Source: an uncultured Oscillospiraceae bacterium
GTDB taxonomy: Bacteria > Bacillota > Clostridia > Acetivibrionales > DTU013
Reading direction: 5' to 3'
DNA length: 64,000 nucleotides
NCBI GenBank assembly: GCA_964512095.1
Contig: CAZEIH010000004.1
Coordinates: 34,919 to 98,918, forward strand
Part shown: positions 1 to 64,000 of the stretch, piece after piece
Layout of the letters: every line of letters begins with the position of its first letter
How positions within the stretch are numbered: position 1 is the stretch's first letter
Notes under the pieces: generated by a model
Databases searched by the model: none
What the model saw: only the letters and a program-made list of their open reading frames with translations
What the model was told of the DNA's origin: nothing
Program-made: the position numbers and the translations under genes

Positions 1-666
1 GACAAGACTCGCAAAATGATGAAATCCGGTGATAAGAAATATATATCAGAGCTTGAATTATATGATAGGATAAAAACATCCCTTGAAAGCGGCATCCCAG
101 TGAGAGCTATGGACTTCGCTTCTGACGAAGTCGCTCTAGTTGATCAGCTGTTTCTACTTACTTCAAAGCCTGTACTTTATGCTGCCAATGTTTCTGAGAA
201 TGATCTCCAAGAATCAAAGAACCCCTTTCTTGAAGAGCTAAAGCTAATCGCTAAAAAAGAGGGCTCTGAAGTACTAGTCATTTGCGCAAAAATCGAAGAG
301 GAAATAAGCCAGCTAGACAATGATGAAAAGTTCATGTTCCTTGAGGAGCTAGGACTTTGTGAATCAGGTCTCAACAGGCTGGTAAAGGCCAGCTACAAGC
401 TACTCGGTCTAATGAGTTTTCTTACTGCAGGTCAGCCCGAAGTAAGAGCATGGACAATTGTCAGAGGCACAAAAGCACCTCAGGCTGCAGGCAAGATTCA
501 TAGTGATTTTGAAAGAGGCTTTATCCGAGCTGAAATAGTAGCCTACAACGAGCTGATGAAATGTGGTTCCTATGCAGCGGCACGAGAAAAAGGCCTTGTG
601 CGTTCAGAAGGGAAGGAGTATATAATGAATGATGGAGATGTAACTCTTTTCAGATTCAATGTGTAA
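1..666 (+). CDS. ychF: Ribosome-binding ATPase YchF, C-terminal part (5' end outside window)
   Basis: The frame is open from nt 1 with no stop before the listed ATG at 16. The sequence matches the YchF/OLA1-type C-terminal half, ending ...GKEYIMNDGDVTLFRFNV. Confidence 0.85.
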   Translation, partial: DKTRKMMKSGDKKYISELELYDRIKTSLESGIPVRAMDFASDEVALVDQLFLLTSKPVLYAANVSENDLQESKNPFLEELKLIAKKEGSEVLVICAKIEEEISQLDNDEKFMFLEELGLCESGLNRLVKASYKLLGLMSFLTAGQPEVRAWTIVRGTKAPQAAGKIHSDFERGFIRAEIVAYNELMKCGSYAAAREKGLVRSEGKEYIMNDGDVTLFRFNV

Positions 667-712
667 CCAAACACCTAAAGCAAAAAAGAAACCAAAGTTA
701 GAAAGCCTTCAG

Positions 713-1159
713 TTATTCTGAAAGCTCTCTAACTTCCGCTTTGCTAAGTATCCTTTCCAGGTCTACTATAGATATTATCGTATCCCCCTTTTTTGCGACC
801 TTTCGCAAATAAGCCTCTGTCTCTTTGTTCATTACAGGCGGGGTCGTGCTTACATCCTCTTGAGGGAATTTAGCGATTTCAGTAACATCGCTGACAATGA
901 AACCTGCATACTTGTCACCTATTCTAGTCACAAGTATCTTAGTCTTTTTTGTAACATCAATCTCACCTAAATCAAATCTACTAGCTAGATTAATCACTGG
1001 AAGAACCGAATCCCTATAGCTAAGAATCCCATCAATAAAACTAGGCATTTTGGGCATTTTTTGAGGTACATTGTATTTTATAATCTGAAAAACCTGGGAT
1101 GTTTCTGCTCCGAACAACTGACCCTTCAGGTCAAATATGACTACCTGCAGCTCACTCAT
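713..1159 (-). CDS. cheW: CheW-like chemotaxis coupling protein (single CheW domain)
   Basis: CheW-domain pattern VVIFDLKGQLFGAETSQV...FIDGILSYRDSVLPVINL. A GGAGGT RBS lies about 7 nt before the ATG at 1159, so the ORF-track start at 1186 is less likely. Confidence 0.8.
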   Translation of the reverse strand: MSELQVVIFDLKGQLFGAETSQVFQIIKYNVPQKMPKMPSFIDGILSYRDSVLPVINLASRFDLGEIDVTKKTKILVTRIGDKYAGFIVSDVTEIAKFPQEDVSTTPPVMNKETEAYLRKVAKKGDTIISIVDLERILSKAEVRELSE

Positions 1160-1328
1160 ATGCTTACCTCCGTATGACAAATCCATATAGTGTATTCCTA
1201 TTTGATAATTAATAAATCACTTGCAATGAATCCATGAATATGTAGCATGTTAAAATAGATGCGGTAGCATTCATGAACAATATATATTATATCATAGAAG
1301 TTCGACAAAATGATACATAAACACCTCC

Positions 1329-1357
1329 TTGACAAGGCAGCGTTACCATGTTACCAT
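1329..1357 (+). promoter_or_regulatory. Candidate sigma-A promoter for the T-box leader (TTGACA-17-TACCAT)
   Basis: TTGACA sits at 1329-1334, followed by a 17-nt spacer and TACCAT at 1352-1357, just upstream of T-box stem I. This is a hand match only. Confidence 0.4.
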
Positions 1358-1374
1358 TAAATAAATTTTATCAT

Positions 1375-1629
1375 CAAAGGCTATGACAAGGGAAAGTAAA
1401 TCAGGCAATGCTTGGTGATAGCGAATCGGGGATGGTGAAAGCCCGATCCAGTATTCTGGTCGAAGTTCCCCTTTGAGCCGCAGGCTGAAATTTCAGTAGG
1501 CTGTGCCGGATTCCGCCGTTACAGGGAAAAACGTATGATTGTACGTTGTTTAAGAGGGTCTATTGACCAATTTGAGTGGTACCGCGAGAGAATAACTCTT
1601 CGTCTCATAATAGAGATGGAGAGTTTTTT
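1375..1629 (+). promoter_or_regulatory. T-box riboswitch leader (tRNA-sensing transcription attenuator) upstream of DAHP synthase
   Basis: K-turn/GA motif (cuAUGAc ... uuuGAGcc); AGUA S-turn element; distal GGUGAAAGCCC loop. A conserved T-box sequence uuugaGUGGUACCGCGagag lies at 1571-1590, followed by a terminator hairpin and U-run. Confidence 0.85.
1596..1629 (+). terminator. Intrinsic terminator of the T-box leader
   Basis: The 11-bp stem ctcttcgtctc / gagatggagag includes two G-U pairs. It has a 6-nt loop (ataata) and is followed by TTTTTTGTTT. Confidence 0.8.
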
Positions 1630-1668
1630 GTTTATAAAAATCAAACTAATGCTGGGAGGGCTTGTATT

Positions 1669-2682
1669 ATGATTATAGTAATGAACAAAAATGCAACTAA
1701 ACACGACATCGACAATGTTGAAAAGAAGCTTATGGACCTAGGTTTCAAAACACATCCGATAATAGGAGAAATTAAAACTGTCATTGGAGCTATCGGTGAC
1801 AAGCGTATGCTGAATACCATCAACATCACTACCATGCCTGGCGTAGAAAGTCTGGTACCAATCATGAAACCGTTTAAACTGGCCGGCAGGGAGCTAAAGC
1901 ATAATCCCACTGTCGTAGAGGTTGGCGATGTTCGTATCGGCGGAACTGAAATAGTTGTTATTAGTGGTCCTTGTGCTATTGAAAGTGAAGAATCCTTTAT
2001 TGAAACTGCCAAAAGCGTCAAAGCTACAGGAGCAAATGTTCTAAGAGGCGGAGCCTTCAAACCTCGATCTTCTCCATATTCCTTCCAAGGTCTTGAAGAG
2101 GATGGTTTGAAAATAATGGCTAAAGCTCGGGAAATAACCGGCATGAAAGTGGTAACAGAGGTGGTGGATACAAGGGACGTAGAGATGGTCGCCTCTTATG
2201 TCGACATGATTCAGATTGGTGCAAGAAACATGCAAAACTTTAGACTTCTACATGAGGTAGGCCTTACATCCAAACCTATATTGCTCAAAAGGGGCCTTGC
2301 AGCCACTATCGAAGAATGGCTAATGGCAGCCGAGTACATTATGGATGCAGGAAATGAAAATATCATCCTGTGTGAAAGGGGGATCCGGACATATGAAACT
2401 ACAACAAGAAACACAATAGACATGAGTGCCATACCTGTAGTGAAAGATTTGTCACATCTTCCAATAATAGTTGACCCTAGCCATGCTACAGGCAACTGGA
2501 AATATGTCACTGCTTTATCCAAGGGTGCAATAGCTACCGGAGCTGATGGTTTGATAGTTGAAGTTCACATGGACCCAACAAACGCATTGAGTGATGGTCC
2601 TCAATCTCTTAGACCTGAGAAGTTCTCTCAGCTTATGGATGAACTTAAGCCTGTGGCTTTGGCTGTTGGAAGAAGTATGTGA
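1669..2682 (+). CDS. aroF: 3-deoxy-7-phosphoheptulonate (DAHP) synthase, type I-beta, with N-terminal ferredoxin-like regulatory domain
   Basis: The KDO8P/DAHP synthase I-beta core (GPCAIESEE..., LRGGAFKPRSSPYSFQGL, VDPSH) is preceded by a ~65-aa regulatory domain as in the Thermotoga enzyme. A GGGAGGG RBS lies 8 nt before the ATG at 1669. The ORF-track start at 1576 lies inside the T-box terminator. Confidence 0.9.
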   Translation: MIIVMNKNATKHDIDNVEKKLMDLGFKTHPIIGEIKTVIGAIGDKRMLNTINITTMPGVESLVPIMKPFKLAGRELKHNPTVVEVGDVRIGGTEIVVISGPCAIESEESFIETAKSVKATGANVLRGGAFKPRSSPYSFQGLEEDGLKIMAKAREITGMKVVTEVVDTRDVEMVASYVDMIQIGARNMQNFRLLHEVGLTSKPILLKRGLAATIEEWLMAAEYIMDAGNENIILCERGIRTYETTTRNTIDMSAIPVVKDLSHLPIIVDPSHATGNWKYVTALSKGAIATGADGLIVEVHMDPTNALSDGPQSLRPEKFSQLMDELKPVALAVGRSM

Positions 2683-2718
2683 CATGAAATTTCAAATCTG
2701 GAGAGAAATGCATCACAG

Positions 2719-3858
2719 CTAAAGTGAATTATCAGTATTAGTCATTGCATCAGCTTCCTTTTGTATTTCCTCTCTGGACATATCCATCTCATCATAGCAT
2801 ACTACTATGTTTTTGCCGATTTCTTTAGCGTGATAAAGCGCTTCATCTGCCTTCTCAATAACCTCTCTAATATCACTTGAATGGGTAGGATACTGGGCGA
2901 TACCACAGCTTGCAGTGACCTTATGTCCCTCAAGCTGTTGCCCATGATGTATGTCCAGCTTTTCCAGCTGCCTTCTTATCCTGTCGCCAACGCTTTTGGC
3001 AATGATTATATCTAAGTCCCTGATTAGTATTAAGAACTCTTCCCCACCGTATCGTATCGGAATATCACATTTTCTGATACACTGCCTTATTATATCGGAG
3101 AATAGTCTAAGGAGCTTGTCCCCCGAAATATGCCCATATGTATCGTTGAAGACCTTAAAATTATCCAAATCAAATATAAGTACATTGAGGGCAGTGCTGC
3201 AGCTTTTAGCATATTCCGCCTCCTCCCTGACCTTTTGGTCTAAGTAGTGGCGGTTGGCAAGACCTGTGAGCTTGTCAGTGCGCGCAAGCTTAAACTCCTT
3301 CTTCCTTTGCTCGTCACATCTTTTAACATGGTTACTGATCCTGGTTATGGCAAAGGTAGTCATAAAAAATAGCAAAACCCTTATTATAAGCGTAGAATAA
3401 ATTATTCCACCTGAATTAAGCTTATTTGAGACAATACAAGCGCCAGAGTACAGAGCAGACAAAAATAATGTCAACTTATAATTATTCACCATATCATTGT
3501 TAATTCCATAAAGACAAAGCAACAGAAAATAGAAGATATACAAATCCGATTGGATACCACCAGAGAAAAAAGCGACAAGAGTTAGAGCAATCATATCGAT
3601 ATAAACAATAAAGCTGTTGTATTTCTTACCATTATTCAGGCTATATGCAGTAACTGCTCCATTGTAAATTGCCACTACAGCCAGTGACTCCAAAATAGCA
3701 TAGCCCATTATGCTAAAACCACTGCTTGTGATGGACAAAACGGCTGAAAATAGAAAGACGAGCCATCTGTAAATAAGCATAGTTATAATATTTTGACCAC
3801 CGATATAGTTGTTTTTTCTGGGTCCTTTAATTTCAATCACAGTAGATTTCTGGTCCAA
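2719..3858 (-). CDS. Membrane-anchored diguanylate cyclase (multi-TM N-terminus + GGDEF domain)
   Basis: The C-terminal GGDEF domain carries RYGGEEF with an I-site RKCD five residues upstream. The N-terminal ~180 aa are hydrophobic. The start is uncertain (TTG at 3858). Confidence 0.85.
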   Translation of the reverse strand: MDQKSTVIEIKGPRKNNYIGGQNIITMLIYRWLVFLFSAVLSITSSGFSIMGYAILESLAVVAIYNGAVTAYSLNNGKKYNSFIVYIDMIALTLVAFFSGGIQSDLYIFYFLLLCLYGINNDMVNNYKLTLFLSALYSGACIVSNKLNSGGIIYSTLIIRVLLFFMTTFAITRISNHVKRCDEQRKKEFKLARTDKLTGLANRHYLDQKVREEAEYAKSCSTALNVLIFDLDNFKVFNDTYGHISGDKLLRLFSDIIRQCIRKCDIPIRYGGEEFLILIRDLDIIIAKSVGDRIRRQLEKLDIHHGQQLEGHKVTASCGIAQYPTHSSDIREVIEKADEALYHAKEIGKNIVVCYDEMDMSREEIQKEADAMTNTDNSL

Positions 3859-3883
3859 TCACCATCACCCTGTCACTTTGTAT

Positions 3884-4219
3884 CTAAAACTCTACAGTTT
3901 CGCTCATTAACTTATCTCCAACTCTAAATACTTTATAATAGCTGGTCTTACCGGGTTCTGAAGCCACCTTATCTGTCTTAATAAAAACATCAACGCTTTT
4001 TTTTACATCAACAAGAATCCTATCAAAAATATCAGTTTGCATTAGTCTTATAATGGAATCGATATATTTTAATGGATAATTGTTAGATTTATCCTCAATT
4101 ATTACCGGTAGCTTGTTCCTATTATCAGGGCTCAGCACCTTAATACGTATACAGCCTGGTTCTATAACGTTGTCTGTAGGATAGAGCATATCCTTCTCAA
4201 AAAGTATGTCAAAATTCAT
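3884..4219 (-). CDS. Hypothetical protein (111 aa), no recognisable domain
   Basis: A GGGAGG RBS lies ~6 nt upstream of the ATG. The ORF is co-directional with the GGDEF gene and sits 25 nt upstream of it. I recognise no motif. Confidence 0.55.
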   Translation of the reverse strand: MNFDILFEKDMLYPTDNVIEPGCIRIKVLSPDNRNKLPVIIEDKSNNYPLKYIDSIIRLMQTDIFDRILVDVKKSVDVFIKTDKVASEPGKTSYYKVFRVGDKLMSETVEF

Positions 4220-4269
4220 GCCAAGCCTCCCAAATTCGCAAATAGTTTCTCACATACTATAAAGTACCA

Positions 4270-4860
4270 TTAAAATTCGTTTTCGTAAAGCTTTTTATAT
4301 ATTATGTAACCATTTTTTACTTTATCTACGTATTTTTTTGTTTCTGTAAAAGGAATATCATCAAGGGCCTTCCCATCAGAGCTAAGCTTGTCATTAGCCA
4401 GCCACTTTGATACATTTCCGCTACCTGCATTATAAGCAGCAAGAACAAGGTCTGTGTCGCCGAACTCCTTGTACAGCGTAGATAGGTACCAGCATCCAAT
4501 ATGAATATTAGTCTCAGGCTCAAAGAGCATTTCTGTGGAATACCCAGTTATCCCAATCTTCTCGGCACCCCATTTGCCTGTTCCTTCTGTTATCTGCATT
4601 AAGCCTCTTGCACTTTTATGTGACACGGCATTGCGCCTAAAGCTGCTTTCAGCCCTAATGACAGCAAGAACAAGAAATGGGTCCAGATTGTACCTTCCTG
4701 AGTACTCTGCAACCAACTTCTCATATCTTAAGGGATACATTGACCTGCCAGCATTGTATAGTGCAAATATCGTTAAAATAAGTATTACACAAATCAAAAA
4801 TACAGTAATAAATCTTTTCTTATTATTACTCTTCAAATAAACCCACCCTATCGCAGCCAT
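4270..4860 (-). CDS. Lytic transglycosylase (SLT domain) with N-terminal membrane anchor
   Basis: SLT motifs AESSFRRNAVSHKSARGLMQI and AAYNAG, with an N-terminal TM helix. It overlaps the coaE stop by 13 nt. Confidence 0.85.
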   Translation of the reverse strand: MAAIGWVYLKSNNKKRFITVFLICVILILTIFALYNAGRSMYPLRYEKLVAEYSGRYNLDPFLVLAVIRAESSFRRNAVSHKSARGLMQITEGTGKWGAEKIGITGYSTEMLFEPETNIHIGCWYLSTLYKEFGDTDLVLAAYNAGSGNVSKWLANDKLSSDGKALDDIPFTETKKYVDKVKNGYIIYKKLYENEF

Positions 4861-5465
4861 TGCTGTTTTTTGCCAAGAAATAACTTAACAACGGCCTGCT
4901 CCAGCTCTTCAATACATTCATTGTTATTAAGTACCTCATCTGCTATTTTGAGATATTCATCATCTCTTAGCTGAGAATCTATTCTGCTGCATATTTCCTC
5001 ATATGTAAATCCGCTTCTTTCCATAACTCGCTTTATTCGAGTCTCTCTTTCGGCAGTAACGACCCAAATCTCATCGACCAGGTCAAGAAAACCCTTTGCT
5101 ACAGGAATCGGGGCATCTATTACTACCACATCCCATTTCCCTGTGTTCTTAAGTGTCTCCACTGTATCATAAAGCTTTTGCGCCACATATTTATGTGTGA
5201 TATCATTTAGCTTATCAAGCTTGACTTTATCCGTGAATACAATTTGTGCTAGCTTACTTCTGTCAATCTCACCACTATCGCCTACTATACCCTTGCCGAA
5301 GTAATCCACCAGTTCATCATAAGCCTTGCCTGAGCTGGATGTTACACTCCTTGCAATAACATCAGCATCGACAACAGCTGCTCCAAGGTCTCTTAACGCC
5401 CTTGAAACTGTGCTTTTACCACTGCCGATACCACCTGTCACACCAATTATTTCCAACACAACCAT
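4848..5465 (-). CDS. coaE: Dephospho-CoA kinase
   Basis: P-loop GVTGGIGSGKST; the length and the position downstream of polA are typical. Confidence 0.9.
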   Translation of the reverse strand: MVVLEIIGVTGGIGSGKSTVSRALRDLGAAVVDADVIARSVTSSSGKAYDELVDYFGKGIVGDSGEIDRSKLAQIVFTDKVKLDKLNDITHKYVAQKLYDTVETLKNTGKWDVVVIDAPIPVAKGFLDLVDEIWVVTAERETRIKRVMERSGFTYEEICSRIDSQLRDDEYLKIADEVLNNNECIEELEQAVVKLFLGKKQQWLR

Positions 5466-5487
5466 CCTTTCCAGCCAATACTATTTA

Positions 5488-8178
5488 TTATTTAGTCTCA
5501 TACCAGCTGGATCCTGTTTTGACCTCAGCAATCAATGGAACTTCAAGAGCTGTCGCGTTTTCCATACACTCTTGAAGTAATTTTTCAACCTGTTCCTTCT
5601 CACTCTTATGAGTTTCTATTATCAGTTCATCGTGGACCTGAAGTATGAGCCTTGATATCATTTTACGTTCAGTCAACTCCCTGTATACCCTTACCATGGC
5701 GATTTTTATAATATCCGCCGCACTTCCTTGTATAGGCATATTCATCGCCACTCTCTCACCAAAGGAGCGCATATTAAAGTTGGACGACTTAAGCTCTGGA
5801 AGGTATCTCCTCCTTTTGAACATAGTCTCAACAAAGCCATCCCTTTTCCCTTTTTCCACAGTAGTGTGCATATATTCCCTAACACCAGGATACTTTTCAA
5901 GATAATCGTCAATGTATTTGCGAGCCTCTTTTCTTGTAATACCCAGGTCCCTTCCAAGGCTAAAATCTCCTATGCCATACACTATGCCAAAATTGACTGC
6001 CTTTGCCCGGGAACGCATCGTCGACGAAACCTGTTCCAATGGCATATTAAAGACTTTAGAGGCTGTAGCCGTATGTATGTCCATATTATTTCGGAAGGCT
6101 GTCCTCATGGTTTCATCACCGGTTATATGAGCTAGCACTCTCAGCTCTATCTGTGAATAATCCGCATCAGAAAGCATGTATTCATCATTTTCGGGTATAA
6201 ACACCTTCCTTATCTCTCTGCCCATTTCAAGCCTTACAGGTATATTCTGCAAGTTAGGCTCTGTACTGCTTATCCTACCTGTCGCAGTAACTGTCTGGTT
6301 AAAGCTAGAATGTATCCGACCCGTGTCAGGATTCACTAAATGGAGCAGGCCCTCTGCATACGTTGATTTCAGCTTCACAAGCTGCCTGTACTCAAGAATA
6401 CTAGAAACGATATCATTCTGCTCTGCCAATTGCTCCAATACCTCTGCATTAGTAGAATAACCTGTCTTTGTCTTTTTCAATACAGGCAGACCGAGCTTTT
6501 CAAACAGGATTGTCCCTAGCTGCTTTGGCGAGTTAATGTTAAATTCCTCTCCGGCCACCTGATATATCCTGTTAGTAGTGTCAGAAATCCCTTCATCCAG
6601 TGCTGCAGAAAATTGCACTAGGCCTTCTTTGTTGACCTTGAAGCCTCTATACTCCATATCCGCTAGTATTTGAACCAAGGGAATTTCAATCTCATCGCAA
6701 AGCTCCTGCTGCCCATTATCTGAAATTTTTTCTCTAATAACCGCCGCCAATTCCATTACGGATCTGCTATGCAGTACAGTCGCTGGAGCTAACTTATCCA
6801 CGGCTATTTGAGAAAATGGTGTAAAGCTTCTGCCCTTCCCACACAATTCATCAATGGATGCAATTCTACTATCAAGGTAGAGCTGTGAAAGCTCTGCCAC
6901 TGTATAAGTTGCCCTTGAAGGATCCAATAAATATGCTCCAATCATTGTATCAAAACTAAGTCCGGCAAACTCCATTCCCTTCCACTTAAGGTATACGATA
7001 AAGCTCTTAATATCATGACCAATCTTTTTTATGGAGCTGTCGGATAAAACCGGCCCAAAAATCTTTAGAAATTGGTCCAAGCTAATTCCGTCATTAATAC
7101 TCACATAAGCGTTTTGGTCTGCCCATGACAGTGCTACACCCGCCAATCCCACATCAAAGAGACTTATACGATCTAGCAGGTGAAATATCGCCAACTCCTC
7201 TGCCTTTGATACTGAAGCCACAATAGAAGCAAGGGTAATCGGATCCGTAACTGTAACAAATTTAGGTGTCGCAGTCTCAACTACTGAAGAGGTGCTTTGG
7301 TCATCGAGTCCAAATCTTTTAATTAAGCTTTTAAATTCAAGCCTTTTAAATAGCTCATAAAGCTTCTCCTTGTCACTTTCCTTTCTCTTTAGTTCTTCCA
7401 GCTGGCATAACGTTGGCATATTCCTTTCTATAGTCGACAGTTGCTTACTAATAAAGGCCAGTTCCCGATTTGCCAAAAGCTTTTCCCTTACTCCCTTTTT
7501 CTCCACCCTATCAATGTTATCATAAACAGCTTCGATGCTGCCGAAGGTCTGTATAAGCCCAATTGCAGTCTTTTCGCCCACACCGGGTACACCGGGTATA
7601 TTGTCTGATTTGTCACCCATTAAGCCCTTTACATCAATAAACTCATGTGGTGTGACACCATATTTCTCAAAGACACCTGTAGAATCATACTCCTCAGTTT
7701 CAGTCCTTCCTGCCTTTGTTACCGGTATCAAAATCCTTACGTTTTCTGAAGCAAGCTGCATAGAATCCCTGTCACCTGTAACGACTACCACCTGCATCCC
7801 CTGGTTCTCAGCACATTTTGAAACCGAACCAATTATATCGTCAGCCTCGAAGCCTTCCATTTCAAGTCGTTTGATATTCATCGCATCAAGGACCTCTTTC
7901 ATATAAGGAAATTGCTCTGCAAGCTCAGGCGGCATTCCCTTCCTTGTTGCCTTGTAATCCTTGTACTCCAAATGCCTGAATGTAGGAGCCCTTAGATCGA
8001 ACGCCACGCAAAGGTAGTTTGGGTTTTCCTCTGTCAGAAATTTGTTCAATATATTGAGGAAGCCGTATATCGCATTTGTATGCAATCCATCAGAAGCACT
8101 CATAAGCTGTCGCCCCTGAAGTCCATAAAATGCCCTGTTGAGTATACTGTTTCCGTCAATTATCATAAGTTTTTTCAT
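5488..8178 (-). CDS. polA: DNA polymerase I
   Basis: At 896 aa it has a 5'-nuclease N-terminus (GDKSDNIPGVPGVGEKTA) and family A polymerase motifs (DYSQIELRVLAH, QVHDEL). Confidence 0.97.
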   Translation of the reverse strand: MKKLMIIDGNSILNRAFYGLQGRQLMSASDGLHTNAIYGFLNILNKFLTEENPNYLCVAFDLRAPTFRHLEYKDYKATRKGMPPELAEQFPYMKEVLDAMNIKRLEMEGFEADDIIGSVSKCAENQGMQVVVVTGDRDSMQLASENVRILIPVTKAGRTETEEYDSTGVFEKYGVTPHEFIDVKGLMGDKSDNIPGVPGVGEKTAIGLIQTFGSIEAVYDNIDRVEKKGVREKLLANRELAFISKQLSTIERNMPTLCQLEELKRKESDKEKLYELFKRLEFKSLIKRFGLDDQSTSSVVETATPKFVTVTDPITLASIVASVSKAEELAIFHLLDRISLFDVGLAGVALSWADQNAYVSINDGISLDQFLKIFGPVLSDSSIKKIGHDIKSFIVYLKWKGMEFAGLSFDTMIGAYLLDPSRATYTVAELSQLYLDSRIASIDELCGKGRSFTPFSQIAVDKLAPATVLHSRSVMELAAVIREKISDNGQQELCDEIEIPLVQILADMEYRGFKVNKEGLVQFSAALDEGISDTTNRIYQVAGEEFNINSPKQLGTILFEKLGLPVLKKTKTGYSTNAEVLEQLAEQNDIVSSILEYRQLVKLKSTYAEGLLHLVNPDTGRIHSSFNQTVTATGRISSTEPNLQNIPVRLEMGREIRKVFIPENDEYMLSDADYSQIELRVLAHITGDETMRTAFRNNMDIHTATASKVFNMPLEQVSSTMRSRAKAVNFGIVYGIGDFSLGRDLGITRKEARKYIDDYLEKYPGVREYMHTTVEKGKRDGFVETMFKRRRYLPELKSSNFNMRSFGERVAMNMPIQGSAADIIKIAMVRVYRELTERKMISRLILQVHDELIIETHKSEKEQVEKLLQECMENATALEVPLIAEVKTGSSWYETK

Positions 8179-8342
8179 TCGGGAACCCTCTTTCTACAAA
8201 GCTAATACTATTTTTGACATAGCATATGATTATTTTTCATCCAATATATTCTACACAAAAAAACATCTGCCGTAAAGCAAGTTCAACAATCAAAAAACAA
8301 CATCCTTCTACTGCTGCCTCTGTGTCACCCCTTTTCATCATT

Positions 8343-8404
8343 TTATCTATGTCTTCACTCAATGCCGATCCATAGCAGTCAGCGTCTTCTGAAGACATAA
8401 ATAA
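8343..8404. repeat. Inverted pair of the repeat-end motif (ttatctatgtcttca / tgaagacataaataa)
   Basis: The arms at 8343-8357 and 8390-8404 are reverse complements at 14 of 15 positions. The same motif ends the 128-bp repeat at 8557-8571 and at 45542-45556. Confidence 0.6.
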
Positions 8405-8444
8405 AAAACCGGCATAGCCGGTCAAACTCAAACCACGCTATGCC

Positions 8445-8572
8445 GATAGTCAATTCGCTTCGCTCAGAGAGTCAGGTGGAGACTGAACATCACCTGACCA
8501 AGAAAGTTAATTAATTTGTCTTCATTCATCGCCGACCTATAAAGGTCAGCGTCTTCTGAATACACAGATAAA
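8445..8572 (+). repeat. Interspersed ~128-bp structured repeat, copy A
   Basis: Aligns by eye to the reverse complement of 45541-45668 at about 110 of 128 positions, including a ~38-nt perfect core. It contains hairpins gtcaggtg...cacctgac and cgccgacct-ataa-aggtcagcg. Confidence 0.85.
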
Positions 8573-8600
8573 ATCCCTAAGACTGGCTTTTATCAAAACA

Positions 8601-9734
8601 TCATTTCAGGTTTATATTCACAGTTACAGTGACAAAATCAGAATTAAGTCTGATTTCTTCAATTTGACTATCTATGGTTTCCATTTCAATTTGAAGCTTT
8701 GAAATCTCATCTGCATTTTTGACGGCGTTATCCGCTTTAAGCTCCTGTATCGCAGTATCATACCATACTGATTGTTCAACCAGCATATCTGCAGTAGCTG
8801 TCATTTCCTCAGATACAAATGCTCCTGTGTGTACATCAGCTGCACCAAAGGTTTCATTCAGTGCTGCCGCAAAGGTATAGTAGTCATCTTCTGTAAATAT
8901 ATATTTCAACTGTATCTGAGAGTTGTTTTTAGCTTGTATAGCAGAAGCCTCATGTATTTCATTGACATTGTCCTGCATTTCGTCAAGTGGGAGCATTGCG
9001 TTGTTCACAGACGCCAGGACAGTGACCTTACCCACTGTAACTCCCATATCCTTTGCTGTAATAGTGAAACTTGAGGATTTCTTGCTGAGCGTTTCATTGT
9101 CATCTAGATAAGTCTCATTATCACGAGCTACCATTGTCTCGGAACGGTCTACTCCAAAGCTTTTAGAGGGCGTACCTAACGGTTGATCATGCTGCTTAAT
9201 ACCATAATCCATATTTTGATCGCCGTCATTTATATCTGCGGACTCCGTCATTTGAATGGTAAATGCATCTGGAGCTCCATCCTCACTTGCCCCTGTAGCA
9301 TCAACTGGTGGAGTAGAGGGTGCTTGTGCTGTCATCCCGGCGTCTTTTTCATTCATTGAAAAATTATTAGAAAATAATCCAAACCTAACCATACTTCCCC
9401 CAAGGAAGATTAGGAGCATGGCCGCGGCTATAGATGCTAAGGTCCGTACAATAGGGTTATTCTTATTCTTCAGCTTTATCGGGACTACATTTATGTTTTC
9501 CTGTCTTGCTGAAATTGCCGTCAGTTTTTCATGTAGCTCTGCTTTGAATCCAACAGGTAGCTCCAGCATCGGCATATTATTGCAAATTCCAATTATCCTA
9601 AGCATTTCATCGAGTTCTTCCTTACATTCAGGACATTCTTTGATATGCTCCTCAAAAGCTAGCCTTTCATTGGCATCCAACTCATTATCAGCATATACGC
9701 TTATATTTTCCCTTATATCTGAACAGCTTGTCAT
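8601..9734 (-). CDS. Anti-sigma factor (zf-HC2 N-terminus, one TM helix, large extracytoplasmic domain)
   Basis: N-terminal H-x3-C-x2-C motif (HIKECPECKEEL); TM segment IVRTLASIAAAMLLIFLGG. It lies directly downstream of the ECF sigma gene. An AAGGAGGGG RBS precedes the ATG at 9734. Confidence 0.8.
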   Translation of the reverse strand: MTSCSDIRENISVYADNELDANERLAFEEHIKECPECKEELDEMLRIIGICNNMPMLELPVGFKAELHEKLTAISARQENINVVPIKLKNKNNPIVRTLASIAAAMLLIFLGGSMVRFGLFSNNFSMNEKDAGMTAQAPSTPPVDATGASEDGAPDAFTIQMTESADINDGDQNMDYGIKQHDQPLGTPSKSFGVDRSETMVARDNETYLDDNETLSKKSSSFTITAKDMGVTVGKVTVLASVNNAMLPLDEMQDNVNEIHEASAIQAKNNSQIQLKYIFTEDDYYTFAAALNETFGAADVHTGAFVSEEMTATADMLVEQSVWYDTAIQELKADNAVKNADEISKLQIEMETIDSQIEEIRLNSDFVTVTVNINLK

Positions 9735-9753
9735 CTCCACCCCTCCTTTCAAG

Positions 9754-10350
9754 TTATTTGACGTAATCATCAAATAAAAGTTCCCGCTTGGATGATAGAA
9801 TGTTTTTAAGAGCTACTCTAGCTCTATTGATTCTGGATTTCACTGTGCCCCCCGGACATTTCAAAGTCTCTGATATTTCTTCGTAACTCATACCATCAAT
9901 ATCTCGCAGAGTTATAACTACTCTCTGATCCTCAGGAAGCATATTGATAGCATCATTAACAATCCTGCGCACTTCCTCTCGTTCCGCGTTCTGCTCAGGA
10001 CCAATCTCATCACTTTCTACCTGGCGTTTCATATCACCGTCATCCATATGAATATCCTCATCTAGCGATAGAATCTTCTTGTTTTTTCTCTTTCGTATTT
10101 CATCCAGGCATACATTTGTAGTTATCCTATATATCCAGGTGGAAAAAGAAGACTCCTCTTTAAATTTGGAGATAGCCTTAAAAATCCTGACAAAGGTTTC
10201 CTGTGCCAGGTCTGCGGCATCATCATAATTCCCTATAATCCTAAATGCCAGATTGAACACTTTTTTTTGATATGCATCTATGAGCTCTTCAAAAGCTTCT
10301 ATATCGCCAGCTTTCGCCTTATGAAGCAAAAGCTGCTCATTTTGTTCCAT
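9754..10350 (-). CDS. ECF-type sigma-70 family RNA polymerase sigma factor
   Basis: Region 2 (FEELIDAYQKKVFNLAFRIIGNYDDAADLAQETFVRIF) and region 4 (EDQRVVITLRDIDGMSYEEISETLKCPGGTVKSRINRAR). An AGGGGG RBS precedes the ATG at 10350. Confidence 0.9.
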   Translation of the reverse strand: MEQNEQLLLHKAKAGDIEAFEELIDAYQKKVFNLAFRIIGNYDDAADLAQETFVRIFKAISKFKEESSFSTWIYRITTNVCLDEIRKRKNKKILSLDEDIHMDDGDMKRQVESDEIGPEQNAEREEVRRIVNDAINMLPEDQRVVITLRDIDGMSYEEISETLKCPGGTVKSRINRARVALKNILSSKRELLFDDYVK

Positions 10351-10401
10351 AGAATTCTGCTGCCCCCTGAAATCTATATAAAAATAACACATTTAACTCT
10401 A

Positions 10402-10430
10402 ATTATACCTTATACGAATAAATGTGTAAA
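10402..10430 (-). promoter_or_regulatory. Candidate sigma-A promoter for the sigma/anti-sigma operon (TTTACA-17-TATAAT)
   Basis: On the minus strand, TTTACA (10430-10425), a 17-nt spacer, then a perfect TATAAT (10407-10402), ~50 nt upstream of the sigma start. This is a hand match. Confidence 0.5.
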
Positions 10431-10459
10431 CGAGCATAGAAACATATCTCTTGTTTCAT

Positions 10460-10819
10460 TCAAAGTGTTTCGCACCCACCCGGATAGCTAATAGTCACCT
10501 TGCCGCATCTGGCTAGCATGGGTCCCATAAAAATTATCGATGAACGCATCTCCGCTGCAAGCTCAACTGGGATCTGAGTTTCTCTGATATTAGAAGAATT
10601 TATGGTTATAACATCGCCTTCTGCCTTTACACTGCAACCTATTTTTCTGAGTATTCCGATCATTACCTCCACATCTTTTAGTCCTGGACAATTCTTGATG
10701 ATACTTTCCCCGCCATTAAGCAGGGATGCAGCCAAAATAGGCAATACGGCATTCTTGGAGCCCTCGACTGCGATCTCACCCTGGAGTCTGGCGCCTCCCG
10801 TAATAACTAATTTGCTCAT
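10460..10819 (-). pseudogene. murA: Truncated murA (UDP-GlcNAc 1-carboxyvinyltransferase), N-terminal ~119 codons only
   Basis: MSKLVITGGARLQGEIAVEGSKNAVLPILAASLL...TISYPGGC matches the MurA N-terminus. Similarity stops right after PGGC and a stop follows 3 codons later. Full-length MurA is ~420 aa. Confidence 0.8.
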
Positions 10820-10868
10820 AAAAACACCTCGCACACATTCCATTTTATGCGAGGTAATTGTAATGTGT

Positions 10869-11978
10869 TCAGATTCTTTCGTAGTTGGAACATCGGGATA
10901 TGTTCAGGAGTATCCCCACCTCTGCCATAAAGAGGATAAGAGCTGTACCTCCTGAACTGAAAAAGGGTAGTGATACACCTGTAGGCGGAACAGAGTTTGT
11001 TACCACCGCCACGTTGAAAAGACTCTGAACGGCAATCAATGCAGTCACACCGGCTGCTATTAGACTTCCATATACATCAGGGGCATGGGCTGCTATTTTA
11101 ATACCTCTCCAGATAAAGACCATAAAGAGCAGTAGAACTGTAATAACACCGACAAAACCAAGTTCTTCGGCAAGTATCGGAAAAATGTAATCATTGTGGG
11201 GTTCTGGTACATACAAAAACTTTTGCATACTTTGGCCAAGTCCCCGTCCAAACAATCCGCCTGAGCCTATTGCATATAGTGACTGTATTGTTTGATATCC
11301 TTCATCTCGGGGGGCACTCCATGGGTTTAGCCAGGAATTAATTCGTGGAGTCATATAGTCGGTGAAAGTTATCACTGCCACTACAAGTGCACTTACAGGC
11401 AGAACCAAAACCAAAAAATGCCGAATCTTTGCCCCTGCAACGAACAAAATAATCATAGCGATGGAAATCATAATTATTGTTGCACTCAGATGGGTTTCCA
11501 GCAGTAAAAGCGTAGATATAATGCCTAGTATGAACAGGTATGGCAACAAATCACCAAAAAAGGTATTGAGGGGCTTTTTCCTTCTTGATAAGTAATATGA
11601 AAATGATAATATCAAAGCCAATTTTGCTAATTCTGAAGGCTGGAAACGGAAGCCTGCAATTATAATCCATCTCCATGAGCCGTGTGATTCACTGCCTATA
11701 CCAGGTATCAGAACCAGCGTAAGAAGGGCAATGCTGCCAAGTAGCAATATCAAAACTGTTTTTCTACCTATTTTGTGATAATCATAATTGGCGGCTAGTA
11801 GCATGGCAACCATACCAATTGCTGCAAATACCAGTTGTCTTTTTATGTAGTAGTATATATTGCCAAACTCCTTCTCGGCAGTTGGTGCACTGGCACTAAA
11901 AACCATGATAAGCCCTATCGAGAGCATTATCAGGACTGTTATGAATAACAAAAAATCGAATGGTTTTTTTTCCTTCAT
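10869..11978 (-). CDS. ftsW: SEDS-family peptidoglycan glycosyltransferase FtsW/SpoVE
   Basis: A 369-aa polytopic membrane protein with FtsW/RodA/SpoVE signatures (PSELAKL, EPHNDYIF, LPFFSSGG), located in the dcw cluster. Confidence 0.9.
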   Translation of the reverse strand: MKEKKPFDFLLFITVLIMLSIGLIMVFSASAPTAEKEFGNIYYYIKRQLVFAAIGMVAMLLAANYDYHKIGRKTVLILLLGSIALLTLVLIPGIGSESHGSWRWIIIAGFRFQPSELAKLALILSFSYYLSRRKKPLNTFFGDLLPYLFILGIISTLLLLETHLSATIIMISIAMIILFVAGAKIRHFLVLVLPVSALVVAVITFTDYMTPRINSWLNPWSAPRDEGYQTIQSLYAIGSGGLFGRGLGQSMQKFLYVPEPHNDYIFPILAEELGFVGVITVLLLFMVFIWRGIKIAAHAPDVYGSLIAAGVTALIAVQSLFNVAVVTNSVPPTGVSLPFFSSGGTALILFMAEVGILLNISRCSNYERI

Positions 11979-12085
11979 ATTTTAACCTCCGTGTAAGGTA
12001 TGGTTACATATCTCGTAAGGATACTCAGGGCTATAAATAATAAATTGTTTGCAACGGTGGCTAGGAATATCACTCATGGACAATG

Positions 12086-13111
12086 CTAGTAAAAGCTGAA
12101 TCTGAGTGTTGCAAAGCCAATTAGGCATAACACTATAGTTATTAGCCAGAAAACGCCTACCACCTTTGTTTCCTTCCATCCTGACAACTCGAAGTGGTGA
12201 TGGATGGGAGCCATTTTAAACACCCTTTTCCCTCTCAACTTAAATGATACTACCTGTATGAATACAGAAAAACTTTCCACTGCATAAATTGCCCCTGCTA
12301 CTAGTAGCATCCATGGCATTTTCATAACTACAGCAGCAGCACCTACAATCCCCCCCAGCGCCAATGACCCTGTATCACCCATTATCACCTTTGCGGGATG
12401 TATATTAAAAACAAGAAATCCTAGGCATCCGCCAGCTGTTATTGCACACATGAGCTTGATATTGTCCCATTCCGGCCTGGCCATAGCTACAATGGTAAAA
12501 AACACGGTGACAATTAGTGTAACTCCTGAGGCCAAGCCGTCCACGCCATCTGTCATATTTACAGAATTAGTGATCAGATACATAACAATGATAACAAGGG
12601 GTATAAATAACCAGATTGGCATTTTCACAACAGCATCAATACCCAGAAAAGGAATAATCATACCTGTGCCAAGATTAGGATTATAGGCCACATAAAATGC
12701 GAAAATAACCGAAACAAACAACTGTCCAAAAGACTTTTGTTTGGAATTTAGGCCGTCCTTATTTTTCTTTACGACCTTTATCATATCATCTATAAATCCT
12801 ATCAACGAATATCCCATAGATACCAACAGAATAGGTATAAGCTCGGGGTAACGCGGCGCAAATACCAATGTAGTTATAATCATAGGTATAATAAAAATTA
12901 GGCCGCCAATAGTAGGGATTCCCATTTTTTTTAGATGGGTAGCCGGTCCATCATCCCTTATCGTTTGTCCGAATTTAAGTCGCTTCAAAATCGGTATGAT
13001 AATTGGACCAGCAACGAGTGCTAGCAAAAAAGTTCCTGTAAATGCAACTACTTCCGTTGATCTGAATATGAACTCCAAACCCATTCCCCCGTATATACCT
13101 ATTGTTTTCAT
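12086..13111 (-). CDS. mraY: Phospho-N-acetylmuramoyl-pentapeptide transferase
   Basis: MraY motifs QTIRDDGPATHLKKMGIPTIGG, NSVNMTDGVDGLA and MGDTGSLALGG. Confidence 0.95.
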   Translation of the reverse strand: MKTIGIYGGMGLEFIFRSTEVVAFTGTFLLALVAGPIIIPILKRLKFGQTIRDDGPATHLKKMGIPTIGGLIFIIPMIITTLVFAPRYPELIPILLVSMGYSLIGFIDDMIKVVKKNKDGLNSKQKSFGQLFVSVIFAFYVAYNPNLGTGMIIPFLGIDAVVKMPIWLFIPLVIIVMYLITNSVNMTDGVDGLASGVTLIVTVFFTIVAMARPEWDNIKLMCAITAGGCLGFLVFNIHPAKVIMGDTGSLALGGIVGAAAVVMKMPWMLLVAGAIYAVESFSVFIQVVSFKLRGKRVFKMAPIHHHFELSGWKETKVVGVFWLITIVLCLIGFATLRFSFY

Positions 13112-13142
13112 CTATGCCTTCAGAAGACACCGACCTCTCAAA

Positions 13143-14552
13143 TCAATTAGCTTCTGTCAAACCATTGACTATCTCTTCCATTTTCATACCCCTGGAGCCT
13201 TTTACCAATATTGCATCTCCCTGACTGACAATATCTCTCAAAAAGCGCATGGCATCAACATTGCTGCTCATCATAGCTACATTTTCAGATGAAAAACCAG
13301 CCTCTACTGCTCCCCTAGCTATATCGATAGCTGCTGTACCCACTGCAATAATTTTATCAATCCTGCTTGCAGCGACATAGCGCCCAGCATCCAAATGGGC
13401 GTCAATGCTCCAATCTCCTAACTCAAGCATATCTCCCAGCACTGCTATCCTTCTTTTGGCGTCCAGCTCCTCCAGCACGTCTATAGCAGCCTTTACAGAT
13501 TGGGGACTAGCATTATATGCATCATTTATTACCGTCATGCCATTTGCCTTAATAATATTTAGCCGCATACTACCCGGACTGTAATTGGTAATCCCATTGA
13601 TCATCTTTTGCATATCAATGCCCAGCTCATGACCTGTTGCAAAGGCGGCGAGAGCATTATAGACATTATGTACTCCCGGTGCAGGCAGATTTACGCTATA
13701 TTCCCTTCTATCCACCATGATGTTGAAATCGACTCCGTTTTCACCTCTGGAACGTACATTATAGGCCTGAAAATCAACGCCCTCCTCCAAACCATATGAC
13801 AACGTTCGAACCTTCAGCAATCCCTTAACTCCGCTAAGCATACCATCATCACCATTTAAGATTAGGAGTCCACCAGGCTGCAGCCCTTCCAGTAACTCCA
13901 GCTTCGCCTTTAATATGTTTTGCCGCGTACCCAATCTTTCTATATGGGAAATTCCTATATTGGTTATTATTCCCACCTGGGGCCTGACAATACCAGCTAG
14001 TGTCCTAATTTCACTAAAGCCGCTCATACCCATTTCCACTACTGCTGCTTCATGTTCAGGCTCCAAAGTGAATATAGTCAGCGGTACACCAATCTCGTTA
14101 TTAAAGTTGCCTTCGTTTTTAAGAACATTGTATCCTGCTCCAAGGGCACATGCAACCATTTCCTTTGTGCTGGTTTTTCCTACGCTACCTGTAATACCTA
14201 CAAAGGGTATTGTAAATCTATTTCTATAGTACGCTGCTATATCTTGAAGGGCTTTTAAGGTATTATCGACTTTGATTAATATCAAAGGGGCTGATGCTGT
14301 ATCCTTATTTGCTATGGCTTTGCTCTTATCGGTTGGGTCTATTTCAGTTAATGCAGCTATAGCTCCATCTTTAAAGGCTTCCCAAATATAGTCATGGCCG
14401 TCAAAGTTTTCTCCCCTTAAGGGTATAAAAAGATGACCATGTCCTACCTTTCTGGAATCTGTTGATATTCCGCAAACAAATGCTTCAGCACATCCCTTTA
14501 ACAAAACGCCTCCCGTTGCTTCAATTATTTCTCCGATAGTAAGCTGGATCAT
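13143..14552 (-). CDS. murF: UDP-N-acetylmuramoyl-tripeptide--D-alanyl-D-alanine ligase
   Basis: Mur ligase fold with GITGSVGKTSTKEM, in the dcw position after murE. Confidence 0.93.
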   Translation of the reverse strand: MIQLTIGEIIEATGGVLLKGCAEAFVCGISTDSRKVGHGHLFIPLRGENFDGHDYIWEAFKDGAIAALTEIDPTDKSKAIANKDTASAPLILIKVDNTLKALQDIAAYYRNRFTIPFVGITGSVGKTSTKEMVACALGAGYNVLKNEGNFNNEIGVPLTIFTLEPEHEAAVVEMGMSGFSEIRTLAGIVRPQVGIITNIGISHIERLGTRQNILKAKLELLEGLQPGGLLILNGDDGMLSGVKGLLKVRTLSYGLEEGVDFQAYNVRSRGENGVDFNIMVDRREYSVNLPAPGVHNVYNALAAFATGHELGIDMQKMINGITNYSPGSMRLNIIKANGMTVINDAYNASPQSVKAAIDVLEELDAKRRIAVLGDMLELGDWSIDAHLDAGRYVAASRIDKIIAVGTAAIDIARGAVEAGFSSENVAMMSSNVDAMRFLRDIVSQGDAILVKGSRGMKMEEIVNGLTEAN

Positions 14553-14562
14553 ATGAACTCCT

Positions 14563-16017
14563 TTATTTCAATTTTTCATCAAGTATTTTCTTAACAATTT
14601 CCCTCTCATCAAAGTGAATCGTTTTATTATTAAATGTTTGGTAGGTTTCATGTCCCTTACCTGCCAACACTACAACATCTCCTGCATTCGCAGCTAATAC
14701 CGCATGTCTTATTGCCTCTTGCCGGTTAGTTATGCATATATAGCTATTAGCTACAGTTTTTATTCCTTCCTCTATCTGGGACATGATAGCTTCAGGATCC
14801 TCTGTTCTCGGATTATCCGAGGTGATTACTGTATAATCAGCAAGCTGTCCTGATATCCGGCCCATCATAGGACGTTTTGCTTTGTCTCTGTCACCACCGC
14901 ATCCAAATACACATATTACCCTTCCAACTACATACTCCCTGACCGCTTCAAGAATATTCTCTAGACTGTCAGGGGTATGGGCATAGTCTATTATAACACT
15001 GAAATCGGCTCCTGTATCCACCAACTCTGCCCTGCCCGGCACCTGTGCCCTTTCCAGTCCTAAAGCTACAGCATCTGTTGGGATTCCCAACAAACCACAT
15101 ACTCCTGCTGCAGCTAGCGCATTGTATACACTAAATCTGCCAGGTATATTGACCTTGAATCTTCCTTGGTACCAGGGTGATACCATATCAAATTCCACAC
15201 TGCTGGGCGCTTTGATTATGTTTACAGCCTTTATATCCGAATCCCTATCCAAGCTATATGTATATACTTTACACTCTGCCTCCTGTATGACTCTTGCTGC
15301 ATATTGGCTATCGAGATTCACTAGCCCTAATGCGCATATTCTGAACAGAATACATTTTGCTAGTAAATATTCTTCCATTGAGGCATGCTCTGTTTCGCTT
15401 ATGTGGTCCCTTGAAAGATTAGTGAATACACCTGTGTCAAATTCACAGTACTTCACTCTATGTAAAGCAAGTCCCTGGGATGAGACCTCCATTACTACAT
15501 CAGTTACCTTTTCCCCCGCCATTTGAGAAAAAATCTGCTGTAGGTCAAGGGATTCAGGCGTTGTCCTTTCGGAATATAGTATACGCTCCCCTATCCTAGT
15601 ACCAAGTGTACCTATCAGCCCTACCTTATGTCCAGCTGCCTCAAGTATGGTTTTTATCATGAAGCAGGTGGTGGTTTTCCCCTTGGTACCTGTTACCCCA
15701 ACTAAATTTAGCTTATTTGACACATGCCCATAAAATCTGGCAGATACGTAAGCCAAGGCTGATCGAGAATCCTCTACCACCACTATAGGTAATTCGGTTA
15801 CAAATGTCAGCAGCTTTTGAGTTATAAATGCAACGGCCCCGTAGTCAAGAGCCTGCTGCGCGAATTCATGACCATCTGACATTATACCGTCAATACAAAC
15901 AAACAAATAGCCCTTGCGTATCTTTCTTGAGTCATATGCGATCCCATCTATTTCAATGTTCACGTTTCCTCTTATGTAAAGGATATCCAACCCTTCGATT
16001 AGATCAGCCAAAACCAT
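14563..16017 (-). CDS. murE: UDP-N-acetylmuramoyl-L-alanyl-D-glutamate--2,6-diaminopimelate ligase
   Basis: Mur ligase with GVTGTKGKTT. The DNPR motif (TSDNPRTEDP) is typical of meso-DAP-adding MurE. Confidence 0.93.
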   Translation of the reverse strand: MVLADLIEGLDILYIRGNVNIEIDGIAYDSRKIRKGYLFVCIDGIMSDGHEFAQQALDYGAVAFITQKLLTFVTELPIVVVEDSRSALAYVSARFYGHVSNKLNLVGVTGTKGKTTTCFMIKTILEAAGHKVGLIGTLGTRIGERILYSERTTPESLDLQQIFSQMAGEKVTDVVMEVSSQGLALHRVKYCEFDTGVFTNLSRDHISETEHASMEEYLLAKCILFRICALGLVNLDSQYAARVIQEAECKVYTYSLDRDSDIKAVNIIKAPSSVEFDMVSPWYQGRFKVNIPGRFSVYNALAAAGVCGLLGIPTDAVALGLERAQVPGRAELVDTGADFSVIIDYAHTPDSLENILEAVREYVVGRVICVFGCGGDRDKAKRPMMGRISGQLADYTVITSDNPRTEDPEAIMSQIEEGIKTVANSYICITNRQEAIRHAVLAANAGDVVVLAGKGHETYQTFNNKTIHFDEREIVKKILDEKLK

Positions 16018-16045
16018 GGCGATTCTCCTTTACTCTATTTCCAAA

Positions 16046-18244
16046 TTACTCTACATTATCCATATTCCTAAATTCCACTAGAACTACACTGCCTTTCTTA
16101 ACCGCCACACCCTCCGCATACTGTTGCTTGTATACAACTCCATTACCCGACACCCTAATATTTAAGCCTGAACGATTTGCTGCTCCTATGGCTTCAGAGA
16201 TTGTCTTACCAGATAAATCCGGCATTTTTACAGTCTGCTCTCCTTCAGGTTTGTAGGTATATAGAATTACAGTTGAGCTCTCAGGAATCACAGAATTAGG
16301 CTTTGGTACTTGCTCAACAACGTTGCTTTCGTTATTTCCTTCCCCTTCAATGCTATATTTCAAGCCTGCTGACTTCAGGACCTTGACCGCCTCTCCTACA
16401 GTTTTTTTGCGAACATCAGGCACGTATACATCTTGTGTCATTGCTTTGAGATCCTCTTGAGAATACTGCCGTTCAACCTGCATATAGCTCAGTGTATCCT
16501 CTGATATCTTTCCAACTATTGGGGCTGCAATGACTCCTCCCATATGCGAGTCTCCTCTGGGGTCAATAAGCACTATTAGTGTTACTATCTCAGGATTATC
16601 GGCAGGAGCAAAGCCGCAGAAGGAGGCAATATAAACATTCTGTACTGTGGTCTCCGATGTGCCGGTTTTTCCTCCAACCCTGTAACCTTTTACGTATGCA
16701 TTATTACCTGTTCCCTTTGCTACTACACCCTCCAGTATATCTCTAACAGTTTGGGATGTCTGTTCAGATATTACTGTTCTTACCACCTGGGGCTCATACT
16801 TTTCTACTGTATTGCCCTCAGAGTCTGTTAATTCTTTTATCAAACGTGGTTTCATCAGCTTGCCGCCATTAACAAGAGCACAATAGGCAGTTGCAAGCTG
16901 CAAAGGTGTTATTGTGAACCTTTGGCCGAAGGAAGCTACAGCCATGTCGATTTCCTTGGGCTTTGGCTGAAATTGAGACTTTGCCTCACCCTTTAATTCT
17001 ATTCCTGTCTTATCCATAAAGCCAAACGCCTTCATATAGCTGTAGAAACGCTCCAGCCCAAGGCCTTGTGCCACTTTAACAAAAGCTGGATTACACGAAT
17101 TATACACAGCTTCTCTAAAGCTCTCTGTACCATGGGGCCTTTCTACACGCCAACAGTTTATGGGCTTAGGCCAACCGTCCACTTTGATGGGCAGATCATT
17201 TGTGATTGTTTCCGGAGTTACTACCCCTTCTTCTAAGCCTGCAGCAGTTGTTATACTTTTAAATGTGGAACCAGGCTCGTAGGTATCCGTTAAAGCCCTA
17301 TTCCTCCATACTGTCTTACTGAGAATATTAACTGAACTACTGGACCTTTCAACCCACTCTGAAGGATCAACACCATCAATCTCTATTTTTGCTGGATATG
17401 CAAAGGGACTGTTGAGATCATAGTCAGGCTTAGAAACCATTGCAATGATATCCCCTGTTTTAGGATTCATAACGATGCCTACGGCACCACCCTTAACTTT
17501 ATTATCCTCAACGGCCTTATCCAAGGATTTGGACAAGAGGTACTGTATTGTTTCATCAATAGTCAGCACAACATTTAGACCATCTTGAGCATCTATTCTC
17601 TTTTCTGAATCTGACGGTACAGCACTTCCTCTTGCATCCACCTCGCTAAGTATTTTTCCTGGGGTGCCTTTGAGATACTTATCCATAACCTCTTCAATGC
17701 CACCCATGAGTCCTTGATTATCATCTCCGGCAAATCCAAGTATATGGGACATAAGATTCCCATTGGGATAGTATCTTTTAGCATCCTCATCAATATTTAT
17801 GCCCTTTACACTGTTTTCAGACATCCAGGTCCTTATCTGTATCTCTATATCTCTATCCACCTTGCGCTTTATAACTGCGCTGTTTGCTTTTTTTGTAATA
17901 AGACGGTGGACATCATCTCTATTTAAGGAAAGTATTTCAGCCAGTTGATTGGCTACCTGATCAACACTTAGCCTTTTGTTTTTCTTGATTTCATTGGGAT
18001 TGCAGCTTATAGTTCCAGCTTGAACGCTGATTGCCAGCTTTTTGCCATTCCTGTCGTATATCGTACCTCTAATAGGACTGATTATTCTGCCAGTGTTCTG
18101 CTGTACTGAGACTTTTTTTTGTAGCTCACTTCCCTGAACAAACTGTATTTGGGCAAGCCTCCCGATTAGGGTTATTACAACTACTGCGAATACACACAAT
18201 AGTACTATTAGACGTCTTTTTACAACAAGTCCCGGTGCCGTCAA
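16046..18244 (-). CDS. Class B penicillin-binding protein (FtsI/PBP2B/SpoVD type) with two C-terminal PASTA domains
   Basis: N-terminal TM helix, dimerisation domain, transpeptidase motifs STFK, SCN and KTGTS, and two PASTA repeats (VPDVRKKTVGEA..., MPDLSGKTISEA...). Confidence 0.93.
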   Translation of the reverse strand: MTAPGLVVKRRLIVLLCVFAVVVITLIGRLAQIQFVQGSELQKKVSVQQNTGRIISPIRGTIYDRNGKKLAISVQAGTISCNPNEIKKNKRLSVDQVANQLAEILSLNRDDVHRLITKKANSAVIKRKVDRDIEIQIRTWMSENSVKGINIDEDAKRYYPNGNLMSHILGFAGDDNQGLMGGIEEVMDKYLKGTPGKILSEVDARGSAVPSDSEKRIDAQDGLNVVLTIDETIQYLLSKSLDKAVEDNKVKGGAVGIVMNPKTGDIIAMVSKPDYDLNSPFAYPAKIEIDGVDPSEWVERSSSSVNILSKTVWRNRALTDTYEPGSTFKSITTAAGLEEGVVTPETITNDLPIKVDGWPKPINCWRVERPHGTESFREAVYNSCNPAFVKVAQGLGLERFYSYMKAFGFMDKTGIELKGEAKSQFQPKPKEIDMAVASFGQRFTITPLQLATAYCALVNGGKLMKPRLIKELTDSEGNTVEKYEPQVVRTVISEQTSQTVRDILEGVVAKGTGNNAYVKGYRVGGKTGTSETTVQNVYIASFCGFAPADNPEIVTLIVLIDPRGDSHMGGVIAAPIVGKISEDTLSYMQVERQYSQEDLKAMTQDVYVPDVRKKTVGEAVKVLKSAGLKYSIEGEGNNESNVVEQVPKPNSVIPESSTVILYTYKPEGEQTVKMPDLSGKTISEAIGAANRSGLNIRVSGNGVVYKQQYAEGVAVKKGSVVLVEFRNMDNVE

Positions 18245-18330
18245 CCAAATCTCCCCCCTCGGAATTGAAATTTGTAATATAAGGAAACAAAACTTTCCTG
18301 CAAACGGAAATTTCCCTAATAAAACTGTGT

Positions 18331-18358
18331 ATTATAAAAAAGACTATAGACCATGCAA
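18331..18358 (-). promoter_or_regulatory. Candidate internal promoter upstream of the PBP gene (TTGCAT-16-TATAAT)
   Basis: On the minus strand, TTGCAT (18358-18353), a 16-nt spacer, then TATAAT (18336-18331), within the 192-bp ftsL-PBP spacer. This is a hand match only. Confidence 0.3.
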
Positions 18359-18436
18359 AAAATAATATTTTACACTATCCACAGTCTATTTTTTCTCATA
18401 AATGTCGCTCTTTACTGTCTGCAGCTTTTATGACCT

Positions 18437-18928
18437 CTACTCAAAAAGCTTCAAAAAACTGGCTGCCTTATTAATTAAGGTTTCTGTTATGCTACTATCA
18501 TCACTATTAGCTTGAGTTCTCGGAGTCATCATAACAGTATAATCGCTTCGTGGTACGTTTATATATATAATCTGGCTTTTATCAGGCATTTGCATGCCAA
18601 GTCTATTTTCTGCAACCTCCCTGACTTCATTCAGATCAGTCTTTGATTCTATCTGAACCTTTAAAAGCGAGTTTTCATTTCTTATTTCCTGGTATTCTTT
18701 TTCTTTCTGAATAAAATCATAGTTAACCTTTGTAATTATAGCATATCTGCACATTACAACAAGTCCTGCTGTTAATACGGCAATTATAGCAACAACCATT
18801 TTGAGCTTTACCTTCCTATTACTCTTATACCGTTTTTTCGCCTTTAGTACCTTATTCTCTTCGTAAACATCGTACTCAAGCTGTCTAGCTGCAGAACCAT
18901 GTACATAATCATATCTCTCATGTTTCAA
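18437..18928 (-). CDS. ftsL: FtsL-like cell-division protein (single TM helix + coiled-coil)
   Basis: Sits between rsmH and the PBP gene. It has basic N-terminus, TM helix (MVVAIIAVLTAGLVVM) and coiled-coil region. TTG start with an AGAGGTG RBS. Confidence 0.7.
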   Translation of the reverse strand: MKHERYDYVHGSAARQLEYDVYEENKVLKAKKRYKSNRKVKLKMVVAIIAVLTAGLVVMCRYAIITKVNYDFIQKEKEYQEIRNENSLLKVQIESKTDLNEVREVAENRLGMQMPDKSQIIYINVPRSDYTVMMTPRTQANSDDSSITETLINKAASFLKLFE

Positions 18929-19000
18929 TTCTATTCACCTCTTAAGTGATTTATGCCATACTGTAGGCTTAGTGTTCTTCTGTTTATTATGGTTCTTTTC

Positions 19001-19160
19001 TTTTGTGTTTTAGCTTTGCTAAAAGTGCTTTCTTTTGTGTTTTTATTTTGTGTTTTTATTTTGTGTTTTTATTTTGTGTTTTTGTTTTGCTTTTTTCTTT
19101 TGTGTTTTGTCTTTTGAGCTTTGCCTTTTGTGTTTTTCCTTGTTTTGTCTTTTGTGTTTT
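19001..19160 (-). repeat. Array of eight exact AAAACACAAAA 11-mers (sense strand), four of them in a perfect 13-bp tandem (19033-19084)
   Basis: The plus strand carries TTTTGTGTTTT starting at 19001, 19033, 19046, 19059, 19072, 19098, 19126 and 19150. The array is embedded in a degenerate T/G-rich tract spanning ~18985-19380. Confidence 0.9.
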
Positions 19161-19401
19161 GTTACTTACTTTTCTTTAGTACATTGCATTGGCCTTTTTT
19201 TCTTTAGTGTTTTGTTGCATGTCTATTCCTTTAGGCGCATTGTCAGCGCCGTAGATGCGTATTTAAGCATATTGTAAATTTTATCTTTCGTGTATCCTGC
19301 TTTTCCTAGCCTCATTTGCTTTGGTTTGGCTTTGCATTTTGTCCTTTGTACCTTAACTGCTTGTCTTATGTTTTTTGTTGCTTAATCTTTTGTAATAATT
19401 T

Positions 19402-20340
19402 TTATAGCTTTACTGCTGTTCTCAGCTTTGCGCTTCTGGAGCGTGGATTCTGATTCACTTCATCCTCCGACGGCAATATAGGCTTTTTTGTCATTTTTTT
19501 TAGTTCCGGTTCCTTGCCGCATATACATACCGGAAATGCTGGAGGACAAGTGCACGGTTTTTCTCTCCTCTGGAATTCGTTTTTCACTATTCTGTCTTCC
19601 AGAGAATGAAAGGTTATTATACTCAGCCTTCCTCCCGACTTCAGCAGCCCTACAGCTCCATCTATGGCATCCTTTAGTGCTGCCAGCTCATCATTCACGG
19701 CAATCCTCAGTGCTTGAAATGTCCTTTTTGCAGGATGAGGGCCGTCCCTTCTTGCCTGAGCCGGTATTGCCGCTTTTATTATGTCTACCAGTTGGCCTGT
19801 TGTCTCAATTCTGTTGTTTCTTCTTGCTTCTGTAATGAATGCTGCTATCCTTGCCGCCCAGTTCTCTTCCCCATAATCACGGATTATTTCTTTTATAGCC
19901 TTTTCGTCATATGTGTTTACTATCTCAGCGGCATCAAGGTTACGATTTCTGTCCATCCTCATATCCAGCGGAGCATCCTGTTGATAGCTGAATCCTCTCT
20001 CAGCCTCGTCCAGTTGGTAGGATGATACTCCAATGTCTAGCAGTATGCCGTCTACATCTTGAATACCATGCTGTCCGACGAGCTGTTTCATATCACGAAA
20101 ATTGCCTTTTATGAGGATCAGTCCTGCATTTTGTCTTAACTGTTGAAGTCTTTCGCCGGCTACTTTTATAGCTGTTGAATCTTGGTCTATGCCTATGAGT
20201 GTACCCTTGTCTAGCCTTTTGATGATTTCAGCACTGTGACCGGCTCCTCCAAGAGTTCCGTCTATATACGTTCCATTTTTGTCTATGTTCAAGCTGTCAA
20301 TGGATTCTTCCAGCAGTACCGACTTATGATTGAATTCCAT
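19402..20340 (-). CDS. rsmH: 16S rRNA (cytosine1402-N4)-methyltransferase
   Basis: The MraW/RsmH family is recognisable throughout (HKSVLLEE..., [16 protein letters not shown]-like [10 protein letters not shown]). GGAGGA RBS. Confidence 0.95.
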
Positions 20341-20370
20341 GGGTTTGTCCTCCTGCAGTATTTTTTTCTC

Positions 20371-20802
20371 TTAGATGCCAAGCATTGCAAATGTTTCGGA
20401 TAAGCTTTCAGGGCTAAGGCTATCACCTTTGATGTATTGTTCCCACTTGTCCTTACTCCATACTTCAACTCTGTTGCCTACACCTACAATGCTGATTTCT
20501 TTATCCAGCTGTGCGTGGCTCCTCAAATCCTGAGGTATCAGTATTCGAGAATGCCCGTCCATCTGGCACTGAGCTGCACTTGAGAAGAAAAACCTGCTGA
20601 AATCACGAGCCTTGGTATTGGAAAGTGGTAAAGTTTCAAGTTTTTCGACCAGACTGTTCCATTTGGGCATAGAAAATATGAATAAGCAACCTTCCAGCCC
20701 TTTTGCTATCATGAATCTCATATCTAACTCGTCTCTAAAGGCTGCAGGAACGATTACCCTGCCCTTCGGATCTATAGTGTGTTGAAATTCACCATAGAAC
20801 AA
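20371..20802 (-). CDS. mraZ: Transcriptional regulator MraZ
   Basis: A 143-aa protein with two SpoVT/AbrB-like halves (FQHTIDPKGRVIVPAAFR..., MDGHSRILIPQDLR). TTG start with a GAGGTG RBS. It is the first gene of the dcw cluster. Confidence 0.92.
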   Translation of the reverse strand: MFYGEFQHTIDPKGRVIVPAAFRDELDMRFMIAKGLEGCLFIFSMPKWNSLVEKLETLPLSNTKARDFSRFFFSSAAQCQMDGHSRILIPQDLRSHAQLDKEISIVGVGNRVEVWSKDKWEQYIKGDSLSPESLSETFAMLGI

Positions 20803-20822
20803 TCATTTCACCTCTCTTTTCC

Positions 20823-20859
20823 CCACTTTCAAACCACTTCCACCCACTTCGTACCACTT
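20823..20859 (-). promoter_or_regulatory. Four direct AAGTGG repeats at ~10-bp spacing (putative MraZ boxes)
   Basis: The minus strand reads AAGTGGtacgAAGTGGgtggAAGTGGtttgaAAGTGGgga. The plus-strand CCACTT copies start at 20823, 20834, 20844 and 20854, between the candidate promoter and the mraZ RBS. Confidence 0.7.
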
Positions 20860-20866
20860 GTCTATA

Positions 20867-20895
20867 AGTTTATAGTAAATTTCGGGAATAATCAA
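20867..20895 (-). promoter_or_regulatory. Candidate dcw/mraZ promoter (TTGATT-17-TAAACT)
   Basis: On the minus strand, TTGATT (20895-20890), a 17-nt spacer, then TAAACT (20872-20867). An alternative -10, TATAAA, lies at 20874-20869. This is a hand match. Confidence 0.35.
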
Positions 20896-21080
20896 GACAT
20901 ATTTGGAATATTTTTTAAGATGGGTCAAAAGTCCTATTAATAATAAACAGCGTCGCCGGTCCCAGAGCCAATTTGTAGAAGGGCTTTGCGGAATAGAACA
21001 TGCTCTCCACAAGCAAAGCCTACCGATTTCTTGTGCTGTACAGGCAACACTGTTTGTGGAGGCAGGCTAAGTTTGAAGCA

Positions 21081-21108
21081 ACAAAAAACAGCCCTCGTGC
21101 GAGAGCTG
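21081..21108 (-). terminator. Intrinsic terminator downstream of rodA
   Basis: The minus-strand hairpin cagctctcg-ca-cgagggctg has one mismatch and is followed by TTTTTTGTTG, ~35 nt after the rodA stop. Confidence 0.7.
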
Positions 21109-21142
21109 ATATAGCTATTAGTTATCTAATTTGGAGCTATTT

Positions 21143-22303
21143 CTATTGAGAACTATTAAAAATCTTCTTCCTTCGCCGCATAGACACACTTAGGAGAATA
21201 CCGATATTGAGGTAATTAGCTATTAACGAGCTATTTCCCTGGCTTACAAATGGCAACGGTATTCCCGTAACCGGTAGCAAGCCAATACACATCCCTATAT
21301 TCTCAATAAAATGAAAACCCAACATCGCAGCCACACACACAGCCATATATGAACCATACAAATCTCTCGCGTTCATTGAAATTTGCAGACACCTAAACAA
21401 CAAAAAGAAAACTATAAGAACAAAAATAATTGATCCAATAAAACCCGTCTCCTCACCTATTACAGAAAAAATAAAGTCCGATTCCTTTTCCGGGACATTG
21501 AACATGCTTGAGGTGACGCCTTCTTTTAGCCCATGAAAAATTCCCTTTCCATATATCTGGCCCGACCCTATGGTGACTTTGGATCGATAAACCTGAAGAC
21601 CATCTCCAAGTAAGTCTAATTCAGGGTATATGAAGGTCATGATCCTTTTCTTAATATGTGGGAACTTCTGTGGTATGACATACAGCCATAAAACAGGCAC
21701 AGCCACAGCAGATGCGCCCATTGCGATGAGAAAATACCTGTAGGGTATTCCAAATATAAAAATGAGTACAACAAATGCAAATACAAAAACCATTGCCGTT
21801 CCCACATCTGGCTGGAGCAGGACAAGACCGATGGGAAGCATCGCGTATATGAACAGCTTTACAACATTTTTCCCAATGTCCTTACCTTCCTTGAGTCTTT
21901 CCAAAAACAGTGGCACAATAAGTACGAATGCAACCTTGGAAAACTCAGATGGCTGGATGTTTCCTATTAAAGGGACTTTAAGCCAGCCTTTCGTCCCATG
22001 TCTCTCTTCTCCTATAATAAGCACCAAAATAAGAAGGGCAATACTACCCATATATACCACTATACCTAATGTCCTAAAATCTTTGTAGTCAATTGCACTT
22101 ATTGTGATTGCGGCAACTATGCCTATTCCCAGACATATTACCTGTTTGAGCCAAACTGGATGAATGCCCGGATTGCCCAGGGCACTTTTGAGCGCTATAA
22201 TGCCATATACTGATAACAATAGAACGGCCGCAAAAAGCGGATAATCAAATTGCTTAAAATAATCAATGCTCTTTGTTTTTTCTACATAATACATTTTATC
22301 CAC
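21143..22303 (-). CDS. rodA: SEDS-family peptidoglycan glycosyltransferase RodA-like
   Basis: A 386-aa polytopic protein with FtsW/RodA signatures (QPSEFSKV, PEKESDFIFSVIGEE, GIPLPFVSQGNSS). Confidence 0.85.
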   Translation of the reverse strand: MDKMYYVEKTKSIDYFKQFDYPLFAAVLLLSVYGIIALKSALGNPGIHPVWLKQVICLGIGIVAAITISAIDYKDFRTLGIVVYMGSIALLILVLIIGEERHGTKGWLKVPLIGNIQPSEFSKVAFVLIVPLFLERLKEGKDIGKNVVKLFIYAMLPIGLVLLQPDVGTAMVFVFAFVVLIFIFGIPYRYFLIAMGASAVAVPVLWLYVIPQKFPHIKKRIMTFIYPELDLLGDGLQVYRSKVTIGSGQIYGKGIFHGLKEGVTSSMFNVPEKESDFIFSVIGEETGFIGSIIFVLIVFFLLFRCLQISMNARDLYGSYMAVCVAAMLGFHFIENIGMCIGLLPVTGIPLPFVSQGNSSLIANYLNIGILLSVSMRRRKKIFNSSQ

Positions 22304-22525
22304 CCATGTTGCAAATTTAAGCAGTTAGCTGCCAATTTTCATAAATTCTATACCGTACTTCTATCAACTTTCATCCTCCAAAAACTAACAATACTGATGT
22401 TAAGCCTTTTCTAAGGCAGCATATCTCATCATAAGCTACATCATTAGATATGGTCTTTGCAAGTCATATTAGGCTTCAGTTTGCGCCAATGAATCATCTT
22501 TTTTGTAATTCCAGTTTTACATATT

Positions 22526-23647
22526 TTAACCCTCATTGCCCTCTGTTTCCTCTGCCGCCACTCCTTCAGCCCCCGCTACATCTTTGGCTTCCACTGCTTC
22601 TTCGGCCCCCGCTACTCCTTCGGCTTCCACTGCTTCTTCGGCCCCCGCTACTTCTTCAGCTTCCGCCACTTCTTCAGCTTCCGCCACTTCTTCGGCTCCC
22701 GCTACTTCTTCAGCTTCCGCTGCTTCCGCTGCTTCTTCAACCCCTGCTGTCCCCGATTCCTCAGCCTTCATTTTCATCAAAAGTGACCCATATCGACTTT
22801 GACCAAGTTCAACCGGTTCACTATCCTCAGACTTCTTCTGCCTGAGTCTTCTGTATATGAAAAGCCAAAGGCCTGCAACCAGCAACACTATAGAGAGTAA
22901 CTGTGACACCCTAAAGCTACCCAAGTAGAGGCTATCTGTCCTCATTCCTTCAATTATCGCTCTCCCAGCTCCATAAAGTATAAAATAAAGGAAGAGCACC
23001 TCGCCCTCAACCTTCTTCTTTTTTCTGTAGTTGGCCAAAAACAAGAAAATGGCAATATCCAGTATTGACTCATATAAAAATGTAGGATGAACACCCCATT
23101 TGGAAAGATCAACACCGGGCTGAAAATTGGTAAGGTATCTATCGGCAACACTTCCATTCATTCTCCATGGTACATTTGTGGCTACTCCAAAGGCTTCCTG
23201 GTTCACAAAATTGCCCCAGCGTCCAATACCCTGCCCCAGCGCCAGGTAAGGTATACCAAAGTCAGCCAGATGCAGGAATGTCATTTTCTTCTTTTTAGCA
23301 TAAATCCAGGCGACCAGCAAAGCTCCAATTACACCGCCGTAAATTGCCAGGCCTCCGTCTCTGAACTTTAAGATTTTTATCAGGTCACCACTGTATTGGT
23401 CCCAACTAAAAACCACATAAAATAGTCTGGCGAATACTATCGCCACCGGAACAGCAAATAGAACAAGATCAAGTATGTTATCCGGAACAAGGTTATATTT
23501 TTTGCTGCTTTTTATTCCCAATAGCACGGCTAAAAGAAATGCAAATGCAATTATTATCCCGTACCAGAATATCTCTATATTAAATATCTTAAAAGCATAC
23601 CTTTGTATTTCAAATTCCAGTCCCAAACCCGGAAAACTAATATTCAA
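22526..23647 (-). CDS. lgt: Phosphatidylglycerol--prolipoprotein diacylglyceryl transferase with ~100-aa acidic repeat tail
   Basis: The Lgt core shows YGIIIAFAFL, GGLAIYGGVIG, GRWGNFVNQEAFG and HPTFLYES. The C-terminus is an E/A/V/G repeat region. Confidence 0.92.
   Translation of the reverse strand: MNISFPGLGLEFEIQRYAFKIFNIEIFWYGIIIAFAFLLAVLLGIKSSKKYNLVPDNILDLVLFAVPVAIVFARLFYVVFSWDQYSGDLIKILKFRDGGLAIYGGVIGALLVAWIYAKKKKMTFLHLADFGIPYLALGQGIGRWGNFVNQEAFGVATNVPWRMNGSVADRYLTNFQPGVDLSKWGVHPTFLYESILDIAIFLFLANYRKKKKVEGEVLFLYFILYGAGRAIIEGMRTDSLYLGSFRVSQLLSIVLLVAGLWLFIYRRLRQKKSEDSEPVELGQSRYGSLLMKMKAEESGTAGVEEAAEAAEAEEVAGAEEVAEAEEVAEAEEVAGAEEAVEAEGVAGAEEAVEAKDVAGAEGVAAEETEGNEG
22545..22745 (-). repeat. 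In-frame 18-bp-period tandem repeats encoding (A/G)(E)EEV/A-type hexapeptides in the lgt 3' end
   Basis: Visible repeats gcttccactgcttcttcggcccccgctac... and gcttccgccacttcttca, translating to ...AEAEEVAGAEEVAEAEEVAEAEEVAGAEEAVEAEGVAGAEEAVEA... Confidence 0.85.
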
Positions 23648-23678
23648 ATCCTCCGCCCCCTCATGTCGGCAAGAATAC

Positions 23679-24962
23679 TCAAACAGGCTTAATAATTGAC
23701 ATTGCCAGATTTTCCTGTTTGAAATGCTCCTCTAGTACTTCATTAACATATTCAAATGATATTTTATCATATACATGCAAATAGTCAAACATGTTAACAC
23801 CTTTAAAATACACTGAAATAAAGGAATGGGATATACTCTCCACAGAATTAAATTTCCTCATATATCTGCCGAGCATCGACTTAATTAGCCTATCATAGTC
23901 TGCTCTATCAATACCCCTTCCTTTTATCTCCTCCACCTCACGACAGAATTTCTCTTTCACCTTCATAGGCTGGGAAGATTCACCTGCAAGAATTGAAAAC
24001 CCATAGCCTTTTTCTATAGTGAAATCCGTATCAAATGAAGAATTTATCAAACCTTCATTATAGAGCGTCTCATATAGCTTAGAGCTTCTGCCAACAATTA
24101 GCTTGAGTAAAAGCTTTACGGCAGTTTCGTACATAAGCAAATCTATACTCTTATCTCCATAGAAGCTATCCTTGTATCCCATCTGAAACATTGGTATTGA
24201 CACAGCTAGAGACTCCTCTACATAATTGGATCTGATCCCGGCAGGCTCATCAGGATATATCCTTGTGATAGGAGGCCTTGCATCCTTTTGCTTAATAGCA
24301 GCCTCCACTCTTTCAAAGACGCTCTGAGGTTCCACGTCTCCAACAACAAGCACCATCATGTTTGAAGGGTGATAGAAGGTATTGTAGCACTTGTACAGGG
24401 TTTCTCTATCAATCCTGCTTATACTCTCTATAGTACCAGCAATATCTATCTTTACAGGCATTTTTTCATAAAAAGCTCCTAAGAGGTTAAATAGAGACCT
24501 ATATCCCGGATTATCCTGATACATCATAATTTCCTGTCCAATGATACCCTTCTCTTTTTCCACACTCTCGTTGGTAATATAGGGGTTTTGGACGTAATTA
24601 AGGAGTAACCCGAGGTTTTCATCAACTTTATCTGTGCATGAAAAAAGATAAACAGTTTGGTTGAAGCTGGTGTATGCATTGGGGCTAGAGCCTAATGCTG
24701 AAAATTTGTCCATAACACTGCCATCTTCCTGCTCAAAAAGCTTATGCTCTAAAAAATGGGCAATACCATCCGGTACTCGTGTTTCCTTATCTTCACCAGG
24801 TATAATGAAGGCATTGTCTATGGACCCGTAATGAGTTGCAAAGGTCCCATATTTTTTCGAATAGCCCTTTCTTGGTATTACAAAAGCCTTCAGTCCACTG
24901 CTGTGCTTATAGCTATAGAGGACTTCTCCTGCTTTATCGTATTGCATTTTTTCGATATTCAT
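23679..24962 (-). CDS. M16-family zinc peptidase (active-site HxxEH present)
   Basis: The inverted zinc motif HFLEH sits near the N-terminus (GIAHFLEHKLF). It is 427 aa and paired with a second M16 gene. Confidence 0.88.
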   Translation of the reverse strand: MNIEKMQYDKAGEVLYSYKHSSGLKAFVIPRKGYSKKYGTFATHYGSIDNAFIIPGEDKETRVPDGIAHFLEHKLFEQEDGSVMDKFSALGSSPNAYTSFNQTVYLFSCTDKVDENLGLLLNYVQNPYITNESVEKEKGIIGQEIMMYQDNPGYRSLFNLLGAFYEKMPVKIDIAGTIESISRIDRETLYKCYNTFYHPSNMMVLVVGDVEPQSVFERVEAAIKQKDARPPITRIYPDEPAGIRSNYVEESLAVSIPMFQMGYKDSFYGDKSIDLLMYETAVKLLLKLIVGRSSKLYETLYNEGLINSSFDTDFTIEKGYGFSILAGESSQPMKVKEKFCREVEEIKGRGIDRADYDRLIKSMLGRYMRKFNSVESISHSFISVYFKGVNMFDYLHVYDKISFEYVNEVLEEHFKQENLAMSIIKPV

Positions 24963-25007
24963 GTGCTATCTCCTTAAACAAAACATTCTTATTCAACAAC
25001 CTTTTGG

Positions 25008-26303
25008 CTACTCTTCTTCAGGTGCCGTTAGGAAGTACACCGTATCCAGTCCGATTTTCTTTGAAACCCTAACAACATCTTCCTTTGTCACCTTTCTAAC
25101 CTTATCAATTATACTTACAATACTATCCTGGGTTCCTGATATTGTTTGACTTAAGAAGTAGTCAACCATGTTTCCCTGGTTATCCATTAGTGATTGAACC
25201 CCAGTTTCTATACTTTTTACAGTAGATTGTATTTCATGGTCAGAAATATTCCCCTTCATAATTTCATCCAGCTGTCTGCTTATTATCTCCAATGCTTTAT
25301 CCTTATTCTTTATTTCAATCCCGCTGCTGATTCCCATAAGCCCCTTGAATTTTTCCAAAAAGGAATATGAATAGTAGGCCAAGCTCGCCTTCTCACGCAC
25401 ATTCTGAAATAGCTTTGACTGCACACCACCACCTAGTATACCGCTATACACCATTAATGCCTGAATATCATCGCTATCGGGAGGCGTATTGGTTCTATAC
25501 CCCAAACACAGCTTCCCCTGTGAGATATTCATAATCTCGGTTACATATCTAGCCTCACTTATCTCTTTCTTAATGGAATAGCTGTTCATAGTTTTAATGT
25601 CTTTGCGACATAATCCCTTAACCAGGCCTATAACCTTATCTACTTCAACATCCGATATGCTTCCGGATAGATATATCTGCATCGGGTATGTCTCTATCAT
25701 TTTTTTGTAATGATGGGTCAATTCTTCTGGGCTTATAGCTGCGAGGTCCTCCACAAAACCATAGTCATATATTCCGTAGGGCTCATCACGACAGACCTCT
25801 TCAAGGCACCTTTCCATACTATAGGTCATCTTGTCATTGACCCTGCCCTCAATAAATATCCTCAACTTATCCTTTTCCTGCTGTAGAAAATCATTACTGA
25901 ACACTCCATTTACAAAAGCAGGCCTTGTAATGATGTCAAACAGCAGCTCAAGTCCTGCTGCAAACGTATCAGCACCGTCGGGCACATATCGTTTTGACAG
26001 AAATTCAGTGTAAAAATGTATTAAATGCCTTTCTCCTTTTTTTGTAACTCCACAGTCAAAGCTAGCCCCATAAAGGCTTTCTACTTTCATTGATATATCT
26101 CTCAAGGTTGGGTATACTTCACTCCCGCGCCTCATGACAGCAGGCAGTAGGGCATTTTTTGTTACATCCTCCCTAGTAAGATTATCCATAAAAAAGACAT
26201 GAATGCTGCTTGTCTTAAACTTTTCCGTAGCTATTGTGTAGATGTCTATTCCATTAAATGAGGATACCTTCACCGCCTGTACGGCATTAAAATCCATTTC
26301 CAT
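25008..26303 (-). CDS. M16-family peptidase-like protein lacking HxxEH (probable non-catalytic partner)
   Basis: Similar to M16 throughout, but no HxxEH is visible. An AAAGGAAGG RBS precedes the ATG at 26303. The ORF-track start at 26351 is a TTG. Confidence 0.8.
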   Translation of the reverse strand: MEMDFNAVQAVKVSSFNGIDIYTIATEKFKTSSIHVFFMDNLTREDVTKNALLPAVMRRGSEVYPTLRDISMKVESLYGASFDCGVTKKGERHLIHFYTEFLSKRYVPDGADTFAAGLELLFDIITRPAFVNGVFSNDFLQQEKDKLRIFIEGRVNDKMTYSMERCLEEVCRDEPYGIYDYGFVEDLAAISPEELTHHYKKMIETYPMQIYLSGSISDVEVDKVIGLVKGLCRKDIKTMNSYSIKKEISEARYVTEIMNISQGKLCLGYRTNTPPDSDDIQALMVYSGILGGGVQSKLFQNVREKASLAYYSYSFLEKFKGLMGISSGIEIKNKDKALEIISRQLDEIMKGNISDHEIQSTVKSIETGVQSLMDNQGNMVDYFLSQTISGTQDSIVSIIDKVRKVTKEDVVRVSKKIGLDTVYFLTAPEEE

Positions 26304-26524
26304 CAGTGCCTTCCTTTCTGCCAACTTTTCTACATATCGGGGGCAGGCCAAAAACGCCCTTATTTTTTCCCGATATACTTATAGTATAATAAATCAACCT
26401 GATTGTATTCAATATCTGGAATGATAATTCTATCTATATTATATATATTTGTGGTAATAATAACAAAGAGTAATTGTCCTTATAATAAAGTGTTATAACA
26501 ATTTTTTTATAGTTGGAGGCTTAA

Positions 26525-26695
26525 ATGAGATATTCTAATGCTAGAAAGTATCCTATTACACAAAAGAAAAAAAACATATCCCAATGCCAAAGTGAACGCA
26601 TAATTGACCTAGGTTTGGGAACTGCAGCGGGGTTGCTGGGTTTGGTTTTCCTGGAAGGACTGATTTTGGGACTGATAATAAAAAGACGTCGGTGA
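26525..26695 (+). CDS. Small hypothetical membrane protein (56 aa), below the ORF-track length cutoff
   Basis: A GGAGG RBS lies 5 nt before the ATG. Translation: MRYSNARKYPITQKKKNISQCQSERIIDLGLGTAAGLLGLVFLEGLILGLIIKRRR. It has a basic N-terminus, one TM helix and a KRRR end. It lies 76 nt upstream of the GGDEF gene. Confidence 0.5.
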   Translation: MRYSNARKYPITQKKKNISQCQSERIIDLGLGTAAGLLGLVFLEGLILGLIIKRRR

Positions 26696-26771
26696 AGGGA
26701 ACATAATTGTTATATAAATGGCATTTGTATCCGATATCATTAATGCACCATAAAAATCAGGGAGGTAGCAA

Positions 26772-27950
26772 ATGCCAGCTCAAGCTCAAGAGACAATTCG
26801 TTTTGTCACTATAATTATATCCATTTGTTTTTCTTTTTGCATACCCCTGCTTTCCTTTTGGATTAAAAAGTCAGATGAAAGGCTGAGACTTTCGGCTTTT
26901 ACATTTATATCAGTATTCATACTGAATATAGCAGCTGCATTCCTGTATGACCCAATGCAGTCTACTGTTTTGTTCCAATATTCCAACGCTTTGCTATTAT
27001 TACTATTCATTGCCGCTCTTGCTACAGGCAATAGCTTTCTAGTAAAATCACTGACATTGCTGGCACCTACAGCACTGATTGTATTTTCTCATTTCAGTTT
27101 AACCTTTACAAGGTACCCATATCATCATAATATTAGTGCGACTTTGGTGATAATATTGTCCATTATCATTATGTATATGCACAAAAGTAAAAAGGGGACA
27201 AAGAGCCTGTTGTTTTGGTTCGTTTTGCCGATGCTGGTATCCGCTGTAGTGGGATTATACCCAAATTCCCAGATACTCATCTTGGCATCACCTGTTTTTA
27301 TGCTAATCTCTTACTCCATACTACTTTACTTTTACTATGACTCCTTTATACATTCATTGGTAATTAGAGCTGAGGAAAGTGAAAGAAAGCTATCTGGCAT
27401 TGACCGCTCTGTTGAGGTAGAGGTTAAAAAAAGAATGTTGGAGTTGGAAAACATGAACAAAAAGCTATTGGATATATCCAAAACAGACGCCCTATCTAAT
27501 GTTCTCAATAAAGCAGCAATACTCAAGGCAATGGACCGTCTCATCAACGATAAATCAAATTCGAAGTTTTCTATACTTATGTTTGATATTGATGACTTTA
27601 AAAATATAAACGATACTCACGGCCATTTTGTAGGTGACAAATGCATACGAACGCTCTCATCAACTGCCCGGAAAAGCTTTAGAGATATCGATTTGGTGGG
27701 AAGATATGGCGGAGACGAATTTATCATTATATTGCCGGATACCGGAAGCAAGCAGGCTTTAATCGTCGCCGAGCGCTTTAGAAAAACAGTGGCTGAGTCA
27801 TCCTCTCCAAGCATTACTATATCAATAGGGATAGCATCATATCCCTTAGACGGCACTAACATCGGTAATCTAATCAAGGTAGCTGATAAAGGATTATATG
27901 CTTCAAAGAAAAAAGGTAAAAACACAATATCCCATAATAGTGAAGTGTGA
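26772..27950 (+). CDS. Membrane-anchored diguanylate cyclase (multi-TM N-terminus + GGDEF domain)
   Basis: RYGGDEF with an I-site RDID five residues upstream. The N-terminal ~190 aa are hydrophobic. GGGAGG RBS. Confidence 0.88.
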   Translation: MPAQAQETIRFVTIIISICFSFCIPLLSFWIKKSDERLRLSAFTFISVFILNIAAAFLYDPMQSTVLFQYSNALLLLLFIAALATGNSFLVKSLTLLAPTALIVFSHFSLTFTRYPYHHNISATLVIILSIIIMYMHKSKKGTKSLLFWFVLPMLVSAVVGLYPNSQILILASPVFMLISYSILLYFYYDSFIHSLVIRAEESERKLSGIDRSVEVEVKKRMLELENMNKKLLDISKTDALSNVLNKAAILKAMDRLINDKSNSKFSILMFDIDDFKNINDTHGHFVGDKCIRTLSSTARKSFRDIDLVGRYGGDEFIIILPDTGSKQALIVAERFRKTVAESSSPSITISIGIASYPLDGTNIGNLIKVADKGLYASKKKGKNTISHNSEV

Positions 27951-27970
27951 ATAGAGGGTTACAGCTTTTT

Positions 27971-29197
27971 TTATGAAAGCGAAGGCCTTTTACTTGTATC
28001 TTCTATCCATCTAGGTCTAATACGCCTTATAATGGCAAAGCTTAAAAGTAAAAAACCACATATAATGAATACGTATATATGGGAATAGTTGGAGATAATA
28101 TAGGCCGTACAACCCATACCCGCCATCCTTCCTACACTGGAGACCACATCATTGGCACTTGAAACTCTAGCCATATATTCCTTACCGGTTATCATCTGAA
28201 ACCTCGCTGCAATGATAATACCAGCTATTGAGCTAAATAAGCCCTCTATAAACTGAAATAGTAAAACCAGTGCATAGTTTATGGTACCTGCGTGTAAAAA
28301 CCATATGAGCGATACCAGTATCAGACAAGTGTAAAATAGCCGTCCATCCCTCATTCCATATCTCTTGTCCAGATGCTTTGTCAATATCATGGCTAGTAGA
28401 TTCGTTCCATAAAAAATGGTTATCATCAGGCTCCAGCCCTTGCCTGTAACCTTGAGCACATCAAAGGCAAAGGGATAGAAGGCAATATTTACTGATATAG
28501 TGCAAAATCCAATTATTATACCTGCCAAGAGTAACTCAATAATTGCAGGTGTATTCTTGCAGTATTTTAACCCGTTTCGAAAGGCTGATACGTCATTTTC
28601 ATAAAGATTTGCTAATACTATTCCACGTCTCCCACCCAATGACAGCATTGAAAAAATAGTCATAGTACCTGAAAACAAGCAGCACACCGCTGCAATAATA
28701 ATGGCAGGCGCAAGTCCGAAGCTGTCAGTTAGAGCTCCTGCCAACAAGGGCCCTATCAAATATGCTGCTCCCCCAACACCTGCCAACTGTGAATTAGCTG
28801 CCAATCCATTATCCTTACCGGTAGATGTCAGTACATATTTTCTTCTGGATGGATTATAAAAAACATCAAACACTGATATCAATATCAAAAGCATATATAT
28901 GTGGGTGATATTTCTTGCAAAAAGAAATAAGGGCGTTACAACAAACCTACCAATATCAATTAGTATTAGTAACCTCCCTTCCCTTTTTTTATCACCAAGT
29001 ACGCCTGCAAAGGGTGATGCAAATATGCTTGGCAACGATGAAAAAATTACCCCGGCTGCAGCAGAAACACCGGAGCCTGTCAGCTTATATATCAACATTG
29101 TAACAGCTATAAGCCGCATGGATTCACCAAGGCCTAAAACGCCCTGGCCAACCAGAAAAAAGCGAAAGCATCTCATCTTTTCCCCACTCCGAAACAT
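27971..29197 (-). CDS. MFS-family transporter
   Basis: A ~12-TM hydrophobic protein of 408 aa with an MFS-like G-x-L-x-D-(K/R) loop (FAGVLGDKKREGR). The start is uncertain. Confidence 0.75.
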   Translation of the reverse strand: MFRSGEKMRCFRFFLVGQGVLGLGESMRLIAVTMLIYKLTGSGVSAAAGVIFSSLPSIFASPFAGVLGDKKREGRLLILIDIGRFVVTPLFLFARNITHIYMLLILISVFDVFYNPSRRKYVLTSTGKDNGLAANSQLAGVGGAAYLIGPLLAGALTDSFGLAPAIIIAAVCCLFSGTMTIFSMLSLGGRRGIVLANLYENDVSAFRNGLKYCKNTPAIIELLLAGIIIGFCTISVNIAFYPFAFDVLKVTGKGWSLMITIFYGTNLLAMILTKHLDKRYGMRDGRLFYTCLILVSLIWFLHAGTINYALVLLFQFIEGLFSSIAGIIIAARFQMITGKEYMARVSSANDVVSSVGRMAGMGCTAYIISNYSHIYVFIICGFLLLSFAIIRRIRPRWIEDTSKRPSLS

Positions 29198-29255
29198 TTC
29201 ATAATTGATAATATTCCGTAAACGAGGGATTATGCATGTCTTTTTCCAGTGATTA

Positions 29256-30188
29256 TTAGTCAGGGCCCTTTTCCACTAGATGGGGCATTGGCAAGTATTT
29301 GCTTATTCCCATATATCTGATTTCGGAGCTTCCAGTGTCAGTGACTGTAATCCAGGATTTCACCACTGCACCGTCCATCCCCTCCATAAGCAGTTTCCTC
29401 TCATCAGTGCTGATTTGTGGGTTTATTTTGTACATAGTAGGCGCCTTTGTAGTCTCAAGTATCTCATGATTCCACTTGACCAAAGGAGCTTTCTTGCTGC
29501 CATATATGCCCATGTACAAGACATTACCTATTCCCTTAGCCCAAATTAATATATCAGCTCCAGAGTTGTTTTGAAACCTGATATCTTTGTTCCCATATGA
29601 TACAGTGGCATCCTGCCCATATGGAACATAGGGTACAGGCATTGTGTGATTATGCCTTTCCAATATCTTCATATCAGATAAAACCGCTGTATTATACAGA
29701 GTCGATGCTATTTTACAAACTCCGCCTCCTATGGTTGTTGTTACTATTGTGCCAATATATGTCGGTCCTTTTCTGAAACCCCTGGCTTCTGTATAAGGAC
29801 CAATGGATGAATTTTGTGAGAACACCTCCCCATTTCTTACAAGCGTACCGGCTAGCATATCTGCAGCACGATGCACATTATACTCCTCTCCGGGGAGAGG
29901 ATCCTTTAGCACTGTTTTATAGCCTGCCAGTAGTATTTTAGTATTGTTTTTCTCAATAGCATCGATAAATGCCATATCATTTACCCAAGGCATTTCAGTT
30001 TCAGGTCCCGATACAATTTCTAGAAATACTCCCTCCTCAGTAATCCCACTAATGCTGCCTATAGCTGAAGGCATCAAGCTCAAATCCGGGGCTACAGTTA
30101 CCGGATAGTATACCGACATTAGGCAGACCGATAACATGAGGGTTGTGTTTTTAAAATATTTACATATGTTTTTAATATGTCGTCTCAT
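29256..30188 (-). CDS. VanW-domain protein with N-terminal signal/anchor
   Basis: The VanW-like core reads GGGVCKIASTLYNTAVLSDMKILERHNH...GQDATVSYGNKDIRFQNN. Confidence 0.75.
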   Translation of the reverse strand: MRRHIKNICKYFKNTTLMLSVCLMSVYYPVTVAPDLSLMPSAIGSISGITEEGVFLEIVSGPETEMPWVNDMAFIDAIEKNNTKILLAGYKTVLKDPLPGEEYNVHRAADMLAGTLVRNGEVFSQNSSIGPYTEARGFRKGPTYIGTIVTTTIGGGVCKIASTLYNTAVLSDMKILERHNHTMPVPYVPYGQDATVSYGNKDIRFQNNSGADILIWAKGIGNVLYMGIYGSKKAPLVKWNHEILETTKAPTMYKINPQISTDERKLLMEGMDGAVVKSWITVTDTGSSEIRYMGISKYLPMPHLVEKGPD

Positions 30189-30317
30189 AAAGCTATTATC
30201 ACCTAAAACACAAATTTTACGCTGTAAATAATTGCAGTAATATTGTTCTTCAAGATTTCATATTGTCAACTGAAAGGAATAAACTGTATGGCGAAATATT
30301 ACGGAGGTAAAAAAAGC

Positions 30318-30731
30318 ATGGTTGTGCTTCTTTCTCTATTCGGTATGATATGCTGGGGAATTGCGCCTGTCTTTGCCAAAGCAGCCCTTAAAAACATTGA
30401 TCCAGTTGCTGGGCTAGTACTTCGAACAATTTTTGCCTCCAGCGTAGTTTCTGGTTGGGTCATAATTAGTGGCAATTTTTCCAAAGTCAGCAGCATACCT
30501 GCCAGTACATGGTGGCTGATTGGAATAGAGGCCCTTTTGGCTACACTGGTTGGAGATTTGGCATATTACGCAGCCCTAAAAAAAGGAGACGTGTCCCTTG
30601 TAACAATAATAATGTCCAGTTCGCCATTAATCACAATACTCTGCTCCATACTCTTCCTAGGCGAGCAGATAAACCTCATTCGCTTCATAGGCGCCGTACT
30701 GGTCATCACAGGCATTATCCTTATTATATGA
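30318..30731 (+). CDS. Small EamA-domain (DMT superfamily) membrane protein
   Basis: A single EamA-like 4-5 TM unit (WGIAPVFAK..., LGEQINLIRFIGAVLVITGIILI). A strong GGAGGT RBS lies 9 nt before the ATG at 30318. The earlier ORF-track start is less likely. Confidence 0.75.
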   Translation: MVVLLSLFGMICWGIAPVFAKAALKNIDPVAGLVLRTIFASSVVSGWVIISGNFSKVSSIPASTWWLIGIEALLATLVGDLAYYAALKKGDVSLVTIIMSSSPLITILCSILFLGEQINLIRFIGAVLVITGIILII

Positions 30732-30768
30732 AACATAGATAATAGATACATCTCACATGCTTCATTCC

Positions 30769-32247
30769 TTAGTGTTGAGATATGACGCCGGTAGGATTGC
30801 TCCCGAGCACACGTATATAATCCGCCTTTGGATCAAATGTACCCTGGAGCTCACAATACTCTTCCTTCAATAGCTTTATGTAGTCTATCACATCATCAGT
30901 AATTCTCTCGCCCAGACAGATTACCGGAATCCCAGGAGGATATGCCATCACCATTTCGCCAGCGATTTCACCAGCTGAGTCCTCCAGCCTGATAGTCTTC
31001 TTTTCATTGTAAAATGCATCCCTAGGAGTTACAATCATCTCTGGATTATCCGGTATTTTAAAGTCATTACTTACTTTTTCTTCATTTCTACCCAGGGACA
31101 ATTGCCGCAGTGCATTAACAAAAGCAGTAATATCTTCTTTTCTGTCTCCTATAGATACAATAGCCAATATATTGTGTAAATCTGACATCTCAACTTGTAT
31201 ATTGAAGTTTTCCCGCAGCTTTGCTTCTATTTGATATCCCGTATAACCTGTATTTCTAACATTCACTCCCAGCTTTGTCTCATCAAAATCAAAGCAACCA
31301 GTTTTATCTATTAATTCATCACCAAAAGCATATAAACCTGGTATTTGATTTATTTCCTCCCTTGCCCACCTAACAAGCTTCAGTGTTTCCTCTAGCATTT
31401 CTGCTCCTTTGGTAGCCAACTGCTTACGGGCAATATCAAGAGAGCACATAAGCAAATAGGAAGCACTTGAGGTAAAGGTCAAGCCTAGCGAGTGCTTTAT
31501 TCTGTCTTGAGGGATAAGTCCTCCTCTAGACAACAATACTGAGCTTTGTGTCAATGAGCCCGCGGTTTTATGTATACTCGCAGCGCTCATATCAGCCCCA
31601 ACCTCCATAGCAGTAAGTGGGAAATCATCATGGAACATCATATGGGCCCCATGTGCTTCATCCGCAATCACTGCCATTTCGTGCGTATGGGCTATTCTGA
31701 CTATTGATTTTATATCTGATGTTATTCCATAGTAGGTAGGATTAATGATAAATACAGCTTTTGCATGGGGGTTCTTTTTTATAGCCTTCCTAATGCTCTC
31801 TGTAGTGACCCCCATAGTTATTCCCAGCTCATGATTGATCTCGGGCTGAACATATACAGGCATGGCACCACTTAAAATAATCCCTCCAATAGTAGATTTG
31901 TGAGCATTCCTGGGTATTATAACCTTGCTTCCGGGTTCACATGCACTCAATATCATCGCCTGCACACCAGAAGTAGTACCATTGACCAAGAAGTATGCAT
32001 TTTCTGCTCCAAAGGCATGAGCCATCAGTTTTTGAGCATCCATTATTACTCCAGTGGGATTACTGGCAAAATCAAGCTCCTCCATTCCATTAACGTCCAT
32101 CCTAAGAGCCTTTTCGCCAATGTATTCCACTAATTCCCTAATGCCTCTTCCATGCTTATGCCCTGGTACATGTAAGGGTATCACATCGCTGTCAATATGC
32201 TTTTTGACTGCATCAAAAAGCGGAGCCCTGTTCTGGTTCATCCGCAT
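30769..32247 (-). CDS. PLP-dependent Orn/Lys/Arg decarboxylase family protein (SpeA/YaaO-like)
   Basis: The major domain carries the PLP lysine context SIHKTAGSLTQSS, and the ~490-aa length resembles Bacillus SpeA. An AGGTGA RBS precedes the ATG at 32247. Confidence 0.85.
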   Translation of the reverse strand: MRMNQNRAPLFDAVKKHIDSDVIPLHVPGHKHGRGIRELVEYIGEKALRMDVNGMEELDFASNPTGVIMDAQKLMAHAFGAENAYFLVNGTTSGVQAMILSACEPGSKVIIPRNAHKSTIGGIILSGAMPVYVQPEINHELGITMGVTTESIRKAIKKNPHAKAVFIINPTYYGITSDIKSIVRIAHTHEMAVIADEAHGAHMMFHDDFPLTAMEVGADMSAASIHKTAGSLTQSSVLLSRGGLIPQDRIKHSLGLTFTSSASYLLMCSLDIARKQLATKGAEMLEETLKLVRWAREEINQIPGLYAFGDELIDKTGCFDFDETKLGVNVRNTGYTGYQIEAKLRENFNIQVEMSDLHNILAIVSIGDRKEDITAFVNALRQLSLGRNEEKVSNDFKIPDNPEMIVTPRDAFYNEKKTIRLEDSAGEIAGEMVMAYPPGIPVICLGERITDDVIDYIKLLKEEYCELQGTFDPKADYIRVLGSNPTGVISQH

Positions 32248-32379
32248 AAATATCACCTGAATTTACAGTAAAATCATTTTCCGTGTATTATATGCGTCAG
32301 ATTCCTAACTGTGCCTATTTGAACAACCTCCTATTAGGCAGGGGGTACAGATTGAAAAAGCTGTCAGTGGCGAGTACAA

Positions 32380-32545
32380 TCTCCCAGTCAGGATGCATGG
32401 GCGAGCAGATGACGAAGTCATCGACCAGCCGACGTTGTTCAAACGCCACGTTTAGGCGTGGCGCACGGAGTGTAGCGTAGGGCGAATTCATTTCGCCCGT
32501 AGCGAGGGGGTATGGGGGCCTGCCCCCATTGGAAATTAAACAGGA
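32380..32545. other. GC-rich intergenic island with three consecutive 7-bp-stem hairpins (unidentified structured element)
   Basis: Three hairpins: cgccacg-tttagg-cgtggcg (32444-32463), gggcgaa-ttcat-ttcgccc (32480-32498) and atggggg-cctg-cccccat (32512-32529). GTAGCG direct repeats flank the middle hairpin. Confidence 0.5.
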
Positions 32546-32569
32546 CATAAAAAAACATGGGGTCGTACT

Positions 32570-33784
32570 CTATTCGTAGCGCAAGGATTCTATGGGGTCC
32601 AAATCCGCTGCACGTTTTGCTGGGTAAACTCCGAAAATTAATCCCAATGCAACAGAACCCAGGAATGCAAGTGTAATAACCTTCAAGTCTACAACAGGGG
32701 GGATTTTGATTAGCGCTGAGATTATGCCACCAGAAATGACGCCAAGCAAAATTCCTATCAGTCCGCTTATACCCGTCATAATAATAGATTCGGTTATAAA
32801 CTGAAGGACAATATCCTTCTTTTGCGCTCCCAACGCCTTCCTGATACCTATTTCTCGGATTCTCTCTGTAACGGAAACCAACAGAATATTTACAATGCCA
32901 ATACCCCCTACGATTAACGTTATTACTGCTATGACAAGTAGTATAGAGGAAACAACGCCTAAAACATCGCTGAAGGCCTTTTGTATGTCGGCAGAATTCT
33001 GTGCCAAATAAATACCCTCTCTGCCATGCTTACTTTCAAGGTAGCTAACGATTCTCTTTCCAACATCTCGTAGCTTATCCTTTTCCACCAATGTGACATC
33101 TATTTGTGAAAGCTTTTCACTGTTGGGGTAAAACTGTTGTACTGTTGTAATAGGCATATATACTATAGCTGGAATCATATCGCTTTCTAGCATACCCTCG
33201 AACATATTATCGCCGCTACTCATCACTCCTGCAATTTTTAGTGAAATGTTGCTTCCTGAGGAGGTCTTGAGGGTAATCGTCTCACCAGTTACATCCTGAC
33301 CCTCCTCAAAAAACTTCTTCACAAATAATTCATCTACAATAACTGTCTTTGCCCTCTTCGATACATCGAACTCATTGATAAAACGTCCATATTTCATTTC
33401 AATCAAAGCAAAATTCTTAAATTGAGAAGATATGCCTAGTACAATGGCATCCTTCGTTTCATCTCCTATTCGCAACGAACCGCTTTTTTGAATGTTGGTT
33501 GCAATATTTTTTATCTCTGGCGCCGCTTCCTTTATATAATCCATGTCCTTTAATGTCAGCCAATCCTTTTTATCGACATTCATTTTTTTATAGGTTATGC
33601 TAATCGTATTGGCACCAATTTTCTCAAACTGAGCATTCATATAGTTTTCAGTAGCACTGCCTAATGCCATAATAGTAATTATGGAAAATACCCCCATTAC
33701 TATTCCTAGCATTGTAAGTAAAGAACGCAGCGTATTTGCCTTCAAACTATCCAAAGCCTGTTTAATGCTTTCGGAAAAATTCAT
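32570..33784 (-). CDS. MacB/FtsX-type ABC transporter permease (YknZ-like)
   Basis: MacB_PCD-like extracytoplasmic domain between TM1 and TM2, plus a C-terminal FtsX domain (RIREIGIRKALGAQKKDI). Confidence 0.88.
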   Translation of the reverse strand: MNFSESIKQALDSLKANTLRSLLTMLGIVMGVFSIITIMALGSATENYMNAQFEKIGANTISITYKKMNVDKKDWLTLKDMDYIKEAAPEIKNIATNIQKSGSLRIGDETKDAIVLGISSQFKNFALIEMKYGRFINEFDVSKRAKTVIVDELFVKKFFEEGQDVTGETITLKTSSGSNISLKIAGVMSSGDNMFEGMLESDMIPAIVYMPITTVQQFYPNSEKLSQIDVTLVEKDKLRDVGKRIVSYLESKHGREGIYLAQNSADIQKAFSDVLGVVSSILLVIAVITLIVGGIGIVNILLVSVTERIREIGIRKALGAQKKDIVLQFITESIIMTGISGLIGILLGVISGGIISALIKIPPVVDLKVITLAFLGSVALGLIFGVYPAKRAADLDPIESLRYE

Positions 33785-33852
33785 GTGCTTACCTCACTTC
33801 TTTCCAGTTAGCTGTTTTGAATTGCTGAAAATAACGGTTATTCGCACTATTA

Positions 33853-35118
33853 CTACTTCTTCATTTTTACGCGCATCCCGTCACTGTAGCTGGGCTGTGG
33901 ATCTAGTACAACAATTTCTCCTTCTGTCAGCCCTTCAAGTATCTCTACATTCATATCTGAATTTATACCCACTGTAACATTTCGTTGTTTAATCACGTTA
34001 GCCCCTTCTTCGACCACAAACACCATCATATTGTCATCCTTATCAGGTGTTATCGCCTCCATTGGCGCAAGAATAATACCATTTTTATCAATTACTGCTA
34101 TTTCACATGTGACATTCAGTCCTGGCTTGAGAACATCTCCTGCACCATCAACACTGATAAGGACTTCTACTACAGTCTCATTTCCATTGGAGGTCATACT
34201 GGTCACTGCCACAGGTGATATGCTCTTGATACTTCCTGCTATTTCGATATTCTTATCAATAGCATCTCCTGTCACCCTTACCTTCTGCCCTACCGCCACA
34301 TTTTTCACATCATACTCATTAACCTTTGCTCTGATCTGGAGCTTGTTAGGATCTATTATCCTGTAGGCAGACTGCATACTGCTGGTAAAAGCACCTTCCT
34401 GCACGCTCACACTGGTAACGATACCATCCATCGAAGCAGAACACATTTCGTCTATATCCTTTATCTTCTTTTCCAGATCTGATATCTGAATATCTGTAAC
34501 CTTTATACTTTCTTCTGCTGTCTTTTTAGAGTTAGTCCGGCTCTCAACAGCTGAATTGTACGCCAACCTTGCATTTTTCAAACCACTCATGCCTGAATCG
34601 GCATCAATAAATGCTTTTTCCGACATATCAAGCTCTGTTTTGGAAATCGCATTAGCTTCATATAAAACCTTATTGTCTTCAAATGTCTTTTTACAATCGT
34701 TATAATACCTTTCAGCGGCCTTCTGATTATTTAGCGCCCTTTCGACTTCAGCATCCAACGCCTTCGAGTTCATTGAAATCTGCTGGGTATTCCTGTTTAT
34801 CTTTAATGTCTCTAGCTGAGACTGTAATGCGTCCATATCCAATTCAAGCAGCTTTTGCCCCTTGGTAACCTTCTCTCCTTGTTCCATCATCACACTTGTG
34901 ACCTTCAAAGGAGTATCAAAATAAATCTCTGCCTTATCTACCTCCTCAATTACACCATCTGAAGAGATATATGATGAAAGCTCTCCTTTTTCAATATTTA
35001 CCGTGGTAACACTTACTGAACTACCGCCTTCTGATCCCATTACCCTCAATACTCCTGCAGTTATCAGTGCCGCCGCAGAAACAGCTATGATACTACCTAT
35101 AATCACTTTTTTGTTCAT
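33853..35118 (-). CDS. Membrane-fusion (HlyD/MacA-like) adaptor protein (YknX-like)
   Basis: N-terminal anchor, biotinyl-lipoyl-like and coiled-coil hairpin region, and a beta-barrel C-terminus, within the ABC operon. Confidence 0.85.
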   Translation of the reverse strand: MNKKVIIGSIIAVSAAALITAGVLRVMGSEGGSSVSVTTVNIEKGELSSYISSDGVIEEVDKAEIYFDTPLKVTSVMMEQGEKVTKGQKLLELDMDALQSQLETLKINRNTQQISMNSKALDAEVERALNNQKAAERYYNDCKKTFEDNKVLYEANAISKTELDMSEKAFIDADSGMSGLKNARLAYNSAVESRTNSKKTAEESIKVTDIQISDLEKKIKDIDEMCSASMDGIVTSVSVQEGAFTSSMQSAYRIIDPNKLQIRAKVNEYDVKNVAVGQKVRVTGDAIDKNIEIAGSIKSISPVAVTSMTSNGNETVVEVLISVDGAGDVLKPGLNVTCEIAVIDKNGIILAPMEAITPDKDDNMMVFVVEEGANVIKQRNVTVGINSDMNVEILEGLTEGEIVVLDPQPSYSDGMRVKMKK

Positions 35119-35189
35119 TGTTTAACCTCCAAAAAAATATCTCTATCAAAACAAAACTACCGTATCCTCACTGACTCCTGGTTCAATTA

Positions 35190-35942
35190 CTATCCCATTA
35201 ACTTCATGGCTACTCCAACATTGATGGTACCTACAATAATGCCAATTACTAGTATTACCGCTGTAACAATATATACATACCTCTTTTTTAGATTGCTCAC
35301 CGAAGTAAAGCCGATAGCCATTACCCCATATCTCCATATCCTAAATATATCAATATTGGCCAGCAATCCAAAGAGATAAGGGCCAACCTCATCAGGAGAA
35401 ACCAGAGTCGCCATACATGTTAACGCTACATTTTCATGAAGACTCTCAGTCAGATAAGAAACAGCTAACAAAATCAGTGAATAAAATGCAATAATTATAT
35501 TGGAATGTACTATCACTGATAGATATGCTTTGAACTTTCCCTTGCCTCCAAACAGTTTAAATACGCCAAAAAATATCAAGGCCATTAGCAAAGATGATAT
35601 AAACATTTCGGATATAATTGAGACAATCCCGACACTACTTCCCTGAGAAACGCTTTGTTCGATAAGCTCCGGCGTCATTTCTACCCCAAATAATGATTCC
35701 ATATAATCATCCGATGCTGCCATCTGTCTTCTGAGCATATCAAGGTAAAGAGACCACCTTACTATGTACGGTAAAGCAAATGCTATTGGAGCTGCAAATA
35801 GCCAAAATATAATTCTTGGTTTCTGTGCCAGTTCAGTCATCAGTTTCCCAGGAGACACAAATAACCAAAACAATCTTTTAAAAAACCCGGGTTCCTTTGC
35901 TGAAACCTCATTACTTATGCTTCGCACCTGCAAATCTGACAT
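35190..35942 (-). CDS. Yip1-domain integral membrane protein (YknW-like)
   Basis: A 250-aa protein with 5 predicted TM helices and a Yip1-like N-terminal pattern (FFKRLFWLFVSPGKLMTEL), lying between the ABC ATPase and adaptor genes. Confidence 0.65.
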   Translation of the reverse strand: MSDLQVRSISNEVSAKEPGFFKRLFWLFVSPGKLMTELAQKPRIIFWLFAAPIAFALPYIVRWSLYLDMLRRQMAASDDYMESLFGVEMTPELIEQSVSQGSSVGIVSIISEMFISSLLMALIFFGVFKLFGGKGKFKAYLSVIVHSNIIIAFYSLILLAVSYLTESLHENVALTCMATLVSPDEVGPYLFGLLANIDIFRIWRYGVMAIGFTSVSNLKKRYVYIVTAVILVIGIIVGTINVGVAMKLMG

Positions 35943-35975
35943 AATACCAACCCTTTCAATTAATTTCTAGCAGAA

Positions 35976-36710
35976 TCAAACAACAGCCTGGGACTTGAAT
36001 TTCTGTATAAGCTCACGAGCATCAATAGGATTTTTTACTATTTCATCACTAATCAGGAATCCGTCTCTAAACTTTATTATCCTTTTAGTATGCTCTGCAA
36101 TGTCAGGCTCGTGGGTTACCAACACTATGGTAACCCCCTCCCTGTTCAACTCCTGAAATACTGCCATTATATCCTCACCAGATGCCGTATCTAGATTTCC
36201 AGTAGGCTCATCTGCAAGAATAATAGCAGGATTGTTCACAAGAGCCCTTGCTATAGCAACTCTCTGCTTTTGTCCTCCCGATAGCTCATTTGGCTTGTGG
36301 TCCATCCTTTCAACAAGGCTAACTCTTTCCAACGCACTTATTGCCTTTTCCCTTCGCTCCTTCTTTCCGACTCCGGCATATATCATCGGGAGCTCAATGT
36401 TTTGCACCGCTGTAATACGAGGAAGCAGATTAAAGGACTGAAAAACGAATCCGATTCTCTTGTTACGTATCTTAGCAAGCTCAACATCATCCAGTTCAGA
36501 TATATTTACTCCATCCAACTCATATATGCCCCCAGTAGATCTGTCAAGACATCCTATGATATTCATCAATGTGGATTTTCCCGAGCCTGAAGGCCCCATT
36601 ATTGATACAAATTCTCCTTTGGAAATACCCAGATTAACCTTTTTTAAGGCTTCCACCTGAACCTTTCCTGTATCGTAAATCTTACCGATGTCTTCCATTC
36701 TTATGATCAT
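35976..36710 (-). CDS. ABC transporter ATP-binding protein (MacB/LolD-type, YknY-like)
   Basis: Walker [10 protein letters not shown], signature LSGGQKQR and Walker B ILADEPT. The start is probably the ATG at 36710. Confidence 0.92.
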
Positions 36711-36830
36711 GATCTCAATCACCCTCTAAATACTCTATGATAAAAACACTATGTATAACCCATGCTACTGAAACAATCAAAAACTTGTACCCTATACAGA
36801 TACGTATTCATAACTACTTTTGTCTTAACA

Positions 36831-37796
36831 TTAATAATTTTTTAACAATAGTTTTTTTCCGAAATATTCTCTAGCCATAGCAATATCAGTGGCAATCTGT
36901 TGTGATAGTTCCTCAGCGCTCCTGAATTTCTTTTCATCCCTAAGCTTTTTGAGAAAAAACACTTCAATATCACTCTTGTAAATATCACTGTTAAAATCCA
37001 GAATATGTGTTTCGACACTGGTAGCAGACATATTCCCAAACGTAGGATTATGCCCTGTATTTGTAATACTGTTGTAAAACTCACCATTATAGAAGGTCTT
37101 TGTGATATATACACCATTATAGGGCATTATCAAATATTCTTCAGGCTGCAGGTTTGCAGTAGGGAAACCAATTCTTCGGCCTAGCCGCTTTCCATCCTTC
37201 ACTTCTCCTGTTATGGAGTAATGTCTCCCCATAAGTCTGAATACACCTTCCATGTCACCTTTTGTAACAAACTCGCGAATGGCTGACGAGCTTACAAGCT
37301 CTGTGTTTATCTTTATGGGAGGAATTATTATTACTTTAAAACTATATTTCTTTCCCAGTTCCTTCAGAAGCTTCACATCGCCCTGACCCTTGAATCCGAA
37401 TCGATAATTAAAGCCTGCCACAACCAAGCCTGCACCTAGCCTTTCGACTAATACCTCCCTGACAAAGCTCTCGGGTTCTATCCTAGAATATTTCTCATCA
37501 AATTCATCGAAATACACATAGGCAAGTTGGGTTTCCCCAAGAAGCTGGATACGCTTTCCTATAGTTGTCAGCTGGGGTGTAAAAAGCTTTTTTCTGATAA
37601 TGTTTTCCGGATGCTTGGTAAAGGTATATATCATTGATTCCAGTGAATTTATCCTGGCCTCACTAATAAGAGTATTTACTAGAGCCATATGCCCAACATG
37701 CAGGCCATCAAAATTACCCAACCCCACTGCGGTGGTATAGCTTTCAAATTTAGCCTTTTCATTTCCGAAAATCGTTTTCACTTCTATATACCCCAT
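36831..37796 (-). CDS. ribF: Bifunctional riboflavin kinase / FMN adenylyltransferase
   Basis: RibF pattern GNFDGLHVGH..., with a C-terminal riboflavin kinase region (GFPTANL, E.H.LDF). It lies downstream of truB. Confidence 0.93.
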   Translation of the reverse strand: MGYIEVKTIFGNEKAKFESYTTAVGLGNFDGLHVGHMALVNTLISEARINSLESMIYTFTKHPENIIRKKLFTPQLTTIGKRIQLLGETQLAYVYFDEFDEKYSRIEPESFVREVLVERLGAGLVVAGFNYRFGFKGQGDVKLLKELGKKYSFKVIIIPPIKINTELVSSSAIREFVTKGDMEGVFRLMGRHYSITGEVKDGKRLGRRIGFPTANLQPEEYLIMPYNGVYITKTFYNGEFYNSITNTGHNPTFGNMSATSVETHILDFNSDIYKSDIEVFFLKKLRDEKKFRSAEELSQQIATDIAMAREYFGKKLLLKNY

Positions 37797-37814
37797 TCAT
37801 TCTAAATAAGTTAA

Positions 37815-38753
37815 CTAAAAAAACTTTCTCACCTTTAAATAATTCTCTTCTTTGTTACCTGTAATTGTCCCCAGTGCCAAAAAGTCGCCAGCACTGTCAT
37901 ATACCCGGATAAGAGTGCTATTGGCAGTGGCAAAATTACAACTATTCTGACCTAAACCTCTCTTATCCTGCAATAGCTCTTGGGATATTGGTATCCCCAT
38001 TCCATTTCGAAATCTCTTTTCTAAAGCATCCTCCAGCCTATAACTGCATAAGCTTGCGAAAATACGATCCACTCCCACAAGGGCACTATGTAAGACTCTC
38101 TTTTCCTTTAATTCAGACAGCATTTCCATTGTAAAGGCATCAGATATGTCAAAAGGGCCAGCCCTCATCCTTAGCAAAAACGACATACAGCCTCCACAGC
38201 CAAGCCTGTCCCCTATATCAGCACATAAGGTCCTAATATATGTTCCCTTAGAACAGTGTATATCGATAATCACCTTAACTCCATCCGAGCTATCTATGTC
38301 CAATACCTTTGCTGAGTATATTTCAACCTCTCGTTGTTTCCTCTCCACCTCGACACCTTGACGTGCAAGCTCATAAAGCCTCTTTCCATCAACCCTTATA
38401 GCAGAATGCATTGGTGGCGTTTGCATATATTTTCCTTCAAATGAGGATACAGCTTCAGCTATATCTGATTCATTTACATTCGGCTTAGTCTGGGATATTA
38501 TGCTTCCTGTGGTATCCTGAGTGTCCGTAGTTATCCCCAATGTAAGCTCCGCTCTGTATAGCTTATCCTTATCCATTAGAAACTCAATTGCCTTTGTTGC
38601 TCTTCCTATACAAACCGGCAAAACACCTGTAGCCATAGGATCCAACGTGCCTGCATGGCCAATTCTTCGTACCCCTGTCAGCCCCCGCAGCAGTGCCACC
38701 ACATCAAAGGATGTCATAGCCGGCGGCTTTAATATATTAATTATTCCATTCAT
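37815..38753 (-). CDS. truB: tRNA pseudouridine(55) synthase
   Basis: TruB motif GHAGTLDPMATGVLPV, with a C-terminal PUA-like extension. Confidence 0.93.
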   Translation of the reverse strand: MNGIINILKPPAMTSFDVVALLRGLTGVRRIGHAGTLDPMATGVLPVCIGRATKAIEFLMDKDKLYRAELTLGITTDTQDTTGSIISQTKPNVNESDIAEAVSSFEGKYMQTPPMHSAIRVDGKRLYELARQGVEVERKQREVEIYSAKVLDIDSSDGVKVIIDIHCSKGTYIRTLCADIGDRLGCGGCMSFLLRMRAGPFDISDAFTMEMLSELKEKRVLHSALVGVDRIFASLCSYRLEDALEKRFRNGMGIPISQELLQDKRGLGQNSCNFATANSTLIRVYDSAGDFLALGTITGNKEENYLKVRKFF

Positions 38754-38754
38754 A

Positions 38755-39711
38755 TCAAAGCATTCCCTTTAAATCTTCAAGGAGCATATCAATTACTTCC
38801 TGTAACTCTCCTTTATTTACAGTAAAGCCGGCAGCCCTTTTATGACCCCCGCCTGCATACTTCCCTGCCAGTAAAGAAACATCCACATCATAGTTAGAAC
38901 GAAGGTTTACCTTAATACTTCCATTATGTATTTGCCTGAGCATAACTGCTACTTCCACACCTCTAATATTTCTTGCTACATTAATTATTCCGTCGCTATC
39001 CTCCTGTGAAGCTCCCGACCTAATAATTGCTTCTTGAGTAAGTGTCATGACAGCCACCCTTCCCTGGATGAATAACTCAAGAGAATCAATAGCCTCACCT
39101 GTAAGCCTAACCTTCTCATATGATGTCGTGTCAAATACACGCTTGGATATATCTGCTATGTCTATTCCCTTTTTTAAAAGGTTAGCACATATCGCATGAG
39201 TCATAGGCCCGGTATTACTATATTTGAAACTGCCTGTATCAGTGGTCATAGCAGTATACAAGCATGTTGCGGTATCTCTTGTGGGCGTAACCTCAATTGC
39301 CTCTAAAAGTCTGTAAATTATTTCTCCAGTTGCACTAGATGATGAATCAACATAATCATAGTCCGCAAAGCCTTGATTTGTGGGATGATGGTCAATATTC
39401 ACTGTAACCGGGCCACTTTCGAATACTTCTCTTCTTGAGCCCAGTCTGTCCATGTCTCCACAATCAAGAGCGATGACCAAATCAATATCCTTTTGGACTT
39501 CAGGATAAACGAATATCAGCTGAATACCTGGCAAAAATTCAAAAACCTGCGGTATATTCTCTTCTAGCACCACTGATACTTCTTTTCCCCTGGCTGAAAG
39601 CTCAATTGCCAGAGCAAGGGAGGAACCAATAGCATCTCCGTCCGCTGAAATATGTGGAAGAATGGCTATTTTGTTCGATTTATTTATTACATCTGCTATT
39701 TTCTTGAGCAT
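38755..39711 (-). CDS. nrnA: DHH/DHHA1 phosphoesterase (NrnA-type oligoribonuclease / pAp phosphatase)
   Basis: DHH motifs (HISADGDAIGS, DHH), DHHA1 GGGHKRAAG, and the conserved position between rbfA and truB. Confidence 0.85.
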   Translation of the reverse strand: MLKKIADVINKSNKIAILPHISADGDAIGSSLALAIELSARGKEVSVVLEENIPQVFEFLPGIQLIFVYPEVQKDIDLVIALDCGDMDRLGSRREVFESGPVTVNIDHHPTNQGFADYDYVDSSSSATGEIIYRLLEAIEVTPTRDTATCLYTAMTTDTGSFKYSNTGPMTHAICANLLKKGIDIADISKRVFDTTSYEKVRLTGEAIDSLELFIQGRVAVMTLTQEAIIRSGASQEDSDGIINVARNIRGVEVAVMLRQIHNGSIKVNLRSNYDVDVSLLAGKYAGGGHKRAAGFTVNKGELQEVIDMLLEDLKGML

Positions 39712-39722
39712 TCAGAGTTCTC

Positions 39723-40067
39723 CTACTTTCCCTGCAGTGTTTCATTTATAAGTTTATTAAGATACACACCGCGTTCAATTGAGTTATCTAGTTCAAAGAG
39801 CATCTCCGGTGTATAGCGAAGCTTAAGTCTCTGACCAATCTCGCGTCTGATGTAGCCTGCAGCACTTTTCAGCCCCTCAATAGCATTTTTCTTATCACTC
39901 TCATCACCTAAAACGCTTATGAATATCTTCGCATACCTAAGATCCCTAGTGACCTCTGCAGCAGTAACGCTAATCATTTTAGGCAATCTAGGATCCTTCA
40001 GTTCATTTTGGATAATTGTGCTTACCTCTTTTTTTACTTCCTCTGATATTCTGTCCGTTCTGTCCAT
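39723..40067 (-). CDS. rbfA: Ribosome-binding factor A
   Basis: RbfA pattern RISEEVKKEVSTIIQNELKDPRL...VTRDLRYAKIFIS. A GGAGGAG RBS precedes the ATG at 40067. Confidence 0.92.
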   Translation of the reverse strand: MDRTDRISEEVKKEVSTIIQNELKDPRLPKMISVTAAEVTRDLRYAKIFISVLGDESDKKNAIEGLKSAAGYIRREIGQRLKLRYTPEMLFELDNSIERGVYLNKLINETLQGK

Positions 40068-40180
40068 AAAATCACTCCTCCCAGCTTTGCTGGTACATAT
40101 GAAGAGTAAAGCGTTCAAGTAAAAAGGCTGGGCAGACAGTATTACCGCCCGTCCAGCCCATCAACTCCTAATGCTGTCTA

Positions 40181-43100
40181 CTAACGCTTTACCTCTTCCA
40201 TTACATACGCTTCGATGATGTCGTTTTCCTTGATATCATTGAATTTTTCTATAGAAAGCCCACACTCAAAGCCCTGTAACACTTCCTTAGCATCGTCTTT
40301 GAATCGTTTGAGGGACGCCAGGCTTCCTTCATGTACAACAATACCATCTCTAATAACTCTGACATCACTATTTCTATTTATTTTACCGTCAAGAACATAA
40401 CAGCCTGCAATGGTTCCTATTCCTGACACCTTGAAGATTTGCCTTATTTCAGTATGCCCTAGTATAACCTCCTTAAACGTAGGTTCCAGCATACCCTTCA
40501 TAGCCGCCTCGATATCTTCTATTGCATTGTAAATTACCCTATAGAGACGCATATCTACTCCCGCATTCTTTGCAGCCTCGGTAACATTAGCCCCAGGTCT
40601 TACATTAAAGCCAATGATTATTGCATTAGAAACATCTGCTAGGGCAACATCTGACTCTGTTATAGCTCCAACAGCGCCATGGATTACATTGATTCTGACT
40701 TCTTCATTGGTCAGTTTCACCAAGGACTGCTTTACAGCTTCAACAGAACCCTGAACATCTGCTTTGATAATTATATTGAGATCCTTTACCTGTCCTTCTT
40801 GTATCTGCTTGAAAAGATCATCTAGAGAAACCTTTGTAACAACATTATGCTGTTGCTGCTCCTTCTGCTTGAACCTACGCTTTTCAACAAGGTGTCTGGC
40901 AACTCTCTCATCCTCTATTGCATAAAACAACTCGCCTGCTTCCGGAACATCGGGAAGTCCCAGTATCTCCACAGGTGTAGAGGGTCCGGCAATGTTCACT
41001 AAATTCCCTTTATCGTCAACCATTGCCCTTATCCTGCCTACCGTCGTACCTGAAACTATTGAATCACCCAACTTGAGAGTTCCCCTCTGTACAAGCACAG
41101 TAGCCAGCGGTCCCCTGTTCTTATCCAATTTAGCTTCAATCACAGTACCTTTAGCCTGCCTATTAGGATCAGCCTTCAATTCGAGGACATCTGAGGTCAG
41201 TAGTACCATCTCGAGCAGCTGGTCAATATTCTGACGTTTCTTTGCCGAAACATTAACACAGATCACGTCACCGCCCCATTCCTCTGATACAAGACCATGC
41301 TGTGTCAACTCCTGTTTCACTTTGTCCGGGTTTGCACCGGGCTTATCAATTTTGTTGATAGCAACTATAATAGAAACATTTGCTGCTTTTGCATGATTTA
41401 TTGCCTCTACTGTCTGAGGCATCACTCCGTCATCGGCGGCAACAACAAGTATAGCCACGTCCGTAACTTGAGCGCCTCTGGCTCTCATGGATGTAAACGC
41501 CTCATGACCTGGTGTATCCAGGAAAGTAATATTCCTTTCGCTAATCTTTACTGTGTATGCGCCAATATGCTGTGTAATGCCCCCGGCTTCACTTTCAATA
41601 ACATGAGTTGACCTTATTGCATCCAGTAATGAAGTCTTACCATGGTCAACATGCCCCATAACGACAACAACCGGTGGTCTGGGCTCAAGCTTTGCGGAAT
41701 CATCCTGATCGTTATCGTCGAACAGAATATCCTCTTCATTAATAATCACTGCTTTTTCAGTTTTTATTCCAAACTCTTCGGCCACTATGGTGGCAGTATC
41801 AAAATCTACTTCCTCATTTAGAGTAGCCATTATTCCATATACCATTAGCTTTTTTATGACTTCTGTCGAAGTTTTTTTCAATGATTCAGCTAATTCCTTG
41901 ACCGTTAAGGTTTCCGGTATGGTTATGGATGTCAGCACAGCTCGTTTTGGTATGTGCTTAAGCTGATCCTTACCTCGTCTCTGTCTGTTTAGTCTCTTCT
42001 TCTTTGCTCCGTTTTCACCATAAAACTCATTGAGTATGAATTCTTCAGAAAGTATCTCTGATACTCCCTTCTTTTCATGCAAGCCAATATTAGTCGGCCT
42101 TACCCTCTTACTAGGCCTGTTTGGCATTGCCTTTGGAGCTTCCTTCCTCTGCTCCCTCTTAACTCCCTTATCAATATCTCTACCTATAAATTCACGCCTG
42201 ATTTCATTTTTCTGTCCGAGATCTTCTCTCTGGACAACAGAAATATCCGGCTTCGGTATATCCAATTGTTTTCCTGCAGGTTTACCACCCTGATACGGAG
42301 GTCTTCCACCTTGGGGCCTGTTTCCTTGGTATGGAGGCCTGTCACCTTGGGGCCTGTTGCCCTGGTATGGAGGCCTGTCACCTTGGGGTCTGCTGCCCTG
42401 GTACGGAGGCCTGTCACCTTGGGGCCTGCTGCCCTGGTACGGAGGCCTGTCACCTTGGGGCCTGCTGCCCTGGTACGGAGGCCTGTCACCTTGGGGCCTG
42501 CTGCCCTGGTATGGAGGCCTGTTACCCTGGGGTCTGCTTCCTTGGTATGGCGGTCTGTCGCCTTGAGGTCTGCCTCCCTGAGGTCTGCTTCCCTGATATG
42601 GCGGTCTCCCACCCTGAGACCTGCCACTCTGAGGCTGACTCATATTTGTCTGGGCTTTATCTGAAACTTTAGTGTCATCTGTTTTCTGACCCCTTTGTGG
42701 GCTTTTTACTTTATCTGATTCCTTTTCAACCTCTACTGCTTTTGATTCCTTTTGGGTTATCTGTGTATCAGTAGACACAGCAGGCTCCTTGTGAACCTTA
42801 TCCTGCTTGATACCATCAGCAGTACCACTAATTTCTCCCTGCCCTTTTGCCTTTTCTTCCTTTGAGGTCATATCATTCATATTTAGATTCATATCCTTTG
42901 CAGGTTCGGTCTTTTTTGTTGCAGTGCGTTCAGCTGGTGTTTCTTTTGTTACTTTCTTGGTATCAGCCTTTGCCACAGTCTTAGCCTTTTCTGCTTCAGA
43001 AGCAACCACAGCTTCCTTATTTCCTGTATTATGAATTGCTTTGCCGGATCCCGGTTTTTGTGTCACATTAGTATTATTGGCATAATCAGCTCTACTCTTT

Positions 43101-43528
43101 CTGACAAATCCTGAAAGTAATCCGGAGTTTGTATCTGCAGACTTGACATATTCACTTCTTCTGTCGTTATTTCTGCCCCTGTAGTCACCTTTGTTAAAGC
43201 TATTCTTTGCTACTTCTCTGTCATCATCTCTGCTATTGATAACTATTTCCGTAGTTCTGATAATACGGGGGGCGTTTCTTTTTTCTCGCTTGACCTCAGG
43301 CTTCGGCGGTACAGGTGCGACAGGAGGAGCTTTCTTTTCCTCTGCCTCGCCTTTTTTTTCCTCATGCCTTATTACACCAATATGCTTATAGAGAGCCTCA
43401 AGCTCTTGACCCTCAAGAAGACTCATATGATTCTTTACACTAATATTAATCTCCCCAAGCTTTTCCATAAGCCTTTTGCTTGTCGTATTTAGTTCCTTAG
43501 CTAGTTCATATACTCTAACCTTTTCCAA
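40181..43528 (-). CDS. infB: Translation initiation factor IF-2 (1115 aa, expanded repeat-containing N-terminal region)
   Basis: G-domain [20 protein letters not shown] and NKID, with conserved C-terminal domains. The N-terminal ~600 aa are low-complexity. Confidence 0.97.
42285..42635 (-). repeat. In-frame 36-bp tandem repeats (~9 units) encoding [12 protein letters not shown] in infB
   Basis: The plus strand repeats ggcctgtcaccttggggcctgctgccctggtacgga. The protein reads ...[36 protein letters not shown]... Confidence 0.9.
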
Positions 43529-43530
43529 AT

Positions 43531-43857
43531 CTATACACCCCCATGTTCTGTACCGCGATTATCAATCATTTCTATAAGATGCCCTGCAAAGTTTGTTTCA
43601 ATTATGGCAATGACAGAACGCACTCTTTTTCCTGTAAATTTGCCGAGTTGTTCTTTTTCGCCAAACTCCCTTAGTTCTACATCCCTATATTTGCACATAT
43701 CCTTGAATTTCTTCTTGGTATTGTCCGAGGCATCTCCAGATACAATAACCAGGTATGCCTTTCCGCCCTTCAAAGCTCTTTCACAGGTTTCATCTCCTGA
43801 CAAAAGCTTTCCTGCCTTAGTTGCCAGACCCATAAAGGAGTATATCCTATCCGTCAT
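43531..43857 (-). CDS. ylxQ: L7Ae-family RNA-binding protein (YlxQ-like)
   Basis: L7Ae/L30e-like pattern ([14 protein letters not shown]...[11 protein letters not shown]), in the conserved slot between ylxR and infB. Confidence 0.85.
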
Positions 43858-44131
43858 TATTTCCCTCCAGTTGCAATTTCAGTGTATCATATACAGCTTC
43901 ATCGATGCGGGCTTCAAAAGCTTTCTCAAGCTTTCTGCCCTTTTGTGCCTTTTCCAGACATTCAATGCTCCTGCATATATAAGCGCCTCTTCCAGCTTTT
44001 TTACCTGTGAAGTCAACGCTTGTAACGCCTTCCTTGTCCCTGACGATTCTGGTTAGTTCCTTTTTGGGTTTCATCTCATGACATCCAAGGCACATACGTA
44101 AAGGTATCCTCTTTTGTTTCAAGCATGTCAC
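43847..44131 (-). CDS. ylxR: YlxR/DUF448-family RNA-binding protein
   Basis: PLRMCLGCHEMKPKKELTRIV...GRGAYIC matches the YlxR signature. It lies directly after nusA. Confidence 0.88.
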   Translation of the reverse strand: MTCLKQKRIPLRMCLGCHEMKPKKELTRIVRDKEGVTSVDFTGKKAGRGAYICRSIECLEKAQKGRKLEKAFEARIDEAVYDTLKLQLEGNNDG

Positions 44132-44133
44132 CC

Positions 44134-45489
44134 CTATTCCATATCATCCTCCAAGATTGCATCCTCTGCTATATCTGCCGAGTCTGCTTCGTCACCTACT
44201 TCTGCTTCATCTGCTTCTTCTGCTTCTTCTGCTTCTTCTGCTTCATCTGATACATCATCCACGTCAGTTGCATCAACTGTGTCTACTTCATCTGCCACAT
44301 CAACTGTGTCCTGCTCTGTATCTTCGGTATTATCTTCATATCCTTCATACTCGCCATTATATTCATCTTCGTATTCTTCGTACTCATCCTCATAGTTATT
44401 TTCGCTATTATTGTAGCTATCCATGTTGAACATTTGTTGTTCAATGACAGCTCTGAGCTGTGACTCGCTCTTGATGTCAATCTTCCAGCCTGTTAACCTG
44501 GCAGCTAGCCTTGCATTCTGGCCTTCCTTGCCAATAGCCAATGAAAGCTGGAAATCAGGTACAATTACCCTTGCTGTCCTAGCTTCATCATCCACGTCAA
44601 CACGTACTACCTTTGCAGGACTAAGGCTGCTTGATATATATTCCTCTGGATCACTACTCCATCTAATAATATCAATCTTTTCACCTCTAAGCTCATCTAC
44701 TATGGCTTGGACTCTAGTACCCTTTTGTCCAACACATGCCCCTACAGGATCAACATTAGAATCTCTTGAATAAACTGCTATCTTAGTCCTTGAGCCAGCC
44801 TCTCTTGAAATGCTTTTTATTTCTACAGTCCCGTCGTGTATTTCAGGCACCTCAAGCTCAAATAGCCTTTTCACAAGCCCTGGGTGTGTCCTGGACACAA
44901 GTACCTGGGGGCCTTTTGTGGTTTTTTTGACCTCAACTATATACGTCTTTACCCTGTCATTAAACCTATATTCCTCACTATTAGTTTGCTCAGGCGGTGT
45001 CATAATAGCTTCTGTTTTTCCCAGATCTATAATAATATTTTTTCTTTCATTCCTCTGAATGATACCTGTTATGATATCTCCTTCCTTATTATAAAACTCT
45101 TCAAAAATAATACTACGCTCTGCTTCGCGTATTCTCTGCATAACAACCTGCTTAGCGGTCTGGGCTGCAATCCTTCCGAATTTTCGAGGTGTAACCTCTA
45201 TCTCTGCAATGTCCTCCTCCGCATATGAAGTATCAATCTTCCGAGCCTCGTCCAATGATATATCTCCATTTTCATCCTCAGGCGTCGATGTGACTCTCTT
45301 GAGTGCAAAGACCTTCACATCTCCCGTCTCACGACATATATGGATTCTTACATTCTGCGTTGATCCAAAATTCCTCTTATAAGCAGAAATAAGGGCAGCC
45401 TCAATGGCTTCCACCAAAATTTCCTTATTTATTCCTCTCTCTCTTTCCAGTTGATCCAATGCTTGAATCAGTTCCGCACTCATTCTCAT
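44134..45489 (-). CDS. nusA: Transcription termination/antitermination factor NusA with ~90-aa acidic tail
   Basis: NusA N-terminal domain, S1 and two KH domains (GACVGQKGTRVQAI, LAIGKEGQNARLAARLTGWKIDI). The C-terminus is a D/E/Y-rich tail. Confidence 0.96.
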   Translation of the reverse strand: MRMSAELIQALDQLERERGINKEILVEAIEAALISAYKRNFGSTQNVRIHICRETGDVKVFALKRVTSTPEDENGDISLDEARKIDTSYAEEDIAEIEVTPRKFGRIAAQTAKQVVMQRIREAERSIIFEEFYNKEGDIITGIIQRNERKNIIIDLGKTEAIMTPPEQTNSEEYRFNDRVKTYIVEVKKTTKGPQVLVSRTHPGLVKRLFELEVPEIHDGTVEIKSISREAGSRTKIAVYSRDSNVDPVGACVGQKGTRVQAIVDELRGEKIDIIRWSSDPEEYISSSLSPAKVVRVDVDDEARTARVIVPDFQLSLAIGKEGQNARLAARLTGWKIDIKSESQLRAVIEQQMFNMDSYNNSENNYEDEYEEYEDEYNGEYEGYEDNTEDTEQDTVDVADEVDTVDATDVDDVSDEAEEAEEAEEADEAEVGDEADSADIAEDAILEDDME

Positions 45490-45540
45490 ACCTCCTGTAA
45501 TACCCCGCTAATCGGGAATTCATCATCAGCCTACTACTAT

Positions 45541-45668
45541 ATTATCTATGTCCTCATAATACGCTGACCTCTATAGGTCGGCGATGAATGAAGACAAATT
45601 AATTAACTTCCTTGGTCAAGTGGAGTTCAGTCTCTACCTGACTCCCTGAGCGAAGTGAAATGACTTGC
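45541..45668 (-). repeat. Interspersed ~128-bp structured repeat, copy B (inverted relative to copy A)
   Basis: Its reverse complement aligns to 8445-8572 at about 110 of 128 positions by eye. It fills most of the 178-bp rimP-nusA spacer and abuts the rimP stop codon. Confidence 0.85.
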
Positions 45669-46129
45669 TAAAACCTAATGATTCGCCTTACAAGGGCTGT
45701 ATCCTTTCTATCAAAACCCATTGTAGAACCATCCTCGGTCTTTATTTCAAATATGTCTCCTGTAAGTCCAAGCAATTCACCATCATATATCTTTTTACCA
45801 TTTAATGGCTGATAAAGCTTGACCTCAACTAACTCACCCTTGAAGCGCTCATAGTCACGATCCTTTTTCAGCGGTCTCTCGCCAGGAGATGAAACCTCCA
45901 GTATGTAGCTTTGCTTTATTGGATCCTTTTTATCAAGTAAATCGCTTAATTGCTCACTTATTGCCTGGCAATCTTCTATTAGAATACCACCTGGCTTGTC
46001 AATATAAACCCTGAGGTACCAATTGGCACCTTCCTTTAGAAATTCTACGTCCACTAGCTCAAAGGCCAACGCTTCAACAATTGGTTGAGCCATCTCATCT
46101 ATAATATCCTCTACTTTCTTTTTTGCCAT
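45668..46129 (-). CDS. rimP: Ribosome maturation factor RimP
   Basis: RimP pattern (ELVDVEFLKEGANWYLRVYIDKPGG...LEVSSPG), as the first gene of the nusA-infB operon. Confidence 0.92.
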   Translation of the reverse strand: MAKKKVEDIIDEMAQPIVEALAFELVDVEFLKEGANWYLRVYIDKPGGILIEDCQAISEQLSDLLDKKDPIKQSYILEVSSPGERPLKKDRDYERFKGELVEVKLYQPLNGKKIYDGELLGLTGDIFEIKTEDGSTMGFDRKDTALVRRIIRF

Positions 46130-46177
46130 TTGACATCTCCAATCTTTTCCCTTGGCTAATCAATCATATTTAAAGAC

Positions 46178-46202
46178 AAAGAGTGGGTTTGGCCCACTCT
46201 TT
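46178..46202 (-). terminator. Hairpin downstream of polC (probable terminator)
   Basis: The minus-strand hairpin aaagagtggg-ccaaa-cccactcttt is followed by GTCTTTA (a weak U tract), ~80 nt after the polC stop. Confidence 0.5.
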
Positions 46203-46282
46203 TCCAAAAAAAACAATATGCTCAGTCCAAAAAACATTATAACACTATTATCTTCAGTTTTCAATCATTTATTTACTAACCG

Positions 46283-49200
46283 TTAGAAAAGGCTCATCTG
46301 GCTACTTTCGGGAATACCTTCAAGGCATCCACTCTGTTGTAATATTTCAATAACTGTTTTACTTACCTTGGCTCTAATCTTTAAATCCTCCACAGAAATA
46401 AATTCACCTTGAGCCCGGGCTTCAACTATCATCTTTGCTGCATTTGCCCCAAGTCCCTGGAGAGAATTCAATGGAGGCCTGAGTCCTTTTTCACATATGA
46501 TAAATTTAGAGGCATCAGATTCATATAGGTCCACCTTTAAAAATTCAAACCCCCTGGAATACATCTCATTCACAACCTCTAATATTGTTAGTACATTTTT
46601 ATCCTTGGCAGTTAAATTATTCCCCAATTTTTCCAATTCAACAGTTTTTCTTTGAGCCATGTCCTTACCACAGGCCATTGTACCTGAATCGAATTCATCT
46701 GCCCTGACTGTAAAATATGTGGCATAAAAGGCAATGGGATGGTAAACCTTAAACCAGCCTATCCTCATGGCGTTAAGTACATATGCCGCCGCATGAGCCT
46801 TAGGGAACATATACTTAATCTTTTTGCAGGACTCAATATACCATTCCGGCACAGCACAGGCCTTCATTTCTTTCTCGTATTCCGGCTTAAGGCCTTTGCC
46901 CTTCCTGACATCCTCCATTATTTTAAATGAAATCTTCGGTGGTAACCCCTTATACATAAGATATACCATGATGTTGTCCCTAGTACCAATAACCTCAGAT
47001 ATTGTACATATATTATTTCTGACCAGTTCCTGAGCATTATTAATCCACACGTCTGTTCCATGGGAAAGACCACTTATCTGTAACAGGTCGGAAAAGGTTT
47101 TGGGCTTTGTATCCAACAGCATTTGCCTAACAAATTTCGTTCCGAATTCAGGAAGTGCAAATGTACCAACCTTGCTATTGATATCCTTAGGCTCAATTCC
47201 CAATGGTTCAGTGCTAAGAAACAGCTGCATCACCTTTTCATCATTCACCGGAACATCAAAAATATCCACTCCCGTCAAATCACAAAGCATCTTTATCATA
47301 GTAGGATCATCATGACCAAGTATATCAAGCTTTAGTATGGTATCATGCAGTGAATGGAAGTCAAAGTGAGTAGTAATAATCTCTGAGCCTGTATCATCCG
47401 CCGGTCTTTGTATTGGCGAAAAATCATATACCTCATTATCGCTAGGAATAACAATAATCCCCCCCGGGTGTTGCCCTGTTGTCCTCTTAATGCCGGTGCA
47501 GCCCTTTATCAGCCTGTTTATCTCTGCACTAGTCGCAACCATTTCTTTTTCATCCAGATACTTTTTAACAAATCCATATGCTGTCTTATCAGCCACAGAA
47601 GCAATTGTACCTGCCCTAAATACATGGCCCTTTCCAAAAAGCACCTCAGTATATTTATGGGCCTGGGCTTGGTATTCTCCGGAGAAGTTTAGGTCAATAT
47701 CTGGGGCCTTATCGCCATCAAAGCCGAGAAAAGTCTCAAAGGGTATGTCATGACCGTCACCCTTCATAAGTTCACCACATTCAGGGCAGCTCTTTTGGGG
47801 AAGATCAAAGCCTGAGCCTACAGAACCATCTGTTATGAATTCTGAGTGCTTACACTTTTTACAAGCATAGTGGGGTGGCAGCGGATTAACTTCAGTAATA
47901 CCCGTCATAGTCGCTGCAAAGGAGGAGCCTACGGAGCCTCTCGACCCTACAATATAGCCGTCATCATTAGACTTCTTCACAAGCTTCTGTGCAATTAGGT
48001 ACATAACAGCGAATCCGTTTTTTATAATAGACGTGAGCTCCTTCTTCAGTCTTTTTGAAACTATGTCTGGTAGTGGGTTTCCATAAACTGAGTAGGCATT
48101 TTCATATGCAAGCTTCTCTATCTCCTGCTCAGCTCCGTCTATTTTAGGAGGATATGTCCCTAGAGGTATAGGTATAACATCGTCTATCATGTCTGCTACC
48201 ATATTTGTGTTTGTTACAACAATTTCAAATGCCTTTTCATCATCCAAATACGTAAATTCCCTCAGCATCTCATCTGTGGTCCTGAAATAAAGCGGCGCCT
48301 GCTTGTCGGCATCTTGATATCCCTGACCACTCATGAGTATACGTCTGTACACCTCATCCTCAGGCTCCATAAAATGAACATCACAGGTGGCAACAACAGG
48401 CTTTTTCAGCTTTTCTCCCAACATCACTATCCTTTTATTAAGCTCCTTTAGCTGTTCATAATCTTCAACCCTGCCATTTGCCACTAAAAAATCATTATTA
48501 CCAAGGGGTTGTATTTCCAAATAATCATAAAAAGAAGCTATTTTCTCAATCTCACTGTTGCTCTTGTCATTCATAATAGCCCTGAATAGCTCTCCTGCTT
48601 CGCAGGCGCTACCAAGAATCAAGCCTTCACGGTATTTCATCAGAAGACTTTTAGGCACTCGTGGTTTCTTATAGAAATAATTAAGATGGGATTCCGAAAT
48701 AATCTTGTATAGATTCTTAAGGCCTGTATAATTTTTGACAAGCACAATTGCATGGTATGTGTCAGTCTTCTTAAAATCAAACTGACCTGAGAATATCCTA
48801 TCAATTCCATCCACTGTCTGTGCGCCCTTTTCCTTGATTATCTCAAGACATCTAATAAAAATTTCTGCAGTTGCATAAGCATCATTCACTGCTCTGTGAT
48901 GATTTTCCAGCTTAACCCCAAGATGCTTTGCTACAACATCTAGCTTATGCTTTTTCAGCTCAGGGAATAAATATCTGCTAAGCTGCAAAGTATCCAAAAC
49001 AGAATTATTAAAAGCCTTGTCATAGAGCAGGGCATAGTGTCTTATAAAGCCGGTATCAAAGGATGCATTGTGTGCAACTACAGGAAGACTACCTACAAAC
49101 TCCAGGAAGCTGTCAACAGTCTGACTGATATCCGGTGCATCGGCAACCATTTCATCTGTAATACCTGTTAGCTTTGTAATGAATTGGGGAATAGGTATGC

Positions 49201-50602
49201 CGGGATTAACAAAAGTGCTAAACTTATCAGTAATCCTGCCATTTTCTACCTTCACCGCACCTATCTCTGTTATCCTGTCCTTAGCTGGATACAAACCGGT
49301 GGTCTCAATGTCAAAAACCACAAAGCCACCATCCAGTGAGTGTCTGCCGTCCCCTTCCTCATATCTCAGCACAACTGGAGCCTCATTATCCAACAGATAG
49401 CATTCTACTCCGTAAATAATCTTTATATTGTTCTTCTTTCCTGCGCTGTATGCATCAGGATATGACTGAACTACGCCGTGATCTGTAATGGCTATTGCCC
49501 TGTGACCCCATTGAGCAGCACGCTCCACCAGCTTGACTGTGGGAGTTACCGCATCCATGGCACTCATTTGAGTGTGCAGGTGCAGCTCTACCCTTTTCAC
49601 CTCTGCATCATCAGTCTTAGTATCCTTCTCCAGTTCGATAATGTCTTCGGCCATAATGGCCAATTCCTTTGAATACTTATCAAACTGAGCCTCTCCTCTA
49701 ACCTTCAGACAGATACCTTGCTTAATCTGCTCAGATCTAAGATCGTAATCATCTTTCTGCACAAAAAACTTTATTGTAAGAGAACTGGTGAGATCTGTAA
49801 TGTCAAAAATACATATATAGCGGTTTCCCCGAATCTCCCTGAAGCTAACATTAAATACGTCTCCGCAAATTGCTACCTTCCCTGACTCCTGGGTAACCTC
49901 ACTCATCTTCATAATGCTACTATTGCTAAAATTTTTTCCCAGAATAATCTCCAAAACTCTGGCATCACTACTATCGGTGTCCTTTTTTTTCCTGCGCTTT
50001 CTTGTTCCATTGGACTGGGCTTTTTCCTCTGCATCAAGTAGCTCATGTATACGGGCTTCTTCATTTTCCTTGAACAGGTTGTATTTTTCCTGGAACTGCT
50101 CATCAACCCTGCGATCGAAAAAAACAACCCGAATTTTTTTTCCGAAAAAACTCTCCACAATCTTTTCAATAAGCTTGTCGCAGCCATTCGACTTCAGTAT
50201 AGCCTCTCCCCTGCTAGAAAGCATAACCTTAAGGACATCCTCCTGCAGTCTCAAACTACAACCGCTTAAAAGGCCTTTGCTCAGCGCTATCCGGGAATTG
50301 ACTATATATAGGATGCTTTCATTGTATGCTTTAATAAGCTCATCTAAAGGAGCTTCAACATCAAAGCTAAGCCTGATCTCTACAATCATTGAAAATGATT
50401 TGGTCAGTGCTGATTGCACCTGATCAATTACCTGTGCGGGTATTAGATTTTCTGATTTGGCCTTTACTAGAAGCTTTCCTGTTTTTCTAAATGCCCTTAG
50501 ACTAGTTATCCTAACTTCACTAAAAAAATCTCGAATATCAGCGTTTAACTCCACATCTGGAAATATCTCAACAAAGCTTTTGTTAACAGCCGGTTCTGAC
50601 AT
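46283..50602 (-). CDS. polC: DNA polymerase III alpha subunit, PolC type
   Basis: At 1439 aa it has an inserted DEDD 3'-5' exonuclease domain (VVFDIETTGL...HNASFD...HRAVNDA), a PHP domain and a zinc finger (CKKCKH...CPECG). Confidence 0.97.
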   Translation of the reverse strand: MSEPAVNKSFVEIFPDVELNADIRDFFSEVRITSLRAFRKTGKLLVKAKSENLIPAQVIDQVQSALTKSFSMIVEIRLSFDVEAPLDELIKAYNESILYIVNSRIALSKGLLSGCSLRLQEDVLKVMLSSRGEAILKSNGCDKLIEKIVESFFGKKIRVVFFDRRVDEQFQEKYNLFKENEEARIHELLDAEEKAQSNGTRKRRKKKDTDSSDARVLEIILGKNFSNSSIMKMSEVTQESGKVAICGDVFNVSFREIRGNRYICIFDITDLTSSLTIKFFVQKDDYDLRSEQIKQGICLKVRGEAQFDKYSKELAIMAEDIIELEKDTKTDDAEVKRVELHLHTQMSAMDAVTPTVKLVERAAQWGHRAIAITDHGVVQSYPDAYSAGKKNNIKIIYGVECYLLDNEAPVVLRYEEGDGRHSLDGGFVVFDIETTGLYPAKDRITEIGAVKVENGRITDKFSTFVNPGIPIPQFITKLTGITDEMVADAPDISQTVDSFLEFVGSLPVVAHNASFDTGFIRHYALLYDKAFNNSVLDTLQLSRYLFPELKKHKLDVVAKHLGVKLENHHRAVNDAYATAEIFIRCLEIIKEKGAQTVDGIDRIFSGQFDFKKTDTYHAIVLVKNYTGLKNLYKIISESHLNYFYKKPRVPKSLLMKYREGLILGSACEAGELFRAIMNDKSNSEIEKIASFYDYLEIQPLGNNDFLVANGRVEDYEQLKELNKRIVMLGEKLKKPVVATCDVHFMEPEDEVYRRILMSGQGYQDADKQAPLYFRTTDEMLREFTYLDDEKAFEIVVTNTNMVADMIDDVIPIPLGTYPPKIDGAEQEIEKLAYENAYSVYGNPLPDIVSKRLKKELTSIIKNGFAVMYLIAQKLVKKSNDDGYIVGSRGSVGSSFAATMTGITEVNPLPPHYACKKCKHSEFITDGSVGSGFDLPQKSCPECGELMKGDGHDIPFETFLGFDGDKAPDIDLNFSGEYQAQAHKYTEVLFGKGHVFRAGTIASVADKTAYGFVKKYLDEKEMVATSAEINRLIKGCTGIKRTTGQHPGGIIVIPSDNEVYDFSPIQRPADDTGSEIITTHFDFHSLHDTILKLDILGHDDPTMIKMLCDLTGVDIFDVPVNDEKVMQLFLSTEPLGIEPKDINSKVGTFALPEFGTKFVRQMLLDTKPKTFSDLLQISGLSHGTDVWINNAQELVRNNICTISEVIGTRDNIMVYLMYKGLPPKISFKIMEDVRKGKGLKPEYEKEMKACAVPEWYIESCKKIKYMFPKAHAAAYVLNAMRIGWFKVYHPIAFYATYFTVRADEFDSGTMACGKDMAQRKTVELEKLGNNLTAKDKNVLTILEVVNEMYSRGFEFLKVDLYESDASKFIICEKGLRPPLNSLQGLGANAAKMIVEARAQGEFISVEDLKIRAKVSKTVIEILQQSGCLEGIPESSQMSLF

Positions 50603-50688
50603 AATGACCTTATCCCCTTTTGTAAATATAACCCCTGATTTATCTGTGTTATTTGTGTTATCTGGTTTCTTCTTCTGATAAATTTTTT

Positions 50689-51750
50689 CTACATCTTCTC
50701 TATTTCTAATAGCAGCTCATCAACTACTCTGTCCTGGGGAATTTTTCGTACAATTTCACCTTTTTTAAATAGAAGGGCTTCATTGTCTCCTCCTGCGATG
50801 CCTATATCTGCTTCTCTGGCTTCACCAGGGCCATTTACCCCACAACCCATCACCGCTACCTTTATATCCTTTTCACAGCCTTCCAGTCTTTTCTCCACTT
50901 CATTTGCTATCTTTATTAGATCTATTCTAGTTCTGCCACAGGTAGGGCATGAAACAAAGTCTACTCCTGCTTTTCGCAGCCCCAATGCTTTAAGCAGTTG
51001 GATGCCCACCCTGATTTCTTCCACCGGATCATCCGTCAATGAAACCCTTAGCGTATCTCCGATTCCCTCAGCTAGCAAGCACCCCAGACCGGCGGCGGAC
51101 TTTATGGTTCCTGCGAAAAGTGTTCCTGCCTCCGTAACGCCTATATGAAGTGCATAGTCAGCTTTCTGAGACATCTGCCTGTATGCCTCAATAGTCATAG
51201 GTACATTGGAAGCCTTTAGAGAAATGGCAATATCAAAGAAATCAAGCTCCTCAAGTATTTTTGCATGGCCAAGTGCGCTTTCCACCATACCAGCCGGCGT
51301 TACTCCGTCATACTTTGCCAGTATAGGCTTTTCAATGGATCCAGAATTAACCCCTATCCTAATGGGTATACCTCTGGGCTTCGCCATTTCAACAACCTTT
51401 TTTACATTATTAGGGCCTCCAATATTTCCTGGATTCAGCCTGATCTTATCAATTCCGTTCTCAATACATGTAAGGGCAAGCCTGTAATCAAAATGTATAT
51501 CCGCAACAAGAGCTATATTTATGGATTTCTTTATATCCCTTATTGCCTCAGCAGCATGTGCATCCAGCACTGCCACCCTTACAATATCACAGCCTGCCTC
51601 CTCCAGCCTCTTAATCTGATTGACAGTAGACCTGACATCTCTTGTGTCAGTATTTGTCATGGACTGTACTGTAATCGGGGCATCACCGCCGATACATATA
51701 TCGCCCACCCGTATCTTCCTGGATTTTTTTCTTTTCACATATTGCTCCAA
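50689..51750 (-). CDS. ispG: 4-hydroxy-3-methylbut-2-en-1-yl diphosphate synthase (MEP pathway)
   Basis: IspG/GcpE motifs ([28 protein letters not shown]). Confidence 0.95.
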
Positions 51751-51790
51751 AATTCACAACTCCCCTATGATACAATTGAATATCAAGATG

Positions 51791-53083
51791 CTATTTAACC
51801 ACTAGCTTCACTATGTCATTGTAAGCTATATATATACCCAGCAGAATAATTAAAACAAACCCAACTATTGATATATAGGATTCCTTTTCCTGGCTGAGGG
51901 GCTTGCCTCTTACCGCCTCCACTGCTATTAACACCAGTCTTCCACCGTCAAGCATTGGGAAGGGTATTAGGTTTGTAGCCCCTATTGCCACGCTTAGCAA
52001 ACCTGTTATATACATTAGATATACCAGCACATGACCTAAATCCGGAGCCTGACTTACTGTTGTAGTTATGGTACTAACCATGCCTATGGGTCCCATCATG
52101 TCAGATACATTGGCTTTGCCTGAGAAAAGCCAGCCGGGGCTGTAAAAAACACTCCTGATAATAGAATATGTAAAGGCACATGCCTGACCAAATGATTCAA
52201 TTATTCCACCTTTACCTGATGTGTATTTAAGGCCGACATCATACCATTCCTCTGACTTAACCTCCACAGGTATTAGCTTCACATTCACCTCTGCACCGTT
52301 TCTCAGCGCCTTCACTTCCAGTTTGTTCATCCCATTACTGGTGATAGCAGCTGTGATCTCATCAGCATTTGTAACTTCAACTCCATTAATCCCAACTATC
52401 CTGTCATTGGCCATCAGCCCAACTTCTTTTGCTGGCATACCGGGGGAAACATCCTGTATTATATTGGAATCCTCGTTGTTTTCCCTGCTCATCGAAATAC
52501 CTATCATGGGAACTGTACTTTCAGGATAAGTCGTAGGTGTTATTTCAGTAGATAATATTTTATTATCCCTTTCATATTCCACTTTCACAGTATCGCCCTT
52601 GGAAATGTAAAGAAATTGTATAATATCCGTGGGGATATAAGTCCTTTTTCCGTCATAAGATATGATTATGTCGCCCTTTTGGATTCCGGCAGCAACTGCA
52701 GGAGAATTAGGAGCAACATTACTAATTTCGACAGTACTATAGCCCTGGATGGCAAAAAAACCTGTAAGGAGTATAGCCGCCAAAAGCAGATTTGCCAGAG
52801 GACCTGCCAAGGTAGTTAATGCACGAGCATACTTAGGCTTGTTGTTGAAGGCGGCCTCACTGTCGGATTCCTCCTCCTCCCCTAGCATCTTCACATAAGC
52901 CATAACGGGAAATAACCTTAGGGAATACGTTGTGCCCCCTCTTTCAAAGCTGAATATTTTAGGTCCTATAAAAAGAGAAAACTCCAGAACCTTTATTCCC
53001 ATCTTCCTTGCCATGAGAAAATGCCCTAGCTCATGAACTATAACAATTATATTAAAGGCTAGTATAGCCAAGATTATATACAT
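51791..53083 (-). CDS. rseP: Site-2 zinc metalloprotease RseP/RasP (M50) with PDZ domains
   Basis: HELGHF in TM1, PDZ regions, and a C-terminal NLIPFPMLDGG motif. Confidence 0.93.
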   Translation of the reverse strand: MYIILAILAFNIIVIVHELGHFLMARKMGIKVLEFSLFIGPKIFSFERGGTTYSLRLFPVMAYVKMLGEEEESDSEAAFNNKPKYARALTTLAGPLANLLLAAILLTGFFAIQGYSTVEISNVAPNSPAVAAGIQKGDIIISYDGKRTYIPTDIIQFLYISKGDTVKVEYERDNKILSTEITPTTYPESTVPMIGISMSRENNEDSNIIQDVSPGMPAKEVGLMANDRIVGINGVEVTNADEITAAITSNGMNKLEVKALRNGAEVNVKLIPVEVKSEEWYDVGLKYTSGKGGIIESFGQACAFTYSIIRSVFYSPGWLFSGKANVSDMMGPIGMVSTITTTVSQAPDLGHVLVYLMYITGLLSVAIGATNLIPFPMLDGGRLVLIAVEAVRGKPLSQEKESYISIVGFVLIILLGIYIAYNDIVKLVVK

Positions 53084-54222
53084 ACACTACCTCCAACTAT
53101 TTCTCTTGCCCATCTATCTACTTCTATTATATCATCCAAACCTGCCCTTGTATTCACACTGTGAGCAAGCATGGCTTTTTCTATCAGCCTTGGAATATCA
53201 CAAAAGCCTATCCTACCATCAATAAAAAGTGAAACCGCAGCCTCATTTGCGCCATTCATGACCGCAGGCATTGAGCCTCCTGCAGCGAGTGCATCAAAGG
53301 CCAGTCTAAGGCACCTAAATGTGTCCATATCCGGCTCTTCGAAGGTCAGGCTTCCGCATTTTAGCAAATCCAGCTTTGAAAACCCATTAGCCTCCCTTTC
53401 TGGCCAGGTTAATGCCAGCTGGATGGGGATCCTCATATCCGGAGAACCGAGCTGTCCTATCACTGAACCATCCTTGTATTCAACCATAGAATGTATGATA
53501 CTCTGAGGGTGAACAAGTACCTTGATCCTGTCTGGCATAAAGCCAAAAAGCCATCTCGCTTCTATGAGCTCCAAGCCCTTATTCATAAGAGTTGCCGAAT
53601 CTATGGTTATCTTGCTTCCCATACTCCAGTTAGGATGCTTTAGAGCCTGTGAAACAGTTACGTTTTCAAGCTCCTTTTGTTTTTTCCCTCTGAAGGGTCC
53701 TCCTGATGCTGTCAGTATAAGCCTCTCAACATCCTGTCGCCTGTTGCCTGTAAGACACTGATAAATAGCAGAGTGCTCGCTGTCTATCGGAAAAACAGTA
53801 ACTCCATACCGCTCTGCTTCTGACATAACTATGTCGCCGGCTGTAACAAGTGTCTCCTTGTTTGCAAGAGCGATATTCTTACCCCTTCGAATAGCCTCAA
53901 CAGTTGGCACCAGTCCAGCGATTCCCACTACTGATGTTACTACTGTATCAACGCCCTCCACTGAAACAGCAGCTTTCATTCCGTCGGCTCCGCTGTAGAC
54001 CTCTATCCCTGTACCCTTTAATTTCTCTTCCAGTTGGGATACAAGTCTATAATCTGCTATTGAAACCATAAGGGGTTTAAATTCTTTAGCCTGCTGAGAA
54101 AGTAATTCAATATTCTTATTTGCGGTAAGAGCACTTACCTTGATACCTAAGTTGTTAGCAGCTTCTAGTGTTTGCACTCCAATAGAGCCGGTGGAGCCTA
54201 GTATCGCTATATTTGTTGCCAT
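53074..54222 (-). CDS. dxr: 1-deoxy-D-xylulose 5-phosphate reductoisomerase (MEP pathway)
   Basis: GSTGSIG NADPH-binding N-terminus, LANKE and DSEHSA motifs. It overlaps the rseP start by 10 nt. Confidence 0.96.
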   Translation of the reverse strand: MATNIAILGSTGSIGVQTLEAANNLGIKVSALTANKNIELLSQQAKEFKPLMVSIADYRLVSQLEEKLKGTGIEVYSGADGMKAAVSVEGVDTVVTSVVGIAGLVPTVEAIRRGKNIALANKETLVTAGDIVMSEAERYGVTVFPIDSEHSAIYQCLTGNRRQDVERLILTASGGPFRGKKQKELENVTVSQALKHPNWSMGSKITIDSATLMNKGLELIEARWLFGFMPDRIKVLVHPQSIIHSMVEYKDGSVIGQLGSPDMRIPIQLALTWPEREANGFSKLDLLKCGSLTFEEPDMDTFRCLRLAFDALAAGGSMPAVMNGANEAAVSLFIDGRIGFCDIPRLIEKAMLAHSVNTRAGLDDIIEVDRWAREIVGGSVCI

Positions 54223-54265
54223 TTTATCTCCTTTACCACATTCCTTTTAGCTCATAAATTATAAT

Positions 54266-55099
54266 CTAAAAGAATATATTTATGTAGAAATATATGGCGG
54301 GTGCAGTAAAAAGTATGCTATCCACCCTATCCAAAACCCCACCATGACCAGGCATTATGTTCCCATAATCCTTAATTCCCACTGCCCTCTTTATAACCGA
54401 TGCAGACCAGTCTCCAAGCTGGGAAATCACTCCGCAAATCAAACCGATTATTGCAAAATGCATAAGGGGCACATTCAGTACATTTTTAAAATACGCCCCA
54501 AAAGCGACCATGACAATTGTACATCCTATCACCCCACCTATACAGCCTTCAAGAGACTTTTTAGGGCTGATCTTAGGGACTATCTTAGTCTTTCCTATAG
54601 TAACACCAGTAAAATACGCAAAGGTATCAGTCGCCCAGGCACCAATAAATATCATCCATATATAAAGGTACCCATACTCCATTTGCCTTGTTGCTGTTAC
54701 AAAGGAAATAGAAAATATTACATAGGCTACCCCAAAAAGAGTAACTGCAGCATCTTTTATACCATGTCTTCCGTCTGAAAACATAATCACACAAAATAAC
54801 GTAATAAGCATGGCAAAAGTATAAACCGCTGCCGCTAACGCCACGTCTTCAGCAGCTAACAGAAACCTTCCGGGTATTATGCTCAAAAGTGCCATGTAGA
54901 CCAAAGGCAGACATGATATGTAGCCTAAGATATATATGGGTTTATACCCTCCCTTTGACAGCGCTTTATAAAATTCCTGTATTCCTATAAAGGCGAGTAT
55001 TGATATAGCAATGCCAATTGCAACACCCCCCAAGTAAACCACAACCGCCAGCAGTGCTATAGCAACCACTGCGCTTATAACCCTGGTCTTCATCCTCAT
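54266..55099 (-). CDS. cdsA: Phosphatidate cytidylyltransferase
   Basis: CdsA C-terminal signature SxxKRxxxxKDxxxxxPGHGGxxDRxD (SVIKRAVGIKDYGNIMPGHGGVLDRVD). Confidence 0.93.
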   Translation of the reverse strand: MRMKTRVISAVVAIALLAVVVYLGGVAIGIAISILAFIGIQEFYKALSKGGYKPIYILGYISCLPLVYMALLSIIPGRFLLAAEDVALAAAVYTFAMLITLFCVIMFSDGRHGIKDAAVTLFGVAYVIFSISFVTATRQMEYGYLYIWMIFIGAWATDTFAYFTGVTIGKTKIVPKISPKKSLEGCIGGVIGCTIVMVAFGAYFKNVLNVPLMHFAIIGLICGVISQLGDWSASVIKRAVGIKDYGNIMPGHGGVLDRVDSILFTAPAIYFYINIFF

Positions 55100-55842
55100 A
55101 AACCCCCATATCGCCTGCTTCTCTTCTGATATTCGCTTATTGCATCAAGCAAATCCCTCTTCGTGAAATCAGGCCATAATATATTTGAATACCAGAACTC
55201 AGAATATGATGACTGCCACAGTAAGAAATTACTTAGCCTGTTTTCTCCACTTGGCCTGATCACAAGGTCCGGGTCAGGTATGCCTTTGGTATAAAGATAC
55301 TCTGAGAATAGCCTTTCGTCAACATCCTCAGGGTTTATTTTTCCTTCCTTCGCTTCTCTTGCTATATGGGCGGCAGCTGAGGCTATTTCGCATTTTCCGC
55401 CATAGTTAAGCGCTAATACTAAGTTAATGCCTGTATTGGCCAAGGTATTATTTTTAACTCTACTTATCTCCCGTCTTATCTCCTCAGAGAGTTTATCTGT
55501 ATCGCCAATTACATGTATCCTGACGTTTTTACCTGCCAACTCCTTATCAGCATTTTTTAGAAACTCCAACAACAGCGACATCAACGAGTCTACCTCTTCC
55601 TTGGGTCGACTCCAATTCTCTGTGGAAAATGCATAAGCAGTGAGATATCTTATCCCTATTTCATTACATTCAACAACTATCCTCTTAAGGGTATTTGCAC
55701 CCTCTCTATGTCCCATACTTCTGGGCAGGCCACTTTTCTTTGCCCAACGCCCATTTCCATCCATCACAATGGCAATGTGGGTAGGAATATTGTCCTTATG
55801 CTCTATAGCATCCTTGCTTTTTTTCTTTTTCCAAAAAAACAT
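55096..55842 (-). CDS. uppS: Undecaprenyl (isoprenyl) diphosphate synthase
   Basis: HIAIVMDGNGRWA..., GIRYLTAYAFSTENW and RLSNFLLWQ motifs. Confidence 0.95.
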   Translation of the reverse strand: MFFWKKKKSKDAIEHKDNIPTHIAIVMDGNGRWAKKSGLPRSMGHREGANTLKRIVVECNEIGIRYLTAYAFSTENWSRPKEEVDSLMSLLLEFLKNADKELAGKNVRIHVIGDTDKLSEEIRREISRVKNNTLANTGINLVLALNYGGKCEIASAAAHIAREAKEGKINPEDVDERLFSEYLYTKGIPDPDLVIRPSGENRLSNFLLWQSSYSEFWYSNILWPDFTKRDLLDAISEYQKRSRRYGGL

Positions 55843-55891
55843 CTATTACCTCCGGACATACGCGGCTAATTACAGAATTAGCATATAAATA

Positions 55892-55923
55892 ACGTACAAA
55901 GCTGTATCCACAGCCTTGTACGT
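55892..55923 (-). terminator. Intrinsic terminator after the frr / small-ORF unit
   Basis: The minus-strand hairpin acgtacaaggctgt-ggat-acagctttgtacgt has a 14-bp stem with one G-U pair, followed by TATTTATAT. Confidence 0.7.
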
Positions 55924-56126
55924 CAGCTATTCAAATTGCATACTAATAACTCTACTATGTTTTGATCAGACAATTCCTGTCTGATTACTCTGGAGTCAGC
56001 GTTAAAGCCCTTGTCTCTGAGCCGTGGAGAAGCTGTCAGTGTGACCTGTATTCTCTCGAAGCCCTGAAACTTCAATAGCCTGATTGCATCCTCCAGCCTT
56101 CGGCCGGAGACATCCATCATCTGCAC
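55923..56126 (-). CDS. Small stand-alone PASTA-like domain protein (65-67 aa), hypothetical
   Basis: MDVSGRRLEDAIRLLKFQGFERIQV...VIRQE...VELLV follows the PASTA pattern (PDVxGxxxxxAxxxLxxxGF...V..Q.P...V.L.V). The GTG start overlaps the frr stop by 1 nt, with an alternative ATG at 56120. A terminator follows immediately. Confidence 0.5.
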   Translation of the reverse strand: MQMMDVSGRRLEDAIRLLKFQGFERIQVTLTASPRLRDKGFNADSRVIRQELSDQNIVELLVCNLNS

Positions 56127-56683
56127 TAGACTTCCATTATCTCCTTTTCCTTGAGCTCAACTATCTTGTCAATATCTGCTATGTATTTGTCTGTCAGCTT
56201 CTGCATATCATTCTCTGCGTCTCTCAAATCGTCCTCTGTTATCTCGCTGTTCTTCTTATCGGTTTTAAACCGTTCAATGGCCTCTCGCCTAACAGCACGA
56301 ATAGCAATCTTGGCATCCTCACCATTTCTTTTAACGCTTTTTGACAGCTCTTTTCTTCTTTCCTCGGTGAGTATAGGGAATATTAGTCTGATTACCTTTC
56401 CATCATTATTCGGGTTTATGCCAATATCAGATTTCTGAATGGCCTTTTCAATGTCTTTTAATATCTTGGACTCCCAAGGCTGGATAATTATTACCCTGGC
56501 TTCAGGTACTGAGATGCTACCCAACTGGTTTATTGGTGTTAGGGTTCCATAATAGTCCACCATTAGCTTGTCAAGAATAGCTGGATTAGCTCTTCCCGCT
56601 CTAAGGCCTGACAAATCATCCTTGAGGCCGGCTATAGCTTTATCCATCTTCTCTTCATATACTGTGTAAGCACTCTTTTCCAT
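56126..56683 (-). CDS. frr: Ribosome recycling factor
   Basis: A 185-aa protein with Frr pattern (LRAGRANPAILD..., IPEARVIIIQPWE, LTEERRKEL). Confidence 0.96.
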   Translation of the reverse strand: MEKSAYTVYEEKMDKAIAGLKDDLSGLRAGRANPAILDKLMVDYYGTLTPINQLGSISVPEARVIIIQPWESKILKDIEKAIQKSDIGINPNNDGKVIRLIFPILTEERRKELSKSVKRNGEDAKIAIRAVRREAIERFKTDKKNSEITEDDLRDAENDMQKLTDKYIADIDKIVELKEKEIMEV

Positions 56684-56707
56684 GTTAAATCCTCCCTTTG
56701 TTATTTA

Positions 56708-57412
56708 TCAGGTTAAAATAGTTCCAATATTCTCGCCCTTCAATACTCTCAAGATATTATCAGGATTACTCAGGTTAAAAACTATCAATGGAATTTTATT
56801 ATCCATACACAGAGACATAGCAGTGGAATCCATCACACCTAGTCTTCTTGACAGAGCATCTGCAAATGATATACTCTCAAACCTTACTGCATCTGGATTC
56901 GTCTTGGGATCAGCATCATAAACACCGTCCACCATAGTTGCCTTGAGAATCACGTTTGCATCGATCTCAGCTGCTCTAAGAGCTGCCGTTGTATCTGTTG
57001 TAAAATAAGGATTTCCGGTACCACATGCAAATATAACAATCCTTCTTTTCTCCAGATGCCTGACAGCCTTTCTTCTGATATACGGCTCAGCAATCTGTCT
57101 CATCTCTATGGCAGACTGAACCCTTGTTGGTATTCCTCTTGATTCAAGAGCATCCTGTAATGCCAGAGAATTAATCACCGTTGCCATCATTCCCATGTGA
57201 TCTGCGGTAGTTCTATCCATACCAATACCGCTCTTACCTCTCCAGAAATTACCGCCACCAACAACGATAGACATTTCCACGCCCATTTCGTATGCTTCTT
57301 TTATTTTGTCCGAAACGGCACCAAGTGTTTCAGTGTCTATACCAGTTTTCAAATCTCCGGCGAGAGCCTCTCCACTGAGTTTGAGTAGTACTCTTTTATA
57401 CTTTGGCATCAT
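56708..57412 (-). CDS. pyrH: UMP kinase
   Basis: [12 protein letters not shown]..., [10 protein letters not shown] and the rest of the PyrH family pattern. The start is at the ATG ATG at 57412/57409 after a GGGGTAAGGA RBS. Confidence 0.95.
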
Positions 57413-57516
57413 ATTGGTCCTTACCCCCGCTTCATAGATTAATTGTTCTACAAAAATATTAAAATTCCTGCCGCCGCAGTAAAAAGGGAACATATTTTTA
57501 TATGCTCCCTTATTAT

Positions 57517-58164
57517 TTAACCACCGATTTGCTTAGCTACTTCATCTGCAAAGTTCTCTTCTTTCTTATCCAGTCCTTCTCCTCTTTCAAACCGGGCAAA
57601 ACGTCTGATGCTTATGTTCTCACCGATTGTAGCTATCTTTTCAGTAACGAGTTGACTTACAGTCTTATCCGGATCCTTGATGAAAGGCTGATCCATTAGA
57701 CAAATTTCTTTGTAGAATTTTTCAATTCTTCCTACAAGCATCTTTTCAACTATGTTATCGGGCTTACCCTCATTTTTTGCCTGAGCCCTAAGGATGTTCT
57801 TCTCTTTTTCAACCACATCCTCAGGTACTTCTTCTCTTCTGATATATTCTGGTTTAGAGGCTGCTATCTGCATCGCTATATCCTTGACCAGCTGCTTGAA
57901 ATCTTCATTTGCAGCGGCAAAGTCAGTCTCGATATTAACTTCGACAAGTACGCCTATTCTGCCATTGCCATGTATGTATGACTCAACAATTCCTTCAGCA
58001 GCAATCCTGCCAGCCTTTTTAGCTGCAGCGGCAAGTCCTCTTTCTCTCAAAACCTCTATTGCTTTATCAATATTGCCATCCGCTTCGGTCAGGGCCTTTT
58101 TGCAATCCATCATGCCTGCACCTGTTCTCTCGCGAAGTTGTTTAACCATTTCAGCTGTAATCAT
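57517..58164 (-). CDS. tsf: Elongation factor Ts
   Basis: N-terminal UBA-like [29 protein letters not shown] precedes the ATG at 58164. Confidence 0.95.
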
Positions 58165-58277
58165 CCATATTCCTCCAAACAATAATAATCATATTATTAG
58201 CCATATATACGGCTCTTATTCCAAAACTACTATGTAATCACAGCCCGGATCAGGTGTAGAGACCGGGCATGTCTATT

Positions 58278-59045
58278 TTATTCCTGTGCTGCTTCTACCA
58301 GTGGAAGATCTTCAGTTTCATTGATACTTTCTTCCGCTTCTTCGCTTTCTTCTTCCAGCTGTTCTCCCTGACGGCCTTCTATGACAGCGTCAGCAACTTT
58401 TGATGCAATAAGCTTGACAGCCCTGATAGCATCATCATTGCCGGGAATAACATAATCAACCTCATCAGGATCACAGTTGGTATCAACTATAGCTACTACA
58501 GGTATACCAAGCTTCCTTGCTTCAAGTATTGCATTTCTTTCTTTTCTTGGGTCAACGATGAACAGCGCACCTGGCAACTTATTCATGTTCTTGATACCAC
58601 CAAGATATTTCTCCAGCTTCTCCATCTCAGCCTTGAGCTTTATGACTTCCTTCTTTGGAAGTACTTCAAACAGACCATTCTGCTCCATGTTTTCTAGCTG
58701 TTTCAGCCTGTTGATTCTCTTCTGGATAGTGTTGAAGTTGGTAAGCATACCCCCCAGCCATCTTGCATTTACAAAATACTGGCCGCTTCTTTCTGCTTCT
58801 TCCTTAATAGAATCCTGAGCCTGCTTCTTTGTGCCCACAAAAAGGACTTCGTCGCCGTTCATAGCGATTTCTCTTATGAACATATAAGCTTCTTCAACCT
58901 TTTTAACAGTTTTCTGTAGGTCAATGATGTAGATGCCGTTTCTCTCCGTAAAGATGTATTCGGCCATTTTCGGGTTCCATCTCCTGGTTTGGTGTCCAAA
59001 ATGAACGCCTGCTTCCAGAAGCTGTTTCATTGAAATAACTGACAT
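58278..59045 (-). CDS. rpsB: 30S ribosomal protein S2 (with short acidic C-terminal tail)
   Basis: [22 protein letters not shown]... An AAGGAGGA RBS precedes the ATG at 59045. Confidence 0.96.
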
Positions 59046-59300
59046 AGATATATCCTCCTTAAGTTTATACCACCACAAATTTCATCCAGGCGGACTACCC
59101 AAAGGCACTTATCCGCGTGTCAATCTGTGTGCGTATTTAATCGTAAGTTAGTATAACACACAGTCAAAAATTTATCAATAATTTATTAGTCAATAATTGG
59201 GGTGTGACACCCCCCTTGTCACATTAGCTGTACAGGCAACATTTGAGCTGCCATCTCATATACTTATACGGTGACTAATTTTTTATGGGGGGTGCCTTGA

Positions 59301-60011
59301 TTGCTGCACTTCTTATTCACCCTGTTGAATGAGGCTCTTGGCAGTATCATTTTCCAGTTGGGCTATGTCTCAAACTCTAACTCCTTTCCACAGCCACTGA
59401 CAGCAGAAGAAGAGCAAAAATACATCAAAGCATACAAAGAAGGCAGCGAAGACGCCAGAAATACACTCATAGAAAGAAATCTGCGGCTTGTTGCCCATAT
59501 AGTTAAAAAGTACAGTAACTTCAGCAGCGACAGTGATGATCTAATATCTATTGGTACTATAGGCCTTATCAAGGCCATCTCTACCTTTGACCAGTCAAAG
59601 GGGACACGACTTGCCACCTATGCTGCTCGCTGCATAGAAAATGAAATATTGATGCAGATCAGATCTACAAAAAAAATACAGAGCGAAGTATCTCTCCATG
59701 ATCCTATCGGCATAGACCGCGAGGGCAACGAAATTACATTAATTGACGTAATCGGAAATGAGACTGATTCAGTTATTGATGAGGTTGAGCTTAAAATACA
59801 AGTAAAGCGTCTATACAATAAAATGAAATCAGTACTGAAAAAACGTGAGAAAACTGTTCTGGAACTGCGCTACGGACTTCTTAATGGAACCACAAAAACC
59901 CAGCGTGAAATAGCCGGTATGCTTGGCATATCAAGATCATATGTATCGCGTATAGAAAAAAAGGCAATTAAAAAACTAAGCAAGGAGCTAGAGCCGGATA
60001 ATTGCAGATAA
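59301..60011 (+). CDS. sigK: Sporulation sigma factor SigK (pro-sigma-K, uninterrupted gene)
   Basis: The pro-sequence and processing region ...GYVSNSNSFPQPLTAEEEQKY resembles B. subtilis ...SYVKNNAFPQPLSSSEEKKY. Also present are NLRLVAHIVKKY, ATYAARCIENEILM, DVSLHDPIG and ISRSYVSRIEKKA. TTG start with a GGGGGGTG RBS. Confidence 0.88.
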   Translation: MLHFLFTLLNEALGSIIFQLGYVSNSNSFPQPLTAEEEQKYIKAYKEGSEDARNTLIERNLRLVAHIVKKYSNFSSDSDDLISIGTIGLIKAISTFDQSKGTRLATYAARCIENEILMQIRSTKKIQSEVSLHDPIGIDREGNEITLIDVIGNETDSVIDEVELKIQVKRLYNKMKSVLKKREKTVLELRYGLLNGTTKTQREIAGMLGISRSYVSRIEKKAIKKLSKELEPDNCR

Positions 60012-60019
60012 AAGTATGC

Positions 60020-60060
60020 GGGGCTTCACTCAATATCATAGTAAGATAAAGTGAAGCCCC
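60020..60060. terminator. Hairpin between convergent sigK and the HMGR-like gene (possible bidirectional terminator)
   Basis: The 10-bp stem ggggcttcac / gtgaagcccc encloses a 21-nt loop. On the plus side it is followed by actatcttattt. Confidence 0.55.
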
Positions 60061-60075
60061 ACTATCTTATTTGGC

Positions 60076-61389
60076 CTACTTGTCTTCTTCACCTCGGGCC
60101 AGTTTAACATGGGAATCGGCCATTTCATAGCCCGCTGCCTGAGCGCAGGATGTGTTTAGATCAAGTGCTGTAACCGCCGCAGCTGCTATTTCTGCAAGCC
60201 TTAGTACATTTTTATTGTCGTCGACACTAGTCCCAAATCCGCCACAGCCAATGAGTCTCAGTGCTTCCTTGGCAGTTCCGAACATTGTACCGCCTCCTAC
60301 AGTAGCAAGCTCCATGCAGGGTAGACTAACCATGAAATGAACACCTTCGTCAGTTGCATCAGCCTGTATAAAGCAGCTCGATGAGGATACGACGTGAGCC
60401 AGATCCTGACCGGTAGCAGCGTAAAAAGCAGCAATAGCATTTGCAGCATTCACATTGAAGCCCGCAATTGTTCCGCTATAGCAAGAACCCAAGTAACATT
60501 TATGGAAGACGACCTTCTCAACGCTTCTTGGATTGACACCCTTTTTGAATACTGCTTTGAGAACCTCTGTGGGAAGGAATACTTCTGTCTCAACAGATTT
60601 GCCACGTCCCTTTAGTACATTAATATGGGCTGATTTCTTATCTGTGTCAAGATTACTACTGATGGTGATTAGCTTCCAGTCAGGCATCGTTGAAAGTATA
60701 TACCGGGTGATATCGGCAGATGCCTTGGTCACACCGTTCATTCCCATAGCATCACCAGTTTTGAAGGCCATTCTTAAAAATACCTTGGTTCCAAGCTGAT
60801 ACGGCTCGATATCTTCAAGACATACAAATGGATCCTTAGATAAGCTGCCAAGATGCTTGAACAGCTCTTTGTCTGTTTTTATCCTATCGCAGAATTCCCT
60901 TGCCTTGACAATATCAGGCGCCTCTATCAAAGGAGCTCTGGTCATGCCATCATAATGTACCAATGTTCTGAGACCGCCAGCCATATTGATAGCCTTGATG
61001 CCGCGCTGGACACCAGCAACCAGTGCAGCTTCATTGGTCGCCAGTGGAATGTATACTTTTTCGTTTACATACTGTCCGTTAATCTGTATCGGGCCAGCAA
61101 TACCAAATGGGATAACCGCAGCTCCAATTTTACCTTCTATTCCCGTCAGCAATCTTTCACCGCCAGCCAAAGTGCTGTTATCTAGCCTCGTATTCTTGAT
61201 TCCAGTTAGTAAAACACCGGTTACTTCTTCTATTGAATCACAGCGGATCCTTGCAGCAGCATCGCATGCATCTGCCACCTTGAGTGGATCCGAGCCATAC
61301 ACATTGGTAAATATGGTTGTCTCAAGATGTTGGCTTTTTATTTCACCTGATAAATATTTTGATTTAATAGCCTGCAGTTGATCATTCAT
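60076..61389 (-). CDS. HMG-CoA reductase family protein, class-I-like
   Basis: Aligns by eye to class I HMGR: IPFGIAGP, PLATNEAALVAG, DGMTRAP, TGDAMGMN, TDKKSAHIN..GRGKSV, ATVGGGT and AAGYEMADSHVKL. Confidence 0.85.
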   Translation of the reverse strand: MNDQLQAIKSKYLSGEIKSQHLETTIFTNVYGSDPLKVADACDAAARIRCDSIEEVTGVLLTGIKNTRLDNSTLAGGERLLTGIEGKIGAAVIPFGIAGPIQINGQYVNEKVYIPLATNEAALVAGVQRGIKAINMAGGLRTLVHYDGMTRAPLIEAPDIVKAREFCDRIKTDKELFKHLGSLSKDPFVCLEDIEPYQLGTKVFLRMAFKTGDAMGMNGVTKASADITRYILSTMPDWKLITISSNLDTDKKSAHINVLKGRGKSVETEVFLPTEVLKAVFKKGVNPRSVEKVVFHKCYLGSCYSGTIAGFNVNAANAIAAFYAATGQDLAHVVSSSSCFIQADATDEGVHFMVSLPCMELATVGGGTMFGTAKEALRLIGCGGFGTSVDDNKNVLRLAEIAAAAVTALDLNTSCAQAAGYEMADSHVKLARGEEDK

Positions 61390-61405
61390 AGAATATGCTC
61401 CTTAA

Positions 61406-62290
61406 TTAACATTTTTGATGAAGAAGGGTACTGAGAGTCTGGGCATAGTTGCCTGCCTCAGTTATCTTCTCGAGATCTATACCTGTTTCAATACCCATTC
61501 TGTGGAACATGTCAACAAGCACTTCTGTTTGGCAGTTTCCCTTGGCACCCGGTGCATATGGGCATCCACCCAAACCTCCGGCAGCTCCGTCAAATATGGT
61601 TATTCCTGCCTGGAGTGAGGCCAGATTGTTAGCAAATTCGATGCCGAAATATTTGTGATAATGAACAGCAAGACTTGCAGTGGTCAGCTTTTCTTTTATC
61701 ATTTTGGGTATCTCATAAGCGGATGTAGGATTTGCCATACCGGTTGTATCTCCCAGAGAAATCTCATACGAGCCAAAGCTCTCCAGTGCCAGGGCTGTCT
61801 CTAGTGCCACTTCAGGAGCCATACAGCCTTCTATTGGGCATCCAAATACTGTGGCAATATATGATCTTACCTTCACGCCATTTTCCTTTGCTACTTTGTT
61901 GATTCTCTCGATTTCTTTAAGAGACTCTTCTCTGCTCATATTTAGGTTCTTTCTATTATGGCTCTGGCTAGTGCTCATAATAGTTACGACTTCATTAAGC
62001 CCAGCTTCAATAGCAAACTCAAGACCTCTCATATTGGGTATCAGTGCATTGTACGCAACTCCCTCTTTACGCCGAATTCCAGCTAATACAGCTTTTGCAT
62101 CAGCCATCTGTGGAACCCATTTGGGATGTACAAAGGAGGTCACCTCGATCCTTTGGCAGCCAGAATCTGTTAGCATATTTACAAGCTCTATCTTCTTTTC
62201 AGTGGGAATAAAGTCCGGCTCAGGCTGAAGCCCATCTCTCGGTCCAACTTCAAAAATAGATACTTGCTTTGGCCAAGTTGTTTTATCCAT
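61406..62290 (-). CDS. HMG-CoA lyase-like (DRE-TIM/HMGL family) protein
   Basis: IFEVGPRDGLQ, AVHYHKYFG (HxH metal ligands) and GGLGGCPYAPGAKGNCQTE. A GAGGA RBS precedes the ATG at 62290. Confidence 0.85.
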   Translation of the reverse strand: MDKTTWPKQVSIFEVGPRDGLQPEPDFIPTEKKIELVNMLTDSGCQRIEVTSFVHPKWVPQMADAKAVLAGIRRKEGVAYNALIPNMRGLEFAIEAGLNEVVTIMSTSQSHNRKNLNMSREESLKEIERINKVAKENGVKVRSYIATVFGCPIEGCMAPEVALETALALESFGSYEISLGDTTGMANPTSAYEIPKMIKEKLTTASLAVHYHKYFGIEFANNLASLQAGITIFDGAAGGLGGCPYAPGAKGNCQTEVLVDMFHRMGIETGIDLEKITEAGNYAQTLSTLLHQKC

Positions 62291-62323
62291 AATTATCCTC
62301 ATTTCTAGCGGTATACTATACAC

Positions 62324-63358
62324 TCATGGTATTACTATCGCACGTCCATTTATGTTGCTAAACTCATCTAAAGACTTCTGATATTCATCCATGGGAAGAA
62401 CCATTCCAACATATGCAGACAGGTTAACTTTGCCGCTGTTGACAAGTCTCATCATCTGTTCCCAGGTCTTATACATATGCCTGCCGAAAATACCTGTTAT
62501 CTTCAATTCTCGGTAAACAACACGATACATATAGTTACTGATGGTAAGCTCTCCCCCCACCATTCCAACATGGACAAGGGTACCGGCTGTTCTCAGCGCA
62601 TCAATTGCCTGGTTTATAACCCTGTTGTTCCCTGTAAAGTCTACTATACAGTCAACTCCAACACCGCCGGTTATTTCCTTTGCGGTTTTTACAAGCTCCT
62701 CCCTCATACCATTCAATGCAATGTCTGCGCCTACCTTCAGACTATATTCAAGCCTGTCGTCATTCACATCCAATGAAATAACCTTGACAGCCCCAAGCAA
62801 TTTTGCCAGCTCGCAAGCCATCAACCCAATTGTACCAACTCCTAGTATGGCAACGATTTTTCCGCTGGGTTCAGCCTTCTGTAAAGCATGTAGCGCCGTT
62901 CCAAGTGGTTCGAGTAGAGACATCTCCTGAAAATTTGCATCATCCTCAAGCTTTATTCCCGACACCTCCGGAAGCCTGATATATTCAGCAAAGCATCCAT
63001 CTATATTCCTTCCCAACACTCCCATGTTGTTTGTGCAAATATGTTGGTTATCTGTTCTGCATTCATAGCAGTAACCACATGGAATGTGAGTTTCACCTGC
63101 AACACGGTCCCCAGGCTTGAAGTTTTTCACGAGACTTCCAACCGCAGTTACCTCTCCTGAAAATTCATGACCAAGGGTAAACGGCAAGCTATAGTTAGAA
63201 GACGCCACTAGTGGAGACCATTCAAACACCTCAACATCAGACCTACACATGGCTGCCGCCTTTACTTTTACAAGAAGATCGTGTTCACCGATTTCAGGTA
63301 TGGGTATATCAACTATCTCTGCTCCCTCTCCATGTTTTGTTTTCCTTAGTGCCTTCAT
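62324..63358 (-). CDS. Zinc-dependent medium-chain alcohol/polyol dehydrogenase (threonine/sorbitol dehydrogenase-like)
   Basis: Catalytic Zn context AAAMCRSDVEV and GHEFSGEV; structural Zn cysteines CGYCYECRTDNQHIC; Rossmann motif ILGVGTIGL. A GGGGAGA RBS precedes the ATG at 63358. Confidence 0.85.
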   Translation of the reverse strand: MKALRKTKHGEGAEIVDIPIPEIGEHDLLVKVKAAAMCRSDVEVFEWSPLVASSNYSLPFTLGHEFSGEVTAVGSLVKNFKPGDRVAGETHIPCGYCYECRTDNQHICTNNMGVLGRNIDGCFAEYIRLPEVSGIKLEDDANFQEMSLLEPLGTALHALQKAEPSGKIVAILGVGTIGLMACELAKLLGAVKVISLDVNDDRLEYSLKVGADIALNGMREELVKTAKEITGGVGVDCIVDFTGNNRVINQAIDALRTAGTLVHVGMVGGELTISNYMYRVVYRELKITGIFGRHMYKTWEQMMRLVNSGKVNLSAYVGMVLPMDEYQKSLDEFSNINGRAIVIP

Positions 63359-63433
63359 TTTTTTATTCTCCCCATGAATTCGATATAACGCAACAGTTCG
63401 GAAGGAACTGCAGCGTGTCAATGATATAAAATC

Positions 63434-64000
63434 CTATTTATTTCTTGTTAAGGTTTCGTCTGGAGCAAATCCGAGCTTGTCATAATGTGATGATCTGGTT
63501 ACAATATCATCATCCAGTTGCATTTTTGCAAACTTGATGATTTCCTCTGCCCTGTTTCTGGGAATAACCAATACACCGTCATCATCAGCACAAATAATGT
63601 CGCCAGGATTTACAAGAACCCCTGCACAGTTGATTGGAATATTGGTTCCACCGAAGGTAACTCTTCCGTAAGCATGGGTGAAGGTCCTCTGGGTACAGAA
63701 AACATTAGCATTTTCAAGATTAGTTTCATATGAGTCTCTGCAGCCCCCATCTACAACCGCGCCTGAAATTCCCCTTATCATGGTGTTCATTGCAATTTCA
63801 GAACCCCATACTCCACCACGAATACCTTCCATATCAATAACCACTACCATATCCTTCGCACTTTCCTCTGTAATGCCATCCACAAACCTGTAAATATCGT
63901 TGCAGCCCTTGCCAAGCTCATCGCGCCATTCATCTACAGTTTTACACTCCTTAACGCCGTCCTGCTTGGGCAACAGCTTAACAGTGTAAGCAAAACCCTT
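63434..64000 (-). CDS. RraA-family / class II aldolase-like protein (5' end outside window)
   Basis: The RraA/HMG-aldolase pattern reads ...GGVWGSEIAMNTMIRGISGAVVDGGCRDSYE...PGDIICADDDGVLVIP. The frame stays open to nt 64000, and the listed start at 63973 is only a TTG. Confidence 0.75.
   Translation of the reverse strand, partial: KGFAYTVKLLPKQDGVKECKTVDEWRDELGKGCNDIYRFVDGITEESAKDMVVVIDMEGIRGGVWGSEIAMNTMIRGISGAVVDGGCRDSYETNLENANVFCTQRTFTHAYGRVTFGGTNIPINCAGVLVNPGDIICADDDGVLVIPRNRAEEIIKFAKMQLDDDIVTRSSHYDKLGFAPDETLTRNK

Follow-up and report, generated by a model that had tools for sequence, protein, structure and literature searches.

In a 64,000-nucleotide stretch of DNA from an uncultured Oscillospiraceae bacterium (hereafter the window, meaning the whole stretch that was analysed), we identified two full-length copies of a gene-less interspersed repeat of ~120 nt that almost certainly belongs to a non-autonomous family mobilised in trans. 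The family was undescribed before and is a gene-less repeat of an already known kind; an exact-sequence search of the literature returned no paper with the sequence. We consider the chances about even that its members are PATE-like, gene-less derivatives of the IS200/IS605 type.

An earlier note on this DNA, made from the letters alone, had claimed that 8445–8572 resembles the reverse complement of 45541–45668 around a perfect core of ~38 nt. Both claims were borne out. By blastn within the 64-kb window, 8330–8600 had a minus-strand match of 127 nt at 45665–45539 (88.2% identity, E 3e-42), which pairs 8448–8572 (+) with 45541–45665 (−) at 88% identity, and pairwise alignment gave a core of ~38 nt identical in the two copies, named here A and B. 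Copy A is 93.6% and copy B 92.8% identical to the family consensus. The two hairpins that the note had seen by eye were recovered at 8471–8498 and 8530–8551, and its statement that a conserved ORF is lacking agrees with the consensus, which has stop codons in 6/6 frames and no ORF. The copies, their parts and a further remnant in the window are as follows.

8448–8567, plus strand: body of copy A, full-length (AGTCAATTC...ACACAG), from alignment and nhmmer profile positions 1–124
8568–8572, plus strand: ATAAA pentanucleotide adjoining copy A (complement TTTAT), probably target DNA and not element
8452–8512, plus strand: long hairpin with imperfect pairing that forms domain 1 of copy A, from folds of the copies and the consensus on both strands with RNA and DNA parameters
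8471–8478 / 8491–8498, plus strand: top stem of domain 1, GTCAGGTG / CACCTGAC
8518–8563, plus strand: domain 2 of copy A, from folds
8518–8524 / 8557–8563, plus strand: outer stem of domain 2, GTCTTCA / TGAATAC
8530–8538 / 8543–8551, plus strand: inner hairpin of domain 2, CGCCGACCT / AGGTCAGCG, with one C.A mismatch
45546–45665, minus strand: body of copy B, full-length, in the rimP-nusA spacer, from blastn, alignment and the nhmmer profile
45541–45545, minus strand: ATAAT next to copy B, the target pentanucleotide with one mismatch to ATAAA
13108–13138, minus strand: remnant in the murF-mraY spacer, 31 nt from the domain-2 end (GAGGTCGGTGTCTTCTGAAGGCATAG+ATGAA), from blastn and nhmmer (E 5e-4 to 2e-3)

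Copy B starts 2 nt past the rimP stop codon and sits inside the rimP-nusA operon transcript. It is kept in strains whose RimP is 98–100% identical to that of the window (L035, L040 and L042) and is missing from relatives at 85–90% RimP identity, in which the rimP-nusA spacer measures 77–86 nt vs 178 nt; four loci of 13–20 kb from these relatives contained no copy of the repeat. By its RimP relatives, the host is placed with Acetivibrionales/Ruminiclostridium-like Clostridia. The copy B orthologues in L035 and L042, from strains ~98% identical overall, differ at 9–10 of 125 positions, clustered in domain 2, and the DNA directly beside copy B (spacer and coding) is identical in both. Hypermutation or gene conversion was considered as a cause and rejected: with the strains ~2% apart overall, ~8% is about what neutral change would give in an element that codes for nothing. 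The divergence is compatible with neutral drift, and conversion from other copies may also account for it. As a separate observation, the NusA encoded next to copy B (44134–45489, minus strand) ends in a C-terminal tail of ~90 residues that is acidic, repetitive, rich in Asp/Glu and unusually long; the NusA of the relatives at 85–90% RimP identity (397–416 aa) lacks it. Elsewhere in the window, a T-box leader (RF00230; 1374–1610, plus strand; 112.8 bits, above the gathering score) is unrelated to the repeat. The 31-nt remnant takes up most of the murF-mraY spacer, and the mraY start codon is the ATG of ...CATAG/ATGAA; the remnant/target junction therefore gives the start codon context of an essential gene.

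The region around copy A turned out to be more complex. The earlier note had read 8343–8572 as one block with ~16-nt terminal inverted repeats; we found instead a composite of three parts, namely full copy A and the two features below.

8342–8405, plus strand: partial copy A', domain 2 only, a near-perfect palindrome, from the repeat search, nhmmer profile positions 70–124 and the fold
8407–8423, minus strand: sigma/anti-sigma operon terminator of the intrinsic type (GACCGGCTATGCCGGTT, then a T run), between A' and A and outside the repeat, from the promoter/terminator scan

The block appeared to have terminal inverted repeats because a palindromic partial copy adjoins a full one. A' is bordered by TTTAT on the left (8342–8346) and ATAAA on the right (8401–8405), and folds with a z-score of −5.5 to −5.8. 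Its inverted arms (8341–8357 / 8390–8406; 17 nt, 94% complementary) are the recurring and inverted 3' end motif that had been noticed by eye, and the 16-nt exact direct repeat reported with it proved to be part of a direct repeat of 57 nt (8350–8406 vs 8517–8573, 81%). Reverse-complementing the right end of A', target pentanucleotide included, yields its left side (TTTATCTATGTCTTCA), and A' looks like the outcome of hairpin-templated 'perfecting' or of a fusion of two left ends.

The size of the family was assessed by pattern and profile searches. A degenerate exact pattern over the inner hairpin had two matches among 185,579 species-representative genomes, one in a Bacillota MAG, where ispG and an M50 protease gene flank the copy, and one in a Clostridiales MAG, where the copy comes after a pseudouridine synthase gene. 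In metagenomes, the same type of pattern returned 29 loci, three of them chance matches and 26 real, and 25 of the 26 came from one anaerobic-digester metagenome (LSQX01). A profile search with nhmmer gave ~45 copies, or ~39 once orthologous duplicates were removed, with the consensus AGTCAATTCGCTTCGCTCAGGGAGTCAGGTGGAGACTGAACTCCACCTGACCAAGGAAGTTAATTAATTCGTCTTCATTCATCGCCGACCTATAGAGGTCAGCGTCTTCTGAAGACATAG (125 nt as first aligned; the element proper is ~120 nt). Several copies at unrelated loci are 98–100% identical to the consensus, and presence or absence of copies differs between related lineages. The consensus had no match among plasmids and phages by BLAST, and three pattern scans of viral contigs gave no match beyond chance.

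The window's own genome seems to hold more copies than the window does. Three Logan short-read contigs with 100% identity to the window break off in the copies (L005 ends at 8476, L043 starts at 8504 and L041 ends at 45589), and one such contig ends in a further copy 3.6 kb beyond the window start. Since contigs of this genome end in copies, it is evidently rich in them, and since short-read contigs stop inside copies, the repeat is one cause of assembly fragmentation in this organism. In strains, contigs covering the copy A and B loci either contain the element or break within it.

All copies of the family are intergenic, with sharp ends and flanks that are unrelated between loci. In relation to the flanking genes, both neighbours share the strand of the element in 10 copies and both lie on the other strand in 10, and the arrangement is mixed in a further 10. 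The consensus folds into two adjacent long imperfect hairpins on either strand, with RNA or DNA parameters: domain 1 spans nt 5–65 with a top stem of 11 bp, and domain 2 spans nt 71–116, its outer stem being GTCTTCA/TGAAGAC and its inner stem CGCCGACCT/AGGTCRGCG. On either strand, folding is stronger than in shuffled sequences (z −2.5 to −5.0). GC content is 45.6%, vs 41% for the window. There are no terminal inverted repeats, the 5' end AGTCAATTCGCTTCGC not being complementary to the 3' end ...CTGAAGACATAG. A GCGAAGC mini-hairpin near the right end was tried as a feature and rejected, the stretch being among the most variable.

Deleted derivatives are frequent: 13 copies are internally deleted and keep both termini, truncated copies are also present, and a deletion of 21 nt recurs at several loci. 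At one locus in strains 98.4% identical, L008 has the full element (1863–1987) and L002 (284–387) lacks 21 nt (CAAGGAAGTTTAATAATTCGT); as this deletion is seen at other loci, it is either recurrent or the copies convert one another. In both contigs, the frame of an upstream pseudouridine-synthase-like ORF continues into the element as far as a TGA in the hairpin 1 loop, where it ends. In L013 (2268–2420, minus strand), a partial internal tandem duplication of ~38 nt (CGCTTCRCTCAACTCCAYYTGRCCAAGGAAGCTAACTAA) accompanies loss of the 5' arm of hairpin 1. Copies can also cluster, as in L022 (1–10550), where five copies or fragments lie in one orientation within 10.5 kb among genes of both orientations that include those for a J-domain protein, a vWA protein and an adenylosuccinate-synthetase-like protein. 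The last is probably the one among 127 flanking genes that matches the phage family phrog_1211, '2-aminooxy adenylosuccinate synthetase' (E 1e-55). The genes around copies (127) and in the window (56) are ordinary chromosomal genes, and among the Pfam (top 25) and PHROG families listed for these 56 window and 127 locus genes there was no recurrent transposase family beside the copies.

The insertion junction was read from a single pair of digester contigs, L023 (filled) and L021 (empty), which are 93% identical over 3.2 kb. With a slash marking the insertion point, the empty site is ...TCTTTTTTA/ATAAATTAATG, or in a longer reading ...GGAGTCTTTTTTA/ATAAATTAATGTG..., and the filled site, with the added DNA in parentheses, is ...GGAGTCTTTTTTA(TTT-AGTCAATTC...GAAGATATAG)ATAAATTAATGTG... 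Thus 101 nt were added in L023 before an ATAAA that L021 already has, and nothing was duplicated; the right-hand junction of L023, with three extra bases (TTT), is not perfectly clean. As ATAAA is present in the empty site, it is probably target DNA and the element proper ~120 nt. ATAAA lies next to the body in 34 of 39 de-duplicated copies; four others are one base off, and L020, a 5'-truncated remnant, is two bases off. Across the 39 copies, conservation does not extend beyond ATAAA or into any part of the opposite flank, and flank duplications are absent. We infer from these sequences that insertion occurs directly 5' of ATAAA, that is, 3' of TTTAT on the complementary strand. Other loci were less suited to this comparison: the TadA locus is filled in all four contigs; the CorA-locus contig is the same strain as L022, a run of N being the sole difference; and at the copy B site of the empty relatives (85–90% RimP identity) and the rseP-ispG site of L001 the spacer is too diverged to place junctions.

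A fixed, unduplicated pentanucleotide, no inverted termini, subterminal hairpins and gene-less copies mobilised in trans are together the signature of IS200/IS605. PMC3201880 and PMC6006769 set out single-strand transposition in this family as worked out for IS608, and TTTAT is the experimentally defined target of ISGst2, an IS605-family element of a Firmicute whose genome also has gene-less PATE-like derivatives (PMC10055086). On this model, a transposase encoded elsewhere in the genome, most probably an IS200/IS605-family TnpA of the Y1 HUH type, would move the element in trans. The element, taken on its complementary strand, would lie 3' of its target TTTAT, and its left-end hairpin (CGCTGACCT-CTAT-AGGTCGGCG) would be bound as folded single-stranded DNA. 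Pairing of AAGA at the hairpin foot with TTAT would set the site of cleavage and insertion. During replication the element would then be released as a circle of single-stranded DNA, and its re-insertion would take place 3' of a different TTTAT, of which no duplicate would be made. Effects on neighbouring genes, such as the presence of copy B in the rimP-nusA transcript and the supply of stop or start codons, would be by-products.

Several features converge on this mechanism, each weak individually, among them the guide match and a strand bias. On the complementary strand, the left end of the element, with the hairpin in parentheses, reads TTTAT/CTATGTCTTCAG-AAGA-(CGCTGACCT-CTAT-AGGTCGGCG)-AT... 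At the left end of IS608, TTAC pairs with AAAG at the hairpin foot (−4:G2, −3:G1 and −1:G4), which leaves the third target base (A) without a partner, and behind the hairpin comes an AT (PMC3201880). TTAT and AAGA would form the same three pairs, with the unpaired A and the trailing AT both present, a post hoc match for which two hairpins were available; at guide position three the element has G, where IS608 has an A that it inserts into the protein. By analogy with the IS608 rule (PMC3201880), the complementary strand of domain 2 would form the left-end hairpin, and AAGA lies directly 5' of the foot of this hairpin. On this strand, the common hairpin variant is a T.G wobble instead of a C.A mismatch. 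Local GC skew, with clustered copies included and duplicates removed by hand, shows a modest bias: in 27 of 38 copies the complementary strand of the element is the one that is locally richer in G, which is the expected lagging-strand template. Copies A and B lie in opposite orientations on the same replichore; the putative active strand is the minus strand for A and the plus strand for B.

The right end and the enzyme are less favourable to this assignment. Under the IS608 rule, several assignments of guide and motif at the right end fit by chance, with no unique solution, and the candidates for a right-end guide and cleavage motif were dropped for that reason. The end hairpins are unlike (CGCTGACCT-CTAT-AGGTCGGCG vs GTCAGGTGGAG-TTCAGT-CTCCACCTGAC), having by inspection of the consensus only the string GGTCAG/CTGACC in common, in swapped arms. 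In ~350 kb of the lineage, no Y1 transposase, TnpB or full-length parent element was seen. Because the hairpins differ, the right end is unassigned and neither TnpA, TnpB nor a parent was seen, we hold the IS200/IS605 assignment to be only as probable as its opposite.

A less probable but credible explanation is that the repeat is of the bcr1 type, or an unclassified non-autonomous repeat, moved by a recombination-like mechanism outside IS200/IS605 that uses TTTAT/ATAAA. The bcr1 repeat (group A) of the Bacillus cereus group is ~155 bp long, forms two independent stem-loops, is gene-less and intergenic, is tied to TTTAT motifs and has a mechanism described as unknown (PMC3184786, PMC6199540, PMC6542083). 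The present repeat thus shares its architecture and pentanucleotide, and dissimilar hairpins with a missing TnpA fit an unclassified enzyme as well as they fit IS200/IS605. However, bcr1 has TTTAT as 5-bp direct repeats on both sides, in contrast to the one-sided, unduplicated motif seen here, and the layout of the left end would agree, by a post hoc match, with the IS608 rule. It is unlikely, in turn, that the element is a minimal IS605-type PATE whose transcript acts as a stand-alone omega-RNA for a TnpB in trans, or that a new single-strand transposase of the HUH type, able to recognise two hairpins that differ, uses it as substrate. In the omega-RNA variant, a complementary-strand transcript reading through the right end (...GAATTGACT) into the flank would yield a scaffold with a flank-derived guide. 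If either proved true, the element would be more than a passive parasite.

Slightly less probable still is a functional structured RNA, be it a cis-regulatory module, an mRNA-stabilising module or a small RNA gene, with copies kept for their fold. The excess folding of both strands over shuffles and the two long hairpins of the consensus are what such a module would show, copy B lies within an operon transcript, and the most frequent variant of the hairpin, a C.A mismatch when read from one strand, pairs as a G.U wobble when read from its complement. Yet the even split of orientations relative to genes argues against it, and the element has no conserved promoter or terminator inside it. Among 30 copies, RNAalifold and pair counting found no covariation beyond shuffles (pairing 84.8% vs 84.8% in shuffled controls); at 87% column identity the copies are too alike, so covariation is uninformative and not negative. 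Wobble and mismatch changes in hairpin 1 are divided between the strands, and G.U vs C.A changes are accordingly mixed as a clue to the functional strand. In Rfam, nothing reached the gathering score, and at E ≤ 10 no family appeared beyond chance miRNA and snoRNA hits far below threshold. The suggestion of a mobile RNA-structure module in the earlier note, for which it had proposed covariation and Rfam checks, therefore found no support. A local duplication or chance similarity can be set aside in all practical terms: the window does hold only two full copies, but their similarity has an E of 3e-42 and the copy count that the note had proposed came to ~40 distinct copies, spread over further contigs and MAGs at loci unrelated to one another, with sharp ends and no target-site duplication, which rules out its refuting case of only two copies genome-wide.

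The family adds a set of small mobile repeats in uncultured cellulolytic-type Clostridia from anaerobic digesters, and accounts for fragmented short-read assemblies of these genomes. It is also a warning for annotation, as spacers such as rimP-nusA and the one upstream of polA hold parasitic DNA and not regulatory RNA, and the repeat can serve as a marker for strain typing. If the IS200/IS605 assignment is true, the element would offer a compact natural substrate (~120 nt, TTTAT target) for mobilisation by TnpA in trans and possibly a supply of guide RNA to TnpB, and the TTTAT-linked bcr1 of Bacillus would be worth re-examining in the same light.

Compared with known systems, several classes share single traits with the family. 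MITEs and other small repeats (Correia/NEMIS, ERIC, RUP, BOX and SPRITE) are likewise short, base-paired, multi-copy and intergenic, with deleted or modular variants, and SPRITE likewise has no demonstrable target duplication. By definition, MITEs carry terminal inverted repeats and target-site duplications, and most are AT-rich (PMC3049150). The present repeat has neither, and its GC content lies slightly above that of the window; it is therefore not a MITE in the strict sense. From the earlier label 'MITE/REP-like non-autonomous element', the non-autonomous and interspersed part stands (~40 copies, deleted derivatives, presence/absence differences and no recurrent transposase among the families listed for the flanking genes), and the strict MITE part falls. 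REP/REPIN sequences with RAYT (TnpA-REP) are likewise extragenic palindromes, which a Y1 HUH enzyme is believed to process in the form of folded single strands. PMC3733652 describes REPs as 20–40 bp units with a GTAG or CGTC head; a unit of 120 bp with two different hairpins and no such head at its 5' end rules out REP identity. By eye, attC-like, IS607-like, IS110-like, IS91-like and retroposon-like elements had no supporting feature beyond the missing terminal inverted repeats and target-site duplications.

The two closest comparisons are bcr1 and the PATEs. Compared by description only, bcr1 is likewise a Firmicute repeat in the range of ~120–155 bp with two stem-loops ('cruciform-like'), non-autonomous, intergenic and associated with TTTAT. 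It differs in having TTTAT repeated on both sides and compensatory changes in its RNA, as opposed to a one-sided motif and no covariation here, and in its host, the Bacillus cereus group as opposed to uncultured Acetivibrionales-like Clostridia. PATEs, such as those of Geobacillus stearothermophilus that share ends with ISGst1-5 (paradigm IS608), likewise lack terminal inverted repeats and target duplication, and have a fixed pentanucleotide that stays at one end, TTTAT being the target of ISGst2. They too have subterminal hairpins at both ends, are gene-less and occur in many intergenic copies, and the left end of the present repeat would fit their guide/target pairing rule by a post hoc match. 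In PATE and IS608-type elements, however, left and right hairpins resemble each other, unlike those found here; no TnpA, TnpB or parent IS was seen in our case, ~120 bp is very short, and the spacing between target and guide is 12 nt vs 15 nt in IS608. The element thus works like a PATE and may be one, and it looks like bcr1.

Follow-up and report, generated by a model that had tools for sequence, protein, structure and literature searches.

A conserved sense-strand array of short A-rich motifs in the mra operon of Clostridia, probably a control element acting at the RNA level

The window, i.e., the whole 64 kb stretch of DNA analyzed here, carries an mra operon on its minus strand, in which mraZ, rsmH and an FtsL-like gene are followed by genes for a PASTA-type PBP, murE, murF, mraY and ftsW, all on the same strand. 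An earlier note on this DNA had reported a 473-bp spacer between rsmH and ftsL, and its coordinates were reproduced in our analysis. The operon's proximal part and the features of the spacer other than its repeats are as follows:

20823-20857, minus strand: canonical MraZ-binding repeats upstream of mraZ (GTGG x4, ~10-nt period)
20371-20802, minus strand: mraZ, the operon's first gene
19402-20340, minus strand: rsmH (mraW; Pfam MraW, 413 bits)
18929-19401, minus strand: rsmH-ftsL intercistronic spacer, 473 nt, non-coding, 57% A on the sense strand, predicted to be unstructured
19234-19250, minus strand: small 5-bp hairpin in mid-spacer, GGCGC-tgacaat-GCGCC
18935-18956, minus strand: conserved 3' end of the spacer, GCATAAATCAC..GAGGTGAATA, followed by.AATTG
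18935-18949, minus strand: 6-bp mini-hairpin TCACTT/AGGTGA, overlapping the ftsL Shine-Dalgarno sequence
18437-18928, minus strand: FtsL-like gene with a conserved TTG start (Pfam FtsL, 24 bits)

On its sense strand, the spacer is composed of 0.57 A, 0.17 C, 0.14 G and 0.12 T. It had been described as A/C-rich and G-poor, and while A-rich is correct, a C-rich and G-poor composition is found only in the repeat core (plus-strand GC skew of +0.22 at 19000-19199); such a skew is not seen in any other gap between genes in the window. The sense reading frames are indeed very short, only one in the spacer reaching 30 aa (19223-19315), and the fold z-score of the spacer RNA (-0.68) predicts that it is unstructured. 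Scans of the minus strand at 18929-19401 yielded no promoter-like or terminator-like sites. The mid-spacer hairpin occurs at the same place in two related loci, as GGCGC/GCGCC in L003 and as GACGC/GCGTC in L002, and the sequence GGTGAATA at the spacer's 3' end is found in 46 of the 52 long rsmH-ftsL spacers considered below.

The repeat first noticed in this spacer was an 11-mer, AAAACACAAAA, said to occur there in eight exact copies. We confirmed all eight on the minus strand (at plus-strand coordinates 19001, 19033, 19046, 19059, 19072, 19098, 19126 and 19150), where 0.14 copies are expected by chance and no shuffled sequence contained more than one. All of the copies lie inside the spacer, with none elsewhere in the 64 kb window, and the 11-mer is not the common genome-wide word that it might have been. 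Four copies (19033, 19046, 19059 and 19072) form the perfect 13-nt tandem described in the earlier note (TRF period 13, 10.2 copies), and the degenerate copies, described as extending to ~19380, reach 19393.

Scanning genomes for RsmH produced 80 loci, and 52 long rsmH-ftsL spacers were analyzed. The statement that rsmH and ftsL normally abut was borne out in the outgroups (Peptoclostridium, Fimicola, Tyzzerella and others), whose spacers measure 17-117 bp, but not in about 50 related loci, where the spacer spans 220-790 bp and contains 41-54% A on the sense strand. The latter belong to Acetivibrionales/Hungateiclostridiaceae-type MAGs, Pseudobacteroides cellulosolvens and uncultured Acetivibrio. 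A long spacer is thus kept by most relatives; one exception is locus L053, which has a spacer of only 28 bp although its FtsL is 44% identical to that of the window, indicating that the element is dispensable in some lineages.

What these spacers share is a shorter motif, ACAAAAGA, which is present in 51 of the 52 and amounts to 290 copies, as against 8.05 +/- 3.0 expected from first-order Markov simulations. Its density is 12.8 per kb in the spacers and 0.10 per kb in the flanking sense DNA, a 128-fold difference, and the antisense strand holds a single copy. A position weight matrix (PWM) refined from 401 sites in 51 spacers gave the consensus H-A-C-a-A-A-a-G-A-n-r-A-r, in which C1 and G6, five bases apart, never vary, position -1 can be any base but G, and positions 2, 5, 8 and 12 are tolerant. 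Relatives carry 5-28 copies, at distances that are broadly distributed (~13-40 nt, with peaks at 15-17 and 21-25 nt) and show no 10.5-nt phasing. The linkers between sites are unrelated in sequence, and in pairwise spacer alignments the motif cores are 78% identical as compared to 59% between motifs, a difference that can be inflated where repeats are aligned to paralogous copies. The periods (13, 16, 17, 22, 23 and others) are often not multiples of three, and this variable spacing indicates that the array neither codes for protein nor is a tandem repeat of the ordinary kind; a low-complexity coding repeat was likewise rejected on account of these periods and of a longest sense ORF of 30 aa.

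The array also proved not to be tied to one position. Within the window and the 80 loci (~770 kb in total), clusters of at least three exact copies are confined to the rsmH-ftsL spacer, except in L028, which has arrays in both this spacer and the one between mraZ and rsmH. A context-free scan of metagenome contigs with three extended motifs yielded at least 120 loci, and 53 of the 120 matches listed lie inside mra operons, always on the sense strand. Among these matches, 40 arrays are located between mraZ and rsmH (33 with both genes on the contig and 7 with one), 11 between rsmH and ftsL, one upstream of mraZ, and one on a contig with only the PBP gene. The mraZ-rsmH loci, many of them from human-gut samples, encode an RsmH 48-65% identical to that of the window, and those of their spacers that were read are AT-rich; the extended motif is the same in this group: G is excluded at -1, position 8 is free and positions 9-11 are A-rich. 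In one lineage of this group the array occupies a 180-nt mraZ-rsmH spacer, and only 31 nt separate rsmH from the next gene, a 174-aa ORF at the ftsL position with no Pfam match. The cross-species comparison that the earlier note had proposed thus finds the array kept in about 50 related genomes and in about 35 non-redundant mra operons among the metagenome matches listed.

Some arrays were seen outside the mra operon. Among the matches listed there are about 20 further non-tandem arrays in other contexts, which include a spacer leading from a thioredoxin gene to an L-lactate dehydrogenase gene (seven contigs), a position ahead of a SpoIID-domain gene, where a perfect terminator follows the array, one between FocA and an Fe-S protein, and one between two ORFs that resemble PTS IIB/IIC by eye, the downstream one having no Pfam match. 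The remaining matches listed are essentially fixed-period tandem repeats. A looser three-copy ACAAAAGA scan of viral contigs gave more than 120 matches, and the 40 richest were nearly all fixed-period tandems, many of them coding.

These positions bear on a suggestion of the earlier note, namely, that the repeats serve as a translation or stability element for ftsL. Since this array is also found in the mraZ-rsmH spacer, in one case ahead of mraZ, and now and then in other operons, it cannot simply be a translation element of ftsL; judging by where it is found, the element appears to belong to the mra operon and not to ftsL. Given that the motif recurs, always on the sense strand, in the mra operons of many Clostridia, the array is probably a control element at the RNA level and not junk repeat DNA.

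Against this background, the copies in the window could be sorted with the PWM as follows:

19386-19393, minus strand: first motif copy, TACAAAAGATTAA, 8 nt past the rsmH stop; counterpart in close relatives, ATACTAAAGATTAA
19342-19349, minus strand: isolated copy, ACAAAGGA
19284-19291, minus strand: isolated copy, ACGAAAGA, at a conserved position; close relatives have GCAGCGATACACTAAAGAYAAAA
18999-19208, minus strand: dense motif block (PWM sites)
19201-19208 and 19173-19180, minus strand: consensus cores ACTAAAGA (PWM)
19124-19131, minus strand: consensus core ACAAAAGG (PWM)
19110-19117, minus strand: consensus core TCAAAAGA (PWM)
19148-19155, 19096-19103, 19031-19038 and 18999-19006, minus strand: further consensus cores of the dense block
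19028-19079, minus strand: perfect 13-nt tandem, ACACAAAATAAAA x3 and then ACACAAAAGAAAG
19070-19077, 19057-19064 and 19044-19051, minus strand: G-less cores ACAAAATA in the tandem

The window thus holds 11 consensus sites (18999-19393) and three G-to-T variants, ACAAAATA, a form with just five copies among all 52 spacers. Only five of the eight 11-mers reported at first coincide with family-type sites; those at 19046, 19059 and 19072 carry ACAAAATA and lack the invariant G. The 11-mer was therefore set aside as the conserved unit, and AAAACACAAAA is just the form that a deeper one, H-ACAAAAGA-N-R-A-R, takes locally.

Could the whole array be neutral, slippage-prone A-rich simple-sequence DNA, an alternative that the earlier note had itself raised? 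For one sub-block it could. Aligning the window with L001-L004 and L007 showed that the copies near the rsmH stop and in mid-spacer occupy conserved positions, and that the dense block of ~170 nt, the 13-nt tandem with it, was inserted in the window's lineage only. A fixed period is seen only at 19028-19079 (four 13-nt units). The exact RsmH and FtsL proteins recurred only on short-read contigs of the same species, and these break inside this tandem. With three of its copies lacking the invariant G, the tandem looks like a recent slippage expansion; these copies are probably recent, degenerate products of slippage, and the perfect tandem they form is probably non-functional. Copy number also varies between species, from 1 to 23. 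For the rest of the array, however, slippage does not account for a motif of 8-12 nt that is kept, with variable spacing and unrelated linkers, in two different operon spacers and in genomes whose RsmH is 49-86% identical to that of the window. Moreover, the viral matches that we inspected, which came from the looser pattern, and the metagenome matches outside operon spacers have a fixed period, unlike the array. For the family, the neutral reading is therefore disfavored, and we consider it very improbable.

In most relatives, the array is followed on its 3' side by a stable hairpin. In the Acetivibrionales group this hairpin has the form CCGRGR...YCYCGG with a T-rich tail, and lies 30-180 nt before ftsL. 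A covariance model (R1) detected it in 39 loci, on the sense strand and always within the spacer, and found no match in the window or in L001-L005 and L007. Among cultured members, Pseudobacteroides cellulosolvens DSM 2933 (L036) has both the array and a hairpin. Across the alignment of the model, 86.9% of cells are paired, as compared to 26-56% in slid controls, and seven of the nine pairs show compensatory changes. The AT-rich clade has a different, longer hairpin at the same place (...CAGYTGGTA...TACCARCTG..., or GGCTGGAGT...ACTCCAGCC), often without a U tract. That the hairpin covaries argues that the region functions as RNA, and a like role for the array is suggested by its consistent place before the hairpin on the sense strand. 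Such a two-part module is not universal, since the window and L001-L005 and L007 do without the hairpin; the window's lineage would, from this comparison, have lost it, while keeping the array and the small hairpin predicted to occlude the Shine-Dalgarno sequence.

A hairpin at this place invites a reading by attenuation or antitermination, whereby a protein bound to the nascent repeats would decide whether the polymerase passes a GC hairpin with a U-rich tail before ftsL. In the 39 loci, the GC hairpin does covary, has a T-rich tail (TATTACTTTCC or ATTTATTGTC) and is flanked 5' by A-rich sequence; it lies at the distance given above, with no promoter in between, and in L212, L240 and L305 a perfect terminator follows the array. 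Yet the window and its closest relatives lack this hairpin, the hairpin of the AT-rich clade is often followed by A-rich or stem-extending sequence in place of a U tract, and neither an alternative antiterminator pairing nor an uninterrupted U tract was found. In the window itself, an intrinsic terminator or attenuator was rejected for want of any GC hairpin with a U tract on the minus strand at 18929-19401, and the U tracts of the 39 related loci are imperfect. We therefore regard attenuation as unlikely.

We further looked for promoters and found no consistent sigma-70 promoter across the 52 spacers, 35 of which have none at all. By eye, a TTGATA-N16/17-TATAAA-like site can be seen in L001-L004; it is not kept in the window. 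With no recurrent sigma-70 promoter, ftsL and the distal genes must be expressed from transcripts that run through the array.

The lack of a nearby promoter also weighs against action at the level of DNA, in which the array would be a set of oriented binding sites for a transcription factor or nucleoid protein acting on the mra operon. A direct repeat of fixed orientation that is strictly tied to one operon is what such sites would look like, and strand specificity and operon association would fit them as well as they fit RNA. Nevertheless, the two spacing peaks are not in helical phase, the array may lie as far forward as ahead of mraZ or as far back as past rsmH, a covarying RNA hairpin consistently accompanies it, and the strong purine and A skew, with its depletion of U and G, suits an RNA that is kept unfolded. 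Nor are the repeats MraZ boxes. The MraZ-binding repeat of B. subtilis consists of GTGG[A/T]G x3 with 4-nt spacers (bioRxiv 10.1101/2022.02.09.479790). Such an operator would show at least three GTGG[A/T]G (or TGGGN) boxes at a period of ~10 nt; the spacer lacks a GTGG series, and canonical boxes are found upstream of mraZ in the window, L028 and L325. A DNA-level role appears quite unlikely on these grounds.

No established family or element accounted for the array. In Rfam, no family, the mraW motif included, matched the window's spacer even at E <= 10; within 18000-21200 of the window there were just two matches, both of them chance hits to snoRNA models at 18337-18536, outside the spacer, and 15 related loci gave nothing at the gathering score. 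Among the DnaA, Spo0A, CodY, PhoP, WalR and SpoIIID boxes and the ssDNA preference of CspB, we know of none that fits the AC..AA.GA core. Complementarity to the 3' end of 16S rRNA was rejected because the motif contains AGAAA only, with no GG, and a triplet array of the TRAP or HutP type because the unit is 8-12 nt long at a spacing of 13-40 nt, as opposed to triplets 2-4 nt apart. Our literature search found no description of the motif, of repeats in the rsmH-ftsL or mraZ intergenic regions, or of Clostridium sRNAs at this locus.

Two further readings take the array to be RNA. According to one of them, it is a Rho loading (rut) site or anti-polarity element within a long untranslated stretch of the operon. 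The spacer RNA is long, untranslated and unstructured, and C exceeds G in the window's repeat core (and in its spacer as a whole, 0.17 against 0.14); in the family, however, G equals or exceeds C (C 0.10-0.19, G 0.13-0.24), and the sole conserved C is preceded by A, so that YC dinucleotides are rare. A rut site, which would take 60-80 nt or more of unstructured RNA rich in C, poor in G and containing YC dinucleotides, was rejected for these reasons, and a role in Rho loading is highly unlikely.

The other holds that the array, made when the transcript is terminated or processed past rsmH or mraZ, acts as a protein sponge or 3'-UTR-derived sRNA that titrates an A-rich-binding protein such as Hfq, as is the case for CrcZ or CsrB. 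Its many single-stranded A-rich motifs, of which AAAAGAAAA can be read as (ARN)3, would suit this role, as would the hairpin and U-rich tail after the array in relatives, which resemble those of Hfq-binding sRNAs, and the similar arrays in a few other operons. When the ARN pattern was examined, AAA-AGA-AAA fitted one register, and runs of this kind are expected by chance at 57% A; if the register is taken from the tolerant positions 2, 5 and 8, however, the third triplet begins with the invariant G and the first has the invariant C in its middle. The A-site of one A-R-N triplet is thus an invariant G, with an invariant C upstream, neither of which is canonical ARN. In addition, the array's location within one operon is conserved and it has no promoter of its own, making a sponge distinctly improbable.

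Taken together, these results show that the finding is real and broader than the earlier note supposed; the mechanism, meaning action as RNA, reading by a protein, the identity of that reader and the direction of its effect, is what we infer. We favor the reading of the array as a multivalent single-stranded RNA platform, on the operon mRNA, for an RNA-binding protein or endonuclease, and assign it a probability of roughly 0.5. Such a platform had been proposed in the earlier note, and the idea gained strong support from conservation, with corrections to the repeat unit, to the presumed specificity for ftsL and to the origin of the tandem.

The spacer would then be a cis-acting, non-coding part of the polycistronic mraZ-rsmH-ftsL-pbp-mur mRNA, kept single-stranded and displaying many motif copies, which would serve as landing sites for a trans-acting RNA-binding protein or endonuclease. 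Binding or cleavage at the array would set how much intact, stable and translatable message is available for ftsL and the distal genes relative to mraZ-rsmH, the predicted outcome being selective processing and stabilization that uncouples the former from the latter. In the lineages that have it, i.e., most of them, the hairpin 3' of the array may serve as a cleavage determinant, a 5' stabilizer or an attenuator.

The most plausible candidate readers would be KH-domain proteins, either RNase Y or KhpA/KhpB. In B. subtilis, RNase Y sites feature a GA dinucleotide in AU-rich, poorly structured RNA, often with a structure downstream, and have a weak consensus (PMC11780869). Stabilizing hairpins define operon maturation sites (PMC11780869; see also PMC5449607), and in the cip-cel operon of another cellulolytic clostridium, Ruminiclostridium cellulolyticum, GC-rich intergenic stem-loops are cleavage signals and stabilizers that set stoichiometry (PMC10311766). 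As at such sites, each motif of the array contains a GA, the invariant G6-A7, within A-rich RNA of low structure. Most relatives have a structure downstream of the GA sites, while the window has only the 5-bp hairpin (19234-19250) and the 6-bp Shine-Dalgarno mini-hairpin. In light of these site features and of the cip-cel stem-loops, processing and stabilization is the most concrete version of the platform reading. The weak consensus of RNase Y nevertheless leaves the strictness of an 8-12-nt motif, with its C and G fixed five nucleotides apart, unaccounted for, and a dedicated reader is therefore likely. As for KhpA/KhpB, RIP-seq in other bacteria enriches ftsL and ftsZ transcripts (PMC11039985), a link that would serve as a lead and not as a test.

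Going one step further, and at somewhat less than even odds, we propose that the ACAAAAGA arrays form a class of regulatory RNA element not described before, multivalent and unstructured, by which the mra operon is marked in several deep lineages of Clostridia, and that a dedicated sequence-specific RNA-binding protein may use them to set the dosage of FtsL and of the downstream divisome and peptidoglycan genes, with a small additional regulon comprising ldh, a SpoIID-like gene, a PTS operon and an asr-like operon.

Within the divisome, FtsL is both unstable and rate-limiting. To our knowledge, how bacteria balance mraZ-rsmH against ftsL and the mur genes within one transcript is poorly understood, and the motif, occurring in anaerobic cellulolytic and gut Clostridia, offers a concrete handle on this control. 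The array RNA can be used as bait for its reader, and point mutations of C1 or G6 should give clean phenotypes. If read as proposed, the array could provide the first sequence-specific target of a global Firmicutes RNA-binding protein (RNase Y or KhpA/B), and would lend itself, as a portable part, to the tuning of gene ratios inside the operons of industrial clostridia.

Among known systems, RNase Y operon-maturation sites and selective RNA processing and stabilization, as in cggR-gapA of B. subtilis, saePQRS of S. aureus and cip-cel of R. cellulolyticum, have in common with the array an intercistronic, unstructured, A/U-rich RNA, a GA, and a hairpin downstream (PMC11780869, PMC10311766). Both could set the levels of proximal versus distal genes within one operon. 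The known sites are nonetheless single and have a weak consensus, whereas the array repeats a strict 8-12-nt motif 5-28 times, cleavage within it is a prediction, and in the window it has no hairpin.

The (G/U)AG repeats bound by TRAP in the trp leader of B. subtilis and the UAG repeats bound by HutP likewise place many short single-stranded motifs before a hairpin. In these systems an oligomeric protein reads the repeats, 9-11 (G/U)AG triplets or 2 x 3 UAG, and controls downstream expression. The array has a different and longer motif, an irregular spacing of 13-40 nt as opposed to 2-3 nt, no fixed copy number and no evident antiterminator/terminator alternative. CrcZ/CrcY (AAnAAnAA, Hfq/Crc) and CsrB/RsmZ (GGA) are multivalent arrays of short single-stranded motifs as well, those of CrcZ being A-rich, and CrcZ can be processed from the transcript of the upstream gene. 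CrcZ and CsrB are dedicated sRNA genes of Proteobacteria, while the array lies between cistrons of an essential operon of Clostridia and has an invariant C and G.

Two known elements share the operon. The MraZ repeats are direct repeats, but they lie upstream of mraZ, recur every 10 nt as GTGG[A/T]G and are unrelated in sequence to ACAAAAGA. The mraW RNA motif of Rfam is also non-coding and mra-associated, yet it is structured and lies upstream of mraW in Actinobacteria, whereas the array is unstructured and built of repeats. In kind, the array resembles the known multivalent single-stranded RNA arrays and the intercistronic processing modules. What is new about it is the motif, how it is distributed, its association with the division operon and the flexibility of its position.

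Motif arrays were also found away from the mra operon. Among the matches listed, nine-copy arrays of the ACAAAAGA type, with variable spacing, separate the genes for a thioredoxin and an L-lactate dehydrogenase in human-gut contigs (L207, L208, L217, L254, L259, L280 and L292), and in three other metagenome contigs (L212, L240 and L305) a four-copy array and a perfect terminator both lie 5' of a gene encoding a SpoIID-domain protein. Together, the arrays linked to these genes hint at a small regulon outside the mra operon. In the AT-rich clade, where the array separates mraZ from rsmH, the spacer begins with a CTTGNAAAAGTTTATATA box, conserved right after the mraZ stop and 5' of the first motif copy (L205-L319 group).

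A long spacer at the rsmH-ftsL position need not mean a motif array: that of L070, a Romboutsia MAG serving as outgroup, spans ~512 nt yet holds zero ACAAAAGA motifs, and thus not every long spacer at this position is such an element. In the window's own species, short-read contigs (L201/L202, Logan SRR8925752) end and begin within the perfect 13-nt tandem; the array locus is therefore probably split or collapsed across many public assemblies.

Elsewhere in the window, the dcw cluster includes an ORF that matches the EPSP_synthase/MurA profile over only the N-terminal 115 of 417 positions and is a truncated murA-like fragment, followed by genes for a sigma factor and an anti-sigma factor:

10460-10843, minus strand: 127-aa ORF, murA-like fragment
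9754-10392: ECF sigma factor, next after the fragment
8601-9773: zf-HC2 anti-sigma factor

The gap between polA and the anti-sigma gene measures 422 nt (8179-8600), and its plus strand is strongly skewed (C 0.25 > G 0.14). Two further reading frames overlap:

22526-23647: Lgt gene
22450-22845, plus strand: 131-aa ORF of PLLLRPPLLL-type repeats, running antisense over the 3' portion of Lgt

Because the Lgt gene exceeds the Pfam LGT domain by ~100 aa, its product would carry a repetitive C-terminal extension.

Around the mra operon, the following elements were located:

21089-21108: terminator-like hairpin at the end of the ftsW/rodA-like gene upstream
20823-20857, minus strand: four GTGG boxes, ~10-nt period, directly upstream of mraZ
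18245-18436, minus strand: ftsL-PBP gene gap, 192 nt

The region's top promoter-like match, TTTGCA-17-TATAAT (18359-18331, minus strand), falls inside the ftsL-PBP gap and is a possible internal promoter for the pbp and mur genes. The GTGG boxes correspond to canonical MraZ-binding repeats.

Follow-up and report, generated by a model that had tools for sequence, protein, structure and literature searches.

The 64,000-nucleotide stretch of DNA analysed here (the window) ends in part of an operon that, with roughly an even chance, encodes a so far undescribed way of breaking down a plant cell-wall sugar or sugar acid that is polyhydroxylated and mevalonate-like. Copies of HMG-CoA reductase (HMGR) and HMG-CoA lyase (HMGL) have probably been re-tooled in this operon for splitting an unusual plant-derived sugar acid. 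Judging from context, the leading candidate substrates are branched-chain, tertiary-alcohol sugars of rhamnogalacturonan-II and apiogalacturonan, namely L-aceric acid and D-apiose or the acid derived from it. The first-pass annotation had offered mevalonate catabolism or an uncharacterised pathway; the latter is the better description, and the module matches no characterised pathway found in the literature searched. If the proposal is true, an NAD-linked, CoA-dependent pathway that oxidises and then cleaves a sugar would apparently be new to the literature.

Structure of the operon

Four co-directional genes occupy the minus strand in the order RraA-like (3' part, 63434..64000), Zn-ADH (62324..63358), HMGL-like (61406..62290) and HMGR-like (60076..61389), as initially annotated, with intergenic gaps of 75, 33 and 16 nt and a Shine-Dalgarno-like motif before every ATG. 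HMM searches confirmed all the families proposed for them (RraA-like, ADH_N plus ADH_zinc_N, HMGL-like and HMG-CoA_red). The minus-strand stem-loop thought to close the unit (60020..60060), probably an intrinsic terminator, folds strongly (-30 kcal/mol, z = -5.46; none of 200 shuffled sequences folds equally well), and a short U-rich run, ACUUUUAU, comes after it. The stem-loop is located between the operon end and the convergent sigK gene (59301-60011, plus strand), and was missed by a simple terminator scan because its loop is longer than the limit of that scan.

Contig L001 matches window positions 58178-64000 at 100% identity (5.8 kb overlap) and extends the operon upstream. Directly upstream of the RraA-like gene are genes for a PCC/DUF296 protein and for a CUT1 system made up of a sugar-binding protein and two permeases, which provide the transporter that had been expected past nt 64000. 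The full operon order is PCC/DUF296, CUT1 binding protein, two permeases, RraA-like, Zn-ADH, HMGL-like and HMGR-like. The operon is one for carbohydrate utilisation, served by a CUT1 ABC transporter, and the four window genes form its distal half. A pair encoding an AP_endonuc_2 protein and a 2-hydroxyacid dehydrogenase is divergent from the operon on L001.

The reductase paralogue

HMGR-like (437 aa) is a class-I-derived member of the HMG-CoA reductase family (Pfam PF00368, 294 bits). Its initial description as class-I-like is borne out by 288 bits against the class I model TIGR00533 compared with 27 bits against the class II model TIGR00532 (cut-off 260), and its best solved structure is the archaeal class I enzyme 6hr7 (E = 1e-66). 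It shares fold and domain with canonical class I HMGRs (archaeal/eukaryotic, EC 1.1.1.34) at about 40% identity, including the catalytic Glu, Lys, Asp and His and most CoA contacts, but unlike them it falls under the TIGR00533 equivalog cut-off of 441.8 and occurs in MEP-pathway bacteria.

The catalytic residues E120, K251, D329 and H427 (human E559, K691, D767 and H866) are all kept. The first-pass annotation was right that the catalytic set is intact, but had placed the Asp in 'TGDAMGMN', the D653 motif that binds NADPH; the catalytic Asp is D329 in 'ATGQDLAH' (human D767). The set stands despite this misassignment, because both Asp motifs are present. The cis-loop S-x5-DKK, DAMGMN and GGGT motifs are also retained, and throughout the clade the carboxylate binders S684, K692 and K735 and the CoA binders R568, K722 and S865 are kept.

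Other positions differ from canonical class I enzymes and are invariant in the clade. S626/R627, listed as NADPH-binding residues of human HMG-CoA reductase and contacting the NADPH 2'-phosphate, are replaced by D/P (D186/P187), and these two changes suggest a preference for NAD+. In the HMG pocket, L853 is replaced by T (T413), and hydrophobic residues near it are replaced by polar ones; H752 is N (N314) and L857 is Q (Q417). From these residues, HMGR-like is predicted to be an NAD-linked, CoA-dependent oxidoreductase whose substrate is a polar analogue of HMG or mevalonate.

In the phylogenetic placement proposed at the outset, HMGR-like falls in a bacterial clade of its own, monophyletic in 100 of 100 NJ bootstraps, whose members share 59-100% identity with one another and no more than 57% with sequences outside. 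Hosts include Bacillota, Spirochaetota, Planctomycetota, Desulfuromonadaceae and one alphaproteobacterial MAG. The tight coupling of reductase and lyase expected from the window is obligatory, the lyase gene being directly upstream of the reductase in 43/43 loci, none of which contains HMG-CoA synthase or mevalonate kinase. Canonical class I genes differ in this respect, as the clade reductase is always beside the lyase and never beside HMG-CoA synthase or thiolase. The nearest outgroup reductase, from Iainarchaeum (49% identity), is biosynthetic in gene context: its locus consists of reductase, HMG-CoA synthase, a 111-aa ORF without Pfam match, and thiolase.

The lyase and the accessory enzymes

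HMGL-like (294 aa) is an HMG-CoA lyase-family (DRE-TIM) paralogue that scores 160 bits against Pfam HMGL-like and 363 bits against NF004283, the NCBIfam HMG-CoA lyase subfamily (cut-off 246), and matches the HMG-CoA lyase structure 1ydo (E = 7.5e-85). Equivalents of the catalytic and metal-binding residues R41, D42, E72, H233, H235, C266 and N275 are all kept, and the clade-specific changes are polar (I206T, A241E, D236K/R/Q). Its predicted reaction is the splitting of the reductase's acyl-CoA product, which would give a C2 acyl-CoA and a carbonyl compound.

Zn-ADH (344 aa) is a Tdh-like medium-chain Zn-dependent dehydrogenase. Its nearest equivalog models, those of L-threonine 3-dehydrogenase, give 307 bits, which falls short of the 380 and 458 set as their cut-offs, and among solved structures the archaeal L-threonine dehydrogenases come nearest (E = 1e-67). 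The translation shows the Cys/His motifs of the catalytic and structural Zn sites and a VISLD (Asp) motif of NAD type.

The RraA-like class II aldolase/decarboxylase scores 82 bits (window fragment) or 99 bits (full-length) against PF03737; the complete gene encodes 234-235 aa and would reach about nt 64138. Its best structure is the HMG/CHA aldolase 3noj, and the R123-D124 pair is conserved as 'CRD'. HMG/CHA aldolases (LigK/PcmE, protocatechuate 4,5-cleavage) have the same fold and catalytic pair and likewise cleave beside a carboxylate-bearing tertiary alcohol, but the RraA-like protein is far under the cut-offs of the LigK equivalog models and aromatic-degradation neighbours are absent.

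Gene neighbourhoods in other genomes

Neighbours were counted in 27 well-flanked, non-redundant loci of the lyase–reductase core. The four-gene unit holds across genomes for the lyase–reductase pair; Zn-ADH, the third frequent member, is present in 17/27 loci and an SDR in 5/27, whereas RraA is regarded as accessory rather than core because only 9/27 have it. PCC occurs in 14/27 loci, the CUT1 binding protein in 10/27, 2-hydroxyacid dehydrogenase in 9/27, AP_endonuc_2 in 7/27 (plus 5 of a second type), glycerate kinase in 5/27 and transketolase in 4/27. GH140 apiosidase-like genes are found in 8/27 loci, often within the operon, and GH2 genes in 7/27. Regulators near the core are of the GntR, YesMN and CdaR (Diacid_rec) types; an NAD_binding_2 dehydrogenase and a LarA-like 2-hydroxyacid racemase also adjoin it. 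Other lineages have TRAP, TTT and Liv-type transporters in place of CUT1, indicating a carboxylate substrate.

Comparison with characterised apiose proteins gave little resemblance. The GH140-like proteins are distant from the one characterised apiosidase, to which they had no phmmer match; neighbouring CUT2 binding proteins did not resemble the binding protein of the E. coli apiose cluster, and the transketolases of these loci share no more than 34-39% identity with AptA/AptB.

Proposed catabolic route

The substrate would be imported, in other genomes after release by GH140-like or GH2 glycosidases. The reductase paralogue would then oxidise its aldehyde or primary alcohol end with NAD+ and CoA to an acyl-CoA thioester, a reversal of the HMGR reaction, and the lyase paralogue would break the C2-C3 bond beside the 3-hydroxyl. 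The C2 product might be glycolyl- or acetyl-CoA, yielding ATP via phosphotransacylase and kinase; candidates for the small carbonyl product are hydroxypyruvate, tartronate semialdehyde, dihydroxyacetone and 3-hydroxy-2-oxobutanoate, which would be handled by the dehydrogenases, AP_endonuc_2 isomerase, glycerate kinase or transketolase encoded nearby. The ADH, RraA and PCC proteins may have further roles in the route. An acid such as aceric acid or apionate would suit the carboxylate transporters better than apiose, which is neutral, but the GH140 genes point to apiose, and no single candidate substrate explains every accessory gene (RraA, PCC, ADH, glycerate kinase).

Alternative explanations

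It is conceivable, though doubtful, that the same module oxidises and cleaves an unbranched sugar acid, imported in its free form. Examples would be a tetronate or a pentonate, the latter being isosteric with mevalonate; the products would be glycolyl-CoA and tartronate semialdehyde or glyoxylate, and then glycerate and phosphoglycerate. The carboxylate-specific TRAP and TTT transporters and the Liv-type ones fit this scheme, as do the CdaR-type regulator, the NAD_binding_2 and 2-hydroxyacid dehydrogenases, the racemase, the isomerase and glycerate kinase; the retained carboxylate binders are also compatible with it, and the gained polar residues could hold extra hydroxyls. However, the two enzyme families are adapted to substrates with a tertiary 3-hydroxyl, HMGL being poor on secondary alcohols, and the co-transcribed GH140-like and GH2 glycosidases and the oligosaccharide-type CUT1 transporter would be left unexplained.

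Classical mevalonate/HMG catabolism by a class I analogue of Pseudomonas mevalonii mvaAB is unlikely. Mevalonate, CoA and 2 NAD+ would give HMG-CoA, whose cleavage yields acetoacetate along with acetyl-CoA; redox balance would come from reduction of acetoacetate by the ADH or SDR. The adjacency of the two genes and the D/P change, which suits an NAD-linked oxidative enzyme, are consistent with this chemistry, and genuine HMG-CoA might still be the substrate because the lyase passes its subfamily cut-off and the reductase keeps its catalytic and most HMG-contact residues, including S684, K692 and K735. Even so, the chemistry initially favoured does not suit a sugar-uptake locus with CUT1, where 2-hydroxyacid dehydrogenase and, in loci elsewhere, glycosidases, glycerate kinase and transketolase would have no role; L853 and its neighbours are invariantly polar, and the lyase has changes of its own. 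In anaerobic habitats where plant material is degraded, free mevalonate is not known to be an important substrate. Still less credible is a biosynthetic or reductive role, in which the reductase would feed mevalonate to a partial or hybrid isoprenoid pathway, or the lyase homologue would condense and the reductase would make a branched polyol or secondary metabolite. All characterised class I HMGRs known to us are biosynthetic NADPH enzymes, and DRE-TIM enzymes include Claisen condensing synthases. The organism nevertheless has dxr (53074-54222) and ispG (50689-51750), both matched at equivalog level in agreement with its earlier assignment to the MEP pathway, and isoprenoid synthesis is an unlikely role for the module. 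The NADPH 2'-phosphate pair is lost, synthase and mevalonate kinase are missing from the clade loci while the outgroup has synthase and thiolase, and the genes nearby encode uptake systems, glycosidases and regulators of catabolism (GntR, YesMN-type), not biosynthetic functions.

Relation to known pathways

D-apiose is reportedly degraded through ApsI, AplK and AptAB (transketolase) or by routes with ApnO, OiaK and a RuBisCO-like protein. The proposed module resembles these pathways in having apiosidase-family glycosidases nearby and split transketolase genes in 4 loci, and both would break the backbone of a branched sugar at the carbon that bears the tertiary alcohol. In the module, the cleavage would instead be CoA-dependent and oxidative, by HMGR/HMGL paralogues, and we know of no report of such cleavage for apiose; neither a RuBisCO-like protein nor an FGGY kinase resembling AplK from the apiose cluster of E. 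coli is among the annotated neighbours.

The mvaAB system of P. mevalonii likewise has adjacent reductase and lyase genes that serve catabolism, and would share the logic of the predicted module, NAD-linked oxidation of an alcohol or aldehyde to a CoA thioester followed by C-C cleavage to an acyl-CoA and a carbonyl. The mvaAB reductase is of class II, whereas that of the module is of class I and archaeal-derived; the module also differs in its lyase-to-reductase gene order, in its pocket residues, and in its context of sugar/sugar-acid uptake and glycosidases rather than mevalonate use.

Organization of the operon at the window edge

The four minus-strand ORFs described in the first-pass annotation are present exactly as claimed, and profile searches assign their families: an RraA-like protein whose gene runs past the end of the window (63434–64000; PF03737, 82 bits for the fragment), a Zn-dependent medium-chain dehydrogenase (Zn-ADH; 62324–63358), an HMG-CoA lyase (HMGL) homologue (61406–62290) and an HMG-CoA reductase (HMGR) homologue (60076–61389). 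Their tight spacing is likewise evident, with intergenic gaps of 75, 33 and 16 nt and a ribosome-binding motif at each. The hairpin noted 3' of the reductase gene is real (−30 kcal/mol, z = −5.5) and stands between the operon and sigK, which is transcribed towards it. The MEP-pathway marker genes dxr (53074–54222) and ispG (50689–51750) both reach equivalog level.

The upstream part of the operon is contained in contig L001, which is 100% identical to window positions 58178–64000 over 5,823 bp and runs 7.4 kb further upstream. The gene order there is PCC/DUF296, a CUT1-type solute-binding protein, two permeases, RraA-like, Zn-ADH, lyase and reductase, and the divergent genes encode AP_endonuc_2 (a xylose-isomerase-like TIM barrel) and a D-2-hydroxyacid dehydrogenase. 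The transporter expected beyond nt 64000 is thus found, as a binding protein and two permeases upstream of the RraA-like gene. Since CUT1-type uptake genes precede them, the four window genes make up the catabolic part at the end of an operon for carbohydrate uptake.

A bacterial clade within the class I HMGR family

The reductase is of the class I sequence type, as had been proposed from its motifs: PF00368 scores 294 bits, the class I model TIGR00533 scores 288.2 bits versus 27.3 bits for the class II model TIGR00532, and class I enzymes account for all of the best-matching solved structures. The class I equivalog level is not reached (TIGR00533 cut-off, 441.8 bits), and a class II degradative enzyme of the mvaA type is rejected (TIGR00532 cut-off, 259.95 bits).

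Relatives sharing at least 66% identity with the window reductase form more than 120 separate clusters at 90% identity, spread over Bacillota, Spirochaetota, Planctomycetota and others; organisms in culture that carry such a gene include Ruminiclostridium cellobioparum DSM 1351, Marispirochaeta aestuarii, Caldicoprobacter guelmensis and Mahella. NCBI names these proteins 'hydroxymethylglutaryl-CoA reductase (NADPH)' or, in several cases, 'hypothetical protein'. A neighbor-joining tree placed 41 members alongside enzymes from archaea, plants and human, and all 100 of 100 bootstraps recovered the lineage as monophyletic; members share 59–100% identity with one another and at most 57% with sequences outside. 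Its sister sequences are one from Thermodesulfobacteriota and one from Iainarchaeum, and DPANN archaea come next. The reductase thus belongs to a distinct clade within the class I HMGR fold family, unlike an ordinary class I enzyme, and this clade is a bacterial branch that derives from archaeal class I HMGR.

Active-site residues of the reductase

The clade was compared with 34 canonical class I sequences in concordant MAFFT and HMMER alignments (canonical residues in human numbering). Catalytic E559, K691, D767 and H866 correspond to E120, K251, D329 and H427, which are invariant in the clade. The claim that all four catalytic residues are intact therefore stands, with the Asp reassigned: it is D329 in 'GQD', and the 'DAMGMN' stretch originally chosen is the NADPH-binding motif. 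Contacts to the HMG carboxylate and hydroxyl (R590, S684, D690, K692, K735 and N755) and to CoA (R568, K722 and S865) are also kept.

The NADPH-binding residues include S626 and R627, and the HMG pocket is formed by ten residues, S684, D690, K691, K692, D767, E559, K735, N755, L853 and H866 (PMC7503714). Nine of the ten are conserved in the clade; the exception, L853, is Leu in all 34 canonical sequences and is replaced by invariant T413. Close to the pocket, H752 and L857 are replaced by N314 and Q417. At S626/R627, canonical enzymes carry Ser/Thr-Arg and the clade carries invariant Asp186/Pro187. Ser626 and Arg627 presumably contact the NADPH 2'-phosphate, and an acidic residue facing the 2'-phosphate position is the usual sign of NAD(H) preference; we infer from D186/P187 that the reductase prefers NAD(H). 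The enzyme does not qualify as an EC 1.1.1.34 equivalog: its score lies under the curated threshold, its NADPH site and its gene context are not those of such an enzyme, and one pocket residue differs.

The lyase partner

The lyase is assigned to the HMG-CoA lyase family (DRE-TIM metallolyases, PRK05692 subfamily) by NF004283, at 363 bits versus a cut-off of 246. The catalytic and metal residues R41, D42, E72, H233, H235, C266 and N275 are kept in essentially all 39 clade members compared, one sequence being gapped at three of these seven positions. The clade-specific changes I206T, A241E and D236K/R/Q suggest an altered acyl pocket. Taken together, kept catalysis and altered cofactor or pocket residues in reductase and lyase point to the same chemistry, with NAD+ as cofactor, on a more polar analogue of HMG-CoA; this predicted analogue would still bear a carboxylate or an equivalent polar group.

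A scan of one genome per species yielded 43 usable loci of the lyase–reductase type. The mvaAB-like pairing of adjacent genes seen in the window is general, as the lyase gene lies directly upstream of the reductase gene in all 43 loci having upstream sequence; seeming exceptions are artefacts of stop-to-stop ORF extension. In a Desulfuromonadaceae MAG (locus L044, 7536–9604), two tandem HMGL-family genes, whose products have 43% and 64% identity to the lyase of the window, lie upstream of the reductase gene.

Genes for HMG-CoA synthase, thiolase and mevalonate kinase are absent around the reductase in all 43 loci. The closest outgroup locus, from an Iainarchaeum MAG (L039, 9962–13885; 49% identity), has the archaeal biosynthetic arrangement of reductase, HMG-CoA synthase, a 111-aa ORF with no Pfam match and thiolase. 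Its reductase carries the clade signatures N119, A121, Q128 and N314, and lacks D186/P187, T413 and Q417. With a synthase as partner in L039 and a lyase in the clade, the change of partner falls at the boundary of the clade, as do the Asp/Pro and L853T substitutions. A biosynthetic role of the window reductase is rejected as improbable on gene context and cofactor-site changes.

Gene neighborhoods

Neighbors were counted in a non-redundant set of 27 loci, each flanked by 5 kb or more upstream and 3 kb or more downstream. Zn-ADH occurs in 17 loci and PCC/DUF296, also among the most conserved partners of the pair, in 14; a CUT1 binding protein is present in 10 (a second type in three more), GntR regulators, 2-hydroxyacid dehydrogenases and RraA-like proteins in nine each, GH140 'apiosidase-like' proteins (PF13204) in eight, AP_endonuc_2 in seven (a second type in five more), divergent GH2 in seven, glycerate kinase in five, SDR in five (directly after the reductase gene in spirochaetes) and transketolase in four. 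Co-occurrence of the four window genes is strict for the lyase–reductase pair and only partial for Zn-ADH and the RraA-like gene. In several phyla, the module is embedded in loci for sugar and sugar-acid utilization.

The operon itself often includes the GH140-like gene, as in locus L030 (response regulator, GH140, binding protein, two permeases, RraA, PCC, ADH, lyase, reductase); a Marispirochaeta locus (L088) has two GH140 genes, and in Caldicoprobacter and another Bacillota contig GH140 adjoins a split transketolase beside the module. GH140-like proteins with DUF5060 and Apiosidase domains are encoded in Bacillota and Spirochaetota at L015:16611–18386, L082:13041–14804, L087:1–1786 and L088:715–2490 and 6016–7809. 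In phmmer searches of solved structures they matched only 4n0r, an uncharacterized glycosidase, and they are distant from the characterized Bacteroides apiosidase. Similar searches with the CUT1 binding protein and GH2 gave only distant, non-diagnostic matches. Pfam annotation of large and adjacent unclustered neighbors revealed assorted glycosidases and transporters, and no RG-II-specific family such as GH127.

In other lineages the place of CUT1 is taken by TRAP (L046), Liv-type (L085 and L029) and, very probably, TTT transporters (L044, judged by ORF sizes). Downstream in L044, three ORFs of about 160, 504 and 331 aa fit the sizes expected for TctB, TctA and TctC, and TctA and TctC Pfam matches occur among the annotated neighbor proteins. 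TRAP and TTT systems are carboxylate-specific.

Accessory proteins

No NCBIfam equivalog matched any accessory protein. The Zn-ADH is closest to L-threonine 3-dehydrogenases and scores below their cut-offs (NF003808, 307.5 versus 380 bits; TIGR00692, 306.6 versus 458 bits); with its Zn motifs present, it is a predicted Tdh-like paralogue, and it has an Asp-type NAD motif (VISLD). In a comparison with loci L004–L014, the window ADH is 74–79% identical to ADHs of the 'GH2-ADH-lyase-reductase' locus type and only 51–56% identical to the ADH in loci of the R. cellobioparum type, whereas other genes of the latter loci are 66–84% identical to those of the window. This pattern suggests either two ADH paralogue types or recombination between locus types. 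In two Marispirochaeta genomes, the Zn-ADH gene that follows the reductase gene is truncated or split in two ORFs (L081:11316–11576 and L088:11318–12228) and is apparently a pseudogene. As L088 also has an SDR gene upstream of the lyase gene, the two dehydrogenase types may be interchangeable in the module. In two other loci (L017:11648–14261 and L018:1699–4320), genes for an Fe-dependent alcohol dehydrogenase and a LarA-like protein (lactate-racemase family) directly follow the reductase gene, which hints at 2-hydroxy-acid stereo-inversion and aldehyde-reduction steps in some lineages.

The full-length RraA-like protein scores 99 bits with PF03737, and its R-D pair aligns with catalytic Arg123-Asp124 of 3noj. 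Assignment as an HMG/CHA aldolase equivalog (LigK/PcmE) is rejected (NF006731, 93.5 versus 179 bits; TIGR02798, 82 versus 304.5 bits).

The small PCC/DUF296 protein (PF03479) is encoded at L001:3427–3864, upstream of the window, and at L083:11344–11784, L087:3984–4412 and L088:7842–8270 and 18859–19287. A literature search on bacterial PCC/DUF296 function gave only papers on plant AT-hook (AHL) proteins, and a published description of that function seems to be lacking. We take its fold class to resemble alpha-acetolactate decarboxylase; such a fold would suit a 2-hydroxy-3-oxo-acid intermediate.

Putative pathway and substrate

The module is probably a reductase–lyase catabolic pair, which resembles Pseudomonas mevalonii mvaAB in the adjacency of the two genes and in its predicted working. 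It does not belong to the mvaAB system, as it has a class I reductase with an altered pocket and stands in a context of sugars and sugar acids. As mvaAB is, to our knowledge, the sole characterized reductase-plus-lyase system, by analogy the reductase paralogue should run oxidatively, converting a substrate with an aldehyde or primary alcohol end, CoA and NAD+ to an acyl-CoA. The lyase would cut C2–C3 beside the 3-hydroxyl, yielding a carbonyl compound together with an acyl-CoA of two carbons. The recurrence of AP_endonuc_2, 2-hydroxyacid dehydrogenase, glycerate kinase and transketolase suggests that this carbonyl product is probably a C3 acid, e.g., hydroxypyruvate or tartronate semialdehyde, en route to phosphoglycerate; hydroxypyruvate is an accepted transketolase donor. 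Depending on the substrate, dihydroxyacetone or 3-hydroxy-2-oxobutanoate might be formed instead.

A literature search found no published description of this lyase–reductase module, in line with the first-pass alternative of an uncharacterized pathway. Four D-apiose pathways have reportedly been published. The split transketolase beside the module, present in four of the 27 loci, is 39% and 34% identical to E. coli AptA and AptB (BLASTP against the E. coli SE15 apiose cluster), values that are uninformative on orthology, and neither an FGGY kinase (AplK-type) nor a RuBisCO-like protein occurs among the annotated neighbors of the module loci; the module therefore does not appear to match the published apiose pathways. 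CUT2 binding proteins next to the Marispirochaeta locus have only 23–25% identity to the apiose-cluster binding protein of E. coli.

Several substrates can be weighed in a rough split. The association with GH140 and transketolase favors an apiose-derived compound, which is the likeliest single choice, though well below even odds; D-apiose overlays well on mevaldehyde, with an aldehyde, CHOH and then a tertiary C-OH bearing CH2OH. The carboxylate evidence favors L-aceric acid, in which the tertiary alcohol carries a carboxylate and which has a threonine-like CH3-CHOH-C(X)-COOH end; this end would suit a Tdh-like enzyme. L-aceric acid, which occurs glycosidically bound, is a less probable candidate than an apiose-derived compound. 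The probability of another sugar acid lies between the two, and unbranched pentonates or tetronates are a serious alternative. The earlier proposal is partly supported: the module is probably catabolic and uncharacterized, while the mevalonate-to-HMG-CoA chemistry probably does not apply in view of the sugar context and altered pocket: true mevalonate or HMG would fit the mvaAB-like gene pair, but sugar transporters, glycosidases and glycerate kinase in the context argue against it and make it improbable. Pathways drawn on paper, starting from apiose, apionate, isoapionate, aceric acid, Dha, pentonates or isosaccharinic acids, each left some conserved accessory gene without a use. We therefore name no substrate, and the module could have a mundane one.

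With some reservation, and at less than even confidence, the lyase–reductase pair with a dehydrogenase and PCC can be read as a new CoA-dependent route for a branched-chain plant cell-wall sugar. On this branched-sugar reading, bacteria would have acquired an archaeal-type class I HMGR, which then changed its cofactor to NAD+ and was adapted to turn a sugar aldehyde into a thioester, and an HMG-CoA lyase paralogue would cut at the tertiary alcohol to yield glycolyl-CoA and a C3/C4 keto compound. The route would then count as a fifth D-apiose pathway, unrelated in mechanism to the others, or as the first one to break down L-aceric acid, for whose catabolic fate a literature search found no account. 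Bacteroides thetaiotaomicron growing on RG-II releases an AceA-Rha-Api trisaccharide (bioRxiv 10.64898/2026.03.13.711244), a possible cross-feeding substrate.

Implications

HMG-CoA reductase is among the most studied enzymes in biology, and the one role known to us for its class I form is to catalyze, with NADPH, the committed step in making isoprenoids and sterols. A catabolic class I HMGR clade, with predicted NAD linkage, is probably present here and is unexpected: with kept catalysis, lost NADPH-type residues and a lyase locked to it in sugar loci, this widespread clade would be the first case of the class I scaffold serving in the catabolism of something other than mevalonate. If true, this would fill a gap in the use of rare pectin sugars (RG-II, apiogalacturonan) by anaerobes of digesters, sediments and termite or animal guts. 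The current annotation as the NADPH enzyme can mislead metabolic reconstructions into assuming a partial mevalonate pathway. The idea can be tested directly in the cultured hosts R. cellobioparum DSM 1351, C. guelmensis and M. aestuarii.

Insertion site

In the window, the catabolic operon and sigK directly adjoin a conserved housekeeping row on the minus strand (46283–59078), composed of rpsB, tsf, pyrH, frr, uppS, cdsA, dxr, rseP and ispG, then a 1439-aa ORF that is probably polC. Loci of the R. cellobioparum type (L008 and L014) also have rpsB downstream of the module, at a distance of a few genes, so the insertion site is shared among relatives.
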